A stretch of DNA of 63,615 bases, counting the filler, from Collodictyon triciliatum (lineage: Eukaryota): assembly GCA_043381765.1 (NCBI GenBank). It is 6 parts of 6 records of this genome, joined end to end, with 100 filler letters (N's around TTAATTAATTAA, not from the genome) between each part and the next. Parts side by side here need not be neighbours in the genome. Positions count along the whole stretch, not along the records: positions 23,693 to 35,427 come from JBHJMP010002327.1; 5 more parts are not named here. One strand, 5' to 3'. Positions 1-63,615 of the stretch are shown in pieces (position 1 is the stretch's first letter; each line of letters begins with the position of its first letter). The translations under genes and the position numbers were made by a program. The notes beneath the pieces are model-generated. The model ran no database searches. It was not told the origin of the DNA and saw nothing but the letters and a program-made list of their open reading frames with translations.

Positions 1-80
1 GGACATGTACAATATATTCGCAAATAGTTAAAATAAGGTATAATAATAATTCACACAGTTTCGATAATTCAATTCAAAGC

Positions 81-1801
81 TCAGCCACTTTTGTTTGTTG
101 GATTCTCGTCTAGCTCTGCGAGATTGGCTGTGACCAGTGAGGCTTCGAATAAATCGTGACATCTGACAAGGGATAGATAATCAAATGTTTTCATACGATA
201 TGTTGATGCGTTTGGCAGCAGTGTGGGGGGTGTGTCATCTCCCAGGTCGGCAGGCTTTTCCACGGGTGTCTTTGTTTTTGAGTGTTGCTTTGTGTGATGG
301 TGCTTGCATGTCTGGTGTTTTTCCTGCGGTTTGAACGAAAATAGTTTAAGGATGACGGGAAAAAAGGATAGATTTTCTTTTCCTGTTAGCATTTCTATCC
401 TATTTCCTGTTCCTAAGATATATAAAACCTTGGAAAACTTGGATTTCGATTTGTCTTTCTGTGGTGGTTCACAGCTGGTGGTAGCAGGTGGTAGAACTAA
501 AAAAAACGTGTCATCGCACGATTAGAAATCATTCTCTTATTCCATGAAAGATAAGAGCTCAATTCAAATATATTCTGCACAATACAATTTTCGGTATCAA
601 TCAACAACTTGATTGAATGAGTAACCTGATGGCTCGTTCTGATACCAAGGATGTTGGGAGTACCCATATGATGTATTTTGGAATGAGGCATCAGCCGCGT
701 CCCATTGTGCATATGAATTAGGTGTAGGATTTATCATCGACACAACTTGCTGCATCATCTGCCCAACCATGTGACCCATCATTTGGCCAATCACCTGTGC
801 CTGTGATGGTTGTGGCGGGTGCCAATACGACGCCCACATATGATTTTGATTCCAGGATGCATTCATCACATTGTCTACATCGGCTGGTGTCTGTTGAGCA
901 GGGTCAATAGGGTCTGGCGCCCTTTTCTTTCCAGAATTCAAAGATAACTTGCTGGTTCCCTTTTCAGATCAATGTCCGATTTGTGAGATATGGATAGAAA
1001 CGCCTGATTGTATGACACACACATATATATGGCTTACTAATCTAATTATCAGGCACATACCTCCTTCCGTTTTTTAGATGGAAGCAAAACCGTTGTTTCT
1101 TCTGCGACCACCGCAGGGATGGATCTCTTCATTTGCTCCTGTAGATGGTTTTGTGGAATTCATATCGACGCGATGCAGTAATTGGCTGCCCGAAGATGGG
1201 GCGCATAGGAACGGTGGTGGGAATCTGGTTCAATTATGAAAGGTGCATAATGATTCAATATTCACCCGAAACTCGTCTATGCCCTCGTCCCACGCGCGTT
1301 GCAGCTCAGTATCGTCCCAGATATCATCCTAAATACCAAGTGAAACCAATTCAGAGAGAAGCGAATGACACCAGTACAGAGATGGCTGAATAGGTGCGAA
1401 ATCGAAATGAGTGTAAAGTGGATATAATAGATATAATAGATATAATAGATATAATAGATATAATAGATATAATAGATATAAAATAGATGTAAAATAGATG
1501 TAAAATAGATGTAAAATAGATGTAAAATAGATGTAAAATAGATATAAAATAGATATAAAATAGATATAAAATAGATATAAAATAGATATAAAATAGATAT
1601 AAAATAGATATAAAATAGATATAAAATAGATATAAAATAGATATAATAAATATGTGTAAATGGACACAAACGATATTACAGGAATTAAAAGATATTGAGA
1701 GGGCAAGGGTCGTCTGATTGTCGACCAAAGTGCCAACTCACATTCCCAAAAGACAGATCGACCGGGATTCCTTCCTCATTCTCGCCGGACGATTCACTCA
1801 T
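81..1801 (-). CDS. SMN-like protein (Gemin2-binding N-terminal motif), multi-exon
   Basis: Exon 1 1801-1742 (MSESSGENEEGIPVDLSFGN) splices GT-AG in phase 0 to exon 1328-1266 DDIWDDTELQRAWDEGIDEFR, matching the SMN Gemin2-binding motif (human DIWDDTALIKAYDKAV). Further exons at 1138-1061, ~1003-628 (Q/M/P-rich) and ~500-81. 3' structure uncertain. Confidence 0.55.
1421..1648. repeat. Compound 9-/11-mer tandem repeat (GATATAATA)n/(GATRTAAAATA)n, intronic in the SMN-like gene
   Basis: Directly visible tandem units; explains the spurious Y/I/F/L-rich ORFs at 1277-1736. Confidence 0.95.
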
Positions 1802-2024
1802 GGCGCTTCGTTGACGACCTCGAGCCAGAGATCGCCCAATATTAGTTTGTCTCTGTTGCTTGTTGGCTTTTGGCCGAGGTTTCGGGTTGGCAGATCCTTC
1901 TTCAGAAAGCGTGAGTTTTGTGGACAAATTATTTTCCACATATGTACCAACAGATTTTATTTCATGGAATGTTCGAGGATACATCGACTGTCAAAGAAAC
2001 CCAAAGAAAACTAATGCGAGTGTG

Positions 2025-5000
2025 ATGCCAGAGAAGGCGAGGAAAAGGAAAGGAAAAGCCCCAGTTCCTGAGATGCCCCGGAGTCAAGAGAGTCGCCTGC
2101 AAAGAAACCTTGCGTGACGAAGAGCCATGCAAATATTTTCTTGAAAAGTACAGGATTGCTGAGCAGATATTAGCCCGTAAAGCAGATAACAGATGAGCAA
2201 GTCTCGCCCAGAGGAATGGAAGGCAGTCGCCAAGGAAAGCACAACGACCTCGGGAAGCAGCAGGTTGGAGAGGAGTGACCTGGAAATGTCCGAGCACGGG
2301 ACTGCGAAACGGGAAATGTTTGTGCTCACAAAGGAAGTCCGAGCTGCGCAGTCACATGTAGGAGGCAAATCAAAAGTGTCTCATCAGGAGATCAGAAGAG
2401 ACGGTTCACAGGATGGTTCTGAAGCAAAGTCGATACAACCCTTGGAGGATAGGCTCACACAGTTGCAGAAGGAATTTGAACTCCGAATTCAGAGTGAACA
2501 GAAGCTTCCGCCCCCTCAGATATCGGGGCGCACGCTGAGGTATATATCTTTTTATTCAATAACTTGCACAGGCGTGGAGACAGCAGAGACACAAAACCAT
2601 TAGTTTGATGACTTGGTCAGACATACTCTGCACGTGGGAGAAAATGTCCTTCTTTTTTTCTTGAAAAATAACTTGCTCACAAAAACAAACAGATTTGAAG
2701 CTGATAGTCTCGAAGCAGGATACACAACTGAGGTCGTTGAAAAATCATTACACATCGCTGTCACCGTCATAGTTTTTCTTTTTCTCTATTCTGCAAATAC
2801 AGGATTCGCAAGGTAGCAATTCATTTTCGGACATCCTCGATTTTTTCTCCCAATAAACACCTTTGAATTTTTCAACATTTCATCATTAATTTCTAGACTG
2901 TTGCAACCTGTATTTTCATACGTAAACATGAACAGGCTGCAGATAAATAGAAGGACGTCTGCCTTGCTCTACTTTATTCTTGTATTCATATCTATTCTCT
3001 ATGGTGCTCTGTTCATCACCCTAAAAAAGAAGTTCAATAGTAGAGAACAGAAGGATTTCTATACTAGGTTTTTTTTCATTTATTTATCTTGAATATTTAA
3101 TTAAAAACAAGGTTTGGAAGTTCACTTTTAAATCAAATAATAAAAATAATGAATAGGTTGTACATAAAAGCGCACGGAAGTATGTACTTTATGTTGATGA
3201 CCATCTTCAGTTTACAGATAAAATTCTTCCAGGCGTCACGTGTCCTGACCGAAAACGAGATTGTCATACTGGTATGTCCCATTTGATTAAAGTCGAGTAA
3301 TAAAATAATGATTTATGTCAATATTCGATAGTTGGCTGTGGTTACCTTGCCTGGAGACTATCGCACCCAGTTGTTTGTGACCATTTATGCCAACATTCTT
3401 CCTTTTTTTCTATTGGTGATATCGACCTCTGACATGCATGTCATTTATCGATGCATGATGCCCTTGATATCTACCTCTCTGGTTAGCATCATAACTTTGC
3501 AAATTCTGGATAGGCAAAGAAGAAAGTAAGATAATACTATGTTAAAAATTGTAAAAAAAAAAAGAAATATTTTGTCTCAAGAACATCTCTAATATTTTAT
3601 GATAAACAAAATCAAAGAACTAACAAATAAAAAACAAGCTCCTACTATGCAAGATTGAAGATGACTTTCTTAAAGGAGGAGATAATGTCCACAAAAGAAA
3701 AGACCAAAGCAATTCTGTCAAATCTATATCCAATGTAGGAAATCACCCAATTAAATTATGCGAATCACTGAAATTAAATATAATCTTAATAGTTTTTCTA
3801 ATGATATAAATTGGCCAGACCTGTTGTAAATCATCTAGTTCATAACACAAATATTCCAAGCTATTCAAGTCATAAAGCATTAGTGGTTTGCATTTCAATT
3901 GAAAGTCGGCTGACTCTAAAAGGGCTACCCCAGAGCATCAAGGAAGTCGAAAAAGCTTATGCGTGAGTTTATATGTTGTATCATTGTGATAAAATAAATA
4001 ATTCTAACAATATCCTTTCCAGAATCACTGCCCGAATTATGGACAGGTATGTTTTAAAAAAAAGTTAAAGTAAAACTTTCTGCTGTTTTCATACTGATAT
4101 CTCTGTTAGATTCAAGATACACAAAGTGAAATCGGCAGGTTCCTTTTTTCCAGAATGCTTCATTTTGTTTCTGTTTTTTAAATTCTAATGCTCATCCCGT
4201 ATTAATTCTACAAACTCTTGTAAATGGTAATGCTTCAGGGCTCATCTTAGTGGTATGCAACGTTTTTTTCCTAATTATATTCGAAGGAATGTGACTTTGA
4301 ATCGAATAAAGGAAAAAAATATTCGAAGGAATGTGTAAACTTAATTTACTCTTCGATGCATCGTTTTCCATCGTATTCCCCAGCTTGTCAAATTAAAGAA
4401 TTGATAAATCGTATCCAGGGTGTTAGTGGCTTGTTTGGAGAGGACATAGCTGATATCTTACCATTTTGCCAACACCTGCACAAAAGACTGAAGAAAACGG
4501 TTCCCTCAATGATGGTTTGATTATGATTATTTTGAATCACTCAGACAAACTGAAGAAAAAATATACAAACAACGAATCGAAGTGGAAATGCTTACTACCA
4601 TTTTTCAAGATTTCGATAGGAATAGCCACTGGCAGAGTTGAGGGAGGCATTATCACTTATTCGAAACATTCTTTTGACTTGATTGGAGAGGGTATGATAA
4701 TCGTAAAAAAAAAAACCCCATTTTTTAAATCCAAGTAAATTTTATGCGATTGATGTTATCATAAGATAATAATCTGCGCCCAGTGAAGTCTTCACTAGAA
4801 TTCTATAACATCATGACAAATTCAAAAGCGTATGACAAAGCGATGGAGGGACATCTGCTCTGCTCTCCTGGGGAAATATGTGTGGATGAGCACACTAAAA
4901 ATGAATTTCTTCAAAAGATCAATGTAAGTTGTATAATATTCTACCTTTAAAATGCCTGACAATTATGTAAATAATCATGTTTATAGTGACGTCAATTTCT

Positions 5001-7581
5001 CTGATTACAACATTTCTTTGCAGATTGTTAGTTCTATTCACATTCACACATTCTCGGAGCATGAGACTAGAAAAGGCATGTGGTTTTTACAATTGAAGGA
5101 TGGTTGTAATTTAGAGCTCATAAGAAATGATATTGCGGGGGGTAGAAACAACACAATTCTTTCGGAAGCACACAGTGTCAATGATGATAACTTTGCAATA
5201 TCCCCAAGGACAGAAATTCAAGATGAATATATTGATAAGGTCTACCTCAACTAGCGATATTGCTTGATAAAGTATTCATGATTAAATGGAGCATTTCCCC
5301 CTAGATGTCAGATCCGTTCTTGCGGGCAAGAAAAGAAAGGGGTTGGATAGCTTATCTAGGTGTTCTTGATTTTCGGGATGGAGTACTTGAAAAAGAGTTT
5401 TCAAACTCTTTGAGAACGGTTCAAAATAAATTTCCAATAGGGTATGATTACTATTCCCTTATATTATTAAATAATGTCTGATAATCAACTAGTGAATAAT
5501 ATGTTGGTGTAAAAACTCTTCCTGTTCATAATAGAATTCAGCTGATGGTATACGTCATGTGCACGCTTCTTTTTGGAGTGATAGATATCGGTCTTTTGAA
5601 CAAATATGTAGATTTAGACTTTCAAATTCAATTTTACATATTTGCTCGTTTTTACATTCTCTGTCCGATTCTATTACTATTTTGTCTGGCATTTGCTTTT
5701 GGGGATGCAAAAGAACACACATATCACGCTTATTTCAACGTTTGGATGATACCTTACATCGTCTCTGCAATGACGGTTGCGTTCTCCTTTTTTCGGGCTA
5801 CTTTAGTCTATTCGCACAATATTCACCCATATTTGAGTACCTTCGACAATGTGTTCTTTTTCTTTTCTGAAGTTTATCAGACAGGATATTTCTATATATC
5901 CATATTCACAATAAGACCCAGAAGGATAGCTCTTCAATATGTAATATGGACAGCTTACTCATGTTTGATGTACTATCTGTACGGAGAAAATATGGGGTAA
6001 GTGTTTTTAGTTTTTCATTCCATCAAATTACAATATGTATCGCCATTTTGGCTTCACATTTTATATGTTGAAGGACTTTATTTTTAACCAGTTTTTTTTT
6101 AAGGATACCCCAAGAGGATACAATAAGCTTCTGCGTTTCTCTAATCCTAATACCTTTCGCTTTGTTTTGGGTGTTTACTACTTTCCGAGACTATTCAGCC
6201 AGGAAGGAGTTCTTGGATGGAGAATATTTAAAGGAGGCAGGCTCAATATTTTAACCTTTATTCGCATGTTACTATTGATATTAATACTCTAATGTTTTAT
6301 CTCTGAATTGCACGCTAATTTACTTGATTTTTAGACAATAAAAAAAGCTTCAGAGGAGCATGAATGTGCCGAACAAGCACTCATTTCAACACTAGGAGTG
6401 AAAATCGCAGATAACATAATGTCCGAATCCTGCCTGAAAATAGAGAATTCAACCGAGGAGGCAGTAATTCTCCTCCGTTTTAATCACAGTCGTTTTTTTA
6501 AACAGGAAACGCAGACCGAAGAGAAATTTTCTGAATTATCAGGTAGCACACTAAATAACTAAATAATATTTCGACTTGTACCATAATCATGTTGAAGAAT
6601 ACGAGATTACCATTCTGATCGAGTTTTAACTTTAAGATTTGGTCGTAATAATTGAGCGAGAATGCTATGAATTTGGGCTGGAAATATCCAGAACTTTGGG
6701 TGATATTATTTTGGTACAATTTTTTACATCGATAGGAAAAAATTCTTAAAACTATTGACTAGCATATGAATCGTAGATTCAACCAATAAGTTCGTTGAAT
6801 TCGAAAGATGCCCCAAAAAACCAACCGAAATACACGGACAAAAATAAAAGTCGCAGCATAGTTCAGTTTAGCTTCCATGTGAGTCATTCAACTTACTTTC
6901 TCGGTTATTGAGTGAATCCAGATAAAAAAAATATTATCATTTCAATGATGATGGGAGACAGGACACTAATTTTTACCACAGATTATGCAAAATTTACGAA
7001 AAATTGCGGGATTGAATGGAAGCCATGAGTTCTATATTTCTATATGTATCGATGTTGGCGAGGTCTTCCATGGAATAATGGGTAACTTCTTTTTTCATGG
7101 AAATACCAATTTATTTTATTTTTTTCCCATGAAATGATAAACTTTTACTAATCAATTAGGAGAGGAAAAGTTAACATTTGATGTGTTTGGAGAGCCAGGT
7201 AGTTCATTGATGAATATAACTACATGACAAACATTGCGATGTTTCCTCATTATGTATCCCTTTATGCAGTAATCAAAGCAATTCATATGTCACAAAGAGC
7301 CTCACCGAGTGGAATTTATGTAAAGTCCTCAATAAATTATTCACGATTGAGCGATGTGTTGATTTGCGCACTAAAGATATCGTATATAGGTGACGCATGC
7401 TTTTCGAGAGAAACTGTCAGGTATTTCGTGTTTTGATGACATGTTCAGCTACAGGTTGCATCTGAAAGGCGAGGAGACAGATATCTACACCTTGCAAGAG
7501 AAGACTGACGTTTGGGGAATGTTCATACAATACATTCCTTGGGTCGCCGATACAGCAGAAAGTGATGACGCAAATTTATAG
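2025..7581 (+). CDS. Transmembrane class III nucleotide cyclase-like protein (TM-C1-TM-C2 architecture), many exons; start uncertain
   Basis: Hydrophobic exons ~2690-3525 and ~5535-6240. C1 motifs ILSNLYP, FKIHKVKSAG|LILV|GVSGL, FKISIGIATGRVEGGIITYSKHSFDLIGE|AYDKAMEG..SPGEICVDE (3700-4925). C2 motifs LEISRTLGD, ISICIDVGEVFHGIMG|EEKLTFDVFGEP|VIKAIH..SPSGIY, LKGEETDIYTL (6335-7581). All joined by GT-AG introns; stop TAG at 7579-7581. Confidence 0.75.
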
Positions 7582-8781
7582 CATCTGGATGCGGATTTAT
7601 TATCATTTCTGAGTAGTCTGAAAGTCCTTTATTGTTCCAAGGCTTCCGCTCATTTCGCGCTTGTCAATTTATTTTATTTTGAAATTCATCAGCAAGAAAA
7701 AAAAAACGTATAGCATCTCTTCCAATTTTATGTTACAAGAAAAAGGGCCTCACCAGTTTGGTTTTTTTCTTGTTTTGGAAAGTTGCAAGTGGGTTCCTAT
7801 ATCACCACGAACAGAACATCTCCACCCGGTGAATTTCTTTATTTAAGGAACAAATCCGTTGCTTGGCTAGAGCCCAAATCCATAGCCTTTTGAAACGCGA
7901 ATGTAAACACTCTGCAAATCATTATTTTTTTGTTTCATCCTTTCGACATGATATCCTTTCCAAGGTGAATGCTCCTGAAATCGAATAAAAACTGTTTGGT
8001 TTGGATTTTCTTAGACTGAACCAAACGTTTTCTGCATAATGCCTTTTTTTCAGGTTATTGTCGATTGGCTGGTCTTCAACTCTGGCCTGCCATGAAGCAC
8101 TGCTTTATTCGTTCTGACTTTTGATTAATAGAGTATTCTCATGAACAGTTGCAGATGCAAAAAAAAAAAAAAAACCAAGATATTTCAATACTAGAATGTA
8201 TTCGTTTTCGGTGGAGCTATACTTGCATCAAACAAACCCAATGTGCTGATTAGTCCTTTTCAGTTAGTATTTTTTTTTTTTTCACATGAGGTGTTGGTAC
8301 GTTGCTTTGTGGATACGGTTTGCCTGTCTTCCTAGCTCGCGTTCGATAGCTTGACAAAGACTTTGAGCGAAGGGATGCCAGGAGAAAGGGATGTCTATGA
8401 TTTGTCCATCATGCTAGCGAAACAATTGAGGAAGTCGCAGCCCAAATTCATTCTCTCCTGGACTGCAGCCCGATGCAAAGAAAACGGATATCGTTGAGCT
8501 TTCAATATTGCCTGTTTTTATGGCGCATAAGCTTCAAACAAAAAATCTTTGTTCCACCCTCGTAAATTCCAACTATAGTTCTCTTATCTGGAAAATATTT
8601 TGCAAAACCACTGCAGCCCACAAAAACAAAACACTTCATCGCCAGATCCACAAGCCATGCTCGACACAGCGAAGCACGAAGACCAGCGCTGAGTGAAAAA
8701 CCTTGTTTTGCCTGCTCACCAGTTTTTCATCCCAACGCATGAGCCACGGAGCCTCATAATTTTTTGTTTCTATCCCTTAGA

Positions 8782-11244
8782 ATGCCGCCCAAGAAAACCA
8801 CGAAGCAGGCTGCGAATGCAACAGGCAAGGTTTGAAGTCATAAAGTTATGTGAAGCGAAAAGAATAGAGATAAACCAAATAATTGATGAATAAATTAATA
8901 AAAACAAACAAATAAAAGAGCAGATTCAGTATTGTCGACGGTTTGTTTAGAATTTTCGTTTTTGTTTTTTTTTTGAAATGGGAGACAAGCTCTTCTCAAG
9001 CAGCGACGTTCTTTCAGAACCATTCTCAGGCCAAAGCAGCACCGAAAGAGGAGCCGGTCGAACCGCAACCGAAGGAAACAAGCGAAGATGCAGACATTCC
9101 TGAGCAGCTCAGTTCTCAGATGGAGCTCGTTCTACAGTGGTCCAGCCAAGTGATGGAGAGTAAAAAGAACCTGAATCACATTCTCGGCCTGTTGAAACTA
9201 GCAGACGTAATTCTTTACACGAAGAAAAACAAATACAGACTCTTCCATACCGTTCATGAGTGTTGATAACATACCATGAAGGCAATATATTCTTTGGAAA
9301 TGCACAGCAGCCTGCGTATCCTCTTATTTTTTTTAATATTATATTTTTTTTTTATTGCTTATTGTTACACCTTTGATTTGCCTTACAATATCATTTATTA
9401 ACCTCTCCAATCCATGTATAGTCAAAGCATGATCGTGTAGTCATCACAAGCCTTTTGCGTTTACGAGAAATATTCCTGTCTCTTTACCAGTCTGGTGATA
9501 TTCCAGCCGAGACGTAAGCGTTTCATTTTTTTCTAAAGCGGCTCTTCTGATTTATTTATGTATTTATTTATTTATGTATTTATGTATTTATCTATTTAAT
9601 GACGTGTTTATCCTCTGATTTCTACACCCCCTCTATCGTGAACCCGCAACAATCAATTCAGTTCTACAAAGAGGCAAAAAAGAGAAGATGGGAATTCTAC
9701 TTCTGCTATTTTGACTTCATGGCTGCAGAAGACTGTTAACTCTGTGTTTGAATTATGTTTGAAGCATGTGCACCGCTTAAGCTCACCAGGAGTTCAGGTT
9801 TGTCAACAGAATATTTTCATATATAAATTTAAACTACTATTACATGCAAATCATTGGGGTTGTCACATTTAAACCACAATCTCATCAGAGTGCGGCTGTT
9901 CAAACTCTAATGCGACTATGTCAGCCGTACCAACGAGATCCTACAGATAGAAAGTACATATAATTTATTATAATATTCCATTTGATAACCTTGCATGAAG
10001 TGACTCTCAAACGATTATCCAATCAAACCATTGAATTGTATATCACTTAAATTCACTCCAAAAACAAAAACAAAAATATCCATCATTAATTGTATTATCT
10101 TCATGTGATAGTTTTAAATTGAAAAGCCTTCCAATTCACGACCTTACTCGCTCGCTTCTAATGAGCGTCAATGTCCACGAGTCCACCATCAATATATTCA
10201 TGGCTGACTTTTCAAAGTATGCCGACATATCATACGAAATCCTCTGCGAGATTTGGTGAGATTCGAAAACTTTGTTTTTTTCTTCTCGCGTTTGAATTTT
10301 GTCGAGCTACATGATATTTCATATTTATTGCATTTTTTTCGTACTTTTAAAATGAAACATTATAAACACTATATATGCGAGTGCTTCCTTTTACTAATAT
10401 ATACATTTTTCTTCACAAACAAATGTACTTTTTCGTAGTGAGATGTCACCGAATGAAAATGGGAATAACAATGTTAACATTGAATCTCATCACAGCACCC
10501 ATATACATTACTTTCAAATCATATCTACTTATTTTCGGGGAAAAAAACAACTGAAATTACCGTCCTATCGCTTGTTATTTTCTTTTTACAGCCTGATCTT
10601 CTTCCGCCAAACGATCCAATTGTCGCGACGCGAATATACAAGGTTTTGAAAGAACTCAAACCCATGAAAGGATTGAGTGATACCTCATCCTTTTTCGTTG
10701 GCCCATCCCCAAGTAAAGAAAAAAAACCTTTGAATAATATGAAAATAATAATATGCAGGATGTGATTCATGTATTTTCAAATTTACTGCATGTCTATCCT
10801 GCTAATTTTGTATCCCTTATTCGAACATTTGAGGTGTAGAAATAGTCTTTCCAGTGCGTGCGAAAATATAATTAATGCGCTGTTAAAATTACTGGAGGTC
10901 ATTCTATAATCTTTTACACTATTTGAACCCAATAGAAACCAAATTAAAGGCTAATGATAGCAAATCGCTATGGGACACACTGAAAGACCCTAAAGCAGAA
11001 TTCGATCCGTTTGAGCCTGGTGCTAAAAACAAAACCGCAAAAAAGAAAAGGCCCCTTTCTTCACTAGCGATTGCTGACCCAGCTGTGGATTTCTTTAAAA
11101 TGTACCACGCCCAGTCAACATCCGCTTGGCTCAGCTTTTTGAAGGTAAAAAGTTAATAAATTTGTTCATATTCAATTCGAAAATCGGATGCGTGTACACT
11201 CAAAAGATTGGGCGTGTCTATTTGTGAGTTCATGTAATGAAAAG

Positions 11245-11277
<33 letters not shown>

Positions 11278-11754
11278 TCGATTATTGTATTCTTATTTGC
11301 ACATAGCGCCCACTTCCCATTGACCTGTATAAAGTCATTCTCTCTGAAATACATGAATGCGTTATCCCACGCTTCCCATCGCCCTTGGCTTTATTCGATT
11401 TTCTTGTCAACTCATATAACATCGGTTAGATTATTTTTATAGATAGGAAAATTTGTCGTTTTACTATTCCTGCCCACTAGTTACATTTGTTTTTAAAATC
11501 TGTAACAAATTACACTCCCTTTTCTTTCTCATTAATGTCTATGAAAAAACTTTGAACTCGTAGGTGGTGTTGCAAGTCTTTTGTCGTTGCACGGTTTATT
11601 TGTGCTCATGACCAAGCATAATTTGTAAGACTTTGGTATCTTCAACGATATGGAACATCTCCCTTGATTAAATTGTCTCTGATATGCGAAAGAATTAATG
11701 ATGATAAAATAACAGGAATTACCCAGATTTTTACCAAAGATTATATGCTTTGCT
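8782..11754 (+). CDS. NOC4: Nucleolar complex protein 4 homolog (CBF/Mak21 domain), 3'-truncated at contig end
   Basis: Starts MPPKKTTKQ. Late exons encode PLPIDLYKVILSEIHECVIPRFPSPLALFDFLVNSYNI|GGVASLLSLHGLFVLMTKHNL|NYPDFYQRLYAL, closely matching NOC4L (GGALSLLALNGLFILIHKHNLEYPDFYRKLY). Confidence 0.9.
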
Positions 11755-11854
11755 NNNNNNNNNNNNNNNNNNNNNNNNNNNNNNNNNNNNNNNNNNNNTT
11801 AATTAATTAANNNNNNNNNNNNNNNNNNNNNNNNNNNNNNNNNNNNNNNNNNNN
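11755..11854. other. Artificial contig linker (44N-TTAATTAATTAA-44N)
   Basis: Identical 100-nt six-frame-stop spacer recurs five times in the window. Confidence 0.99.
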
Positions 11855-11963
<109 letters not shown>

Positions 11964-12095
11964 AAAGCATTGCCAGAAATAATTGTCATAAAAAGAAAAA
12001 TATGCTATATTTTATTTTTGAAGCGCTTTAATCGTCGCAAGTAATGATAATTAAAATAATTGAAATAAAGAAAGGGATGAAAGTAAACGCAATAC

Positions 12096-13336
12096 TTCAT
12101 TATTCGAGAAGTCCAGACTTTCCAGTTGTATTAATGTTGATATAGAATCGGGTAGGCTGGATATCTTGCAGAGTGTTTCATGGTGAGAAAATCGTAATAT
12201 TTTCATTTTGTATCTTTTTTTATATATATTTTATATCTTTTTATAAAGTTCATGGTTAAATTTTCTAATATTCGTAACATGTGTCTGTAACAATTATCTC
12301 AAAGGAAAATTCATAGCCTGATTGAATCGAAGTAAAGAAATGAACCTTGTTGTGGCTAATGTCAAACTTTTTTAATCTAATCAATTTACTAATAGATTCT
12401 GGCAAGTATGTAATCTGTGGAAATTATATAGAGAACGCAATTAGTTGGCTCAGTTAAAACAGGAAAATACGCACTTGATGATAGTACATATTTTAATGTA
12501 ATTGAAAGAACGTCTGTAGGATACACACTTGGTTATGTGATACATCCACAAGCTCAAAGTCCAGCCAGAGCTCTGTCAGATGCGATATGTCCTCCAAAGA
12601 TTCGTTTTGGTGATAAGGAGGATGTTTGTAAAGATACAAATTACATAAATGACTGTAGTCTGGCTGTTGTGTGTTTGACCAACAAGGAAGGGCCGAAAAT
12701 CCTTGGGGAACACTAGATAAAATGACCTTGCCTCTTGCCTCAATTTTCAACTCATGAAGTTTGGTAAAATTTGTTATCCAGATAGGCAGCTCTTTGATCT
12801 TCAGATTAAATAGAGGTATGTGATATTATTGGACTTACCAAATAGTCAGGAGAAGGGAAAATATAGTATAAATTGATCAGAGAACATATAATATCCTGTA
12901 GGATAAATGAAATGGTAAAGTACTCGAGAAAAAGGAAGGGTAAGGGAACGAGCGCTACTGTAAAGTTAATTGGGATAAAATGTCGATGAAAATATATAAA
13001 TATATGTATATAAGAAGGAAATTCACATCAAGCCAGAGAAAGTATAAGATAAAGGCTAAACTGCACTAGGAAGAAGATATATTAACTCACCGGGTTATCT
13101 GCTATGGACAGGGACGATATCAGAGTCAAATTAGACAATCCATCGCTCAATGCAGTGAGCTGATTTTCCTCAAGAACCAACTTTTGTAGTTTAGAGAGCA
13201 GCGAGAGCCCAGTTGGAAGGGTTTCGATGCCTCTGCGGGAGAGCAAGAGCCAGGAACAGGCCATAATACTCTCTCCTGAAGGATAATACTCAGGATTCAG
13301 AGCGACTATCTGTTGGATATCTGGCCCGTGAGACAT
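12096..13336 (-). CDS. Leucine-rich repeat protein (typical LxxLPxxIxxLxxL type), 3'-truncated
   Basis: Exons: IETLPTGLSLLSKLQKLVLEENQLTALSDGLSNLTLISSLSIADNP (13336-13091); IKELPIWITNFTKLHELKIE...VDVSHNQ; ITYLPESISKLIRLKKFDISHNK; ISSLPDSISTLIQLESLDFSNNE. The last two are single-repeat exons of about 69 nt. Confidence 0.85.
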
Positions 13337-15846
13337 TTTCTTCTGCAAGTTATGTTGTCTGTGCTATTCATTTATGGTGGCTTTTCAGTTTTAGTTTGTA
13401 AGAGGACATGCAATGATAGAAGATATATATTTCAGTTAAATTGAAGAACAAAAATTAATTAACTAATTAATTAATGAAATTAATGAGTTTGTTATGATAT
13501 TTAGTGAATAAAAGTGGGCTTTTGGAGGGTAGAGGAGTTTTCACACTATGTCATTCAAAAATCAATAAACTTGACCATTCATTTATCTTGACAGAGAATG
13601 AATATTAAAAATCAAAATATATTATATATTTGAAAGCTTACCCGAGAATATAAAGGAATGTTGTGGATGGTGTGAGTTCAGTCTGAAGTGCGACGATATA
13701 AAAGAACACACTATTGAGTTTATTTTCTTTTTTCTTTTTTTTTTCAAAAAGAAGTATATTCAGTCTCTTTTGTTGTTGTAGAGTTTTTTTTTTCGTCTCT
13801 ATTTTTTTCATTTGGCACAGGCTCCCAAGCAGCACACTTATTCAGACAGAGGCTCCTCCTTATGTGAGCTCGGTGGACAAGAAAATGGCTTTGTTGGGGG
13901 CAGCAAGTTTATGTCTTTTCATGGCCACGATCAAACTTGCAGTTGGCTTACACGGTTCGCAAAAGTCTGATTCGATAAGGGATCAATCACAAGGTTCCGC
14001 TTTTCGTCACAGCTGCAACAGAGACGCTCTGCTTTTGCAGTCGAGATGTGGCTACCGTTTGTCTTTTTCTTTTTCTTTTTTTTTTTTTAATATTTTTGAT
14101 TTTATTTATTTATTTTTTTTGATAGATAACTTCTGGGGATTGTTTATTGTTTGAGAAGACCAAATGACAGACGATAAAAGCGTGGTATGATGGGTATTGC
14201 AGCAGAGGGAATGAAGGGCAGTCGAGGTCTAGCCTATTGGAAAGTTGGGATGGAGTTTGAAGGCGCGTTACTTTTTTTTTTCTTGCTTCTTCCATTATTA
14301 TTTTTTTTGTGGGCATTTCCTCTTGTTTTTTGTGATGAAAGACTTTTTTCACTTCTGTTTGCCGGCGACGAAACTTCACAGGAGAAGGGAGAAGGGAGAA
14401 GGTATTGTGGGACGAGGTTTGCTTGAGTCTTTGGGTCGCTTGGTATCGCAACCGGCCTAACGACGGGACGGGTTTTGAGTGCGCCAGTATTCGGGAAGTT
14501 GCGGGGGCTTTGTTTCGTAAGCCCTGCCAATCTCCTCGGATGAAAGCGAGTGAAAGTCTCTCCTGTGCGATGGCGTGGATTGGTGAGAACGGATGGACAG
14601 CATACGGTGCGATTGATAATCACTTTCTAAGGCATGCGAGTATGTTGTTGTGAATGCCTTTGATATCGTGGCCCATACCTTCGTGAACGTGTCATGTTAT
14701 CCGGTCGAAGAGTGCTTTGCAGTGGGGGCTGTGAATGCTGAGTGTGGTACAGGTCGGAGGTCGGGATTTTCATTATTGTCTGGGGTGAATGAAACATAAA
14801 GGACTTTGAGTCTTGTATTGTGCTAGTCATTTGTTTCTTGGTTTATATATGTTTAATAGGTATAGTAAGAATCATTGGTATAGTCGATATAATCGGTATA
14901 GTCGAAATAACAAGGATAGTAGATATAATAAGGATAGTTAGATAATGGGTACAATTTATATATTCCACTGGTAGATGTGTGTGTGTGTGTTGGAAACAAA
15001 CCGAATTTGTATCAACTTCATCCGAGACGCGATAGTGCGTAAACGTCGCAGAAGACGGGGCGACTGTGTATGTGGGAGAGATGCGAGTAGGCTTCAGAGG
15101 AGGGAGCTTCCTGCAAGATAATATGCATACAACTTAAATCAAAGAAGAATCCAAAAGCACATCGGAATGGGAGGTGACAAGTATCGGCAGAATGTGCCGG
15201 ACAGCCGTTGCAGGGTGGGCAGTGAACTTTATAAAGAGATGGACATATATGTGCGTTGGCTGCGTTCCATTTCTTCAAGAGTATAGACAGACAATAATGG
15301 AGAGTCATCGGGTGTATTCGAAGCAGAGCGCTGAGATGCACCAGTGGATCGGAATGTGGCCGAGGTAGATTCTCCTTCTTTCTATGATTATTATATTCCT
15401 CCCATATTAATATTATATCGGTCACGTTTAAAAGTAACCGCTGATGAGGATATTGCCTAAGTTATGTCCAAAGCAAAAAAAAAAGCTATTTTCCTTTCAT
15501 CGAGTCAAAGATTGCAAAAAAAAAAAAAAAGAAGCTGATAATGTGAGGGCCAATGTCGGAGTGATGATATGGTTTTCTGTGCAAGATAAGGCTCTTCGCT
15601 TAGATGCCTTATCAGATTCACATAGTTGATAGAAAAAGTCGCGAGAAGGGAGTTGTGGGACAGCGTCCTTTACCATGCGTTGCTGGCGCTCACGCTCATT
15701 CCAGAAGACAAGATAGCTGCATGTTTTGGATCATTCTGTTAGATAATTGCGAAACAAAGGGCAAAAGTGCAGAGGAATCCAGTTTGAGGACACCGATGCG
15801 AAAACAGAGTGGATGGATCCGATTCGAAGTATGAGCAGGCATTCTG

Positions 15847-15891
15847 AAAAGAAAAGAAAAGAAAAGAAAAGAAAAGAAAAGAAAAGAAAAG
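15847..15891. repeat. (AAAAG)n microsatellite
   Basis: Directly visible. Confidence 0.9.
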
Positions 15892-17292
15892 ACTAACTTT
15901 TGCTCTACATTCACGTTCTCACGCCAAATCTGACTGTCTGCAGCTGTGGAGATCATCTTTTGCGGTGGGATGGAAGAGTGGGGCACCGCAGTCGGCTGTG
16001 GGATCGCCTTTTTCTTTGTTGTTGTTGCGTCCGACTTTCTACAAAGGGAACTGAATCAGAAGAAGAAAAAAAAAACATGTAGAAGGGAGAAGGAAGAGAA
16101 AGGAAGAGAAAGGAAGAAAAAGAGAGAAAAAAAGAGTCAGGCACTCTCATGTTTCGAAAAGAAGCACGCACGACACAAATGCACGCCCAACTGGCAGAAA
16201 GAAGAAGGCTTTGTTTTTTGGGTGGAAAGAAAAAGAAAAAGAAAATAGAAAGGAGAGAAAGTTGTGAGTGTTCGTATAGGTTGCCACGGATCTTTTTGGC
16301 GGACGTGTGATCACGTGGGCGGTTCGCTTCCTGTCGCAGAGGCCTTCGCAGCCGACTGTGTTGATGGCCGACTCGGTTTGTCTGATTCTTGCCATCGGGT
16401 TTCTTGGCAGGATCGAGCAATCCACAAATGAGAAAAACGGTTTCCTATTCAGGTCTTCCCAACGAAAAGTATATGTGGAAATTATCAACATAATATATTA
16501 TTTTGATTAATTTGATCCATAATGACTTTTTATTACTTAATTTTTAATGTAGATATATATCATATCCGAACAATACATGAGTGCAACAATGCACTCGGTG
16601 AGGAAGAAAGAATCTCGGAAATACGGTACGGAACATCATGACGCATGCGTTGTGCGCGTGTCTGCAACCACAAAGACACAAAACAGGGTCTGGCTGCATA
16701 TAAGACACAACACTCTTTCTCTCCACTTCTTTTGTTCTGCAAACACGCTTTAGTCAGCAGGCAGGGGCGAGCGTCAGCAAACAACCGTCCGCGTAGGCAA
16801 CTCTCACTCCCAATGCAAAGCTTACTTGGTCATTCCCTCCATGTAATAAAATGTAATAAGTAATAGTTGCACACTCTTCTATATTAGCGTATCAGTCCTT
16901 TTTACTTTATTAGCTTAATAATTTATTAGTTTTATAAGTATGGTATTATGCATTTTTATTAGTCGTTGTCGAGGATACAACGCACAGTATACTTCCATCC
17001 TGCTTCGTTGTGCGTCATACAAGCCCGATCGCTGACTCGTCAACCAATCTCTGCCCTTTTCTTTCTTCTTTTTTTCCTTTCTCTTTGCTACTGCGTGGTT
17101 GTTCAAACATTTTGCCTCCCCTCTCACAATCTCACTGCTCAACGAAATGGCAGTGAAGCGGGAGAAATGAAAAGAAAAACGGAGCCCCATTCTCTGTCCA
17201 CTTACGCTTCCGACAACCCTTCGTTTCTTTCCCACGGACGAAATCAAAGCCCTCCTTTTTCACATAGCGTAGCACAACACTGAGCATCAGAC

Positions 17293-19109
<1,817 letters not shown>

Positions 19110-19599
19110 TTGAATCAGTGACCGATTTTTACTTTGAATGGGCTCTTTATTTTTCCTTTCCTCTTTCTGAACGCAATCCTTACCCCACCAAAAACTCAAG
19201 CTCAGTTATTCTTTCGTCATTGTTCAACAACGGGATTCATGGGAACACTGCTACTGAAGCGTTTTGTTTGCTTGCTTTTACTAACATCGCAATGATATCT
19301 TTCATGATGCATATGTGTATTCCCACAAGAAGTTCTGGCCATCTGACACTACCTGTCTTTTCACCTTCTGGGATTTCTCCTCCAGCAAGTATTTATTCGC
19401 TGCTGGAGATGTTTGAGAAGTTCCACGAAATGATATCACCTGTCGAACATCCCCTCTCCATTAACCAACAATTGCCTGCATTTATTGCTTTAGAGCGCAA
19501 TAGAACACAATAAATGAGCAATTTAGGTCTCTGTGAATAGCACAGTTTCTATCGGATAGCACAAATTCCCTCCTTTTTCATTTCATCGACTGTTTTTTT

Positions 19600-20240
19600 T
19601 TCCTTTCAATTTGTGCAGGATGGTGGAGATGTTGGCTTTGGTTCGCTGGCCATCGTTTGCATGGACGCTACTTGGTGTCTGGGTGGCGGAGAAGTAGTCG
19701 GTAATCAGGAATTGCATCCTGCAGTTTGGCCTGTAGCCCGAGTCTTGTGCTTGCATGAGAGATACAAGGCGAGGTTTGATATCTTTCATGGCTTCTTTCT
19801 ACATGTCTCTTCTCACAGGGTCTGAGTAATAAAGAACGTGCAGGTGGCGAAGAAAGCTGTTGAGGAAAGAGATTTGTATGATGTCGTTAAGCCTGTTATC
19901 AGGAATGGGTGGCTGGTTGTTGAGTCTTGCTTTGCGTGAGTATATGCGCGCTATCCACATAGTCTATAGCAAATGGCCTCACGTCACTGCCCAGAATGTT
20001 TTTGCCTCTGGACGCAGCTGTTGCAGAGGCCCAAATATCGCCTGGATTGGGCAAACAGCCGCAGCCGTCTTGAGTGTCAGTCGAAGAATCTCACCGGCTG
20101 TTTCGCGCAGGTTTTGAGCGAAGGGACATTGCACAAACGTGTGCTCAATGGATTCATCACCGTTGCTGCAAAGTGTGCATTGTTGGGAGACTTTGACAGC
20201 TTTTGCCGCGCGTGTGCCTATCCATAGCTCCCTATTAATG
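19600..20240 (-). mobile_element. Degenerate 3' remnant of an L1/Tx1-like non-LTR retrotransposon (zf-RVT zinc knuckle)
   Basis: CTLCSNGDESIEHTFVQCPFA fits the CxxC-x(4-5)-E-x3-H-x4-C C-terminal motif of L1/Tx1 ORF2, followed by TMWIAR (W-x-x-R) and in-frame stops. No RT domain upstream. Confidence 0.7.
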
Positions 20241-22686
20241 AGATGGCATAAAGCAGCAAAAAACACTGCCAAAACAAAATTAATGCAAACCATATCATAA
20301 CAAAAAAAGGAAATGATTCACTCTGTATGATATCGACCATATAATATTTTGTGTTCTCTTATGACTGCGGCACGTGAAAAAAAATGAACGAGCATGGGTT
20401 GTATGTTATGCCACCCCGCCTAGTAGTGTATATCCAGAACAAGATTATGTCTTATGGTATATGTCCAGTGATAGGTAGCATTCAGGGGCGTCCATTCAGA
20501 TGTGTGCTCCATCAAGACGGATTGAACACAGTTCTATTATATTCATAAATCTAAAGCTTCTGGAAACACATACCATTTTTTTACTTTCTGCTTTTTTGTA
20601 TCATAAATCATCGTGTGCAAAGCGACTGGGCAAATAAAAATAAAGCAAAAAATAAGAATATTTGACACTGCCTTTGCTTTACACCCCAAAAAACACGTCT
20701 GATATGCTTCGCTTCGCTAATCACTTGTATTTCTTCTATTCTCTTGTTTTTTTCATAGAGCTCATATTTGTTTGGTGCTTTTATTCGCCCTTTTTTCTAC
20801 TGTTGTATATTAACGCGTGATTTCATTTGGTGTTTTTTTCTACAGTGTTATATCGAGAAAGTATATCCGTAGAAACCGTTTTTACCTGCGGGCACATAAC
20901 CTTTACACAGGCTAATTTTGAAAGATTTTATTATGTTTTTATCTTGATTAATGCAGATGGAGTTTAAAATGATGAATAGCGTAATAACTAAATATTGTTT
21001 ATCAATATGTATAGACACAGTCACATGAAAATTTTTAATAGGCAGCCAACTTATATGACTTTTTGGAGGGTGCTTATTGTATGGATAGGTTGGTTTCTTT
21101 GTACCGAATATTTTATAGATGTATAATCTGATTTACCATTTTAATACCCATTCGGACTTGAATACCGTATATAAGCAACATATTACAACCAATATATTGA
21201 TATTCTTTTTAATGGCAAAAATTAATCAAATGCAATCAAAAATTAAAAATTCTCGTAATAAATCAATTTGAACAGGATATTGCCAATACTGTCAGTAACT
21301 CTTTTGTAATTATGAAATAAATATTTAATTGCTTTCATAAGTATGTATACGATAAAGAATGCTAACAGCGCAAGACTATCTTACATCTATGAGATATTAG
21401 TTGTAAATTGATCATTCAGCTTATCGAGCAAGATTAATACATTACGAACCAAATAAACACAGCACACATATGTAATATATTCAAACAAAATATTTTTGAT
21501 TATATGCCATGGCTAGTGCATTGTTGGCTTTGTATATGTAATCATCGTGCGTTGAATAATCAAAATACAGTCCCTAGGAGACTGGAATATCGATAATGTA
21601 ATTCACTTAGAAATTATTAATAAATCAATACTCCATGAGACACGGTAGCTGTGACTTTGACCACGGAGTCCAGAGCACGGCGTAAAGGCTTGACTTTGTA
21701 AATTATTATTTTCTCTCTTTTTAAATTTGTGTAACCCTCGATTGTTTGACCTGGCATAGTAATATATTGTTTAGATGCATTAAGTAATCATACACATAAT
21801 ATACATGATAATTGTGATGCCAGAAAACTAATATAAATCAGCTAAAGAACGTTGGTAGTTATGAGACCCTGAAGAGGAACCAAGCCGACATAAAAACCCC
21901 AAGAGAGCTGTGTTACTGTCATATGATATTTCTTGGGACGCTAATCTTACAAATAAAAGTAAGAAATCAAAAGCATATAAAGCCTATCTCATAAATTACA
22001 AGCGTAATATCAAAAAATGGGATGATAAAACTTTAGATAGAATTATCCTAACAAATAACAACTTTAAACAAAAAAATCCAAAAAAAATTAGGGAATCCAC
22101 CAAAACATCATCGCACAAATGAAATACCTAACACACGACATAGAAAACATAAATAAATTACATCTCAAACTTTCAGAATATTATTTTTGGTATAATTGTG
22201 AATAATTGCAAGATTGCACCAACCACAACATAACCAAATATAAGAAAAATCACTGTGTTTTTGTTTTACTTTTCAATCCCTTACTCAACCTCACCACTAA
22301 TTGTTGTAATATATCATAGTCTTTACTTAAATAACACTCGCGTTGAAGAATACAATAAATGCCTGACATAGACAGGTAATAAAATTCCTTGAAATCGTTT
22401 TTAAGGTAACTGATTTGTGAGTACTTTTATCAACCCGACAATTTTACCTGCCCTTCTGTCAGTCTGGAACACAATATGAACCCGCGTTGGAGTTTTTTTT
22501 TTTTTATTTACAACAGAATATGATGTCGGCGCCCGTGACTACAATATTAAAACCATCTTGGATTTAACCCACTTCAGGAATAAAAGTATATGTAAAAACA
22601 CTTTGCTATCTTTCTTTTTCAACAACCGGTATATCTTATCTTACATTCCTATTCATATCTTTCTATCTATCTTTTATTTTTTATAA

Positions 22687-23039
22687 ACAAAAAAATCCAA
22701 CTACATAAAGTTCAAGTTTTCCACTGTCTCATCCGTATCTCGTGTTTGTCCTAGAGGCGCAGGCAGCACCTCGACTTCGTTTTCTGTTAGTGAATAGTTG
22801 AAATGAAACCAAGAAAAATAAAAAACTGCTACGCGGAATCAATTAAAAGCAACATAACTCATATGTACAAAACCATCTTCATCGAATTTTTTTCTCTATT
22901 ATAAATATGTTTTTGGTTTCATTTCAACAGTTTATTGAGAGAAAACAAAGCCGAGGAAACCGCCTTCGCTTCTAGGAAGATAATGAGCTGTGGACGAGAC
23001 AGTGGAAAACCCCGGATTGTGTGGTTGGAGTTTTTGTGT
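22687..23039. repeat. Long imperfect inverted repeat (~135-nt arms, ~85-nt AT-rich loop)
   Basis: Left arm GTTTTCCACTGTCTCATCC...TCCTAGAGGCG...CCTCGACTTCGTTTTCT...GTTGAAATGAAACCAA (22687-22820) matches the reverse complement of 22906-23039 (TTGGTTTCATTTCAAC...AGAAAACAAAGCCGAGG...CGCTTCTAGGA...GGACGAGACAGTGGAAAAC). Confidence 0.9.
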
Positions 23040-23276
23040 CTTAGAAGGAAAGAGGAAAAAAATAGAAAATAGAAAGGACAGAGAAAGTGTTCTCACACGC
23101 AGACTATTCTACCCGAGGTGAATCAGCTTCAAGGCGATTTCTGGTTGTATTCGAGACTGACAGAAGTGTGGATAAAGTTGTCGGGTCGATGAAAGTACGC
23201 ACATGGCAGTTACTTCTCATATCGATTCCGACGAATCCTTTCAATCGTCTATCTCAAACAAGGTTTACATCCTATT

Positions 23277-23592
23277 TCATTCCACTGGATGAGTCTTTTG
23301 AGGGGACAACGGGTCACTTTCCTTGCGTTTCTTGCTGGGCGACTCAGACGGAAAGCGATACATCGTTGTTTGTCTGGAATTATCGGAAGTGTCGCTTGAC
23401 CGTCCCCTGGTTTCGAGACCATGCGTAGCTGGCAGTGGACTTTGCTTAACCGGAGTATGGATACGCGCTTGTGGTTTTAGAAACATACGCTCCTGCTTGC
23501 TCGGACTGTCTTTGGTGTGTGAAGTTCCAAGCTTGGATTCGACTTGTGCTGTTTGTTCATGTTCCTTGGTTCTCGGTGCGCCGGGCTGGGAC
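23277..23592 (-). CDS. Probable last exon of a 5'-truncated hypothetical protein (S/P/K-rich, NLS-like PSKKRK)
   Basis: Open frame runs from the contig end to TGA at 23277-23279; GC higher than the flank. No recognisable domain. Confidence 0.4.
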
Positions 23593-23692
23593 NNNNNNNN
23601 NNNNNNNNNNNNNNNNNNNNNNNNNNNNNNNNNNNNTTAATTAATTAANNNNNNNNNNNNNNNNNNNNNNNNNNNNNNNNNNNNNNNNNNNN
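23593..23692. other. Artificial contig linker
   Basis: 44N-TTAATTAATTAA-44N. Confidence 0.99.
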
Positions 23693-23955
23693 AAAGGAAT
23701 AAAAAGGAATAAAAAGGAATAAAAAGGAATAAAAAGGAATAAAAAGGAATAAAAAGGAATAAAAAGGAATAAAAAGGAATAAAAAGGAATAAAAAAGCAA
23801 TAAAAACAATAAAAAACAATAAAAAACAATAAAAAACAATAAAAAACAATAAAAAAACAATAAAAACAATAAAAACAATTAAAAACAATTAAAAACAATT
23901 AAAAACAATTAAAAACAATTAAAAACAATTAAAAACAATAAAAAGGAATAAAAAG
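23693..23955. repeat. 10-mer tandem array (AAAAAGGAAT)n grading into (AAAAAACAAT)n/(AAAAACAATT)n
   Basis: Directly visible. Confidence 0.95.
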
Positions 23956-24061
23956 AGTCAAAACTGAAAACGAATTTTAAAAATAAGACTGCATATATAA
24001 AAAAAATCTCACATTCCTTTTGTAAACACCCAGATCATTCGACTGAATCAGCCACCCCAAG

Positions 24062-25264
24062 ATGCTCTCGGCTTATCTCTTCGGACTGTTTGTAATGGTC
24101 TCTTTGAACTTTCCTCAGACGATATGCACAAAAGGTGCTGCTCTCCAGCCCGTATCCAGCGAGCGACCAGAGACTGAGCCATGCCCGCCCTCCGATCTTG
24201 TGGATCTCAAAACGATAGCTCAACAGCATGGCATTTATGTCGAAGTCGATCTCCGGTACTCTTGGGAGCACAACTTTGTTGGCAGGCGCATGCCTGGCTA
24301 CGAAGAGCCTGACGCATGCTTGCTTAGGAAGCACGCAGCCCTGGCGCTTTTAGATGCAGCCAAAAAGCTTCAATCCATGGAGTTTGTAGCGGCCCAAGTC
24401 TTTGGAGGCTCCTCCTCTGAAAAGGTCAAGCTGCACTTCCGAGTTTACGATTGCTACAGACCTCAACGAACGGTAGACTATTTCGCCTCCTGGGCAAACA
24501 ATACACTAGACGATACCATGAAGTCCTATTTCTATCCGACTGTCCCGAAAGAGAGCCTCTTTTCTGAGGGATACATCGCGCTGCGCTCTGGGCATACCCG
24601 TGCCTCTACTATAGACCTCTCTTTGGTTGCCACACCACCAGACCCAAACAATCCAAGACAAAACCCAGACCCCTTTCTGCTGGGCCTCACTTTTGAACCT
24701 TGCTTCCTACCTCTTCCGATTAGACCCCACGACGCTGCGTTAGATATGGGGACGTCCTTTGATTGTTTTCACCCTGCTTCCCACACCGCATCTACAGGAA
24801 CAACATACTTGAACTCGACGATAACCTTCCCGTCAAACGTCTTATTCAACCGGAGACTTCTCAACGATACCCTTTCGGAATTTGGCTTCGTAAACTATCC
24901 TCTTGAATGGTGGCACTTTACTTACCCGACACAAGGTCTCTACTACGATTTTCCAATTAGGAAGGAAGCGTACCGCTCTGCTTTGGTCGGGTGCCCCCCT
25001 GTTGATGCAGCAGACTCTCTGCCATCTCTTTCTCCATCTTCAAAAAGCAACTCCTCACCATACCACCTTTCTTCCCTGGCCATCGCCCTGATTTCATTCA
25101 TCTCATTCTTTCTTTTCGCTGTTGTGCTGATTATATGGCACTTAACACACCGCCAAGCGAGAAGGCCTTCACTATATTCCCGTTATAAGGCATACGACGG
25201 TATTTTGATATACATGCATTCATATTGGATAGGATTGTATTCTCTTCCTTTTGTTCCCTCTTGA
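24062..25264 (+). CDS. VanX/DdpX-type D-alanyl-D-alanine dipeptidase (peptidase M15D) with signal peptide and C-terminal TM helix
   Basis: Single 400-aa ORF with DLRY...NFVGR, YDCYRPQR, SGHTRASTIDL, DMGTSFDCF, NRRLL and FVNYPLEWWHFTY. Hydrophobic N-terminus, Ser-rich linker, then LAIALISFISFFLFAVVLIIW followed by basic residues. Confidence 0.93.
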   Translation: MLSAYLFGLFVMVSLNFPQTICTKGAALQPVSSERPETEPCPPSDLVDLKTIAQQHGIYVEVDLRYSWEHNFVGRRMPGYEEPDACLLRKHAALALLDAAKKLQSMEFVAAQVFGGSSSEKVKLHFRVYDCYRPQRTVDYFASWANNTLDDTMKSYFYPTVPKESLFSEGYIALRSGHTRASTIDLSLVATPPDPNNPRQNPDPFLLGLTFEPCFLPLPIRPHDAALDMGTSFDCFHPASHTASTGTTYLNSTITFPSNVLFNRRLLNDTLSEFGFVNYPLEWWHFTYPTQGLYYDFPIRKEAYRSALVGCPPVDAADSLPSLSPSSKSNSSPYHLSSLAIALISFISFFLFAVVLIIWHLTHRQARRPSLYSRYKAYDGILIYMHSYWIGLYSLPFVPS

Positions 25265-26321
25265 GAGGGCTTTCTTAATCTTAACCCCTTATGCACGATG
25301 CACCATCGGATAACGCCGTCATTTTGTGCTTAGGGCGCATCAATTTCTCCACCGCTGAGTGATTAGCCAAAGGCGCCTTACTCCATATTTCTCTGCCCAG
25401 TTAGAGTGTGTTCCTTTCCCTTTCCCTTTCCCTTCCCCTTTCGTTTCATTTCCTTTTTTTTTAAAAAAAAAAAATAATCTCTCGTATTACCTGAATAAAG
25501 CGGGGTTGATTGCTTGGGGAGTGCTGTCTCTCGAAGCAAGACAATATTCTGTGTATCCGAAGGTGGGGACAGGCCGCTGTGCGAAAAATCTATGTCGTCA
25601 TAATTATATATCTGGAAACTATATGGTATATTAATTAATGAGATATGCTGCCATTTCAAAGACATCTAAACCTAACATATATCTAGAATGTTAACAAATA
25701 TGTTGATAAAGTAAACTATAATGTACATTGTGGCGATTCCCGAACATGACCATATTCTCTGCTTTTGATTGCCTATACATATAACAATGACATATTTGTT
25801 TTTTGTTTTGTCCAAATAGTGAAATACCTCACACATTTCTGGATAAATACACATACAGATTCTTTCTTTGAAACCTCTGCTGAATTCAAGCCTTGGCCTC
25901 AGCTTTTGGTTTCCGGCTTGATTGGCGCTTGGATGCTGGCCAAATAATCACAAATCTCTTCTGTTTGGCCACTCGCGCTCCGCCCGCTCCCAACCTGCCC
26001 GCAGCACCCGGTAACGAAGACGGCACCGAAACCCGAAGCCGACCAGCCACCACGGCCCCTCCCCCCTTATCTCCTCCTACGCCCCTCTTGTCCTCTCTCA
26101 GCCGCGAACCCCTTCCGAGAAGATCGGAGCGTTTCGATCCGGCCACCAGCTTCCCCTCCACGCCTTGTATATTTCTTGGCCGCTCCTGCAAGGACACGTG
26201 ACCTTCGCCTCCAAAGGAAAACCCGCACACTCGAAACTTTCCAAGCGCCGGACTGCCTCCTAACCTCTTGTTTCTGCAACCACACAGCTTCCGACAGCAA
26301 ACAAACCCCACAGCCTTGAAA

Positions 26322-26746
26322 ATGGTCCACAGCGATATCTGGAACTCCCACCCCCGCAAGTTCGGCCCTGGAAGCCGCGTCTGGTAGGCTCGTGTCTCCA
26401 GTTCCCCTTGCCCACCGCAACTTGCTTACCAGCCCCTCTTTTCCCTTGGAATCTAACAGTTCCACTTTTGTCTGCCCCAACCCTCCCCTTGTTTCGCCAC
26501 TCAACGCTTGATGATGCTTCTTAGCCGCGTCTGCGGAAACGGCCACGGAATCATCCGCAAGTACGGCCTCAACATCTGCCGCCAGTGCTTCCGCACATAT
26601 GCCAACGACATTGGCTTCCACAAGGTTTGCTCGTTCCTTCGTTCCTTCCTTCTCTCCCTCCCACTCGCAAAGTCCGAAATACCTCTGGGCAAAAAGCTGC
26701 TATACTTACCTCTCCCTTTTCCCTCCTCCCCCTTCAGTACCGATAA
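26322..26746 (+). CDS. RPS29: 40S ribosomal protein S29 (uS14), 3 exons: 26322-26383, 26525-26624, 26738-26746
   Basis: Spliced 56 aa [56 protein letters not shown] with the C2-C2 zinc finger; canonical GT-AG introns. Confidence 0.98.
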
Positions 26747-27154
26747 ATGACCCCAAGGAGACCGCAAAAGCCTCGGGTTGAAGCCTGCCGTCCGATCAAA
26801 GGCTCTTCAGCCTTTCCACGCTTGTAAAAGATCCTGGCTACCTGTTTCTCTACCCACACACATAAACGGGATCAAACCAAGAACCACAACCCCTCGTCCG
26901 CAGCCAGTGTTTCGATAATGTCAATCTCTTGTGCCTTCCTCCTTCCGATCCATTCTTCATATATCTTATCGTAGTCACCGCCCAAAGCATCAGGGAGTCC
27001 AGTCCCAGACGGGATATGTGGGAGTGAGGTTGCATTTATGACATTAGTTGATCTTGCTCCGCAGTCCAAAGTCGAGGGACACGACCGTGAAGGTTGAATC
27101 ACCGCCACAAACGCCTGGGCATAGGAGAAGGCGAGAAGTTAGAGGGGTTCAATC

Positions 27155-29067
27155 TCATGGGTGGGTCGGAATAATGAGACCCGTGGGATGTGACCCTCCT
27201 TCTTTTATCCTTCTTGGATATTTTCTTCTCTTTTTGCTGATTCTTTTCAAACCTGCTATTGCCTGCTCGCTGAAGACATTGCCGCTCCAGTCGACCAACT
27301 GAAGGGTTTTGCAAGACTTCGCGGCCTCGGCGAGAAGAGAGCCGGACTCTGGTGTGATTGCGTTGCGGCTGATGTCCAAACACGCGAGCGACTGTGTTTT
27401 TTTCAGCAAACCGACCAGAGGAGGCACACCTGCGTCCCTTATCTTGTTTCCCTAAAACATGAAACCATTAAGGCTGCATACCCACCCACATTCCATAGCA
27501 GGCTCCATCTACTTTCTTTGTTCTGACTAAATACGATTTTGAAAGAACGTATATGGATTATGCCAGAGAAAAGGGATGAAGACGCAGGGTGCGATAGACA
27601 CTATCATACTTCAATATCAAGCGAGTAAACGGTCGCAGAGTCCTCCAGTGCTTTTGCTATGGCTTCGATACCCGCATCACCGATGCTGTTGTTGGCAAGG
27701 TCGATGCTAATAAGGCGACATTGCGGCGAGCTATGCGTGGGGTTATCATCTTATTGGTACATAAAGATATCTCTGGGCCTGTCTTGTTGGATTGCATAGC
27801 AATCATATTGTCTGGTATTGAGCACAGCAAACCTGATATATTTCGCCATTTGTAGTGCCCCGACTTCCGTGATATTGTTACGGTCGACAATCAAGCGCTT
27901 TAGCTATAGAAATATATAATAGAAATTTTTACTTTGTGTTTGGCATGGGAACAAAATACTAAAGTAAAGCAAATACTGGTTGGCGGAAAGAATTAAGACA
28001 TATATACTATTTACGACAATTTTCTCCAGAGCAAAAGATGTACGCAATTATAGTTATGTTGTTTATTGGAAATATATATACATATAAATGTAAGTGTATG
28101 AAAGAATACTTTATCTCCCATGGTCAGTGCTGTCAAGATAATCTAAATTACATGTAAAAGAGCTAAGCCAATAAATTTGAAGAAATATGTTTCACCTGAA
28201 AAAAAAGAAGAAAAAAGAAGAAAAAAGAAGAAAAAAAGAAGAAAAAAAGAAGAAAAAAAGAAGAAAAAAAGAAGAAAAAAAGAAGAAAAAAAGAAGAAAA
28301 AAAGAAGAAAAAAAAGAAGAAAAAAAAGAAGAAAAAAAAGAAGAAAAAAAAGAAGAAAAAAAGAAGAAAAAAAGAAGAAAAAAAGAAGAAAAAAAGAAGA
28401 AAAAAAGAAGAAAAAAAGAAGAGGAGCAAATCCCTTATATTTCTTCATTTTTATACCAATAATATATATGTTTTCATCTCAATCTCATTAAGTACCTCAA
28501 GCCCGTCGTCACCAATATTATTTTTCGATATATTCAAATATGTGATGCTAGTGTTGGCAGATAGTGCCTGTGATTTCCCAAAGTTAGATATTGAATAGTC
28601 CACTTCCTATGATAGTTATTATATATCTAGTGTCATCTTACATGAGCCAAAAATTTTGAACCAGAAGGACCAATTTTGTTCCTGGAAAAGTCCACCCATT
28701 CCAGTCGATTATTACCTGATTTTAAATGTAGTTCGTAATGTTAATCTATGTGAACAGGGGACTAATTCTAATGATAATAATAATACATCTCATGAGAATA
28801 CAAACCTCTCAGTCCATCGCACAATAATTGAAGAACAAGGTCATCAAGACCACAGTTTGATAAAGTAAGTTTCTTGAGTTCTGTATAATACCTGCAAGAG
28901 TGTATATAGTAAATAATACAAAGAAACATCAGGAATGTGCGAATTTAGCGCAGCTGACAAAATTCAACAGTGATGTTTGAATAATAAAATACCTAAGGAC
29001 ATTTGATAATGAATTAAATCCCTCTAGTCCTATATCTTGATTAGCTATTTCCAAGCTAGACGAATTT
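27155..29067 (-). CDS. Ribonuclease-inhibitor/NLRC3-type LRR protein, multi-exon; 5' exon not identified
   Basis: Exons encode NSSSLEIANQDIGLEGFNSLSNVL; ELKKLTLSNCGLDDLVLQLLCDGL; ALSANTSITYLNISKNNIGDDGLE; LISIDLANNSIGDAGIEAIAKAL; GNKIRDAGVPPLVGLL..LDISRNAITPESGSLLAEA (28-aa RNI-type repeats). Confidence 0.85.
28198..28421. repeat. (GAAAAAAAGAA)n-type purine tract, intronic in the LRR gene
   Basis: Directly visible. Confidence 0.9.
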
Positions 29068-29130
29068 CTGTTTCATTTTTAATTAAGGAGGTGCGCGATA
29101 ATGAAAAGGGGATGAAAAATATTAGAAAAT

Positions 29131-29260
29131 GAAAAGAAAAAAGAAAAAGAAAAAGAAAAAAGAAAAAGAAAAAAGAAAAAAGAAAAAGAAAAAAGAAAAA
29201 GAAAAAAGAAAAAAGAAAAAGAAAAAAGAAAAAGAAAAAAGAAAAAGAAAAAAGAAAAAG

Positions 29261-29320
<60 letters not shown>

Positions 29321-29468
29321 NAAAAAAAAAGAAGAAAAAAAAGAAGAAAAAGAAAAAGAAAAAAGAAAAAAACAAAAGAAAAAAGAAAAAACAAAAACAA
29401 AAAGACAAAAAACAAAGACAAAAAACAAAAACAAAAACAAAAAGAAAAAGAAAAAGAAAAAAGAAAAC
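29131..29468. repeat. A-rich low-complexity/poly(A) tract
   Basis: Directly visible (GAAAAA)n, poly(A) and (CAAAAA)n. Confidence 0.9.
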
Positions 29469-29601
29469 AATATAGCGTTCCTGTCATTTTTATTTCCCCG
29501 TCAAGTTTGTCACCGATGAAAAGAGAATAGGAAATGCAAAAACATCAGGTGAAAGCAAATGACGAACGCATATGGGGTGCTGTATCAGGTTGCACAGAAG
29601 G

Positions 29602-32600
29602 TCATTGTGCCGACTCGATCACAGGAGGCTTTTTGAGTTGCTCAAGAAGGATGCGATTGGGCTGCGAACAAAGCTTCACCCCCTCACAGGCGATGTCGTC
29701 TCCCCGCAGTGTTGTGTGTGATGTCCAAACAACAGAAAGACTGATATAATCCTGTCCGTCTTCCTTTGTGGGTGTCCACATATAAATGAATCCGTTTTCG
29801 CCGGTTGTGATGAGAGTGTTTGTGTCCACATCGTATTCAACCGCGCGGACTTGGTTGTGAATCTGCTTCTCAAAAAGCATATCGTACTTACCGCCTCTGA
29901 CCTTGACGATGCGAAGGAAGCCTCCACGATCCCCAAAAGCAACATATTCTGTCTCTTTGATAGTAAACGTATCGCACGCATAGATTGGTGATTCACCCAT
30001 GAACAACCGCTCTTGGCCAGGGCTGCTCTCGTTATTGAGACACATATCAAAACGGTAGACAAGTCCAGTTTCGTCGCATATCACAATCGACTGCTTCGTT
30101 TTGTCTGGGTTGGTCTTTGCAAACACAGGTGTGACAGGGGTGCTTAGGCCATCGGATGATTCGATTTTGGACACTTTTTCGTCCTCTGATAACATCTTTG
30201 AAAGGCCAATGTAATCCAAAGATCGACAGACGACCATGTCATTCTCCACCGTCACAAGAAGCGTCCTCGTGGCATTAGCACCCACTTTGATGTTGAATGC
30301 ATCAACTGGGTTGCTTAAAAGGGTAATTTCATTCTCTCTTTCATCAAGTGTGAAGTTAGACTCATTTAATGCATATGCCTTCAAGCTTTTGTTTGTTGCC
30401 AAAACCAAGTATTCCCTCCCTCTCAATTGGAAAACATCGAATTGAATAACTCTTTCGGTAATTTTGAGTATCGAGATGCCTTTGCTATCGGAATCAAAGA
30501 TATTAATATGACTGAGAGAGCTTAGGTCGCTATTTAATTGGTAATACACGCCCATAAGATTCTCTATTCGCCGGGTGGCAATCCTTGGGATTAAATCCTC
30601 CATAAATCTTGACACCATGCAGTTTCCTGTAGCAAAATCCCACACTTTCAGGAAGCGGTCGCTGCTTCCCGTTACAATTAGCCCGGCAGAAGTTAATATC
30701 TTGTTCAAATCGCCAGGTAGTGGGTCTGTTGATATGTTAGGGAGGATTTTGTCTCTGGGGTGACTTATCCTGGGTGGTACGATTGATGACAGCGTATTAA
30801 TGGCTTTCCGATGCCCATTTGCTTTCTTGATCAATTCGCGGGATGTGATACTCCAGATCCACGCCGAGCTATCTTGGCAGCAGCCAAGGAGGTAATACTC
30901 GTTCATATACTTAAATACATCCAAGTCTGGAATCTCCTTGGTGTGACCCAAGAACGGGCGTAAAACAGTGGCTTCACTGACACTCCACAAGTATACCATT
31001 CTGTCAGCCCCTGAAGATACCAAATATTCTGGCTCTCCGTTATCGGCTGGAACCCATTGTATATCTCGAACAGCTTTTTCGTGCCAGTCCTTCAAAATGA
31101 TAGGACTCGCATCCAATATGCTTGTATCGAAAATGTGTATTTCTTTTTCAATAGCAACAGCAATCTTGTACCGCTTCTGATACTTGATGGCACGAATTGT
31201 TCGAACTTGTCTGTTGCTCGAGATTAAATTATGGGGCTCGCCCAGTGTAATAGCCATATTCTCTAGGCTAAATTTGATTTCTCTATATTCAATGTGGGGT
31301 AAACTTCCAGCATACATGATAAACAGTCTCCCATCCTTGAAAAAGAACTCTGTTGTATTCAAGGTACCTTTCATCTTGATTTTAGATAAGACAGAAATTC
31401 CGCCTTCTTCTCCAGTGCTCTTGTTCGGATTGAATGTTGAAAATATAAGCTGTCCATCCAATGAGGCATACACAAAGAAATGTTCATCCGAATCATCCAA
31501 GCCAAAGTGCGATTGAACTTCAGCACAAGTGTGGATGCATGTGATTTGACCACCATTGATTTTATCTTTGGGTAGTTCGAGCTTCTTCTCGCATGATATT
31601 GCATCCCAAACGAAGATGATTCCGGCTTTGTCTCCAGATATCAGGTATGTATCACCGTTTTTTTTTGAAGTTGCTATGGCTGATATTTCAATACTGCCGT
31701 GTAGTAAATGAATTCCATAATCGCATGCCTCCAAATCCCATACGGATATTATATTACTTGATGCTGTATAAAATTGTACTGATGAATCGCTCACCTCAGC
31801 GCGCCCACAATTGACAGGTTTCTGGTGAATCAGTTTCGGAAGCTGCCCAAAGTCTGTCCCTCTCATAATACAGCCATTAAATATGCACCCACGAATGTCT
31901 GCATCCTTGAATATGACTCCGCTCAAATCAGCGTTGCTGAAATCGACATTTTGTATGACCGCTTGAGATAAATCTGCCCGTGGGATTTTAACCTTCTGAA
32001 GGTTTATGGTGTGCAATGGGATTCTAGCATAGTTCAGAACTGTGATGGCTACACTGGCAGCGTTGGGCACCAGTTTGCTGGAAGTGTCACTAGCTGAATG
32101 ACGAATGATATCCTTGAGAGACTGCGCAAAACTGATGCTTTTGAAGGTATAATCAGCCAGAAATTGTTTGACCAAAAAATCTTTCTCCTGAAGATTAGGA
32201 AAGACAGCACCTTTTTCTTTCCACCTCTTGCTTTCAATTTCCTGTATGGCTTTCTTCGCTCCAAAAAACTCTTGAATAGAACGGTGTATAAATGCATACT
32301 GCTCCTCCTTTTCCGATGTCTGGAAACGTCTAATCAAGGTACCTTTTCGAACCTCTAAGAGTTCATATGTGTCATCAAAGAAGGAGCCCCACTCGTGACA
32401 TGACATATGAATATCCTTCGTCTTTTTTACCGTGGCCACTGTTGTCTTTTTCGTAATGAGTTTTTGTGCGAATGCAAAGGAAAATTCATCATAATTTTTC
32501 TTGTTCGAAACAAGTGGGTTGCTGGCACTCTTTTCTTTGCTAGAATGCCAGAGTCCGATGAACCTATCGTAAATTTCGAATCTAGATAAAGTGGCAACCG

Positions 32601-35196
32601 GTTCATTTCTCTTTTCCTCCAGATAACTCGGCAATACTTTCATAATTAGAGATAAGATAAAAGGAGATTCTGCCGCTTCCTTTAAACTAGGGGAGCTAAA
32701 AATATTCGATGCTATTTCTTGGTGTGTAAGTAGAATTTTTGGTTGGGATTCGACAAATGTCTGAATATATTTCTTGATCTGTTCATTTCCAAAAGGCTGA
32801 AGAACAAGATACTCCACCGGCTTTCTTATATCACCTTTGTGAACTGTTTTTACGCCAAACTTCCGTTCAAGGTCATGCTTAGTTTCTTGGAGATTGTAGC
32901 GATACGTGATAATGACGTGATACCGCTGAAGTAAATCAATATTTTTTTCAATGATTTTGAACGAGCCAGCTTCGTTCAATTCATCATATCCATCCAGTAT
33001 AAATACACCAAGGCTGGCCTCAATAAGCTTTGCATATTCAGACTTCATGTTCTTATGGATATGGTCTAGCAACTTTGCTGGGTTGTTAACTGAAGGAAGA
33101 TTAATGATGATAGGGTAAATGGTTCTTTGCAGAGAGGGGGCTTTACCTAGCCTCTCATGCTGTTTTGTTGCAAATGTGGATTTTCCTGCTCCAGATTTTC
33201 CCAGTATCACAAGAGTATGAGGGGGCCCTTTAAGAAATTGGTCAACGACTTCATCTGCATCATAGAGCTTTTCGTCATTTAGGCCTCGTTTGGCTTTAAG
33301 TTCTACATAAATTTCTTCATTTTCATCATCTGTGATTTTATAAGAGTCTGTACTTGTGCTATGGTCTCGGGATGAGGATAATCTGTAAAATTCTTCTTGT
33401 GCTTGAGAGAAAATATCGGTTGGAAGATAAGTCTCATTCGCGTATGCCGTAGAAGCATTCAGTCTTTCAAGATGCTTGCCCAGCTCTTGCTCAACCAGAG
33501 AGAGAAACTTTGATTTCCTCATGCCCTCCTTATTTTCTTGAAAAATATTGGAAACAGACTTTGTGTGCACTTCTGCTTGTCCTAATTTGCGAAGCTGGTA
33601 GATTGCATGATGTCCGTATTGGATGGGTTGTGCGTCGATGTACTCATCACCCACAAGTTTCTCTAACCAAACCAAGGCCTCTTTGGAGCATGATTTAATA
33701 GGAAGTTGAGCAATGCGTATCACATCCTCGAACACAAACCAAAGTAGTTCTGATGACTTATCCTTTGATAGAATACATTCGGAGAATAGTGATGCATCCC
33801 CTAGTCTATGGCTAAGCACCAATGATTTAAAGAAAATATAATCATCATACCACACTTCTCGCCCTTCACACTTTCTGAATGAGACTTTGATTTTGTCATA
33901 CTCTGCGAGCACGTCGGTTTCGATGCGGTACTCTCTAAAATGGGAATCATCTGGGCTATGGTACACATGGTACTCTGTGGTAAACGACTCTATCTTGTTG
34001 AAAATGCGAACAAAGCCTTGGTAGACCTTCTCAAACATAGGGTTATATCGCGGAACTTTACTGATGTCGGATTTCAACAAAAATTCTGTGATTCTTCTCA
34101 TATTTTCATGGTCAACATCAACTTTAATGTTTCTCAATACAATTGAATCTAGCAAAAGTCCTAGAGAATGAAAAAGAAAGACCAACTGGTCCTCATACTT
34201 TAGCATCTGCGATTCAGACTCGGGAACCCTGATTATAATTTGATTCAATAATTTCGTTACATGGACTTGTGACTTTGGTGCATCTGAAAACAGCAGCGTC
34301 TCGGCCATGCACCGAATGTAGTAGGGCTCTGTGTACATGCCCTCCAACTCTGGCTTTGTCAGTATCACCCACAGCAGATTGCAAAACTCTCTGTCGCACG
34401 TGCGCGCGAGTAGTCCTGCCTCAGAAATATGCCTAACGGTGATGCTGGCACTTTTCATGACAATACGAAGAATTATTTTTCCAAGGAATTTGTGACCCTT
34501 CTTCTTTTTGAAGCGGATCGACTGAGCGAGCGTGAGGGCGTTTGTTGGATTGCGATGAGCTTCTGTTGAATCCAGATTCACCAACTCCTCGAACTTTCTG
34601 AACTGGAAGGGTAACTTTTCTTTGCCCGCTATTCGCCCTGGGTTTCTTTCATCGAGTGTATTTCCCATGTCAGTGATGTGAACTGGTATAGCTTTCTGGG
34701 GTGTATCTTTCTTGGTGGCCTGTGGATTTTCTTCATCGCTGTAGGCGTCCCTTTTATCTTCGTTATCCGATGAATTGTCTTCATTCTCGCTTTCAGTGAC
34801 TGCTTCAATATCCAGTTGTTTTTCTTCCACATCATACATTAGCTTTGGCTCGAATGTTGACTGTACAATCCCACCGCCACAGAGTGTTTGGGTTATTCGT
34901 ACTATGGGAGAGCAATACGGGTATCCTGCGCCAAAGGGTGTATTCTTAGCTAGCTTTCCCCATGTCACATCAAACCCAAGACCCGCCTTGTCTAAATCGA
35001 GAAAAGATTCGAGCAGAGAGTCAGATGATAATAAGTATTGGCACACAGCTGCTGGTATCACCAGTTCAGCTTCGATCCATTTCTCTGGACTGCTTGGTTG
35101 CTCAATAAAAGCTTGGATGTGGTTTTCACGGTCCCCAGTCCCTTGTGTCACACGGAGGTGAAGCCTGACGCTGGGTTGCTCTGTGGAGCCTCTCAT
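29602..35196 (-). CDS. Intronless STAND NTPase: uncharacterised/helical N-terminus + NACHT + pentapeptide repeats + WD40 repeats (NLR-like)
   Basis: 1864-aa ORF. Walker A GKSGAGKST, Walker B VFILDGYDE, SPFILSLI, winged-helix motif FIHRSIQEFF, pentapeptides ADLSQ/VDFSN/ADLSG/ADIRG/CIFNG, and WD repeats (LISGDKAGIIFVWD; LVSSGADRMVYLWS; LGHTKEI; GHRKAIN; VTGSSDRFLKVWD). Confidence 0.95.
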   Translation of the reverse strand: MRGSTEQPSVRLHLRVTQGTGDRENHIQAFIEQPSSPEKWIEAELVIPAAVCQYLLSSDSLLESFLDLDKAGLGFDVTWGKLAKNTPFGAGYPYCSPIVRITQTLCGGGIVQSTFEPKLMYDVEEKQLDIEAVTESENEDNSSDNEDKRDAYSDEENPQATKKDTPQKAIPVHITDMGNTLDERNPGRIAGKEKLPFQFRKFEELVNLDSTEAHRNPTNALTLAQSIRFKKKKGHKFLGKIILRIVMKSASITVRHISEAGLLARTCDREFCNLLWVILTKPELEGMYTEPYYIRCMAETLLFSDAPKSQVHVTKLLNQIIIRVPESESQMLKYEDQLVFLFHSLGLLLDSIVLRNIKVDVDHENMRRITEFLLKSDISKVPRYNPMFEKVYQGFVRIFNKIESFTTEYHVYHSPDDSHFREYRIETDVLAEYDKIKVSFRKCEGREVWYDDYIFFKSLVLSHRLGDASLFSECILSKDKSSELLWFVFEDVIRIAQLPIKSCSKEALVWLEKLVGDEYIDAQPIQYGHHAIYQLRKLGQAEVHTKSVSNIFQENKEGMRKSKFLSLVEQELGKHLERLNASTAYANETYLPTDIFSQAQEEFYRLSSSRDHSTSTDSYKITDDENEEIYVELKAKRGLNDEKLYDADEVVDQFLKGPPHTLVILGKSGAGKSTFATKQHERLGKAPSLQRTIYPIIINLPSVNNPAKLLDHIHKNMKSEYAKLIEASLGVFILDGYDELNEAGSFKIIEKNIDLLQRYHVIITYRYNLQETKHDLERKFGVKTVHKGDIRKPVEYLVLQPFGNEQIKKYIQTFVESQPKILLTHQEIASNIFSSPSLKEAAESPFILSLIMKVLPSYLEEKRNEPVATLSRFEIYDRFIGLWHSSKEKSASNPLVSNKKNYDEFSFAFAQKLITKKTTVATVKKTKDIHMSCHEWGSFFDDTYELLEVRKGTLIRRFQTSEKEEQYAFIHRSIQEFFGAKKAIQEIESKRWKEKGAVFPNLQEKDFLVKQFLADYTFKSISFAQSLKDIIRHSASDTSSKLVPNAASVAITVLNYARIPLHTINLQKVKIPRADLSQAVIQNVDFSNADLSGVIFKDADIRGCIFNGCIMRGTDFGQLPKLIHQKPVNCGRAEVSDSSVQFYTASSNIISVWDLEACDYGIHLLHGSIEISAIATSKKNGDTYLISGDKAGIIFVWDAISCEKKLELPKDKINGGQITCIHTCAEVQSHFGLDDSDEHFFVYASLDGQLIFSTFNPNKSTGEEGGISVLSKIKMKGTLNTTEFFFKDGRLFIMYAGSLPHIEYREIKFSLENMAITLGEPHNLISSNRQVRTIRAIKYQKRYKIAVAIEKEIHIFDTSILDASPIILKDWHEKAVRDIQWVPADNGEPEYLVSSGADRMVYLWSVSEATVLRPFLGHTKEIPDLDVFKYMNEYYLLGCCQDSSAWIWSITSRELIKKANGHRKAINTLSSIVPPRISHPRDKILPNISTDPLPGDLNKILTSAGLIVTGSSDRFLKVWDFATGNCMVSRFMEDLIPRIATRRIENLMGVYYQLNSDLSSLSHINIFDSDSKGISILKITERVIQFDVFQLRGREYLVLATNKSLKAYALNESNFTLDERENEITLLSNPVDAFNIKVGANATRTLLVTVENDMVVCRSLDYIGLSKMLSEDEKVSKIESSDGLSTPVTPVFAKTNPDKTKQSIVICDETGLVYRFDMCLNNESSPGQERLFMGESPIYACDTFTIKETEYVAFGDRGGFLRIVKVRGGKYDMLFEKQIHNQVRAVEYDVDTNTLITTGENGFIYMWTPTKEDGQDYISLSVVWTSHTTLRGDDIACEGVKLCSQPNRILLEQLKKPPVIESAQ

Positions 35197-35299
35197 AGCT
35201 TGGGTGTTTAGCCTGATGCATTTTCTTTTCTAATGAGCGATATGTGTCCTTCTTTTGTGTCTTTGTGTAGATCTGCATGTTTTGGGTCTTTTGTTTTGT

Positions 35300-35335
35300 T
35301 TTTAGTTATTTGTTTTTTTTTGCTTTTTGCTTTTT

Positions 35336-35404
<69 letters not shown>

Positions 35405-35527
35405 TTTTTTTTTTTTTTTTTTTTTTTNNNNNNNNNNNNNNNNNNNNNNNNNNNNNNNNNNNNNNNNNNNNTTAATTAATTAANNNNNNNNNNNNNNNNN
35501 NNNNNNNNNNNNNNNNNNNNNNNNNNN

Positions 35528-35618
<91 letters not shown>

Positions 35619-35720
35619 AAAAAAAACAATCAAAAAACAAAAAAAAACAATCAAAAAACAAAAAAACAAAAAAACAAAAAACAAACAAAAAACAAACAAA
35701 AAACAAACAAAAAACAAACA
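35300..35720. repeat. Poly(T) and poly(A)/(CAAA)n tracts either side of an artificial linker (35428-35527)
   Basis: Directly visible; the assembly breaks at these homopolymers. Confidence 0.9.
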
Positions 35721-35832
35721 AAAGCCGAATCTGAATGTTTGTGCTCAACAAAGGGGAAAAACGTATTATCTTGAGACAGACTTTCGTTTTGACTTCTGGT
35801 ATTGCTAGGCTAAGAAACAACAGCGATCGACA

Positions 35833-36709
35833 ATGTCTGACATCGATACTCGCTTCACTACGGCAATTGGAACCATTCAAGACGCCTACGTCGCCAAGGC
35901 ATTAATATGAAGCACCCACGCTTTGTTCACATTAACAATAAACAAATGATTGAATAAACGATAATATAATCAATTTATAAATACAAAGAAAGCCTATAAA
36001 ATGACTGTAACTCTAACCCCTGCAGACTCAACAACTCCAAGGTGAGATTGGTCGCTGGCAGCAAACACACGTGCAACAACAGGAAAAGGTTTTCATCTCA
36101 ATCTCAATCACAATCACAATTATTATCATTATCATTATCATCATAACCACAATCACAATCATGATCTCTGTCACTATTATCATCATCAACAAATAAAACA
36201 TGTGCTGAGGTTTCTCTCCTTTCGCCAGATCGTGTCCCTCGAAGAGTCCAATAAGGAAGCGCGTCACCAGATTGCCATCCTCGAGGCGCAAATTGCGGAG
36301 ATGAAGCGTGAAAATGCATCTGTCGCTGACCCCCGCAGCAGCATCTTGGAAAAATACAACATTCTTAAGCAGCAGTCTCTCCACTTGCAGACCCTTCGCA
36401 AGGTATCGTTGTTAGACGAGCATAATTCATGGCATTATTTCACTAGCATAGCCCAGCCCATCTGACATGCGCTATACATATTCATGTATCCCGCTCGGTT
36501 TTTGAAATCTCATAATATCCATATCGAATTTGTTTGACCAATTATTTCTTAAAATAATATCTGGTTAAATAGACCAATCAACTAATATATAGAATTAAAT
36601 TGTTTTTTTTTTAACGTTATAATTCACCTATCCTGTGCAGCAAATCGCCTCTATGGTATCCACTGAACCAGCCACCGATGCCACATCCTTGTTGTTTTCG
36701 GACTTTTAA
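35833..36709 (+). CDS. Small coiled-coil hypothetical protein (~123 aa), 4 exons: 35833-35898, 36026-36088, 36229-36402, 36641-36709
   Basis: Phase-0 exons join to MSDIDTRFTTAIGTIQDAYVAK|TQQLQGEIGRWQQTHVQQQEK|IVSLEESNKEARHQIAILEAQIAEMKREN...LQTLRK|QIASMVS..SDF*. First donor is probably GC. Confidence 0.65.
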
Positions 36710-37186
36710 TTCCGAGCCATGATTGACAAAATCCATGCAATGTGAGAGAGCACTCACAACATGACCCTTACCAATCCAGAATCAGCCAAAACCCACTCTC
36801 GATAAACACACAAGCGAACAATATAAAAGATCAATTCGTGCGCCTATGTATTCATAAACTCAGATACATGAACAAATTGATGAGTAAATAAATAACTAAT
36901 ACCACTATCAACATAATGGTTTCTGGAGTGTTTTGATACAACGCCAAGTATGTTTACTTTCAACCCAACAATTAGACGCGAACAGGGTTGGATTGAGTAG
37001 CTTTATTTTTATAGGTACCAGCGCCAATTGGCCCAGATTTTCAGGTGATGTCAACGCTTTTATCTCTATTTCCTTGAGCAATGCTAAACTTGTGCTTGGT
37101 TTGCTTTATTTATTCAAATACGAAATAATCTCACCCCGTCGGTCCGGTCATAACTTTCTTTGCTTTCTAATTATTCTTATTATTTT

Positions 37187-40100
37187 TTACTTTGGTTTTT
37201 TCCCAAGTATCGAACGGCGTCGTTCGTGACTAACAGCTTCCTCCTTCTTCGGGATATTCTCCTGAGCCGAATCGTCATTGAAATGCGTAATGCCTTTTGG
37301 TGACGTGTTGTGATGCATATTTCGATTTCTACCGCAAACAAAATGGAAGGAGGCTTGATTATATATTTGGTAACAAGGAAAATAACAAAGGGTCTTGGAT
37401 ACATATATTAGTTTTACAAAAACATATATGAAAGTTCAAATGTGGGGAGTTCAATGATTACGAAGGTGGTATCGAAGCCATTTCGTTGAGTTTCATTTTT
37501 AACACCCGATTTTCTGCCTCGAGACCTTGGGCCTTTTCGTTAACTTGTCGCAGCTTCTCTTCATATTCTAATGAAAATATAAAAGGAAACACGAACTGAG
37601 AGATACTATTCAAATTTCTATTTCTATTATGCAAACGATGGACAGCGAACCAAAGCCAACATCACCACCATGTTACATAAATTGAAAGAGAGAATAAAAA
37701 AAAAATATTACTTTTTTTTTTTTCATGAATTCCTATTAATCTTTGGTAGACATTTTCAAATTATGAATGCGAGGATAATCGATGAGTAATACGAAACCTT
37801 CTCGAATATCATTTCTAGACTTTTCAATATCTTCCTTTTCTTTCAGTGTTTTTGTAAACTTGTTTTCGGATATGCGCAGACGCTCCTCGGTGTCCAATAT
37901 TCGCATCGTCGTAATGCTAGATGGTATTTTATTGTGTGATTTGCTATAGAATTAAAGTACAGAAGATAAATGATCTCATACTCTGGTAAAATTAATAATA
38001 ATAATTGCATAGCCATTTTTTTAACATGAGTTTGCAAAATAGTAAAGATTCTGAACTATCAAGTGACCTTAATTCTTGCAATATATCTTTGCTCGCAGCA
38101 TTCTTTCCGAGAGATGATAGCTGAAGAACTTTGTTTTGCAATTCAACAACTTTTCCTTCTAAATCTTTGATTTTCCTCTGGAGTGCAATCTAAAAGTGTA
38201 GATACGCAAAGCAAGAACATATATGAGCGTGTGGTGCACATGTTTATTAATTTATCAACAATTGTTCTATTCTATTTGCCATCATGTATTATATTTATAG
38301 TGAGAAAAAAACCTTTTGTTTCTGGGACATGACGAGATCATTTTTTGTGCTTCCCGTCGCTTTTTCGTTGAGGTGAATATAATCTGTCGTTTAAGACGGC
38401 GAATACCGCGCGCATCATAAATAAGAAAAACAATAATATTAATCTTAAAGTTGGATTTGAATATGTATATACCTATGGGACTTGATGCTGGTATATGATG
38501 TTCAACAGGAGTGACTTGGTCTGTTAAGTCATATATTGATACAGATTAGCATATGTGATGTTGAACTAAAACCAAAACCAAAACCAAAACCAAAAAGATT
38601 GGATCAGAATAAAAGAAATGAAATCAACTCAAAAAGGAATATAAATAGAAATCGTTAATAAAGATCAATATGTAAATATATAGGTATAGTTTTTTTTAAT
38701 GGGAGTGGTGGAGCACCTTGTGTGTCATTTGCATCTGTACCCGCAGAACTAGCAGGTAGACTTGAGTCATCGCTTTTCTAGTTGAGGAAAAAAAAGGAAA
38801 GAAAAGTTGGCGGATTTAAATAAAAAGGTCCTTATCCAAATATGAAGATATATATCGACTATTTTTAAATACACGCCACGCAACTTTGAATCGAATAAAG
38901 GATTAAAATATTGAGTGTTGATTAACCTCAGGTACAGATGGAACCGAAATGCTCAGCGACGGAGAATGGTCTATCTTATTCTGAATTTTGAAGAATACAG
39001 AAAGTTATGAAAAACCACTGTTCAAACATTACAAACTGATGAACCGGAAACCAACTGTGTATACTTAAAAAAAACAAAAACAAAAAAAAAACATACTGGT
39101 ATACTGGCTACTTTCTTTATTGCCAGATTTAAGTACTCTTGCCATGAGACTTCAGAATCGCGATGCATTTGTTTCTCAATTGTACCTGGTTAGACGACAT
39201 AAAGGTTAATCTATCGCCAATCCATACGAGATATGGTAAGCATACATAAAACTCACCTTTGGCTCCAATAATTCTTCCGGTGAATTCCAAGTGACAATGT
39301 ACAGATAACTGGACTGCTGTTGGCTTCATGTGGCCATTTGCGTAGAGGGGAAAGGGGGGGGGGGGGTTTAAAAAAAAAGAAGTAAAACTATAAATGTAAT
39401 AAACTAAACTCAACAAATTCGAAAGAGGTATCTTTAACGAATATATTTGTATAAAGTAAAAGTACTGCTGCAATCGAAATGGATAAGTTAAAAAAATATA
39501 GAAATCAGCCCTCATACATGTTTCTCAGCAGCAACATTTGCAGACATCATAAAATGCTCGGCAAAAGGCACCCCACTCAGTATAGTGCGAATGTGTATCT
39601 CGTATTTCCTGTTGCACAGAAGTATAACAATGCGATTACATGTGCATGACCTCATGCTAATTATTGATAACATACGTGGAATGTATGAAATAATTGAAGA
39701 AATTAATGATAAAAATATAAAAGGAGACAAGTGCATTGTCGTTAGAATGAGCCTTCTTTCAATAACATACCCTTCACTTTTTGTTCTTTTGTGTTCCTGT
39801 TTTACAGAGGTGGTTGCTGCTCTGCCTATGTGATAATGGTCCGGAAACAAATGGCGATTAAATGAATGCGTTTATACACATAGTGTGCATAATACTAGAC
39901 CATAATATCAAACAGAAGAGGACTCGCTGGGCTGCCACAAGGTTTTTTTTATTGGAATGGATGATTTATAAATACCAAGTCCGAGAAACTTCTTTATGAT
40001 CTCTGGAGCATGAAAGGGAGTTTCAAATGTGACAATTCGGCAGTCATTCGCTTCCCAAGGGTGTATTTTAATCTCTAGAATGTACAAGTGTCACGTCCAA

Positions 40101-40305
40101 AAGCAAAAATTTGAAGTAGATAAATGACGGGCTTGAAAAGATTTCTGCACATCGTAAAACATGCCCACGTAAACACGTGCTTGTTTATACCTGAATGTCC
40201 GAGTGCCCGGTGGTATTCATCTCGAAACACGTCACATAGAACAAAACGATCCACTACCTCATCGAAAGGCAGGTCAAACATTTGCTTCAGAACAAGCTCC
40301 TTCAT
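37187..40305 (-). CDS. VASt/StARkin (LAM/Aster-like) lipid-transfer domain protein with C-terminal coiled coil, multi-exon
   Basis: Spliced N-terminus QMFDLPFDEVVDRF..YHRALGHS|EIKISPWEANDCRIVTFETPF..|TTSVKQEH|KYEIHIRTILSGVPFAEHFMM|VQLSVHCHLEFTGRIIGAK follows the VASt pattern (PW..R; VP(Y/F)xxxF). Then S/P-rich exons and the coiled coil LQRKIKDLEGKVVELQNKV. Both ends approximate. Confidence 0.7.
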
Positions 40306-40384
40306 TCTAGAGTTTGTGTGGGGGGTTTAAGTATTTGTTTTGTTTTGTTTTGTTTTGTTTTGTTTTGTTTTGTTTTGTTTTGTT

Positions 40385-41359
40385 NNNNNNNNNNNNNNNN
40401 NNNNNNNNNNNNNNNNNNNNNNNNNNNNNNNNNNNNNNNNNNNNNNNNNNNNNNNNNNNNNNNNNNNNNNNNNNNNNNNNNNNNNNNNNNNNNNNNNNNN
40501 NNNNNNNNNNNNNNNNNNNNNNNNNNNNNNNNNNNNNNNNNNNNNNNNNNNNNNNNNNNNNNNNNNNNNNNNNNNNNNNNNNNNNNNNNNNNNNNNNNNN
40601 NNNNNNNNNNNNNNNNNNNNNNNNNNNNNNNNNNNNNNNNNNNNNNNNNNNNNNNNNNNNNNNNNNNNNNNNNNNNNNNNNNNNNNNNNNNNNNNNNNNN
40701 NNNNNNNNNNNNNNNNNNNNNNNNNNNNNNNNNNNNNNNNGATTGGGATCCTCTCCAAACACATTGCAGTTGTGTGCCTCGTTTGAATCAGTCCCAATCA
40801 TCAAAACATGAACCACAGTATAAATATCCGAAGCTTCCAACCCAAGTTATTTTTGACAGCTTTCNNNNNNNNNNNNNNNNNNNNNNNNNNNNNNNNNNNN
40901 NNNNNNNNNNNNNNNNNNNNNNNNNNNNNNNNNNNNNNNNNNNNNNNNNNNNNNNNNNNNNNNNNNNNNNNNNNNNNNNNNNNNNNNNNNNNNNNNNNNN
41001 NNNNNNNNNNNNNNNNNNNNNNNNNNNNNNNNNNNNNNNNNNNNNNNNNNNNNNNNNNNNNNNNNNNNNNNNNNNNNNNNNNNNNNNNNNNNNNNNNNNN
41101 NNNNNNNNNNNNNNNNNNNNNNNNNNNNNNNNNNNNNNNNNNNNNNNNNNNNNNNNNNNNNNNNNNNNNNNNNNNNNNNNNNNNNNNNNNNNNNNNNNNN
41201 NNNNNNNNNNNNNNNNNNNNNNNNNNNNNNNNNNNNNNNNNNNNNNNNNNNNNNNNNNNNNNNNNNNNNNNNNNNNNNNNNNNNNNNNNNNNNNNNNNNN
41301 NNNNNNNNNNNNNNNNNNNNNNNNNNNNNNNNNNNNNNNNNNNNNNNNNNNNNNNNNNN
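40385..41359. other. Scaffold gaps (40385-40740, 40865-41359) around a 124-nt island
   Basis: N runs with no linker motif. Confidence 0.98.
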
Positions 41360-41444
41360 TTTCCTTCATCACAAGAGGAGAACCCGCCACAAAAGAGAGA
41401 GAGAGAGAGAAAAGACCTTCGACAAGCAGCACCGCAGCAAACCA

Positions 41445-42614
41445 ATGAACTACGAAAGCACGCCCCCACTCGGCCGCTTGGACGAATCAACCCGCGCCGC
41501 GCGGAACGGGCCGTTCGGACTCTGCCGACAAAGCCAATGGACCAACGGATACTACTACTTTGTCAACTTCTGCGCAGGGGCCTTTGTGATGGCGTACGTC
41601 ATATCCTTCTCCCTGGAAGACTGGACCGTCTTCCAAGTGGACTGCCCAGCATCAAACACAACGTCGGCCGCACATGGGATTCCGGAGGCGGTCTTTGCAG
41701 GAAACAGCTCGGCCGGCCGAATGACGTACCACTTCGACCTGTGGAAGGTCCGTGTGTCCGGCTGCTGCTGCGGCGGCGCGTCTTCAGCCGAGGCGTCTGC
41801 GGATTCGTGCTGTGCAGATTGCGGGCTGGATGAGTCTTATGGCGGATGCGACGATGAGTACTGCGGGTCTGCCTTGTCGGTCGGCGTTGCAGTGACGCTC
41901 TTCTCGCTGATGATTGTGATTATCGGCGTGATCAACATCGGGCTCCAAACCATGGGCCACCGTCTGCCATACCCCAAGGAGCGCGTCCACTACTGCATCG
42001 TGGCCCTGTGGGCTTTCGTCAGCCTTCTCTCTCTCCTCTGCTATATTCCCTGGATGGCCGGCCCCCACGAGGACATGAAGTCCCACATCGCAGAGTGCTC
42101 TAGCATTCACTACGAGGAAGAGGACGGCTCGTACCGCATCTCGTTTCTGGCCTTTTTTCTCTCCATGGGCCTTGCTGTCCTTTCGGCCTTCAGGGACAAG
42201 GACGTTCGCGTGGGCTATGTCGATATCGAGGAGGAAATCAGGAAGGAGCTGGATGCCAGGTCTGTCTCAGCCTTCTGTGGTGGATGTTTCGTGGCTTTGG
42301 CCACCGTATATGAAAAGGAAATGATTCAAGTTTCCCCCTATTGTGTGTGTGTCTTTATATATATTTTTTTTTGGTATTGTTTTTTGCTTTTTATGTTATC
42401 AATAGTCATTTTTTTCTCTCAATGTATCTATTTTACTTATCGGTTTTTTTTTGTTTCTTTTACAATTTGTGGACAAAATTTACTATATTTGTTATTGGAT
42501 ACGATATTGTGTCGTTTGGTCATCATGTGATTGTTGCATAGTGACATGGACATACCGCTGGAGAACATTGCTACGGAAGGTCCATCGTATCAGTCACTCG
42601 GGGATGAAAAATGA
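41445..42614 (+). CDS. Four-TM claudin/PMP22/amastin-like membrane protein with Cys-rich first loop, 2 exons (41445-42259, 42542-42614)
   Basis: TM1 followed by W, then FDLW (GLW-like) and CCC/CC..C..C..C, three further TMs. AG|GT donor at 42260 splices to SDMDIPLENIATEGPSYQSLGDEK*. Confidence 0.65.
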
Positions 42615-43247
42615 GCATCATCGTAGAAAAACCAAGAAAGTTTTTGGCAATCATTTCCTTTGCTTTCTTTTCTTTCCTCTTCTTTATCCTGAAGAGGCTT
42701 GTGGCAACCCGTTGCCCTTCACATCTCAAACTCCTTATTACAGTCTCGCTTTTTTTTTCTTCCTTTTTTTAACATTCAATTTTTAAAGATTCCTTCTATT
42801 CCTCAATAAATCTTCGTTTGCCATGATTACATGCCACAAAATAAATGATACCATCCCTAGAGCTACATTAATTGCTTTACTTGCCTAATTTTTCAATCAT
42901 TCGGTCTTGTTATATATTCATCTCCGAGAATATTTTTTTGAAAAAAAGTAATTGATTATCATAGGATTGGAAGCTTGTTATTCTAGAGTGAATGATACCG
43001 AGTGATGAGAAAAAAAAAACATAGTAAATAAATTAGGCATGTAATCTGATGTTGCATATCATCGATGTACTTTCTGTCCACGATTTCCACTAAAAGATAC
43101 GAGACACAATTGAAGTCAAGAAAGAAAGACAAAGTAAGGAAACAAAGTTGATCGTGTTCCAACACGGGGCGCAGTTTGGGATTGAATAATTTTTTTTTAA
43201 TAATGAGGTAGATGACACAAAGAAGACATACTGAGCCACATCTCTCA

Positions 43248-46200
43248 TCAAGTGGTGCTGCTTCTAGTAGAGGTCACCTGTTTGTAACACGCATCACAGA
43301 CACGAGCTGGTCCATCTTTCATGGGTATTCTTTTAGTGGAGCAGACCCCACACACAACTTCTCCACAACGTCGACAATGATGCTTTCGATTATTTAATTT
43401 TTTTTAAAAAAAAATGATGAAAACAAAATGTAGGCAATAATAGAGGCTCATATAAAGCTCTAATGGTAGTCATAAAATAGCACAAAAAGAAAGTTTTGTC
43501 AAAAAAATGCCACTGGAAGTGACTAAATAGATATTAAAACGATATTTAATTTAACTCGATAATGTTATAATTGTGTCAATGCTTCTGCCATATACTTTAT
43601 GTACAGTATCAGTTAAAGGCTATACATACCCTCCGAAAGGTTAGAGAAAATGTTTTTGAACAGAAACTACACATGTTCGTCGTGCTATCAGGTTTCCATA
43701 CGGGAGCATAAAATGAATCTACGTTTGTATGTTCTTAGTATTAATAAACAAATTCATTTCTATAATAAGGCTGCAAGGTCAAATGGATTGAAGTAAACTT
43801 GGAAGAATACCATCTTTGGATTTGTAGTCTTGGAGTTTATGAAGGGTCTCCTTGAACGCCTGAATCCACTCGTCCTTTTCGCTCTGGTCGTGTGCCAAAG
43901 CAACAAATGACTTTTTCGGATGTTTGATTGCAAACCCAAGTGGCTCTATTATTTATGTATTTACCCTTTTTTTTAAAAAAATAAATAAAATAAACAGTGA
44001 GAAATTATGTGTAATACCATGTTTTATCATAAGTTAAAATGAAAGATGAATGGTAGCTAAAACTTGGCTTATCATAGGAGCATAATATTTTAACCTTTCA
44101 ATGAATATATATGAATCACTTATAAATATTGCAATTATGTAAACAGAGGAAACCATTCGCGGTAGATTCCTCGAATTTGATGTCGATAAGATCCATGGAC
44201 GTGTTCAATACAATTGACGATTCTGACTTTATTATGCAGTCCAAGAAGAGATCGTTGAAGAGTATGAAGAATCTCTTTTTCTTTTGCTTTCGACCGACTT
44301 TCAAAAGACCACCACTTTTTACAAATTTTCTGTGTGGCTTAACAAGCTAAAATATTGAAAGTAATACGTAAATAATAGAAATCGTGTGAGTGAAGATAAG
44401 ATAGAAATATACAAACTTGAATAGGGGATGAAAAGTGGTTTTGAATATCGATAATTGCGTCTCGACGCTCCTGTTCTCTGATGCCCTCATTTATCCGGTG
44501 TGCTACATCCTTCACTGCGTCCAAAGTCTATTAATGATGAATCCTTAACGTGTGAAGACTATTAATTGAAATTCAATTTCGAGAACGATGAAGAAAATGC
44601 ATCATGTACTTGTTTAATTCCTTTGTGGTCCAAGTGGCTTTCTGGTGTGTGCTTCAAGAAATCCTTGATTTTTTTTTTAATTGCATGGGCTGGTTAAAAC
44701 TTGTTTGCTTCATAAAATTGATAGTTTGACGAATTTTTAACTTTATGAAAATAAATCTGAAGCAATTGGAGCGAATAAATGAATTATGCTTCCATGATTA
44801 CTTGAAGTAGAAGGGTGTATCTCGGAATGCGCTGGACTGGCATTATCAAGAATGATTGAAGATTCAACCCACGAGACTCAGGCCTTGATTGTGTTCTCTG
44901 CGGGGGAAGGGAGAGGAGGTTTTGTTGTCATCGCTGTTATTGTTGTTTTGTTTTTGTTTTTGTTCTTGTTTTTGTTGTTTTGTTTTTGTTCTTGTTTTTG
45001 TTGTTTTGTTTTGTTTTGTTTTAATTAAATAAGAAATATTCCCACAACGCCAATTTTGACTATTTCTCACATCACTGTTTTCAGATAATCTAATAATTAA
45101 TACCTCAAGTATTTGAGAAAAGCGCGCGTTTGACCTTTGAAGATCAGCTACTCTCTTGCTGGCCTCGTCAAAAGATGAGCAGTAGACCATATACATTCGA
45201 AAGAATGGAATCTACAGGTGGCATAACAGTCATATATACAACAAGATAACGCACTCAATCCATTTTTTTCATTTCATGTCAGATTAGAAAATATTGCTTA
45301 GATATGATTATTAAAATTATCATCGCATGCGTTATATGCCATATTTTTTCGATACATTGTAAAACAGAAGGGGTATCTAACTCTAACCATAAGACAGAGC
45401 TCATCGCCAATAGTGGAGAATTTGTTCCATGCTTTAATTTTGATATGAAGATTCCTCAGCAAGATTTTGTTCGTATTGTATATCTCCAGCATACACGAGA
45501 ATAGTTTGGGAACTTCCTTATGAAGAGTAGAATCATCCATCAAAGGTTTTCGATATGCCTATGTGTCACAATTGGTCGGTGCGTACGCATGACCATCACA
45601 ATAATTAAGCTACGGTTTAGATAATTATTAAACATTCGACATGAAGTACGTAATTATTTATTTATGATTGATCCCTCATGAGTTTGCACTAGGTGCCTTT
45701 CTTTTCCCAAGTGTTTGTATCGCTTACGTTGAGAACCATGTTTAGATTCTGTACATATGATTGTTCGGTGGTAAATATTTCTCTTGCAATTTTGTCCCTG
45801 GTGTCTTTGAATCTATGTTCCTCAGGAAGGAATGAGAAAATATTTGGGAGTTCTGATTCGTCAACCTCTGCAGACAATTCTAATGACATCAAGAAAAAGA
45901 AATCTTTATAATCTTAACAATTTTTTTACATGTTGGAATGTATAAATATTATGATGAATCACATGTTTATTATTATTTAAATCTATTAATATGTTCCGAT
46001 GAAAATGAAACAAAAAACATGATTTGAATCGCCGAAAACAAACTTGATAGGTCTCCCTGCATGAGTAAAGTACGATTAAGTGTATATTATATTAAAATGA
46101 ACCATTGCATGTGTAAATGAAGGCACACGATTTAAATAGTACGCAAATTGTCTCTGATGACGAATGGATAATCGTTGAGTGAGGGAAATATAATTCTGTC

Positions 46201-47026
46201 ACAAAGCTAAATCATATAATGAAGCTCAATTTTTACCCCTGTGGTTGGTATATTGCTTGCTCGTGATGGGAGTTTGATTCCAGAAGTTGGTCGAAGCGGC
46301 GAAGAGTTTCCTGATGAGTTAGCAGTTAAAGAACTCGAGGGGCCTTTGCTCACAGGGAAGCTCTATTGAGATACTTAGATTTAACAGCGTATATAAAATA
46401 CAACAACGATAAGGGAATATATAAATAAAATTGTCGACATATCATCATATATCTGTATGATGCTAATTCTTACAGCGGATGTACCCAGTTCGATGGAGTG
46501 AGATAGGCCACTATTTCATTTGATTATTTTTTACTCTTAATTCAATAAACAATTATTATTAATGGGCTAAGCTTGTAGAGAAATGTAATTTAAAAAATGG
46601 TCAATCTGGCAAGGAAAGTAATAATGAGGTATATGTTCAGGTTATATTTCAATTATTTCTTCTATTTTAAAATAATAATAGTGAAATCATGAAAATAGAA
46701 TAAAAGTCATCGAGGCTTGAATGGAAATTAGAAGTCGGCTACACTTTTCAAATCATTTTGTATCATCCATCTTAAAAACAACTACTCATGAATGCAAGGC
46801 AAGTAATGTTGTTGTTTTTTTTCTGGGTTAATCGGATATACTTATTTATATGCAAGGCTTTCATGAGTCGACTTTAACGAGTCAAGTCGTATTCTTACTA
46901 TAATGACCCTGTGTCTTCATGAAAATCCAGGATGTGCTCGCATCGAATGCAGAGGGGTGACTTGCGATATTTGTGGGCCTGGAAGCCCGCACAGTCGCAC
47001 CCATCCATGCGACATTTCGAAGACAT
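43248..47026 (-). CDS. FGD/frabin-like RhoGEF (N-terminal Cys/His motif, DH, PH, FYVE), multi-exon
   Basis: DH: RDKIAREIFTTEQSYVQNL, IPFFRMYMVYC, LQSFLIMPVQRIPRYTLLL, DFLKHTPESHLD. PH: RFFILFNDL, EKDEWIQAF. FYVE: APVWKPD..CSFCSKTFSLTFRR|KHHCRRCGEVVCGVCS..RVCDACY. Confidence 0.92.
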
Positions 47027-47246
47027 CTTGTGCTCAGATTTGCGGTCCTGATTCGATTGTACATCGAGTTGTTTTAGTCCTGTCTTTTCTATTTTTGTTT
47101 TTTGTTTTTGTATTTTCTATTTTTCTTTTTTCTTTTAATCATTTTCCTTTTTTTTCTTTTTTTCTTTTTCTTTTTTCTTTTTTCTTTTTTCTTTTTTCTT
47201 TTTTCTTTTTTCTTTTTTCTTTTTTCTTTTTTCTTTTTTCTTTTTT

Positions 47247-47346
47247 NNNNNNNNNNNNNNNNNNNNNNNNNNNNNNNNNNNNNNNNNNNNTTAATTAATT
47301 AANNNNNNNNNNNNNNNNNNNNNNNNNNNNNNNNNNNNNNNNNNNN
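47247..47346. other. Artificial contig linker flanked by T-rich and (AAAAAAC)n repeats
   Basis: 44N-TTAATTAATTAA-44N. Confidence 0.99.
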
Positions 47347-47495
47347 AAAACAAAAAACAAAAAACAAAAAACAAAAAACAAAAAACAAAAAACAAAAAAC
47401 AAAAAACAAAAAACAAAAAACAAAAAACAAAAAACAAAAATCAAAGGAAAAATAAAGAAAACCCAAAGAATGTTTTGAATGTTGTATTTGGAATC

Positions 47496-50400
47496 ATGGA
47501 CAGCTACAAAGATCACAGGATGCCTGACAGACACCTCGTCGATGGGCGCTGGACTATCCCCGACGAATATAACTACGCCTTCGACGTTTTTGACAAGCAA
47601 GCTGAGAGGTTAGTTGGCCACCATATCCCACACACTGCCAAAAAAAGAAAAAAAGAAAAAAAGAAGAGAAGAAAGAGAAAAAGCTTTAAAGGTGCTGGGG
47701 CTGACACCAAAACGTCCAGGTATCCCCACAAAACAGCGCTGCTGACAATATCCAGCGATGGACTTACTTCCGCGCAACACAGCTTCGATGAGCTCCGGAC
47801 CCTTTCCATGAAACTGTCGCTGTCTCTTTGTAGCATGGGCCTCGCAAAAGGAGAAAAGGCAATTCTGCTGATGGGCCAAGTTCCAGAATGGTAGCTCTGT
47901 CCATAATCACCATGCTTTTGGCGATGCAAAGATTATCAAAGATAATCATACATGACATATTCTTTCTCTCGCAAAAAGAAAGAAAAATAGACCATCCCGT
48001 TGCACCCCCGTCCATTTGCTTTTTCTTCATGTTTTCTGAAATGCAAGCGCCATCTCTAACCAACCAGGTACATCTCCTCTCTGGCGTTGATGCGGGCAGG
48101 GTTGATATCCATCCCAACCACCACGCTCAATACAAAAAATGACCTTGCATATCGCTGCCAAATATCTGAGGCATCTATTATTTTTGCGGCTTATGACCAG
48201 GTTTGTCACCACATGTTAGTCACATTAATAAACCCGGTTTCATTCAAACCTTTTTAGATCCCAATTTTCCGCACTGCATTAGATTCAAAAGCTAAGCCTC
48301 GTACATTCACGCTCTCTCTTGAACTCATAACACTACAAAAATGCTTCTCAACAATATATAATTAGGTCCCCAAAGTTGCTGAGACAGTTGCCGAGTGTCC
48401 CCAGATCAGGCACATAGTGGTTATAGGCCCGGGTTTGCTTCCACGCAGTTCTTCACATGTTTCGTGGCATTCAATCTCGGTATATCAGCGATGATACCTT
48501 TACCCCAATTACTTGAGCACCTTTACAACAGATACGACGAGTTGTTAATCTTCCTTTGGATAGATAGTTACACAGACATATTTGGGAAATCGAAAAATCA
48601 TTCACATGCAACCAAAAACAATTATTTCTGTAATCGATTAAACAGACTCTGATTGCCGAAGCTCGAGCTAGCGTTGTAACCCCATACGATTTGCATGGTA
48701 AGACCAAGAGCAACGACCCGCTGCTGATATTTTTCACAAGTGGAACAACTGGAAAGCCAAAAATGGTTTTGCATTTGCACAAGTGGGCCATTTTTTCTGT
48801 CAGTTTCAGTATTTTGATTTAGATATGTTCACAATCATAAACCTGATTCCGAAATTTCGAAACACAATAATTGTAGATACCCCATCGGCCATGAAGTTAC
48901 TGTCAAGTATTACGATTTACGAGTGAATGATGTACACTGGACTCTTTCAGATCCGGGCTGGGCAAAGACTTACTATGGCAAATGTTTCTAATCCATTCCA
49001 CCCCACAGTTACCATAAACTTTGTGAGTGATAAACCACACGTTCATTGTTTTTTTTTTTATTCAGTCATAGGCCAGTGGATGATTCCTTGCACTATTGTC
49101 CAGCATGACCACCAAGGCAAGTTTGAGCCGAAGCTTGTCTTAGATATCATAACCAAGTATAAAGTAAGGAAACTTTTGTTTAAGCCTGATGAGAGGAAGA
49201 AAAAAATGCCCTAGCTCCGTCGTTTGCTTATCGTTGATTTTAATTGAGATTACGTCATTCTGNNNNNNNNNNNNNNNNNNNNNNNNNNNNNNNNNNNNNN
49301 NNNNNNNNNNNNNNNNNNNNNNNNNNNNNNNNNNNNNNNNNNNNNNNNNNNNNNNNNNNNNNNNNNNNNNNNNNNNNNNNNNNNNNNNNNNNNNNNNNNN
49401 NNNNNNNNNNNNNNNNNNNNNNNNNNNNNNNNNNNNNNNNNNNNNNNNNNNNNNNNNNNNNNNNNNNNNNNNNNNNNNNNNNNNNNNNNNNNNNNNNNNN
49501 NNNNNNNNNNNNNNNNNNNNNNNNNNNNNNNNNNNNNNNNNNNNNNNNNNNNNNNNNNNNNNTTTTTTTTTTTTTTTTTTTTTTGTTGTCCTGTATATTG
49601 CACATCAGGTCATCACAACATGGTTTGAAAAGACTGGATGTCTGATTCGTGAGTATTATGCCCAAAGCGAAACCACCATACTTGTTGGAAATGGGCCCCG
49701 TGAGAAATTAAAGGAAGGAAGCATGGGAAAGCCGGCCCCTGGTCAGAAGATTTGTATAGTGGATGATGAGGTAGAAATCATATAACGCGTTGATTTTCCT
49801 GACATAATGAGTTTGGTTCACATCTGGAGGTGAAAGCCGAAACATCGTATACCCTGTTTTTTCGAAGTGGTTAAAGAGGCCTTTCTTGTTTGAATGTCAC
49901 AAAATATATCGACTTTGCCCAGGGGAATGAAGTGCCGCGAAACACACCCGGGCACATTGCTATTTCGGTCGACCCTCGTCCACCGGGCTTGTTTGTTGAG
50001 TACTGGAAAGACCCTGAGAATACTGCGAATGTATTCCATCACGGGTGGTACTTTACGTTGGTACGATTATTATCATGATTCAAGGACAATGTCACTGCGA
50101 ACAATATTGAAATTTACTGTAGTTCGTAAATTCATCTCACCATCAATTATCTTTAATCTCGCCTTTCTTAATCTTTGGATTTATGATCCAGGACAAGGCG
50201 TATGAAGGTTTTTCTTTTTCCGCTAGTCTATACCAGAACAAATGTTATATCTGCTAATAAATCAACTGCATTTGATTGCATCAGCACACTAATATTGTCT
50301 GCCGTATCTAAAGTTAACGTGATTCATTTACTACTTAATCGCACATCCAGATGATGATGGCTACTTCTGGTATGTTGGCAGGGCAGACGATGTCATCAAA

Positions 50401-51023
50401 TCAGGGGCGTACCGAATCGGTCCTTTTGAAATCGAATCTGCACTTCTGGAACACCCCAGCGTCAAAGAATCTGCTGTCATTGGAATCCCCGATGAGGTAC
50501 GCTTGTGTGTGCCATATTCTGCCAACCAACCAAGAGATGTGTAAACCAGCTGTTGGCAGTTTGGCAGCTAAAATCCTGTCCAAAATCAGGAGCGCGGCCA
50601 GATTGTTAAGGCCTTTGTCATTCTGCTTCCTGGTTTCGTGGCATCCAAGCAGCTTGCGACGGAATTGCAGGTAAGGGGCATGAAAAAAAAATACAGAAAT
50701 ATCAAGTCTGACTTGCCGAAAAGTTGAGGAAAAAGCGGCCCAAGAAACACAACTGGTCAGCTGGCAAACATAACGAACTTTTCTTCAAGGCGAAATGAAC
50801 ACCTGACTTTCCCTGAGCTTGGGAACGTGTTTGTGAGGTCTAAAATTACACCACACACCTGTTATCTATCCAGGAGCATGTCAAGAAGACAACGGCGCCA
50901 TACAAGTACCCCCGGCTGATTGAGTTTGTAGACGAGCTTCCAAAGACAATCTCTGGCAAAATCCAACGCGCCCAGCTCCGACTCCGAGAGGCGCAGAAGG
51001 CCAAGGCAAGAAGCAAGCTCTGA
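47496..51023 (+). CDS. Medium-chain acyl-CoA synthetase (ACSM-like AMP-binding enzyme) with C-terminal SKL; one exon lost in gap 49263-49562
   Basis: [110 protein letters not shown]. Confidence 0.95.
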
Positions 51024-51247
51024 GGGAGGAAGGATACCACGTGCGGAGATAAATATTTCCAATTTTGGTGTTCCAGATTCGCGACCGAAAGCGGGGGAAA
51101 CGTTCTTGATCATAATCAGATCTGTGTGATCTGCGTATATGTGTGATATGCGTGATTGCGAAAGGCTAGGCCTCGCTGAGAACCGAGAAGGAAAAACCTG
51201 TGTTGTCTGACAAACAGCCTTATTGGCCAGACGAATCGCAGCTCTGC

Positions 51248-52771
51248 ATGGATGCCGCAGAACCCTTCCCTCAAGTCGCCTGGCTGGAACCAACCGCATC
51301 GGACTCCGAGTTTCCCATCGTAAGTCTCAGCAACAAAACCCTGCTGCCCTGCGATGTTTGCCGCGATCTTTTTGCTGCCTTCAACATGTTTTCCCCAACT
51401 CTGGTGCCTTCCTCGGCCTCTGCCCTCCTTTGATTTCGAGCTGTTTCCTTTACCACGCCACTTTTCTGTCCGTCGCTCCTTTTTTTTTTCCTTCTACCGT
51501 TCGTGATTCGTCTTGTGTACTGACTTCAACGGCCCGCGCCAGAGCGACACTGTGACAGCGGCCGAGGTGAAAAGAGGCCGCGACATCCAGGTTATTCTCT
51601 GCTCCTTTGCTCCTCGTTCCTCTGGGCTGTTTCCCACGCATGTGGGAAGTTCAAAGGCAGTCCATGGATTTGGTGTTCAGTCGAAGCGTGCTTTGTCAAG
51701 CCTATGTCATTGTTCTTTGCGATGCCGCCTAAGTGAATTTTTCGCAGGGGATTCCATGGCCCTCGCAGACAGCCAGAAGAGAGGATTTCCGCATCAAGAG
51801 GATATATTCTCTCCTTCGGTCACGGACAGAGCCGCCGTTGGAGGTGGGTTTCCATAACTCTTACCTTCTATTGAGAGCAGTTGGCCAAAAAGAAAACAAT
51901 TTATTTAAACAAAACGAGCATATCCTCATGATTAATTATTTCCTCTGCTGGTCTAATCGACGTTTCTTAATTTTACAGAATCTCTTAGTGCTTGAGTTCA
52001 GTTCTCTTTTGCAGATATTTTTCTTTTGACTATAAGCGGATAATAAACGTATTTATGTTCTTACAGAACGCAACAATTACCAGCTCCGATGCACTGATAT
52101 ACGATTTTCATCGCTTCTCTCGAAACATAAACTGCACAATTTCTCACTTTCAACTGCGAAACTTACTCTGGGCGCCTGACAAGAACAACATCTATTTTAT
52201 ACGTGAGTGCTTTTTTTCTTGCCCATCTGTTCTTTAATTTTGAAATTTACTTGCAAATCTCAGTCTTTTTCAGTTAGAATCTGGCAAACTTTGACCCACT
52301 TTTTTCATCACCAATTTTTTTTTTTTTTATTGAGCAGGTGAATCCAGCCTCGCTCGGTGGGATCCAGTGAAGCAGTCGGCTTCCAACTTACTCAACTGGA
52401 TGTCTCCGAACTCGAACGAGCCTGCAATCATTTCCACCATGTTCTGTGACAGTGACTTTGTGTATGCCGGTGGGATGTCTAGCGAGGTAAAATATTTCTC
52501 CAATCGCGTTTATGTGATTGTATAACTGATGTTTTGAGAAACTATCACATGTCTCCTCCGCCAGTTTCTCTCTTTTTTAAATTTATGAACCCCACATCCC
52601 AATAGTTTGTGGCTCTGCACCGAAGAACAAAGAAGATTGCTACAAACAGAAAATTGTCTACCGAGGAGAACTCTATCACAAACGCAATGACAGATATACA
52701 ATCACCTTCTGGAGGTTGGATGCTAATCAAACGTCAATTTGTTTTCGGCTATAACTCAAAGATTTTATTCT

Positions 52772-52815
<44 letters not shown>

Positions 52816-54450
52816 ATACACAAGGAATCCCCAAATATCTCTCGCATGTGTGTTATGGGCTTTGGTAGTTTGAAATTCATGAGCGTTTTTTTTTTTAATT
52901 GGCAGTGAGCTACATCGTTGCATCCAATAATGATAAGAGAATCCGATTCCTGTCCAAAGAAACATTTGAGGCTGTGAAATCATTCACTTTAAGCACAGCT
53001 GTCAATGTAATGACCTCGGTGTCGTGTATTTTGTTTCCGAATATTACTTTAATAACTAAATAAAATAAAAGCGCTTAACTTACCTCATTGACCTTATTCT
53101 TGTCAGTGCCGCGATGTCGGTTGGTCATCAAAACTTTGTTTCCTTTGTTGACTCATTTCTTGTGCTATAGTATGCCATAGCCTCTCCGGATGGAAAGCTC
53201 ATCATATGCTGTTGCGACGAAGAGGGAATCAGCGTCATCGATTCGGACAGCGGATCGGGTTGGACTCGACTAGAATACATCTATTTACATAATGCGCATA
53301 CTTTTTTTTTGCCCCTAAAAAATCATCATTTACAAATCGGATTTAATTTTTATGATTCGTTACCAAAAGCAAAACAAAAAAACTATGTACAACTCCACAA
53401 AGATATGCAAATAAAAAAGCGTAAATTACCCGTGAAAAAACGCTCACACTCTCTTCATTCTCATTATTCTCCAACCCACCTCCGATGGACGCCGCAGTGG
53501 TTATGACACTGAACGGACACCTCGATTTTACCTTTGCCGCGAGCTTTCATCCAAATGGTTTTTTTGCTGCCACGGGAAATCAGGACTGCTCCACACGGTT
53601 TGCGTTTGGCTGTTCCTTCCATCTTTGTTTGAACCTGGTGGATGTTTCCGGCCTGCATTCAAAACGCAAATACAAAACTCCAGGATATGGGACTTGAGAT
53701 TCCCTCAGACGAGCGTCCATACCCTCCCGGCGGTTTGCAGCCCAATTCGCTCTCTTCGCTTTTCGGTATTGCCCCACAAGAAATCAGCACTGCGTTTATG
53801 ACAAAGCGCTTCGTTTTTTTCTTTTTCCCTCAACAAACCATCTCAATTCTGTCAATGACCCGAGTGTCGTGTACTCGTTATTCTTTTTGTTTGCATTCTG
53901 ATGCGTTTGTGTTCGAAAGTCCGACGGAGGTTCGTTGGTGGCGTGTGAGAACTCAGACTTTGTGCACATATACGACATCGGCTCCGAATACCGATGTCGG
54001 CAGCTGATAGACTTTTTCGGTGGGACTTGAGTTGTTTGTACAACGAACCCACAAGATACTTGTCCATCTCTCCATTATTGTTATTACAACCACAGCATTT
54101 TGCTTGTTGGCGGAGACCAATCGTATTCATTTTCCTCTCTTCCGAAGGCACCAAATGACCTTGTTTCCTTCCCTAGGCGAGGTTCCTGGCATCGCGCTGA
54201 CACCAGACTGCGAGTCGCTTTTTGTCAGTGTCCTTGAGCGCTCTTATGGTGAGTAATCGACATACTCAGCCACTACACTTTCTTGCGGAAGACTTGGTCG
54301 GTTGTAAACTTTGCTGGGCTTGGCTGCATCGGCATATACTCTGAAAATGGGGCACAGAAATTGCTCTGATTGCCGTTTCAATCTCTTCTTTCAGGTGGCA
54401 TTCTGGAGCTTTCCAGGATTCACCACTCCTACGGCGATTTGCTGGTGTGA
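51248..54450 (+). CDS. WD40 repeat protein, DUF2415 family
   Basis: GRDIQ|GIPW, CTISHFQLRNLLWA, GHLDFTFAASFHPNGFFAATGNQDCSTR|IWDLR, ENSDFVHIYD..QLIDFFG|EVPGIALTPD..YG|GILEL match the plant/fungal DUF2415 WD family. Confidence 0.88.
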
Positions 54451-55199
54451 GCTCATGTGGAGCGCAGGCAATCCAGACCAAAGGATGGATGAGGCGCTCC
54501 ATTTTTTTTTTTTTAAGAGGAATGAAGTGGTTTCCGCATCTGACGGGAAAAATGGAAAAAAAAATGGAATGGTTGCTGTGTACGTATTATCCTTTTCTGT
54601 CCGCTACTGCCACCGGAAGGAGTGAAAATCTTTCCTGGTTCTGAAATAAAGCAGACATGTTTGCATACCCTTGCGCTGGTCGACATGTTCACTTATGAAC
54701 TGAAGCAGATGATTCGGGCTGCGAGATTATTGAAACGAGCTCTTTCAGTCTCCATCCGCTTTCAACTGCATGTTTCTCCATTCACCCAGCAATTCTCGCT
54801 ATCACGGAGGGTGTATCGTTTTTGTTCGGCAACGCACGTGCCTTACAACTTTCAATTCTAAAAATAATCTCATCAACGTCAATGACAAGGCGGCAGCAGC
54901 CAACGCTCTGTCTCTGGTGAAACATATGCTTCATAATTTGAATTTCATTTTAATTTTCGAAACAAGGCGTGAATAAAAGAGAGTAGAAGAAGATGAAAAT
55001 GCAGGGAACATGGGAAGAGGACCTGGGTGTGTGGAAAACGGACAAAAACATGCGAGGACAACAAAAAAACAGTCCACCACTTTCCTTATCATTTTTTTTT
55101 TTTTTACTTCCCTGTTTTCTTTCCTTCCAGTTTGAAAGCTTCCGACCGCGCCAGTGAAAAAAGAGAAGGCAGTTCTAGATAAAATCGGATTCTCTAAAT

Positions 55200-57078
55200 T
55201 CAGAAGCGGCCAAGGACTATTCCAAGCGCGATACTGAGGACGAGCATGATGACGAGCTGGCGTGCAGTGACACCTTGCTCGTGACTCAGAGACGAAGCAG
55301 GCGGGTTGCTGAACGAGGAGGTCTTTGACACTACACGAGAAAGGCTAATGATGATCTGATTCTGGATGAAAGGGGCGGGTGGATGCGCCAACTACAAGGG
55401 AGACTTGAGACATACACGGCGCCGATGGTTTGTTTTTCAATGCCGAAACCCTCGATTCCAAGCTGCGAATATCGGCCGAAAGACGAGCCTGCTTGTCGTT
55501 TTTCTCATCAACTTCAGCCTTGGCCTTCCGAAGATCGACATCAGAGAGGCGGCCGTCTGCAAGAATGCCTTTCGGAACAGTGGGTGTTGGTTGGCTGCTC
55601 GGCGCAGACGTCTGCGATGAAACCTTGGTTGCTGCAGACTCGAACGATGCGGTGGACTTTGCTTCGGAGGCGGTATCCAGCTGAACCAAAGAATGTAAAG
55701 TAAGCATCCATGCAAACCTTCATCTCAGGGTGGAGATACTTTCTCGCATGTTTCGCAGCGTTCAAAGGACAATATACACAATAGAACATATATGAGCAAT
55801 AAGACGCGCTACATGTGCACAGTGCAAAGGGGGAGTAAAGTGAGGGAAATGAAAAAAAAAAAAAAAAAAAGGAAGAAAAAAAGGGAAAAAAAAAAGGGGA
55901 AAAAAAAAGGGGGAAAAAGGCTGTTACTGCAGAGCGATAGAGTGACTGTGATTGCTCGTCAACGCGGCAGCGAAACTTCTGCTTCGAAATCGATTCCGCA
56001 GGTGTTATTGTCCACTAGTTAATGAAGGGGTTCGAATTTCATATCAGTGTTCATACAGCTGGGAGAGGGAGCGGAGGGGCACTTGGATTGAACACAAAGG
56101 CGTGTATACATCAAGAAACGGATGGAAAATTTTAAAGGTATTCATGGAGTAGCGATAAATAAGAAAGAATCAGATCGACAAAACAAGACCGAGTTCTGAT
56201 ATACCATTTGTTGNNNNNNNNNNNNNNNNNNNNNNNNNNNNNNNNNNNNNNNNNNNNNNNNNNNNNNNNNNNNNNNNNNNNNNNNNNNNNNNNNNNNNNN
56301 NNNNNNNNNNNNNNNNNNNNNNNNNNNNNNNNNNNNNNNNNNNNNNNNNNNNNNNNNNNNNNNNNNNNNNNNNNNNNNNNNNNNNNNNNNNNNNNNNNNN
56401 NNNNNNNNNNNNNNNNNNNNNNNNNNNNNNNNNNNNNNNNNNNNNNNNNNNNNNNNNNNNNNNNNNNNNNNNNNNNNNNNNNNNNNNNNNNNNNNNNNNN
56501 NNNNNNNNNNNNNNNNNNNNNNNNNNNNNNNNNNNNNNNNNNNNNNNNNNNNNNNNNNNNNNNNNNNNNNNNNNNNNNNNNNNNNNNNNNNNNNNNNNNN
56601 NNNNNNNNNNNNNNNNNNNNNNNNNNNNNNNNNNNNNNNNNNNNNNNNNNNNNNNNNNNNNNNNNNNNNNNNNNNNNNNNNNNNNNNNNNNNNNNNNNNN
56701 NNNNNNNNNNNNNNNNNNNNNNNNNNNNNNNNNNNNNNNNNNNNNNNNNNNNNNNNNNNNNNNNNNNNNNNNNNNNNNNNNNNNNNNNNNNNNNNNNNNN
56801 NNNNNNNNNNNNNNNNNNNNNNNNNNNNNNNNNNNNNNNNNNNNNNNNNNNNNNNNNNNNNNNNNNNNNNNNNNNNNNNNNNNNNNNNNNNNNNNNNNNN
56901 NNNNNNNNNNNNNNNNNNNNNNNNNNNNNNNNNNNNNNNNNNNNNNNNNNNNNNNNNNNNNNNNNNNNNNNNNNNNNCTCGGCTCACCTGAAAAAACAAG
57001 CTCCTCGGGCTCGATCGAAAGCAGGCCGGAACCAACGTGCGACGTGGACGACGCCACCGACATCGTTTCGAAGGACAT
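55200..57078 (-). CDS. VAP: VAMP-associated protein (MSP domain, coiled coil, C-terminal TM); most of the MSP domain falls in gap 56214-56977
   Basis: N-terminal LLSIEPEELVF, end of MSP W..ISKQKFRCRV, coiled coil (LSADIRSLESRVSALK) and tail anchor LVIMLVLSIALGIVLGRF* with GxxxG. Confidence 0.8.
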
Positions 57079-59058
57079 TGCAGGGCGCTTTATGAAGAAG
57101 GTCTCCCTGCACAAGACGTGATCGCAAGTTACTTAAAGGCCCAACCAAAGGGCAGGTTGCGAGGATCTCTCTTAAGGAGGCGACTGGCTGGGGTCGATGC
57201 ACCTTCGGCGCCCTTCTTCATCTCCTTGCCTCCTGCGGAGATCGCAGCGCATCGGACGAATGCTGTATGATCGTCGTGGAGCCGCAGAACATTCAGTCAG
57301 GCAAGACAGATGGGTGCATTCCAGATTCGGTTTGATTCGCTGCATATGGATTCCAAACTATTCTGGAATTTTCTCTTTTCAACCAACAGCTCGCGAAACT
57401 ACTTGTCCAGACATGCTTCGTTCGTGCCCTTGAGCTCAGCAGCTCCTCTATCGCCAACCTCATGTCCTTTCAGAACTAGGCGCAGCAGCTACACCTCCGT
57501 GTTCACATTATCCTCCTTCACGCACAGGCACATAAATACCTCTCGCTCCATCTTCCACAGAGTTAGCAGCATCGACATCTCAATTCATCTTACTCATCTC
57601 GTAAGTCGAATCACCTTTCCTCTTCATTTCCGCCCGCCCAAATACTCCATCGCTTTTCTTCCCATCACAGAGTCGCTGAGCTTGCGGTGTGATTGTGATT
57701 GTGCACAGACCTGTAAGCTCGCTCACATAGCTTCGAATGGCTGAGTCTCGTGTCGCTATGATTGTTGGTTGGATGTGACATCTGCGTGTTTGAAAAGCGT
57801 GTCTCTTTGTGTGAGTCATGCATCTGCATCGACCCTTCATCACCGGAGGCAAAGGCAATGGCGATGGGTCGTTTATCGATGCACACAAGGATGTCGGTTG
57901 CCACAAGTGGCGAGAGTAATGTTTGTAATGTGATTATGAGTCGAACACATGCGAATCCATTTTCTACCATCTCGTATTAAATGCAAACGTATTTCTCTGG
58001 GGCGAAGCTCTTTTTGCTGACCACTCGAGAGGATTATGAGATTGCAAGGTTGTGAGTTCAATAGTTCCACTAGAAACAGTGCCTTTGTCAAGCGGACTCG
58101 GATGCTATTCTCACGGGGATGTGATACTTTGTCAGCGCAGTGATGATTGCAAAGTCGTGTGGATGACGAGAGACAGAGCCTGTGTTACTGGAAGCTTGGA
58201 TGTACGTGGAGGACTATCGACAAGGAGAGACTCTTACACGATTTGGTGAGCTTCTTACCAGACGTTATGAAAGGTCGATGGTGGATACCGCACTGGTGGC
58301 ATCGCGCGTAGGGGTTATGACGAAGTGAGAGTGGAAGAGCAAGACTTCCGTTTTGATGAACCAAGCCCAGGGTCATGTGTGTTTGCGAGAGGGGCCGATG
58401 TGGGAGCGCATTCACTGAGGTTCGCATACCACTGGCGGTGCGTGTCCATGACGAGGACATTGCGCACCAAGGCCGCCTCATTTTCTTGGGCACTACCATG
58501 GAGAGGCTGGAGAGTAGGTTATGTGTCTCTGGCCACAGTTGTACATGCATAGAGCTCGGGCGATAAGACGCGAGGATGCGAGGATGCGGTGATGTGGCGA
58601 TAAGGACGGCTGAGCATTGGATTCTTTATGTGTGAGGATATCGGGTTGGGCAAAGAGGCGGGATGTTTTCTCATGGGGGATGAAGTCTATGTAGTTGTGT
58701 GGATGGGACGCATGATTGAGCGAGTGGTATTTCGTAAAGCTACAGGACTTCGAAGTCGGATGGGGATTACGGCGCAGCTGTGCGCTTGTTTGTATGAGCA
58801 TGTTGCAGTGGATATGAATGTATGCTCGGATTCTTTCTTCTGGATGCCAGAATGTCGAATGATTTCAGGCCTGTGTTGAGGTTTGGGCAGAGGCCGCATG
58901 ATATCTTTTTTCAACCACTTTTTTCGCATGGTGAATTACAATTATCATTGTGATACACAGATGCATTCCAGGGCTTCAAACAAGACGGACGGGATGGGCA
59001 TTAATGGGAATGCGCTTTTCTTTGAGCTGGCTGCGCTTGCGAATGGAAGGCAATAACT

Positions 59059-59158
59059 NNNNNNNNNNNNNNNNNNNNNNNNNNNNNNNNNNNNNNNNNN
59101 NNTTAATTAATTAANNNNNNNNNNNNNNNNNNNNNNNNNNNNNNNNNNNNNNNNNNNN
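59059..59158. other. Artificial contig linker
   Basis: 44N-TTAATTAATTAA-44N. Confidence 0.99.
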
Positions 59159-59223
59159 CACTCAATCACTCAATCTCGCTCAATCACTCAATCACTCAAT
59201 CTCGCTCAATCAACGACATGCAG

Positions 59224-59479
59224 CAACACAACGACAACGAGAGCGTTATCCGCGAAGTATGGGACGAAGACACTGGGCGGATGCGATTGGTGAGTGCTAT
59301 CGAACCCGTGGATGTGCCACCCGACACAGTCCGAATTCCGGCGCCTCCGCCACTGACGCATGTCTCTCACGCAGGTGCGCGGGTCCGGCGAAATCATCGA
59401 GCGCATCGTCACGCGGGAGCAGCACCTTGCAATCAACAAGCAGGCCACCATGTGGGTCACCTCCTACCCGCGCAAGTAG
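59224..59479 (+). CDS. ARL6IP4: ARL6IP4/SR-25 splicing-associated protein, 3' exons only (59224-59289, 59375-59479)
   Basis: ESVIREVWDEDTGRMRL|VRGSGEIIERIVTREQHLAINKQAT matches the conserved SR-25 C-terminus ([32 protein letters not shown]). Confidence 0.85.
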
Positions 59480-59927
59480 CCCGCCAGTCTGCACACACCA
59501 AGCGCACATTTTGCCTGCCCAAACCAACGAACCAAGCAAAAGGTGTCACCGCCACCCCCTGGTCTCTGGTGTCACATACCACTCGCTCTATCGCGTGTTT
59601 ATTACGGGTTGTTTTTTTTCTTCTTTTTTTTCGCAAACGACCTTCTTTTCTTGATTCATGGAGATATAATGAAATTCGTGACTGATTAGAATGGTGTGGA
59701 TTCAAAATGAGAGGTGGGAGGAAGTCTATGTGTGTGTGGTGGGTGGAAAACGTCGCATATCCCCAAGGATGATGCGCGTTGTGTGGCGGTTGGTAGGAAA
59801 GAGAGCAGGGGAGGAATATCGTCGACCGGATAGGAGTCTACGGCACAGGGAAGTCTGAGGAAGCGGGTGCAGGATTCATGCCCGCATCTCATCTCATCTC
59901 GTCTCATCACAAGGCAAAAAGATTCGC

Positions 59928-62911
59928 TCATATCTTGCCATCATCATCCCCGGCCAGGATTGCGACGTGGACCGAGTCGACGGACGGCTGTGTGCCGCTG
60001 GACTGGTACGACGTGTCCTCGTAGCTGGCAGCAAGCGGTACGGTGACTTCTGCAGGGCTGCGCACTTTGTCGGTCGCTGCTTGATGCGGCGCTTTGTCCT
60101 GCGGCGGTGCGTAGTACTCGGCATTCATGATTTTGGCGCAGTTTTCGCAGCACGCCTTGCCTGTGCCGTCGCCGTCTTCGTCCGAGCTGTGCCCGTTGAT
60201 GGATGGCGAGTCTGTTTGCTTCGCTTTGCGGCGGCGCTTCTCTTGCAGCTCCGCCACTATCTCGGCGTGGACCTCGCGCGTGATGGGGTAGAAACATCCC
60301 GCCGTGGCTCCGACCGCAATGATGACTGCTGGCACAATGCTTGTCATCAGGCGGAGCGCTAGTTTGCCAGATGTCACGTTTAGCGTGTTGTGTTGTGTTG
60401 TGATTGTGTTGTGTTGCTTTGCTTAGAGTATGGATTCAGGTTCGGGTGAAAGGCGTGTCCACTTACAGAGAATCACCGACTCAGGTTGGTCGCTTTTGTC
60501 TCCGCGTTCCGGTGCTTCGTAGCCGGCTGCCCCCAGGATGAAGCTGCGATGATATAAGAGCTCAGTGGTCTTTTCCTGTAGCGCCACTTCGTGATAACGT
60601 TGGATTCATATAATTATTGTGGTGGGTATGGTGTGTACTATTACCTGGAGATGGAGAGGGCGGCTGAGATGGAGAGCTTCTGGAAGAAGATGAGGAAGCT
60701 GTAAAAGATGCCCTCCTGTGATGTTTTTTTGGAGATGTGGTTAGTTGGCTGGAGGAGGAATAAGAGGCCATTCCTGACACTTGAATAGACAAGAGACATA
60801 CCCTTCTGAGTCCGGTTTGAAGTTCGTCGTAGTCAACAACATCGGAAACCATACTCTACAAGGAAGTTAGTGTTTTGTTAGTTTGGATTGAATAATGGTC
60901 GCTTCAGGGAACCATCGCTTAGGTATAGATTTTCTTTTGGTTTGGTTCGTGTTTTCGAAATGATTTCGTACATAGATTATAAGAACAGGGCAGACTCCGC
61001 AGGCGCCGCGGAGAGGTGTGAGAATATAGAAGACGAGAGTGTCTCCTTCCTCGATGAAGTAGAAGGCCGCCTGACAGAGCAATCATAAGGAATTAGCTAC
61101 CACATTGCGGGCATAGATGAAAAAGAGGGGATGAAGGGGAAATTGACAGGTCGAAGTCTTAATTTTGTGGAACAATGAAACAAATGCCGTCAAGGCTGCA
61201 TGGCATAAGAAACTTGAAAGCATGAGATACCATACCTGCACAATGGCCAGAGACCACATTCCAATGAGAATGGTGCGCTTCTTCCCCAGCGAGTATGATA
61301 GGCGAGTCCATGCAGGAACAGCCACCAGGCGTCCGATTGTTTGGAAGAGAATGACCCAGAAAACAATAGAGCGAGATTCCTTCAAGACATAGCGGATGTA
61401 TAGCACTTGATTGCTGGCTACAAACTCCAGGGCGAGAGTGGACATGCACATGAATGTGGCGATAACATATGCTCTGTACTTGAAGATTTCCCGGAGACCG
61501 TAGATGAAGCGAGTCAAAATAAACACAACTTTCTCCACCATGGAACGGTTTGGGTTCTCAGTCTTTTCCTTGAAGACAATAGCCATCCCGCTGCATTTGC
61601 ATGTCGGCACAGCCTTCGTTTTCTCTTTGATGAAATAGACAGTGATGAGGATGGGCGGGATGGAGACGGCAGACCAGATGAAGCTGCTGAGCAGATATGC
61701 ATCTTCCTCATTGTCGACAATATCCAGCAGATAGCTATGCGTCATGGATGCCAGTGTTCCTGCAAGGATTGCAGCAAAGTATCTGAACTGAGAGAGCGAA
61801 GTGGCGTCGTCGTGTCCGGATGCGAGCTCAGCCATCATGCAGTTGTGGGGGATGGTGATGCCGGATGAGAATGTCTCGAACAACAGCAGCGCAACGAGGT
61901 AGTAAACAGCTGTATTATGACAATCACGAAGAATTATTGCGTGTGGCGTTGATGAAAGTATAATTAGGCCCACTCTCTAAGTCTACCTCCCTTCCTGCAT
62001 GGCTTCGGAACGAAAATATTAACTGTGTGTTGTCTTACCGAGAACATTGTAGCTGACAGGAGGGACCCACCACAACATCAGCCACGATGCTGCAAGCGGG
62101 AGTGTCGAATACAGAAGCCACGACCTTCTTCTGCCCCAACTGGACACGAGAGATAGTTCAGAACAACAGTATTTGGTTCATTACAAGAAAAATTGACTTG
62201 GATTCGCTAGGTTGTCTTCATTCGCTCGTGATGTAGAGTATCAGACAACGATATGTCGAGAGCATCATGATTTGTGGATGTTTCTAGAGGAGCATGGCGG
62301 GGTTTTCAGATGTAGTACTTTGAGGAAGTCTGGTCGCTCAAGTGGCCAATCATCGGGTCGTTCACAGCATCCCAGAACTTCGAGACAAGGAGGATGGCAC
62401 CGACGTAGTACGGCGACAGCTCAGCCACCTCAAGAAGGAACGGAGATGTGAAGAGGCTGCGGATGCGGTCGAAAATAGACGGGCCAGTTGCACCCATGGC
62501 ATATGCAACTTTGGTTTTCTGGGTGTATATTTGCGCAGAAAGACAAGAACAGTGAGTTTGCCTGGCTGAAAGAGAATAAGAGCAAAAGAAACTAATATCC
62601 TGTATAAGATTCGTGAAAGCTCTTTCGTGGGAGAGACAGAGCATATTGGTGCGCACCCAGTTCAGTCCTTCGGCCTTCTTCAGCGCGGGCGAGTCGATGG
62701 TTGGGGCGATGTCAACAACAGCCTCGGCCTGCATGGCAGATTGGTCAGTGTTTGTCAAGGTTTCTGCGAGTTATGTGGGAGGGTAGCTTGTTGCGAGTTT
62801 GATTTGTGCTCTGTTTTTGTTGGTTACCTTTGCGAGCATCAGGGGTGTCTTTTCGCCCAGGGTGGGGATTCTGGGACTCTGTCCGACTGAAGGGGTCGAG
62901 GAGAGCGTCAT
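59928..62911 (-). CDS. MFS glycoside-pentoside-hexuronide (MelB/MFSD2-like) transporter, multi-exon
   Basis: KVAYAMG, FWDAVNDPMIGHLSDQT..|WGRRRSW, IPHNCMMAEL, LGKKRT, MVSDVVDYDELQTGLRR|EGIFYSFLIFFQK, AGY..QPESV|ALRL, YPITREVH. Start exon MTLSS..EKTPLMLAK at 62911. Confidence 0.92.
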
Positions 62912-63615
62912 CGGGCGGCTGCGTGGCTTTGAGGTTGTCTCACAAAGGTTCCTGTAGGGTCGATGTCTGGGAATCAGTGTCGCTCGTTGACTTTGAGTGA
63001 TGTTGGGCGAGTTTGTCCCGAAGCGCTTTACTCTGCTGCAGCCTGCTCACTGGGACGACGTCACATGCACACAAGCGTTTTCTCGTGGACTAACAAAGAG
63101 AAATCTGAAGGCAGAAAATGATGTTTTAAATAGGGCAGTTGCAAAGAGCAATGATACCATTTAGTCACAAATTTGCACCACGACGGCACGTGTAGGCACG
63201 TTCTTGCACATCAGTACTCGGAATGTAGCACGCTTATAAGCGTGCAACCAACACGTGCGCACCACACTCTGCATACCATTGAGTTTCACTATGCCTGTAG
63301 TGCATTTGTGGTGTGGCGCGTGTGTTGCACTTCATGAAATATAGAAGCATCGCAAAGCCACACGAATTTGCCCTTATATGCGCCGCAAGAAATGAGGCTT
63401 CCTCCCAATTCATAATCTAATTCCTAACATTCTGAACATGAGAAGGCTTGTGTTCCCAAGGCTATGGCGCATACATTCGATTGAAATCGCTGCGAAAGGA
63501 GAACCCCCACTCGAAACGCTCACGCAACGCAGTCTTCCTCAATGACATATCCCGAGAAGGAATATAAATTCGGCTTCGCAATATTCGTCCTATGATCAAA
63601 GCTGCAGGCGGAAGT

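Follow-up and report, generated by a model that had tools for sequence, protein, structure and literature searches.

Ordinary proteases do not cut the D-amino-acid peptides of peptidoglycan, and phagotrophic eukaryotes must dispose of them; to our knowledge, the eukaryotic enzymes known to be dedicated to that purpose are very few. An open reading frame in the window, by which we mean the whole stretch of DNA that was analysed (63,615 nucleotides), has been described in preliminary terms as coding for a membrane-tethered, VanX-type D-Ala-D-Ala dipeptidase of bacterial origin. The questions raised by this locus are whether the gene belongs to the eukaryote itself, which of its features came with the enzyme and which were added to it, and what its product might do.

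Gene structure, expression and neighbours

The window is a mosaic of pieces of about 11.7 kb, with N44-TTAATTAATTAA-N44 linkers every 11.8 kb or so, and the piece 23693-35427 holds both the dipeptidase gene and an RPS29 gene with no N between them. The 400-codon ATG open reading frame at 24062..25264 (plus strand) was confirmed. Because cDNA shows an intron (25200-25333) in the tail-coding part of the gene, the product obtained by translation of the coordinate-joined exons is of 388 aa, not 400; the true stop codon lies at 25360-25362, and the final 21 codons of the longer frame are intron read-through. The gene is thus not wholly intronless; the preliminary description had called its catalytic region so. 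The features of the locus are as follows.

24062..25199, plus strand: exon 1 of the dipeptidase coding sequence, codons 1-379 and the first base of codon 380 (open reading frame, cDNA)
24062..24127, plus strand: hydrophobic leader, probable signal peptide, residues 1-22 (hydropathy, model helix 2-16)
24188..24961, plus strand: VanX/M15D catalytic domain, residues ~43-300 (Pfam, 1r44, invariant columns, model)
24962..25072, plus strand: post-domain segment and Ser/Pro-rich linker, residues 301-337 (composition, low pLDDT)
25073..25141, plus strand: predicted single transmembrane helix, residues ~338-360 (KD maximum 3.02, model helix 335-366)
25142..25199, plus strand: first part of the short, putatively cytoplasmic tail (translation, cDNA cover to the splice donor)
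25200..25333, plus strand: spliceosomal intron of 134 nt, GT..AG, GC 0.40 (cDNA joint)
25334..25403, plus strand: exon 2, with the final 8 full codons, the stop codon and the start of the 3' UTR (cDNA to 25403)
25948..26889, plus strand: RPS29 gene, with a 5' UTR intron and two introns in the coding sequence, poly(A) sites at ~26880-26889 (cDNA)

Read evidence was derived from four runs (X1 to X4); 20 of the 21 runs listed shared some words, none of them half. Run X1 is a poly(A)/SMART cDNA library, in which loose ends of contigs show template-switch oligo and poly(A). The dipeptidase gene is covered by contigs of this run at 24148-24538, 24606-24858 and 24835-25198, and then at 25333-25403 past the splice; the intron joint (25198/9 to 25333/4) is contained in one contig of 472 nt, whose shorter side measures 71 nt. 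Contigs from two lake/freshwater metatranscriptomes match the gene with 0-1 mismatches (X2 at 24271-24613 and 24634-24784, X4 at 24444-24645), and the DNA run X3 gave one contig of 272 nt inside it. The first 86 nt of the coding sequence, which code for the leader, have no RNA cover, and the stretches 23990-24147 and 25414-25947 are free of contigs across the four runs. In one contig (depth 3.8) the template-switch oligo abuts position 24148; since a transcript starting there would be deprived of conserved residues 43-76, we read this end, short of proof, as that of a truncated cDNA and not as the transcript start.

Since the transcript is spliced, contamination is excluded, and the dipeptidase gene is a genuine expressed, spliced nuclear gene of a eukaryote. 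The intron-bearing RPS29 reported at about 1 kb on the same piece is indeed there: its coding sequence starts at 26322, which is 960 bases past the true stop codon of the dipeptidase, and cDNA places three introns in the RPS29 gene (26010-26286, 26383-26523 and 26623-26735), with joints from 26009 to 26287 and from 26382 to 26524, cDNA pieces at 26524-26622 and at 26736-26888, and loose ends with poly(A). No independent DNA contig bridging the two genes was found in run X3 or among the best 80 metagenome relatives, and their linkage in DNA is that of the assembly alone. Besides an RNI-like LRR gene, the same piece contains a NACHT-pentapeptide-WD40 ORF, and no van cluster of the vanH-vanA-vanX type is present on it, neither a ligase nor a dehydrogenase being found. 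On another piece of the window, an MFS exon has a single strong match, to Diphylleia rotans (77% identity), and a Pfam scan of 201 further ORFs of the window returned only pantoate ligase, AMP-binding, MFS_2 and zf-RVT.

The catalytic domain and the segments around it

The assignment of the protein to the VanX/M15D family is upheld by several lines of evidence. It matches Pfam Peptidase_M15 (PF01427) with an E value of 4.8e-20 and 72.6 bits, against a gathering cut-off of 27, and the VanX structure 1r44 by HMMER with an E value of 1.1e-18. The protein atlas gave a single cluster (at 0.76), an M15 family to which no taxa are assigned. An AlphaFold2 model of the protein had a pLDDT of 86.2 overall and above 90 across most of the catalytic domain. 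When this model was searched with Foldseek, VanX (1r44_A) was the sole match with E <= 0.001 (E 4.4e-18, TM 0.85 on target), whereas the TM values against VanXY/VanY were about 0.4. By the Foldseek match, the modelled domain has the VanX-type fold, with the core of the LAS superfamily and, presumably, a closed pocket for the dipeptide.

All of the catalytic equivalents of VanX noted earlier are present, R71, H116, D123, E181 and H184 of VanX corresponding to R133, H178, D185, E282 and H285 of the window protein in the HMMER alignment to 1r44. According to two sources, these serve in VanX as the His-Asp-His zinc ligands, the catalytic Glu and the Arg (bioRxiv 10.1101/2023.10.13.562161; PMC5778951). 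The three zinc-ligand positions and R133 are invariant in all three of our alignments (14, 11 and 72 rows), and E282 is invariant in the first two and conserved in at least 90% of the rows of the third. In addition, Y66, D130, S176 and D234 align with Y21, D68, S114 and D142 of VanX, which we take to be substrate-binding positions. The scores do not reach the equivalog cut-offs for either VanX (NCBIfam NF033115, 98.3 versus 320 bits) or DdpX (NF007557/PRK10178, 63.2 versus 176 bits). Because of these low scores, and of four inserts specific to the window protein and its ortholog from Diphylleia, the specificity may differ from D-Ala-D-Ala.

The segments around the domain are of two kinds. The leader (KD 1.43 across residues 4-22) and four conserved cysteines (C86, C131, C214 and C235, invariant in the 14- and 11-row alignments) were previously taken as signs of re-targeting in a eukaryote. 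This view could not be maintained, as a hydrophobic leader is present in 282 of the 317 homologs with a full-looking N-terminus and both cysteine motifs, D-C-[YF]-R-P and [FY]-D-C-[FLM], in 292 of 357. With its leader and both motifs, the window protein falls in what we call the secreted four-cysteine subfamily, a working name for M15D homologs of 234-307 aa. The segments of the second kind follow the domain. They comprise a post-domain segment with a Cys-Pro-Pro-Val-Asp motif, which is common to the Diphylleia ortholog, a linker rich in serine (11 of the 41 residues 301-341) with a stretch disordered in the model (321-332, pLDDT below 50), the predicted helix, which is followed by the basic H-R-Q-A-R-R, and a tail in which, after splicing, no canonical sorting motif was seen on reading by eye. 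Hydropathy and the model agree with the Ser-rich stalk, single helix and type I layout that had been proposed from sequence. A C-terminally anchored form of this kind is found in only nine of the 357 homologs, none of which has a bacterial name. These nine form five clusters, consisting of the window protein, that of Diphylleia (P0122) and the environmental P0126, P0137 and P0145. The leader and four cysteines are thus inherited from the secreted bacterial subfamily, and only the linker, transmembrane helix and tail are new.

Relatives and evolutionary origin

In an exhaustive HMMER scan of 1.84 billion representatives, the best match (P0122, 305 bits, with the runner-up at 151 bits) was EP00002_P016629, a transcript of Diphylleia rotans in EukProt, which word-indexed searches had missed. 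The two proteins are orthologs with 46% identity over 305 aa. The Diphylleia protein, which is uncharacterised and known from the transcript alone, shares the four inserts, the post-domain cysteine motif, the leader and a C-terminal transmembrane helix with a basic flank; its linker and tail are unrelated in sequence to those of the window protein, and by eye its tail has a motif resembling Asp-x-x-Leu-Leu, which the window protein lacks. The predicted architecture of ectodomain and anchor is thus conserved across two species. A profile search revealed no further named eukaryote among the 120 matches listed. Of 290 stretches matched in a scan of metagenomes, 256 were relatives, and the best 80 of these are all at or below 41% identity; in the 22 of these 80 loci where an ORF was recovered by script, the median GC was 0.635 and no tail exceeded 40 aa.

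Bacterial or metagenomic sequences make up the overwhelming majority of the family, and its eukaryotic members are patchy, so that the simplest reading is a bacterial origin, in keeping with the lateral acquisition that had been proposed. In our phylogenetic trees, the pairing of the window protein with that of Diphylleia had an SH-aLRT of 100% in both a 74-row and a 45-row dataset, and the stem branch of this pair was long (1.2-1.3 changes per column). In the 74-row quick tree, from which those of the rows P0122-P0214 without any of three motifs had been dropped (P0137 and P0145 among them), the pair grouped with sponges and P0126 (SH-aLRT 87, not starred). In the 45-row tree, obtained by a quick search of hand-picked rows, it adjoined Desulfarculaceae and Lamprobacter. 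The phylogeny that had been called for therefore supports the pair and not any particular donor lineage: because the neighbours of the pair differ between the two trees, a named bacterial donor was rejected.

A broader proposal is that the five anchored clusters form one eukaryote-specific clade of type I membrane-anchored D,D-dipeptidases, derived once from a secreted bacterial enzyme and located, in phagotrophic protists, in the membrane of the food vacuole or of the feeding groove. It would then be the first dedicated enzyme of a protist pathway for the digestion of D-amino-acid peptides from peptidoglycan-bearing (cyanobacterial) prey and for the salvage of D-alanine. An AU test did not reject a clade of the five anchored rows (p 0.618), and the tree constrained to contain it improved on the free quick tree by 7.76 log-likelihood units; this result does not in itself show the clade, and long branches may attract. 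We consider the proposal as a whole doubtful.

Proposed function and comparison with known systems

In the explanation that we favour, the gene would be nuclear and its owner a phagotrophic flagellate of fresh water, most likely a diphyllatean/collodictyonid (CRuMs) akin to Diphylleia rotans. This placement of the host is based on two genes, the dipeptidase gene and that of the MFS exon, which is from another piece of the mosaic; a fungal host, first suggested by the NACHT-WD40 ORF and the C-terminus of RPS29, was rejected in view of these matches to Diphylleia. The product would be a zinc-dependent D,D-dipeptidase, a member of the VanX/M15D family that descends from the bacterial subfamily of secreted four-cysteine enzymes and that the common ancestor of this flagellate and Diphylleia already possessed. 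The lineage would have added the flexible Ser-rich linker, one C-terminal transmembrane helix, the short basic cytoplasmic tail and the intron. The leader would lead to entry into the ER, and the helix would tether the catalytic domain to a membrane, at the surface of the feeding groove or in the food vacuole, so that it faces the outside of the cell or the lumen. There D-Ala-D-Ala, and perhaps D,D-dipeptides closely analogous to it, released from prey with peptidoglycan (cyanobacteria, for example) would be hydrolysed to D-alanine. We infer cleavage of the signal peptide, topology, substrate, compartment and the digestive role. The earlier suggestion of a surface or phagolysosomal enzyme acting on wall fragments of prey is plausible because relatives of the host have been cultured on the cyanobacterium Microcystis. 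The known prey of these flagellates also include wall-less or non-peptidoglycan algae, and free D-Ala-D-Ala is a small pool, which counts against a digestive reading. Taken whole, an anchored, prey-digesting D,D-dipeptidase is the best explanation available to us, and we hold it to be somewhat probable.

An unlikely alternative is that the enzyme is anchored as described and acts on another or a wider range of substrates, such as the terminal D-Ala of stem peptides, in the manner of VanXY/VanY, or other cyanobacterial D-peptides. The four pair-specific inserts, the long stem branch and the scores far under both equivalog cut-offs are consistent with this, as is the feeding of relatives of the host on Microcystis, and Diphylleia rotans is said, in the title of a paper, to degrade microcystin. 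However, the model is far nearer to the closed dipeptidase VanX than to VanXY/VanY, and all of the catalytic residues and presumed substrate-binding residues aligned with those of VanX are kept.

A role other than digestion, either the control of bacteria (symbionts or pathogens) at the surface or in vacuoles, or the metabolism of an endogenous D-amino-acid compound, seems quite improbable. It would accord with the presence of homologs in symbiont-rich sponge genomes, and with a mite homolog, of unknown function, for which the supplement of PMC9113151 suggests a role related to symbionts. However, the VanX-type substrate is a free cytoplasmic precursor dipeptide that an external enzyme would meet only after lysis, and the host lineage is a voracious phagotroph. 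Furthermore, we know of no endogenous source of D-Ala-D-Ala in such eukaryotes. Bacterial contamination, a chimera of the assembly or a transferred gene that is now dead is extremely improbable. In its favour are the mostly bacterial membership of the family, the presence of bacteria in cultures of such flagellates and the lack of an independent DNA contig tying the gene to RPS29. Against it, the cDNA contig is spliced over a GT..AG intron in a library with poly(A)-tailed contigs, the frame is intact with every catalytic residue in place, a divergent Diphylleia ortholog has the same eukaryote-type anchor, the flanks are AT-rich and repeat-rich with intron-bearing neighbours, and no bacterial or metagenomic locus among the best 80 exceeds 41% identity.

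If the favoured explanation is correct, a deep-branching lineage of predators (CRuMs) has domesticated a D,D-dipeptidase of bacterial origin, which gained an intron and a eukaryote-style anchor that is conserved in two species about 50% apart in sequence. It would provide a testable case of a transferred enzyme rebuilt for the endomembrane system and may be relevant to the way in which these flagellates thrive on cyanobacteria that form blooms. Nothing is overturned by it, the transfer of wall-degrading enzymes to bacterivores being an established pattern.

Of the known systems, VanX of Enterococcus faecium (1R44; MEROPS M15D, PF01427) has the same fold, the same His-Asp-His zinc ligands and the same catalytic Glu and Arg, with 27% identity in the structural alignment. 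It is a cytoplasmic protein of 202 aa belonging to the vanHAX resistance operon, whereas the window protein, of 388 aa, has in addition a leader, four conserved cysteines, extra loops, a linker, a transmembrane helix and a tail. The secreted bacterial M15 dipeptidases (234-307 aa; from actinomycetes, proteobacteria and many metagenomes) are closer, with 35-46% identity over the domain, and they likewise possess a leader, four cysteines and a catalytic domain that works outside the cytoplasm. They differ in being soluble, with a median of 20 residues past EWWH, and in lacking the four inserts, and none of the bacterially named homologs has a C-terminal transmembrane helix. A studied example of the exported type is PcgL of Salmonella, which is named as a D-Ala-D-Ala dipeptidase and is located in the periplasm.

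A VanX-like gene in a eukaryote is in itself not the novelty that it had first seemed. Horizontally acquired D-Ala-D-Ala dipeptidases of storage mites, with homologs in rotifers, are described in PMC9113151 and a vanX of Cyanophora in PMC6704402, and the homologs that we collected include sponge proteins annotated as "D-alanyl-D-alanine dipeptidase-like" and a Protostelium transcript. The mite, rotifer, Cyanophora and sponge genes belong to the same Pfam family as the window protein and are read as bacterial acquisitions; the passages concerned describe no anchored form. The mite protein (352 aa) starts at the domain, with no leader, and has its best match in a Rickettsia (PMC9113151); a leader but no anchor is present in the proteins of sponges (257-268 aa); and in Cyanophora the enzyme is needed for the organism's own plastid, which has a peptidoglycan wall (PMC6704402). 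Our search of a library of non-subscription papers found no description of a membrane-anchored or protist D-Ala-D-Ala dipeptidase. Eukaryotic VanX-like genes are thus already known, and what is new in the present case is the anchored form, with its linker, predicted transmembrane helix and tail.

Family assignment and predicted membrane architecture

The open reading frame at 24062-25264 of the plus strand (400 codons from its ATG) matched the Pfam profile PF01427 (Peptidase_M15) with 72.6 bits (E = 4.8e-20; gathering score 27), and the only match of its product (the window protein) among solved structures was VanX (1r44; E = 1.1e-18). In the 1r44 alignment, residues R133, H178, D185, E282 and H285 of the window protein correspond to R71, H116, D123, E181 and H184 of VanX, and Y66, D130, S176 and D234 to Y21, D68, S114 and D142, which we take from the VanX mutagenesis literature to be substrate-binding positions. 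The first five residues are invariant in alignments of 14 and of 11 sequences; in an alignment of 72 rows this also holds for R133, H178, D185 and H285, and E282 reaches at least 90% conservation. According to the accessible text of the respective sources, H116, D123 and H184 of VanX are its zinc ligands and E181 the catalytic base (bioRxiv 10.1101/2023.10.13.562161), and R71 assists substrate binding (PMC5778951). A 72-sequence alignment served to build an AlphaFold2 model covering residues 1-379 (mean pLDDT 86.2, pTM 0.75). When this model was compared with the PDB by Foldseek, 1r44_A was the only match with E ≤ 0.001 (E = 4.4e-18; TM 0.85 on the target), and VanXY and VanY chains gave a TM of about 0.4. 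By profile, residues and fold, each of which was tested, the protein is a member of M15D/PF01427, and the VanX-type assignment of the preliminary description, with its full set of catalytic equivalents, holds at the family level. It is neither a VanX nor a DdpX equivalog, since its scores lie below both cut-offs (98.3 vs 320 bits and 63.2 vs 176 bits, respectively) and no van gene neighbourhood surrounds the gene in its piece of the assembly.

In the hydropathy profile, residues 4-22 stand out as a leader (KD 1.43), and a single strong transmembrane segment at about 338-360 (KD up to 3.02) precedes basic residues; the model has helices at 2-16 and 335-366 and a disordered stretch at 321-332. 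Eleven Ser residues are present within 301-341, and the protein contains four N-x-S/T sequons. The leader, the single transmembrane segment and the model helices fit a type I layout, in which the catalytic domain would lie outside the cytoplasm, and the signal peptide, Ser-rich stalk and single helix proposed earlier agree with these predictions.

Relatives, and inherited and added parts

Word-indexed homolog searches gave 556 matches among 7976 candidates, the best 120 of which (234-307 aa, 35-46% identity) were mainly actinomycete, proteobacterial or metagenomic, alongside two annotated sponge proteins and a single EukProt entry. When 1.84 billion representatives were scanned exhaustively with HMMER, 1887 matches had E ≤ 0.001, and the top match was a Diphylleia rotans transcript from EukProt (P0122) with 305 bits, the runner-up scoring 151 bits. 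The Diphylleia protein is 46% identical to the window protein over 305 aa and, like it, has its own leader, C-terminal transmembrane helix and basic flank; four inserts and a post-domain Cys motif are common to these two and occur in no other aligned homolog. At residues ~398-404, in its cytoplasmic tail, the Diphylleia protein carries an Asp-x-x-Leu-Leu-like motif with acidic residues behind it, which is a type of endosomal sorting signal, whereas the tail of the window protein lacks such a motif.

The M15D phylogeny proposed in the preliminary description united this pair with 100% SH-aLRT support in both of the trees constructed, on a long stem (1.2-1.3), but the donor lineage differed between them. 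In one tree the pair branched with sponges and the JGI cluster P0126 (SH-aLRT 87), and in the other, a quick-search tree for which the careful search is unfinished, beside Desulfarculaceae and Lamprobacter. Due to this unstable deeper placement, no bacterial donor can be named.

The homolog set comprised 383 proteins, 357 of them with an EWWH-type motif, after which a median of 20 residues follows. A hydrophobic leader was present in 282 of the 317 homologs with a full-looking N-terminus and both Cys motifs in 292 of the 357, which indicates that the leader and cysteines come from a secreted bacterial subfamily. Only 9 of these 357 have a post-domain transmembrane helix; they form five clusters (the window protein, Diphylleia and the JGI clusters P0126, P0137 and P0145), with no bacterially named sequence among them. 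Hence, the suggestion that a laterally acquired enzyme was re-targeted would apply to the anchor, which is not a common feature of the bacterial homologs, but not to the inherited leader and cysteines. The AU test did not reject a grouping of the five anchored rows as one clade (p = 0.618), and the tree constrained in this manner exceeded the free quick tree by 7.76 log-likelihood units; a single origin of the anchored form is compatible with this result.

Possible role, expression and surroundings

On the likeliest reading, to which we incline slightly, the leader would bring the protein into the ER, the helix would hold the catalytic domain at the membrane of the food vacuole or feeding groove, on its luminal or outer side, and the anchored domain would split D-Ala-D-Ala released from lysed peptidoglycan-bearing prey. 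A feeding groove and pseudopods for prey capture are described in the accessible part of PMC3351787, and Diphyllatea are known from freshwater only (bioRxiv 10.1101/199125, available text). There is a small chance that the substrate is shifted or wider than D-Ala-D-Ala, in favor of which stand the four inserts of the window/Diphylleia pair; a role outside digestion, either directed at bacteria or endogenous, appears rather more doubtful. That the gene is a contaminant or a dead relic is scarcely credible, being contradicted by cDNA spliced over its intron.

Features of the dipeptidase gene and its surroundings (position, strand, description)
11755-11854, 23593-23692, 35428-35527, 47247-47346, 59059-59158: N44-TTAATTAATTAA-N44 linkers
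17536-19106, +: exons of a pantoate-beta-alanine ligase gene
19982-20317, -: zf-RVT fragment, reverse-transcriptase (LINE-like) element
23693-35427: piece with the dipeptidase gene; no N up to 29320
25200-25333, +: spliceosomal intron of the dipeptidase gene (X1 cDNA contig), in the tail-coding part
25948-26889, +: RPS29 gene; CDS from 26322, three cDNA-confirmed introns, poly(A) at ~26880-26889
27114-28944, -: multi-exon RNI-type (ribonuclease-inhibitor) LRR gene; cDNA-confirmed intron 27114-27251, cDNA 5' end 27451 (X1)
29602-35229, -: NACHT-pentapeptide-WD40 ORF, 1875 codons, intronless
48634-51020, +: exons of an AMP-binding enzyme
61086-62770, -: MFS_2 (GPH-type) transporter, two exons, the larger 61086-61976

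The search for sequencing runs listed 21, none with half of the search words, and contigs of four (X1 to X4) were aligned. X1 is a cDNA library, its contig ends showing the template-switch oligo and, on RPS29, poly(A). Its contigs span 24148-24538, 24606-24858 and 24835-25198 of the dipeptidase gene, and the last resumes at 25333-25403 past a 134-nt GT..AG gap, which identifies the intron. The final 21 codons of the ORF read into the intron; after splicing, the product is 388 aa long and its stop codon lies at 25360-25362. The four runs give no RNA cover for the initial 86 nt of the CDS, and a template-switch oligo abuts 24148; as a start there would delete the conserved residues 43-76, including Y66, this end is probably a truncated cDNA. 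Pieces of the gene were also present with 0-1 mismatches in X2 and X4 (freshwater or lake metatranscriptomes), and one piece with 3 mismatches in X3 (a probable DNA run). The gene is thus expressed and spliced. The earlier description of an intronless catalytic region does not extend to the gene as a whole, which has its intron in the tail-coding part.

The window is made up of six pieces, each of ~11.7 kb except for a shorter final one, with linkers every ~11.8 kb, and other N runs, apparently masked, occur at 40385-40740, 40865-41359, 49263-49562 and 56214-56977; any claim of linkage across linkers or N runs is void. The dipeptidase and RPS29 genes lie on the same piece with no N between them, but no independent DNA contig bridging them was found among the run contigs or in a metagenome scan, and their linkage comes from this assembly alone. 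The spliced cDNA nevertheless excludes contamination. The flanks of the dipeptidase gene are very AT-rich and repetitive (GC 0.20 upstream vs 0.50 in its exon). Long A-rich arrays in which short units, for example AAAGGAATAA and AACAATAAAA, are repeated in tandem (GC about 0.2) lie beside genes at 23693-23950, 28150-28480 and 29045-29530.

RPS29, with a depth above 1000 in X1, has one intron in its 5' UTR (277-279 nt; alternative joints 26007 or 26009 to 26287) and two in the CDS, and its three poly(A) sites in X1 lie inside 10 nt. The introns of the LRR gene are long, AT-rich and of low complexity. The 1875-codon ORF encodes an NLR-like protein with a NACHT NTPase (671-827), pentapeptide repeats (about 1063-1127), an unusual insert, and WD40 propeller repeats (about 1337-1582). 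For the larger MFS_2 exon, which served as a lineage marker, the single strong match among longer proteins was from Diphylleia rotans (77% identity). Taken with the dipeptidase match and the freshwater runs, this makes a diphyllatean (collodictyonid, CRuMs) distinct from the EukProt strain the most likely source of the genome.

Comparison with known eukaryotic members

In the literature searched, with subscription papers outside its scope, neither an anchored nor a protist D-Ala-D-Ala dipeptidase was found to be described. Eukaryotic members of M15D/PF01427 are already published or annotated: the accessible portions of the sources report a D-Ala-D-Ala dipeptidase in storage mites with homologs in rotifers (PMC9113151) and a member in Cyanophora (PMC6704402), and annotated sponge members appeared in our homolog search. 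The finding is real and its family-level name correct, its original interpretation being borne out in part. The storage mite protein, the function of which is termed unknown in the available text of PMC9113151, is without a leader, unlike the window protein. What is new here is that the membrane anchor is conserved, that the gene has an intron and that the host is a deep-branching predator.

Follow-up and report, generated by a model that had tools for sequence, protein, structure and literature searches.

A probable nuclear NACHT-PPR-WD40 gene of Collodictyon triciliatum with its closest relatives among Diphylleia rotans transcripts

The window, by which we mean the whole stretch of 63,615 nucleotides of Collodictyon triciliatum DNA that was analysed (GenBank assembly GCA_043381765.1), consists of joined contigs of approximately 11.7 kb (pieces of 11754, 11738, 11735, 11719 and 11712 bp). 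The linkers, located at 11755, 23593, 35428, 47247 and 59059, are each composed of 44 N, 12 AT-only bases and another 44 N, the single one read being TTAATTAATTAA. Given that the window is concatenated, the physical context of the ORF under study is limited to positions 23693–35427, and the features of this contig are listed in Table 1.

Table 1 Features of the contig at positions 23693–35427 of the window, with residue numbers of the long ORF where applicable.
Feature	Coordinates	Strand	Residues	Basis or remark
VanX-like D-Ala-D-Ala dipeptidase (Peptidase_M15) ORF, uninterrupted	24062..25264	+		400 aa
Cytosolic ribosomal protein S29 (RPS29) gene	26322..26750	+		two GT..AG introns; Pfam Ribosomal_S14, 38 bits
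RNI-type LRR gene	27221..28878	-		at least 6 short exon-like fragments split by stops; downstream of the ORF, same strand
(AGAAAAAGAAAAA)n / poly-A microsatellite	29124..29467	.		separates the ORF from the remainder of the contig; contains one N, at 29321
Possible polyadenylation signal, AATAAA hexamer	29489..29494	-		about 108 nt 3′ of the stop; direct reading
ORF, complete and intronless (protein P0001)	29602..35196	-	1-1864	1864 codons + TGA stop
Region of divergent WD40 beta-propellers (about 740 aa)	29605..31830	-	1123-1864	Pfam WD40/propeller families
Pentapeptide-repeat spacer, NACHT to WD40	31831..32061	-	1046-1122	Pfam Pentapeptide
NACHT NTPase module with helical/winged-helix part	32062..33336	-	621-1045	Pfam NACHT and motifs
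All-helical pre-NACHT region (predicted)	33337..34608	-	197-620	helices H197-H608 in a low-confidence model
Acidic low-complexity linker with ESENEDNSSDNED, predicted unstructured	34609..34881	-	about 106-196	sequence and model
Orphan N-terminal segment, predicted mixed beta/alpha, very low confidence	34882..35196	-	1-105	AF2 pLDDT 36
Poly-T run reaching from 5′ of the ORF to the contig end (poly-A in the gene's orientation)	35289..35427	.

The first in-frame ATG of the ORF is located at 35196, and the reading frame is open upstream only as far as 35229. The first-pass annotation had described 5595 nucleotides without interruption, and exactly this extent was recovered; the second-longest ORF of the whole window, by comparison, encodes 400 amino acids. 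No Shine-Dalgarno-like purine run was seen by eye 5′ of the ATG, no tandem repeats were found at the DNA level within the ORF, and an Rfam search of the window yielded no matches. On both sides, about 100–230 nucleotides of non-coding sequence are followed by low-complexity DNA. The AATAAA hexamer downstream of the stop is weak evidence for a polyadenylation signal, because the flank is A/T-rich. Of the sampled words, sequencing runs X1 and X2 contain 0.47 and 0.38, and X3–X6 contain 0.05–0.10. That X1 and X2 are RNA is a guess, and these shares say nothing about expression, habitat or continuity.

The contig is eukaryotic, since it carries a spliced RPS29 gene (first and second exons beginning at 26322 and 26525, and a two-codon last exon near 26740) together with the multi-exon LRR gene, three of six fragments of which matched LRR_6, one of them above the cut-off (32.2 bits vs 23.4). 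An earlier statement that nearly all other genes here are broken by introns holds for the recognisable RPS29 and LRR genes and for those for pantoate ligase (panC) and MFS_2, each of which is spread across different reading frames, on other contigs of the window, but not for the VanX-like ORF. The predicted product of the latter is hydrophobic at its N-terminus and extended at its C-terminus, and its best relatives (41–46% identical) come mostly from bacteria and metagenomes and include some from sponges and Protostelium.

The microsatellite at 29124–29467 is the sole spot at which a mis-join could be hidden, with a foreign fragment (bacterial, viral or other) fused to the eukaryotic contig through the poly-A tract. 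We regard such a contaminant or assembly error as very improbable, even though the 344-bp A-rich repeat with its N parts the ORF from the spliced genes, the contig ends in a poly-T run on the other side of the ORF, and the assembly is fragmented, with a GC content ranging from 29% to 51%. The exact protein is also missing from a collection of 15 billion proteins, which would suit a foreign fragment; its nearest relative, on the other hand, comes from a eukaryotic transcriptome. The next contig opens with a similar microsatellite, and another lies inside the intron-rich LRR gene, where a AAAAAAAGAAG array occupies 28200–28422 between fragments. The GC3 of the ORF (0.44) is typical of the window (0.37–0.61 for its other coding pieces), neither flank shows prokaryotic gene packing, and the AATAAA hexamer follows the stop.

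Pfam detected NACHT, pentapeptide repeats and WD40 in that order, each above its cut-off. The NACHT match (PF05729) covers residues 660–816 and model positions 1–165 of 167, with 33.0 bits against a cut-off of 26.7. The NACHT signature consists of a Walker A motif, GxxxxGK[ST], and a Walker B motif followed by the acidic pair of DGxDE, and both are present in the ORF protein: GKSGAGKS begins at residue 666 (motif 666–674) and ILDGYDE at residue 733 (motif 731–739). Further motifs of the module are Y630, R766, P845 and FIHRSIQEFF at 969–978. In a 68-sequence alignment of the family, the NTPase columns G669, G671, K672, D735, D738, E739, R766, P845, F969, H971 and S973 are invariant, as are T1052 and A1074 in the spacer. 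An arginine after Walker B and a histidine of the winged helix are conserved in such proteins, with roles derived from work on Apaf-1 and NLRC4; their counterparts here would be the invariant columns R766 and F969/H971/S973, for which structural roles are assigned by analogy.

The pentapeptide match (55.3 bits vs a cut-off of 20.2, region 1052–1116) was accompanied by matches to pentapeptide-repeat proteins among PDB sequences, with E values down to 3e-11. For WD40, Pfam gave 44.2 bits (cut-off, 27) and called a single canonical repeat, at 1372–1405. Other propeller families matched across 1125–1571, every one under its own cut-off, and the WD40 repeats are therefore divergent; the region appears to have space for two propellers. 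The domain order, the intact Walker A and B and FIHRSIQEFF motifs, and the divergence of the WD repeats are all as the first-pass annotation had called them, and the acidic linker that it had placed after the N-terminal segment is likewise present, with ESENEDNSSDNED at residues ~135–147. In the model, this linker is almost without secondary structure (two isolated strand or bridge residues; pLDDT of 23–33).

The region preceding the NACHT module proved far less tractable. AF2 models of residues 1–655 (3-row alignment) and of residues 1–135 alone had mean pLDDT values of 39.7 and 36.2, respectively, and both are unusable. Residues 1–655 had no match among 1.84 billion representatives and matched no Pfam family at E ≤ 10, and so contain no known effector domain, including HET, by that measure. 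An Atlas search returned no match for residues 1–650 or 1–135, and comparison of the N-terminus with PDB sequences gave just one chance match (E of 0.2) to an acidic tail. Between the N-terminal segment and the N-terminus of the Diphylleia protein described below, BLASTP found no similarity, the best match (E of 3.6) lying elsewhere in that protein, and residues 1–135 aligned to its full length only in scattered fashion. Residues 449–620, in contrast to residues 1–448, are common to the two proteins by BLASTP. In these searches, residues ~1–450 matched nothing known. For residues ~1–125, which the first-pass annotation had proposed as a possible undescribed effector domain, there is accordingly neither a homologue, Diphylleia included, nor a confident model.

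In the family member P0079, the equivalent position is occupied by an ARM_5 domain (PF23948), to which residues 242–517 of the ORF protein may correspond in highly divergent form. Alignment of the pre-NACHT region with the family by hhalign gave a weak score of 31.5 (probability, 5.7%; E of 0.0067) over 256 colinear columns, compared with maxima of 23.9 and 25.8 for two sets of 60 shuffles and 27.3 for the reversed query. A profile HMM built from 18 family N-termini gave no signal with the ORF N-terminus (–3.4 bits, no better than shuffles), and ARM_5 itself had no Pfam match in residues 1–655 at E ≤ 10. For the pre-NACHT resemblance to family proteins proposed in the first-pass annotation (WY / W..IA / A..L..L), the signal is accordingly weak by profile–profile comparison and absent by profile HMM.

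A word search with the whole protein gave 4 matches and missed Diphylleia, and a regional search with residues 640–1125 was used instead. It yielded 246 family matches, with coverage of 95–100% in most of the 120 listed. These 120 are mostly from Mortierellaceae and also include Mycoavidus, Glomeribacter and a Mortierella endosymbiont, in agreement with the first-pass annotation, which had pointed to Mortierellaceae and Mycoavidus. It had pointed to ciliates as well, but the only protists that the 120 listed matches name are Diphylleia and Hexamita. The ORF protein is a new, divergent member of this already known NACHT-PPR-WD40 family, in which PPR stands for the pentapeptide repeats.

Its closest relatives are transcript products of Diphylleia rotans (EukProt), with 39% identity over residues 640–1125 and 30% over 449–1854. 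BLASTP alignment with the 1907-aa Diphylleia product P0009 is colinear over residues 449–1854 (439 of 1460 positions identical), and that with family member P0002 is also colinear. The Diphylleia proteins P002792 and P002795 (EP00002; 1907 and 1908 aa) have the same domain order, nearly equal length, and the same pre-NACHT helical segment from residue 449 onward, whereas residues 1–448 of the ORF protein cannot be aligned to Diphylleia by BLASTP. Diphylleia also has the short forms P002789 and P002787 (1246 and 1245 aa), which begin just before the NACHT domain. Diphylleia is known in this respect from transcripts alone, and its transcriptome may include prey or contaminant sequences.

For phylogenetic analysis, an unrooted tree of 67 rows was prepared, with exclusion of 54 of the Mortierellaceae rows among the 120 listed (for size) and of P0119 (which lacks the region). 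The ORF protein and Diphylleia formed a clade (SH-aLRT of 100) located outside a 52-row clade (SH-aLRT of 99) that unites Mortierellaceae and endosymbionts with rows from soil metagenomes. At 1.35, the branch of the ORF protein is long, and the tree program issued a warning about long-branch effects. An AU test rejected the union of ORF protein and Diphylleia with the five endosymbiont rows, a group chosen after the tree had been seen (delta lnL of 128; p-AU of 7e-5). Scans of prokaryotic genomes and of metagenomes, each based on two short peptide patterns, revealed 50 loci (20–27% identity over long matches; 45 of the 50 in Mycoavidus MAGs) and 18 loci (21–24% over long matches, none close), respectively. 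Other bacterial carriers were Anammoxibacter, proteobacteria, and Nitrospirota/Magnetococcales.

We conclude, with a probability of roughly 0.7, that the ORF belongs to the nuclear genome of an intron-rich eukaryote and codes for an intact NLR-like STAND NTPase of the NACHT-PPR-WD40 type, and that with its Diphylleia relatives it represents an old family branch of its own and no recent gift from Mycoavidus-type endosymbionts. The first-pass annotation had instead suggested acquisition from, or exchange with, intracellular bacteria. This proposal found no support, the nearest relative being a transcript of the eukaryote Diphylleia rotans, and an affinity with endosymbionts was contradicted by the position of the protein outside the clade of Mortierellaceae and endosymbionts and by the AU test.

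A broader form of the proposal, in which the gene, or an ancestor shared with Diphylleia, was acquired horizontally from an unsampled and possibly intracellular bacterial donor and is still intronless because it is foreign, seems to us unlikely. Large single exons are common among NLR genes, although the 5.6 kb without introns do stand out where RPS29, the LRR gene, panC and MFS_2 are split. The adjoining VanX-like ORF is likewise intronless and closest to bacterial proteins, and the family is abundant in bacteria, as the Mycoavidus loci attest; yet no close bacterial sequence was found, with identities of 20–28% against 39% for Diphylleia. The composition of the ORF is like that of the host coding pieces, and any transfer would therefore be old. 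Given that the tree is unrooted, the direction of a transfer cannot be read from it. Ciach et al. (2024; PMC11291939) describe the NACHT-PPR-WD40 layout for Mortierellomycota and Mycoavidus and infer transfer from bacterium to fungus for this same architecture, a precedent that would favour such an acquisition.

The Mortierellomycota and Mycoavidus/Glomeribacter proteins share with the ORF protein the domain order and the invariant NTPase and spacer columns, and many of their long forms have Walker A near residue 650–715, as does the ORF protein. They differ in showing just 20–28% identity to it and in carrying an N-terminal ARM_5 domain and regular WD40 repeats, neither of which is detectable in the ORF protein, and it falls outside their clade.

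Fungal proteins of the HET-E/NWD type have NACHT followed by WD40 repeats, which are highly similar in tandem, and an N-terminal module that is regarded as their output. The ORF protein shares the succession of NACHT and WD40 but differs in its pentapeptide spacer, in its lack of near-identical tandem WD repeats, and in the lack of HET or another known effector domain (Pfam, residues 1–655, E ≤ 10). With the bacterial antiphage NACHT protein EruA (NCBIfam) it shares the type of STAND NTPase, the match being weak (residues 796–990; 24.1 bits vs a cut-off of 1000), whereas its setting is eukaryotic; PADLOC defence models gave 0 families at E ≤ 0.01.

By analogy with the action of NACHT/STAND proteins, the ORF protein is likely to operate as an NLR-like molecular switch. 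The closed state would be maintained by the C-terminal WD40 propellers, which would also bind either a ligand or a self protein in modified form, and such binding would free the NACHT module to exchange and bind NTP through K672 of Walker A, D735, D738 and E739 of Walker B, R766, and the conserved H971. The activated module would then oligomerise and thereby gather the N-terminal ~620 residues, a helical, possibly ARM-like scaffold with lineage-specific first 100–200 residues, which once clustered would signal or execute. The pentapeptide beta-helix, conserved across the family, would serve as a rigid spacer. The ligand, the N-terminal output and the immune role are put forward here by inference only.

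Rather than an immune or non-self sensor, the protein might be a scaffold NTPase with a housekeeping or signalling role, whose STAND architecture is all that it has in common with such sensors; we consider this view doubtful. Repeat arrays diversify rapidly in fungal HET-E/NWD genes; in the ORF, by contrast, the WD40 array is old and has degenerated, with one canonical repeat called and no homogenisation at the DNA level, as might be expected of a scaffold. Such a role would also be in keeping with the absence of a known death or effector domain in Pfam and the negative PADLOC result. A tblastn search of the window found the ORF itself alone, with no paralogue in the other five pieces, although this count rests on ~64 kb of genome. 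To our knowledge, all characterised NACHT-repeat proteins of similar logic act in immunity, cell death or allorecognition, and the N-terminus, which diverges so fast that the two closest relatives cannot be aligned before residue 449, fits a conflict-related module.

The N-terminus of ~450 residues without a detectable relative is a candidate for a new output module. A further reading combines the old eukaryotic branch formed by the ORF and Diphylleia with residues ~1–450 as a fast-evolving, lineage-specific output module of undescribed fold, and derives the branch from a bacterial donor that has escaped sampling and may have been intracellular, an origin to which its intronless state in an intron-dense genome would be due; we hold this combination to be improbable. 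Were it true, the architecture would be an immune cassette transferred repeatedly among protists (Diphylleia, Hexamita and Collodictyon) rather than something peculiar to Mortierella and Mycoavidus. The practical value of the finding is modest for now. Our literature search found no paper that mentions both Diphylleia rotans and NACHT, and the layout has so far been discussed as an exchange between Mortierellomycota and Mycoavidus endosymbionts (Ciach et al., PMC11291939). The ORF and the Diphylleia transcripts add to it a deep, separate branch in unrelated protists, and this branch widens the question of the origins of eukaryotic NLR-like receptors.

The NACHT gene is a single open frame on the minus strand, running from 35196 to 29602 and comprising 1864 codons and a TGA stop, according to both the ORF listing and the translation. 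The first-pass annotation had described this uninterrupted frame, and its strand is here corrected to minus. Given that the runner-up ORF in the 63.6-kb window encodes 400 amino acids, the length is far beyond chance. The Walker A and B motifs, FIHRSIQEFF and the acidic stretch named earlier were all found on translation, and the NACHT, pentapeptide and WD40 families each exceeded their Pfam cut-offs. The WD repeats had been called divergent, and we agree: Pfam called just one canonical WD40 repeat, and matches to propeller families over residues 1125–1571 each fell under their own cut-offs, so the repeats are truly divergent. The propeller portion spans about 740 residues. WD repeats of fungal HET-E/NWD genes undergo homogenisation, whereas those of the window gene show no sign of it. 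In an alignment of 68 family members, the NTPase columns G669, G671, K672, D735, D738, E739, R766, P845, F969, H971 and S973 were invariant, and the pentapeptide spacer was conserved, with T1052 and A1074 invariant. GC3 of the ORF was 0.44, compared with 0.37–0.61 in other recognisable coding pieces, and an AATAAA hexamer lies about 108 nt past the stop codon.

Features of the NACHT protein (residues) and of the contig that carries its gene (window positions)
Feature	Location	Strand	Remarks
Acidic stretch	residues ~135-147		NACHT protein
NACHT	residues 660-816		Pfam 33.0 bits, cut-off 26.7
Walker A	from residue 666		GKSGAGKS
Walker B	from residue 733		ILDGYDE
FIHRSIQEFF	from residue 969		NACHT protein
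Pentapeptide repeats	region 1052-1116		Pfam 55.3 bits, cut-off 20.2
WD40			Pfam 44.2 bits, cut-off 27
VanX-like D-Ala-D-Ala dipeptidase (Peptidase_M15)	24062-25264	+	uninterrupted 400-aa ORF
Cytosolic RPS29 gene	from 26322		two GT..AG introns
RNI-type LRR gene	27221-28878	-	at least 6 short exon-like fragments, stops between

A word search with the full-length protein gave four matches, all distant. With residues 640–1125 as query, 246 proteins matched, of which 120 were listed. The top two among the matches listed were transcript products of Diphylleia rotans from EukProt (39% identity, 98% coverage), and the 1907-amino-acid form aligned to residues 449–1854 of the window protein with 439 of 1460 positions identical. 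The other matches listed, at 23–28% identity, included many Mortierellaceae proteins, four from Hexamita inflata, unnamed metagenome proteins, proteins of Mycoavidus, Glomeribacter and a Mortierella endosymbiont, and metallophosphoesterase fusions of Magnetococcales and Nitrospirota. The family named in the first-pass annotation was thus recovered with respect to Mortierellaceae and Mycoavidus, but no ciliate was named among the 120 matches listed. Two genome scans, both of which hang on two short patterns, yielded 50 loci in prokaryote species genomes (45 of them in Mycoavidus MAGs; 20–27% identity over long matches) and 18 loci in metagenomes (21–24% identity). In the paper collection searched, none named both Diphylleia rotans and NACHT. 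The short (1246 amino acids) and long Diphylleia forms share long identical C-terminal stretches but diverge within portions of the NACHT module, which points to two or more paralogues or else to Trinity isoforms that are chimeric. The Magnetococcales (P0023) and Nitrospirota (P0080) members of the NACHT-pentapeptide-WD40 family are named metallophosphoesterases and have PF00149 among their domains; a phosphoesterase would therefore fill the N-terminal (output) position in those bacteria.

A tree of the NACHT-pentapeptide region (IQ-TREE, LG+C20, quick search, 526 columns) was built from 67 rows, namely the window protein, P0002 and 65 of the 120 listed matches; 54 named Mortierellaceae rows were left out for size, as was P0119, from which no region could be cut. 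The window protein and Diphylleia formed a clade with an SH-aLRT of 100 and a long stem. The window–Diphylleia clade lay outside a 52-row clade (SH-aLRT 99) that contained all Mortierellaceae together with the five rows from endosymbionts and others from soil metagenomes. It shared an unresolved comb with Hexamita, the Magnetococcales/Nitrospirota pair and some odd rows from metagenomes; the tree tool warned of long branches. Forcing the window protein and Diphylleia together with the five endosymbiont rows, a grouping that follows the first-pass proposal and was tested after the tree had been inspected, cost 128 log-likelihood units (AU test, p-AU 7e-5). Neither the placement nor the AU test supports the earlier proposal that this NACHT gene came from intracellular bacteria or was part of an exchange with them. 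An older transfer may lie behind the gene; the tree is unrooted, and neither donor nor direction can therefore be read from it. The NACHT gene, sister to the Diphylleia transcripts, adds a new and very divergent member to the published NACHT-pentapeptide-WD40 family.

Linkers of 44 N, 12 AT-only bases and 44 N occupy 11755–11854, 23593–23692, 35428–35527, 47247–47346 and 59059–59158; the one linker read, TTAATTAATTAA, is a six-frame stop. The pieces so bounded measure 11754, 11738, 11735, 11719 and 11712 bp, followed by a further, final piece that the end of the window truncates, and these descending lengths suggest size-sorted contigs joined by linker. The physical context of the NACHT ORF is therefore 23693–35427 only, findings based on adjacency across linker points are unsafe, and statements about other genes here mostly refer to other contigs of the same assembly. 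Given the spliced RPS29 gene and the stop-separated LRR fragments, three of six of which matched Pfam LRR_6, the NACHT contig is eukaryotic and intron-rich. The LRR gene, also on the minus strand, is the immediate downstream neighbour of the NACHT gene, a curious arrangement; it is a separate gene, since the NACHT ORF stops at the same point as the Diphylleia protein. The NACHT gene had been presented as intronless among intron-broken genes, and RPS29, the LRR gene and, on other contigs, a pantoate ligase and an MFS_2 transporter (each split across separate frames) fit that picture, but the VanX-like ORF is uninterrupted too. This second intronless, bacterial-like gene on the contig adjoins RPS29; its N-terminus is hydrophobic, and a hydrophobic stretch also occurs in its C-terminal extension. 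Its best relatives (41–46% identity) were chiefly from bacteria and metagenomes, but sponges and Protostelium were matched as well. A 344-bp A-rich microsatellite with a single N at 29321 separates the NACHT ORF from its neighbour genes, and a poly-T run ends the contig on the other side. Similar A-rich microsatellites occur inside the LRR gene and at the start of the next contig. Such repeats (AAAAAAAGAAG, AGAAAAAGAAAAA, poly-A/T and CAAAAA-like) recur within contigs and at contig ends (28200–28422, 29124–29467, 35289–35427 and 35528–35700), and they probably caused the assembly breaks. On another contig, a match to zf-RVT, the zinc-binding domain of reverse transcriptases (19982–20317, minus strand, E 6e-8), suggests a retroelement fragment.

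Residues 1–655 matched none of 1.84 billion representatives at E ≤ 0.001 and nothing in Pfam at E ≤ 10, and in the PDB they gave a lone chance match (E 0.2); the Atlas held no usable neighbour for residues 1–650 or 1–135. Residues 1–150 had no BLASTP match to the N-terminus of the Diphylleia protein, the closest relative, and the first stretch common to the two proteins starts at residue 449. AlphaFold2 models were too low in confidence to use, both for residues 1–655 with a three-row alignment (mean pLDDT 39.7) and for residues 1–135 alone (36.2). A low-confidence secondary structure call gave a mix of strands and helices up to around residue 105, an acidic, largely unstructured part to about 196 and helices to about 608. 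The proposed N-terminal effector domain is thus an orphan sequence without fold assignment.

Walker A lies at about residues 650–715 in many family members, as in the window protein, and the N-termini of these members are mutually homologous and contain Pfam ARM_5; in P0079, for example, ARM_5 occupies residues 73–423, or 110–460 residues ahead of that protein's Walker A. Comparison of a window plus Diphylleia profile with a profile built from 18 family N-termini scored 31.5 (probability 5.7%, E 0.0067), with 256 columns aligned colinearly (242–517 versus 239–552), and the aligned part includes the WY and W..IA motifs named in the first reading. Shuffled controls all stayed lower, with maxima of 23.9 for 60 column shuffles and 25.8 for 60 block shuffles; reversing the query gave 27.3 across 57 columns, and the family profile HMM gave no signal in the window protein's N-terminus. 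Given the score above the shuffles, the reversed-query value and the null HMM result, the helical region may be homologous to ARM_5.

PADLOC models gave no match for the NACHT protein, and its match to EruA was far under the EruA cut-off. From what is known of STAND and NACHT proteins, the repeats would hold the NTPase closed until ligand binding, nucleotide exchange would drive oligomerisation, and the output would be clustering of the N-terminal region. A putative immune or non-self role for the NACHT protein of Collodictyon is plausible.
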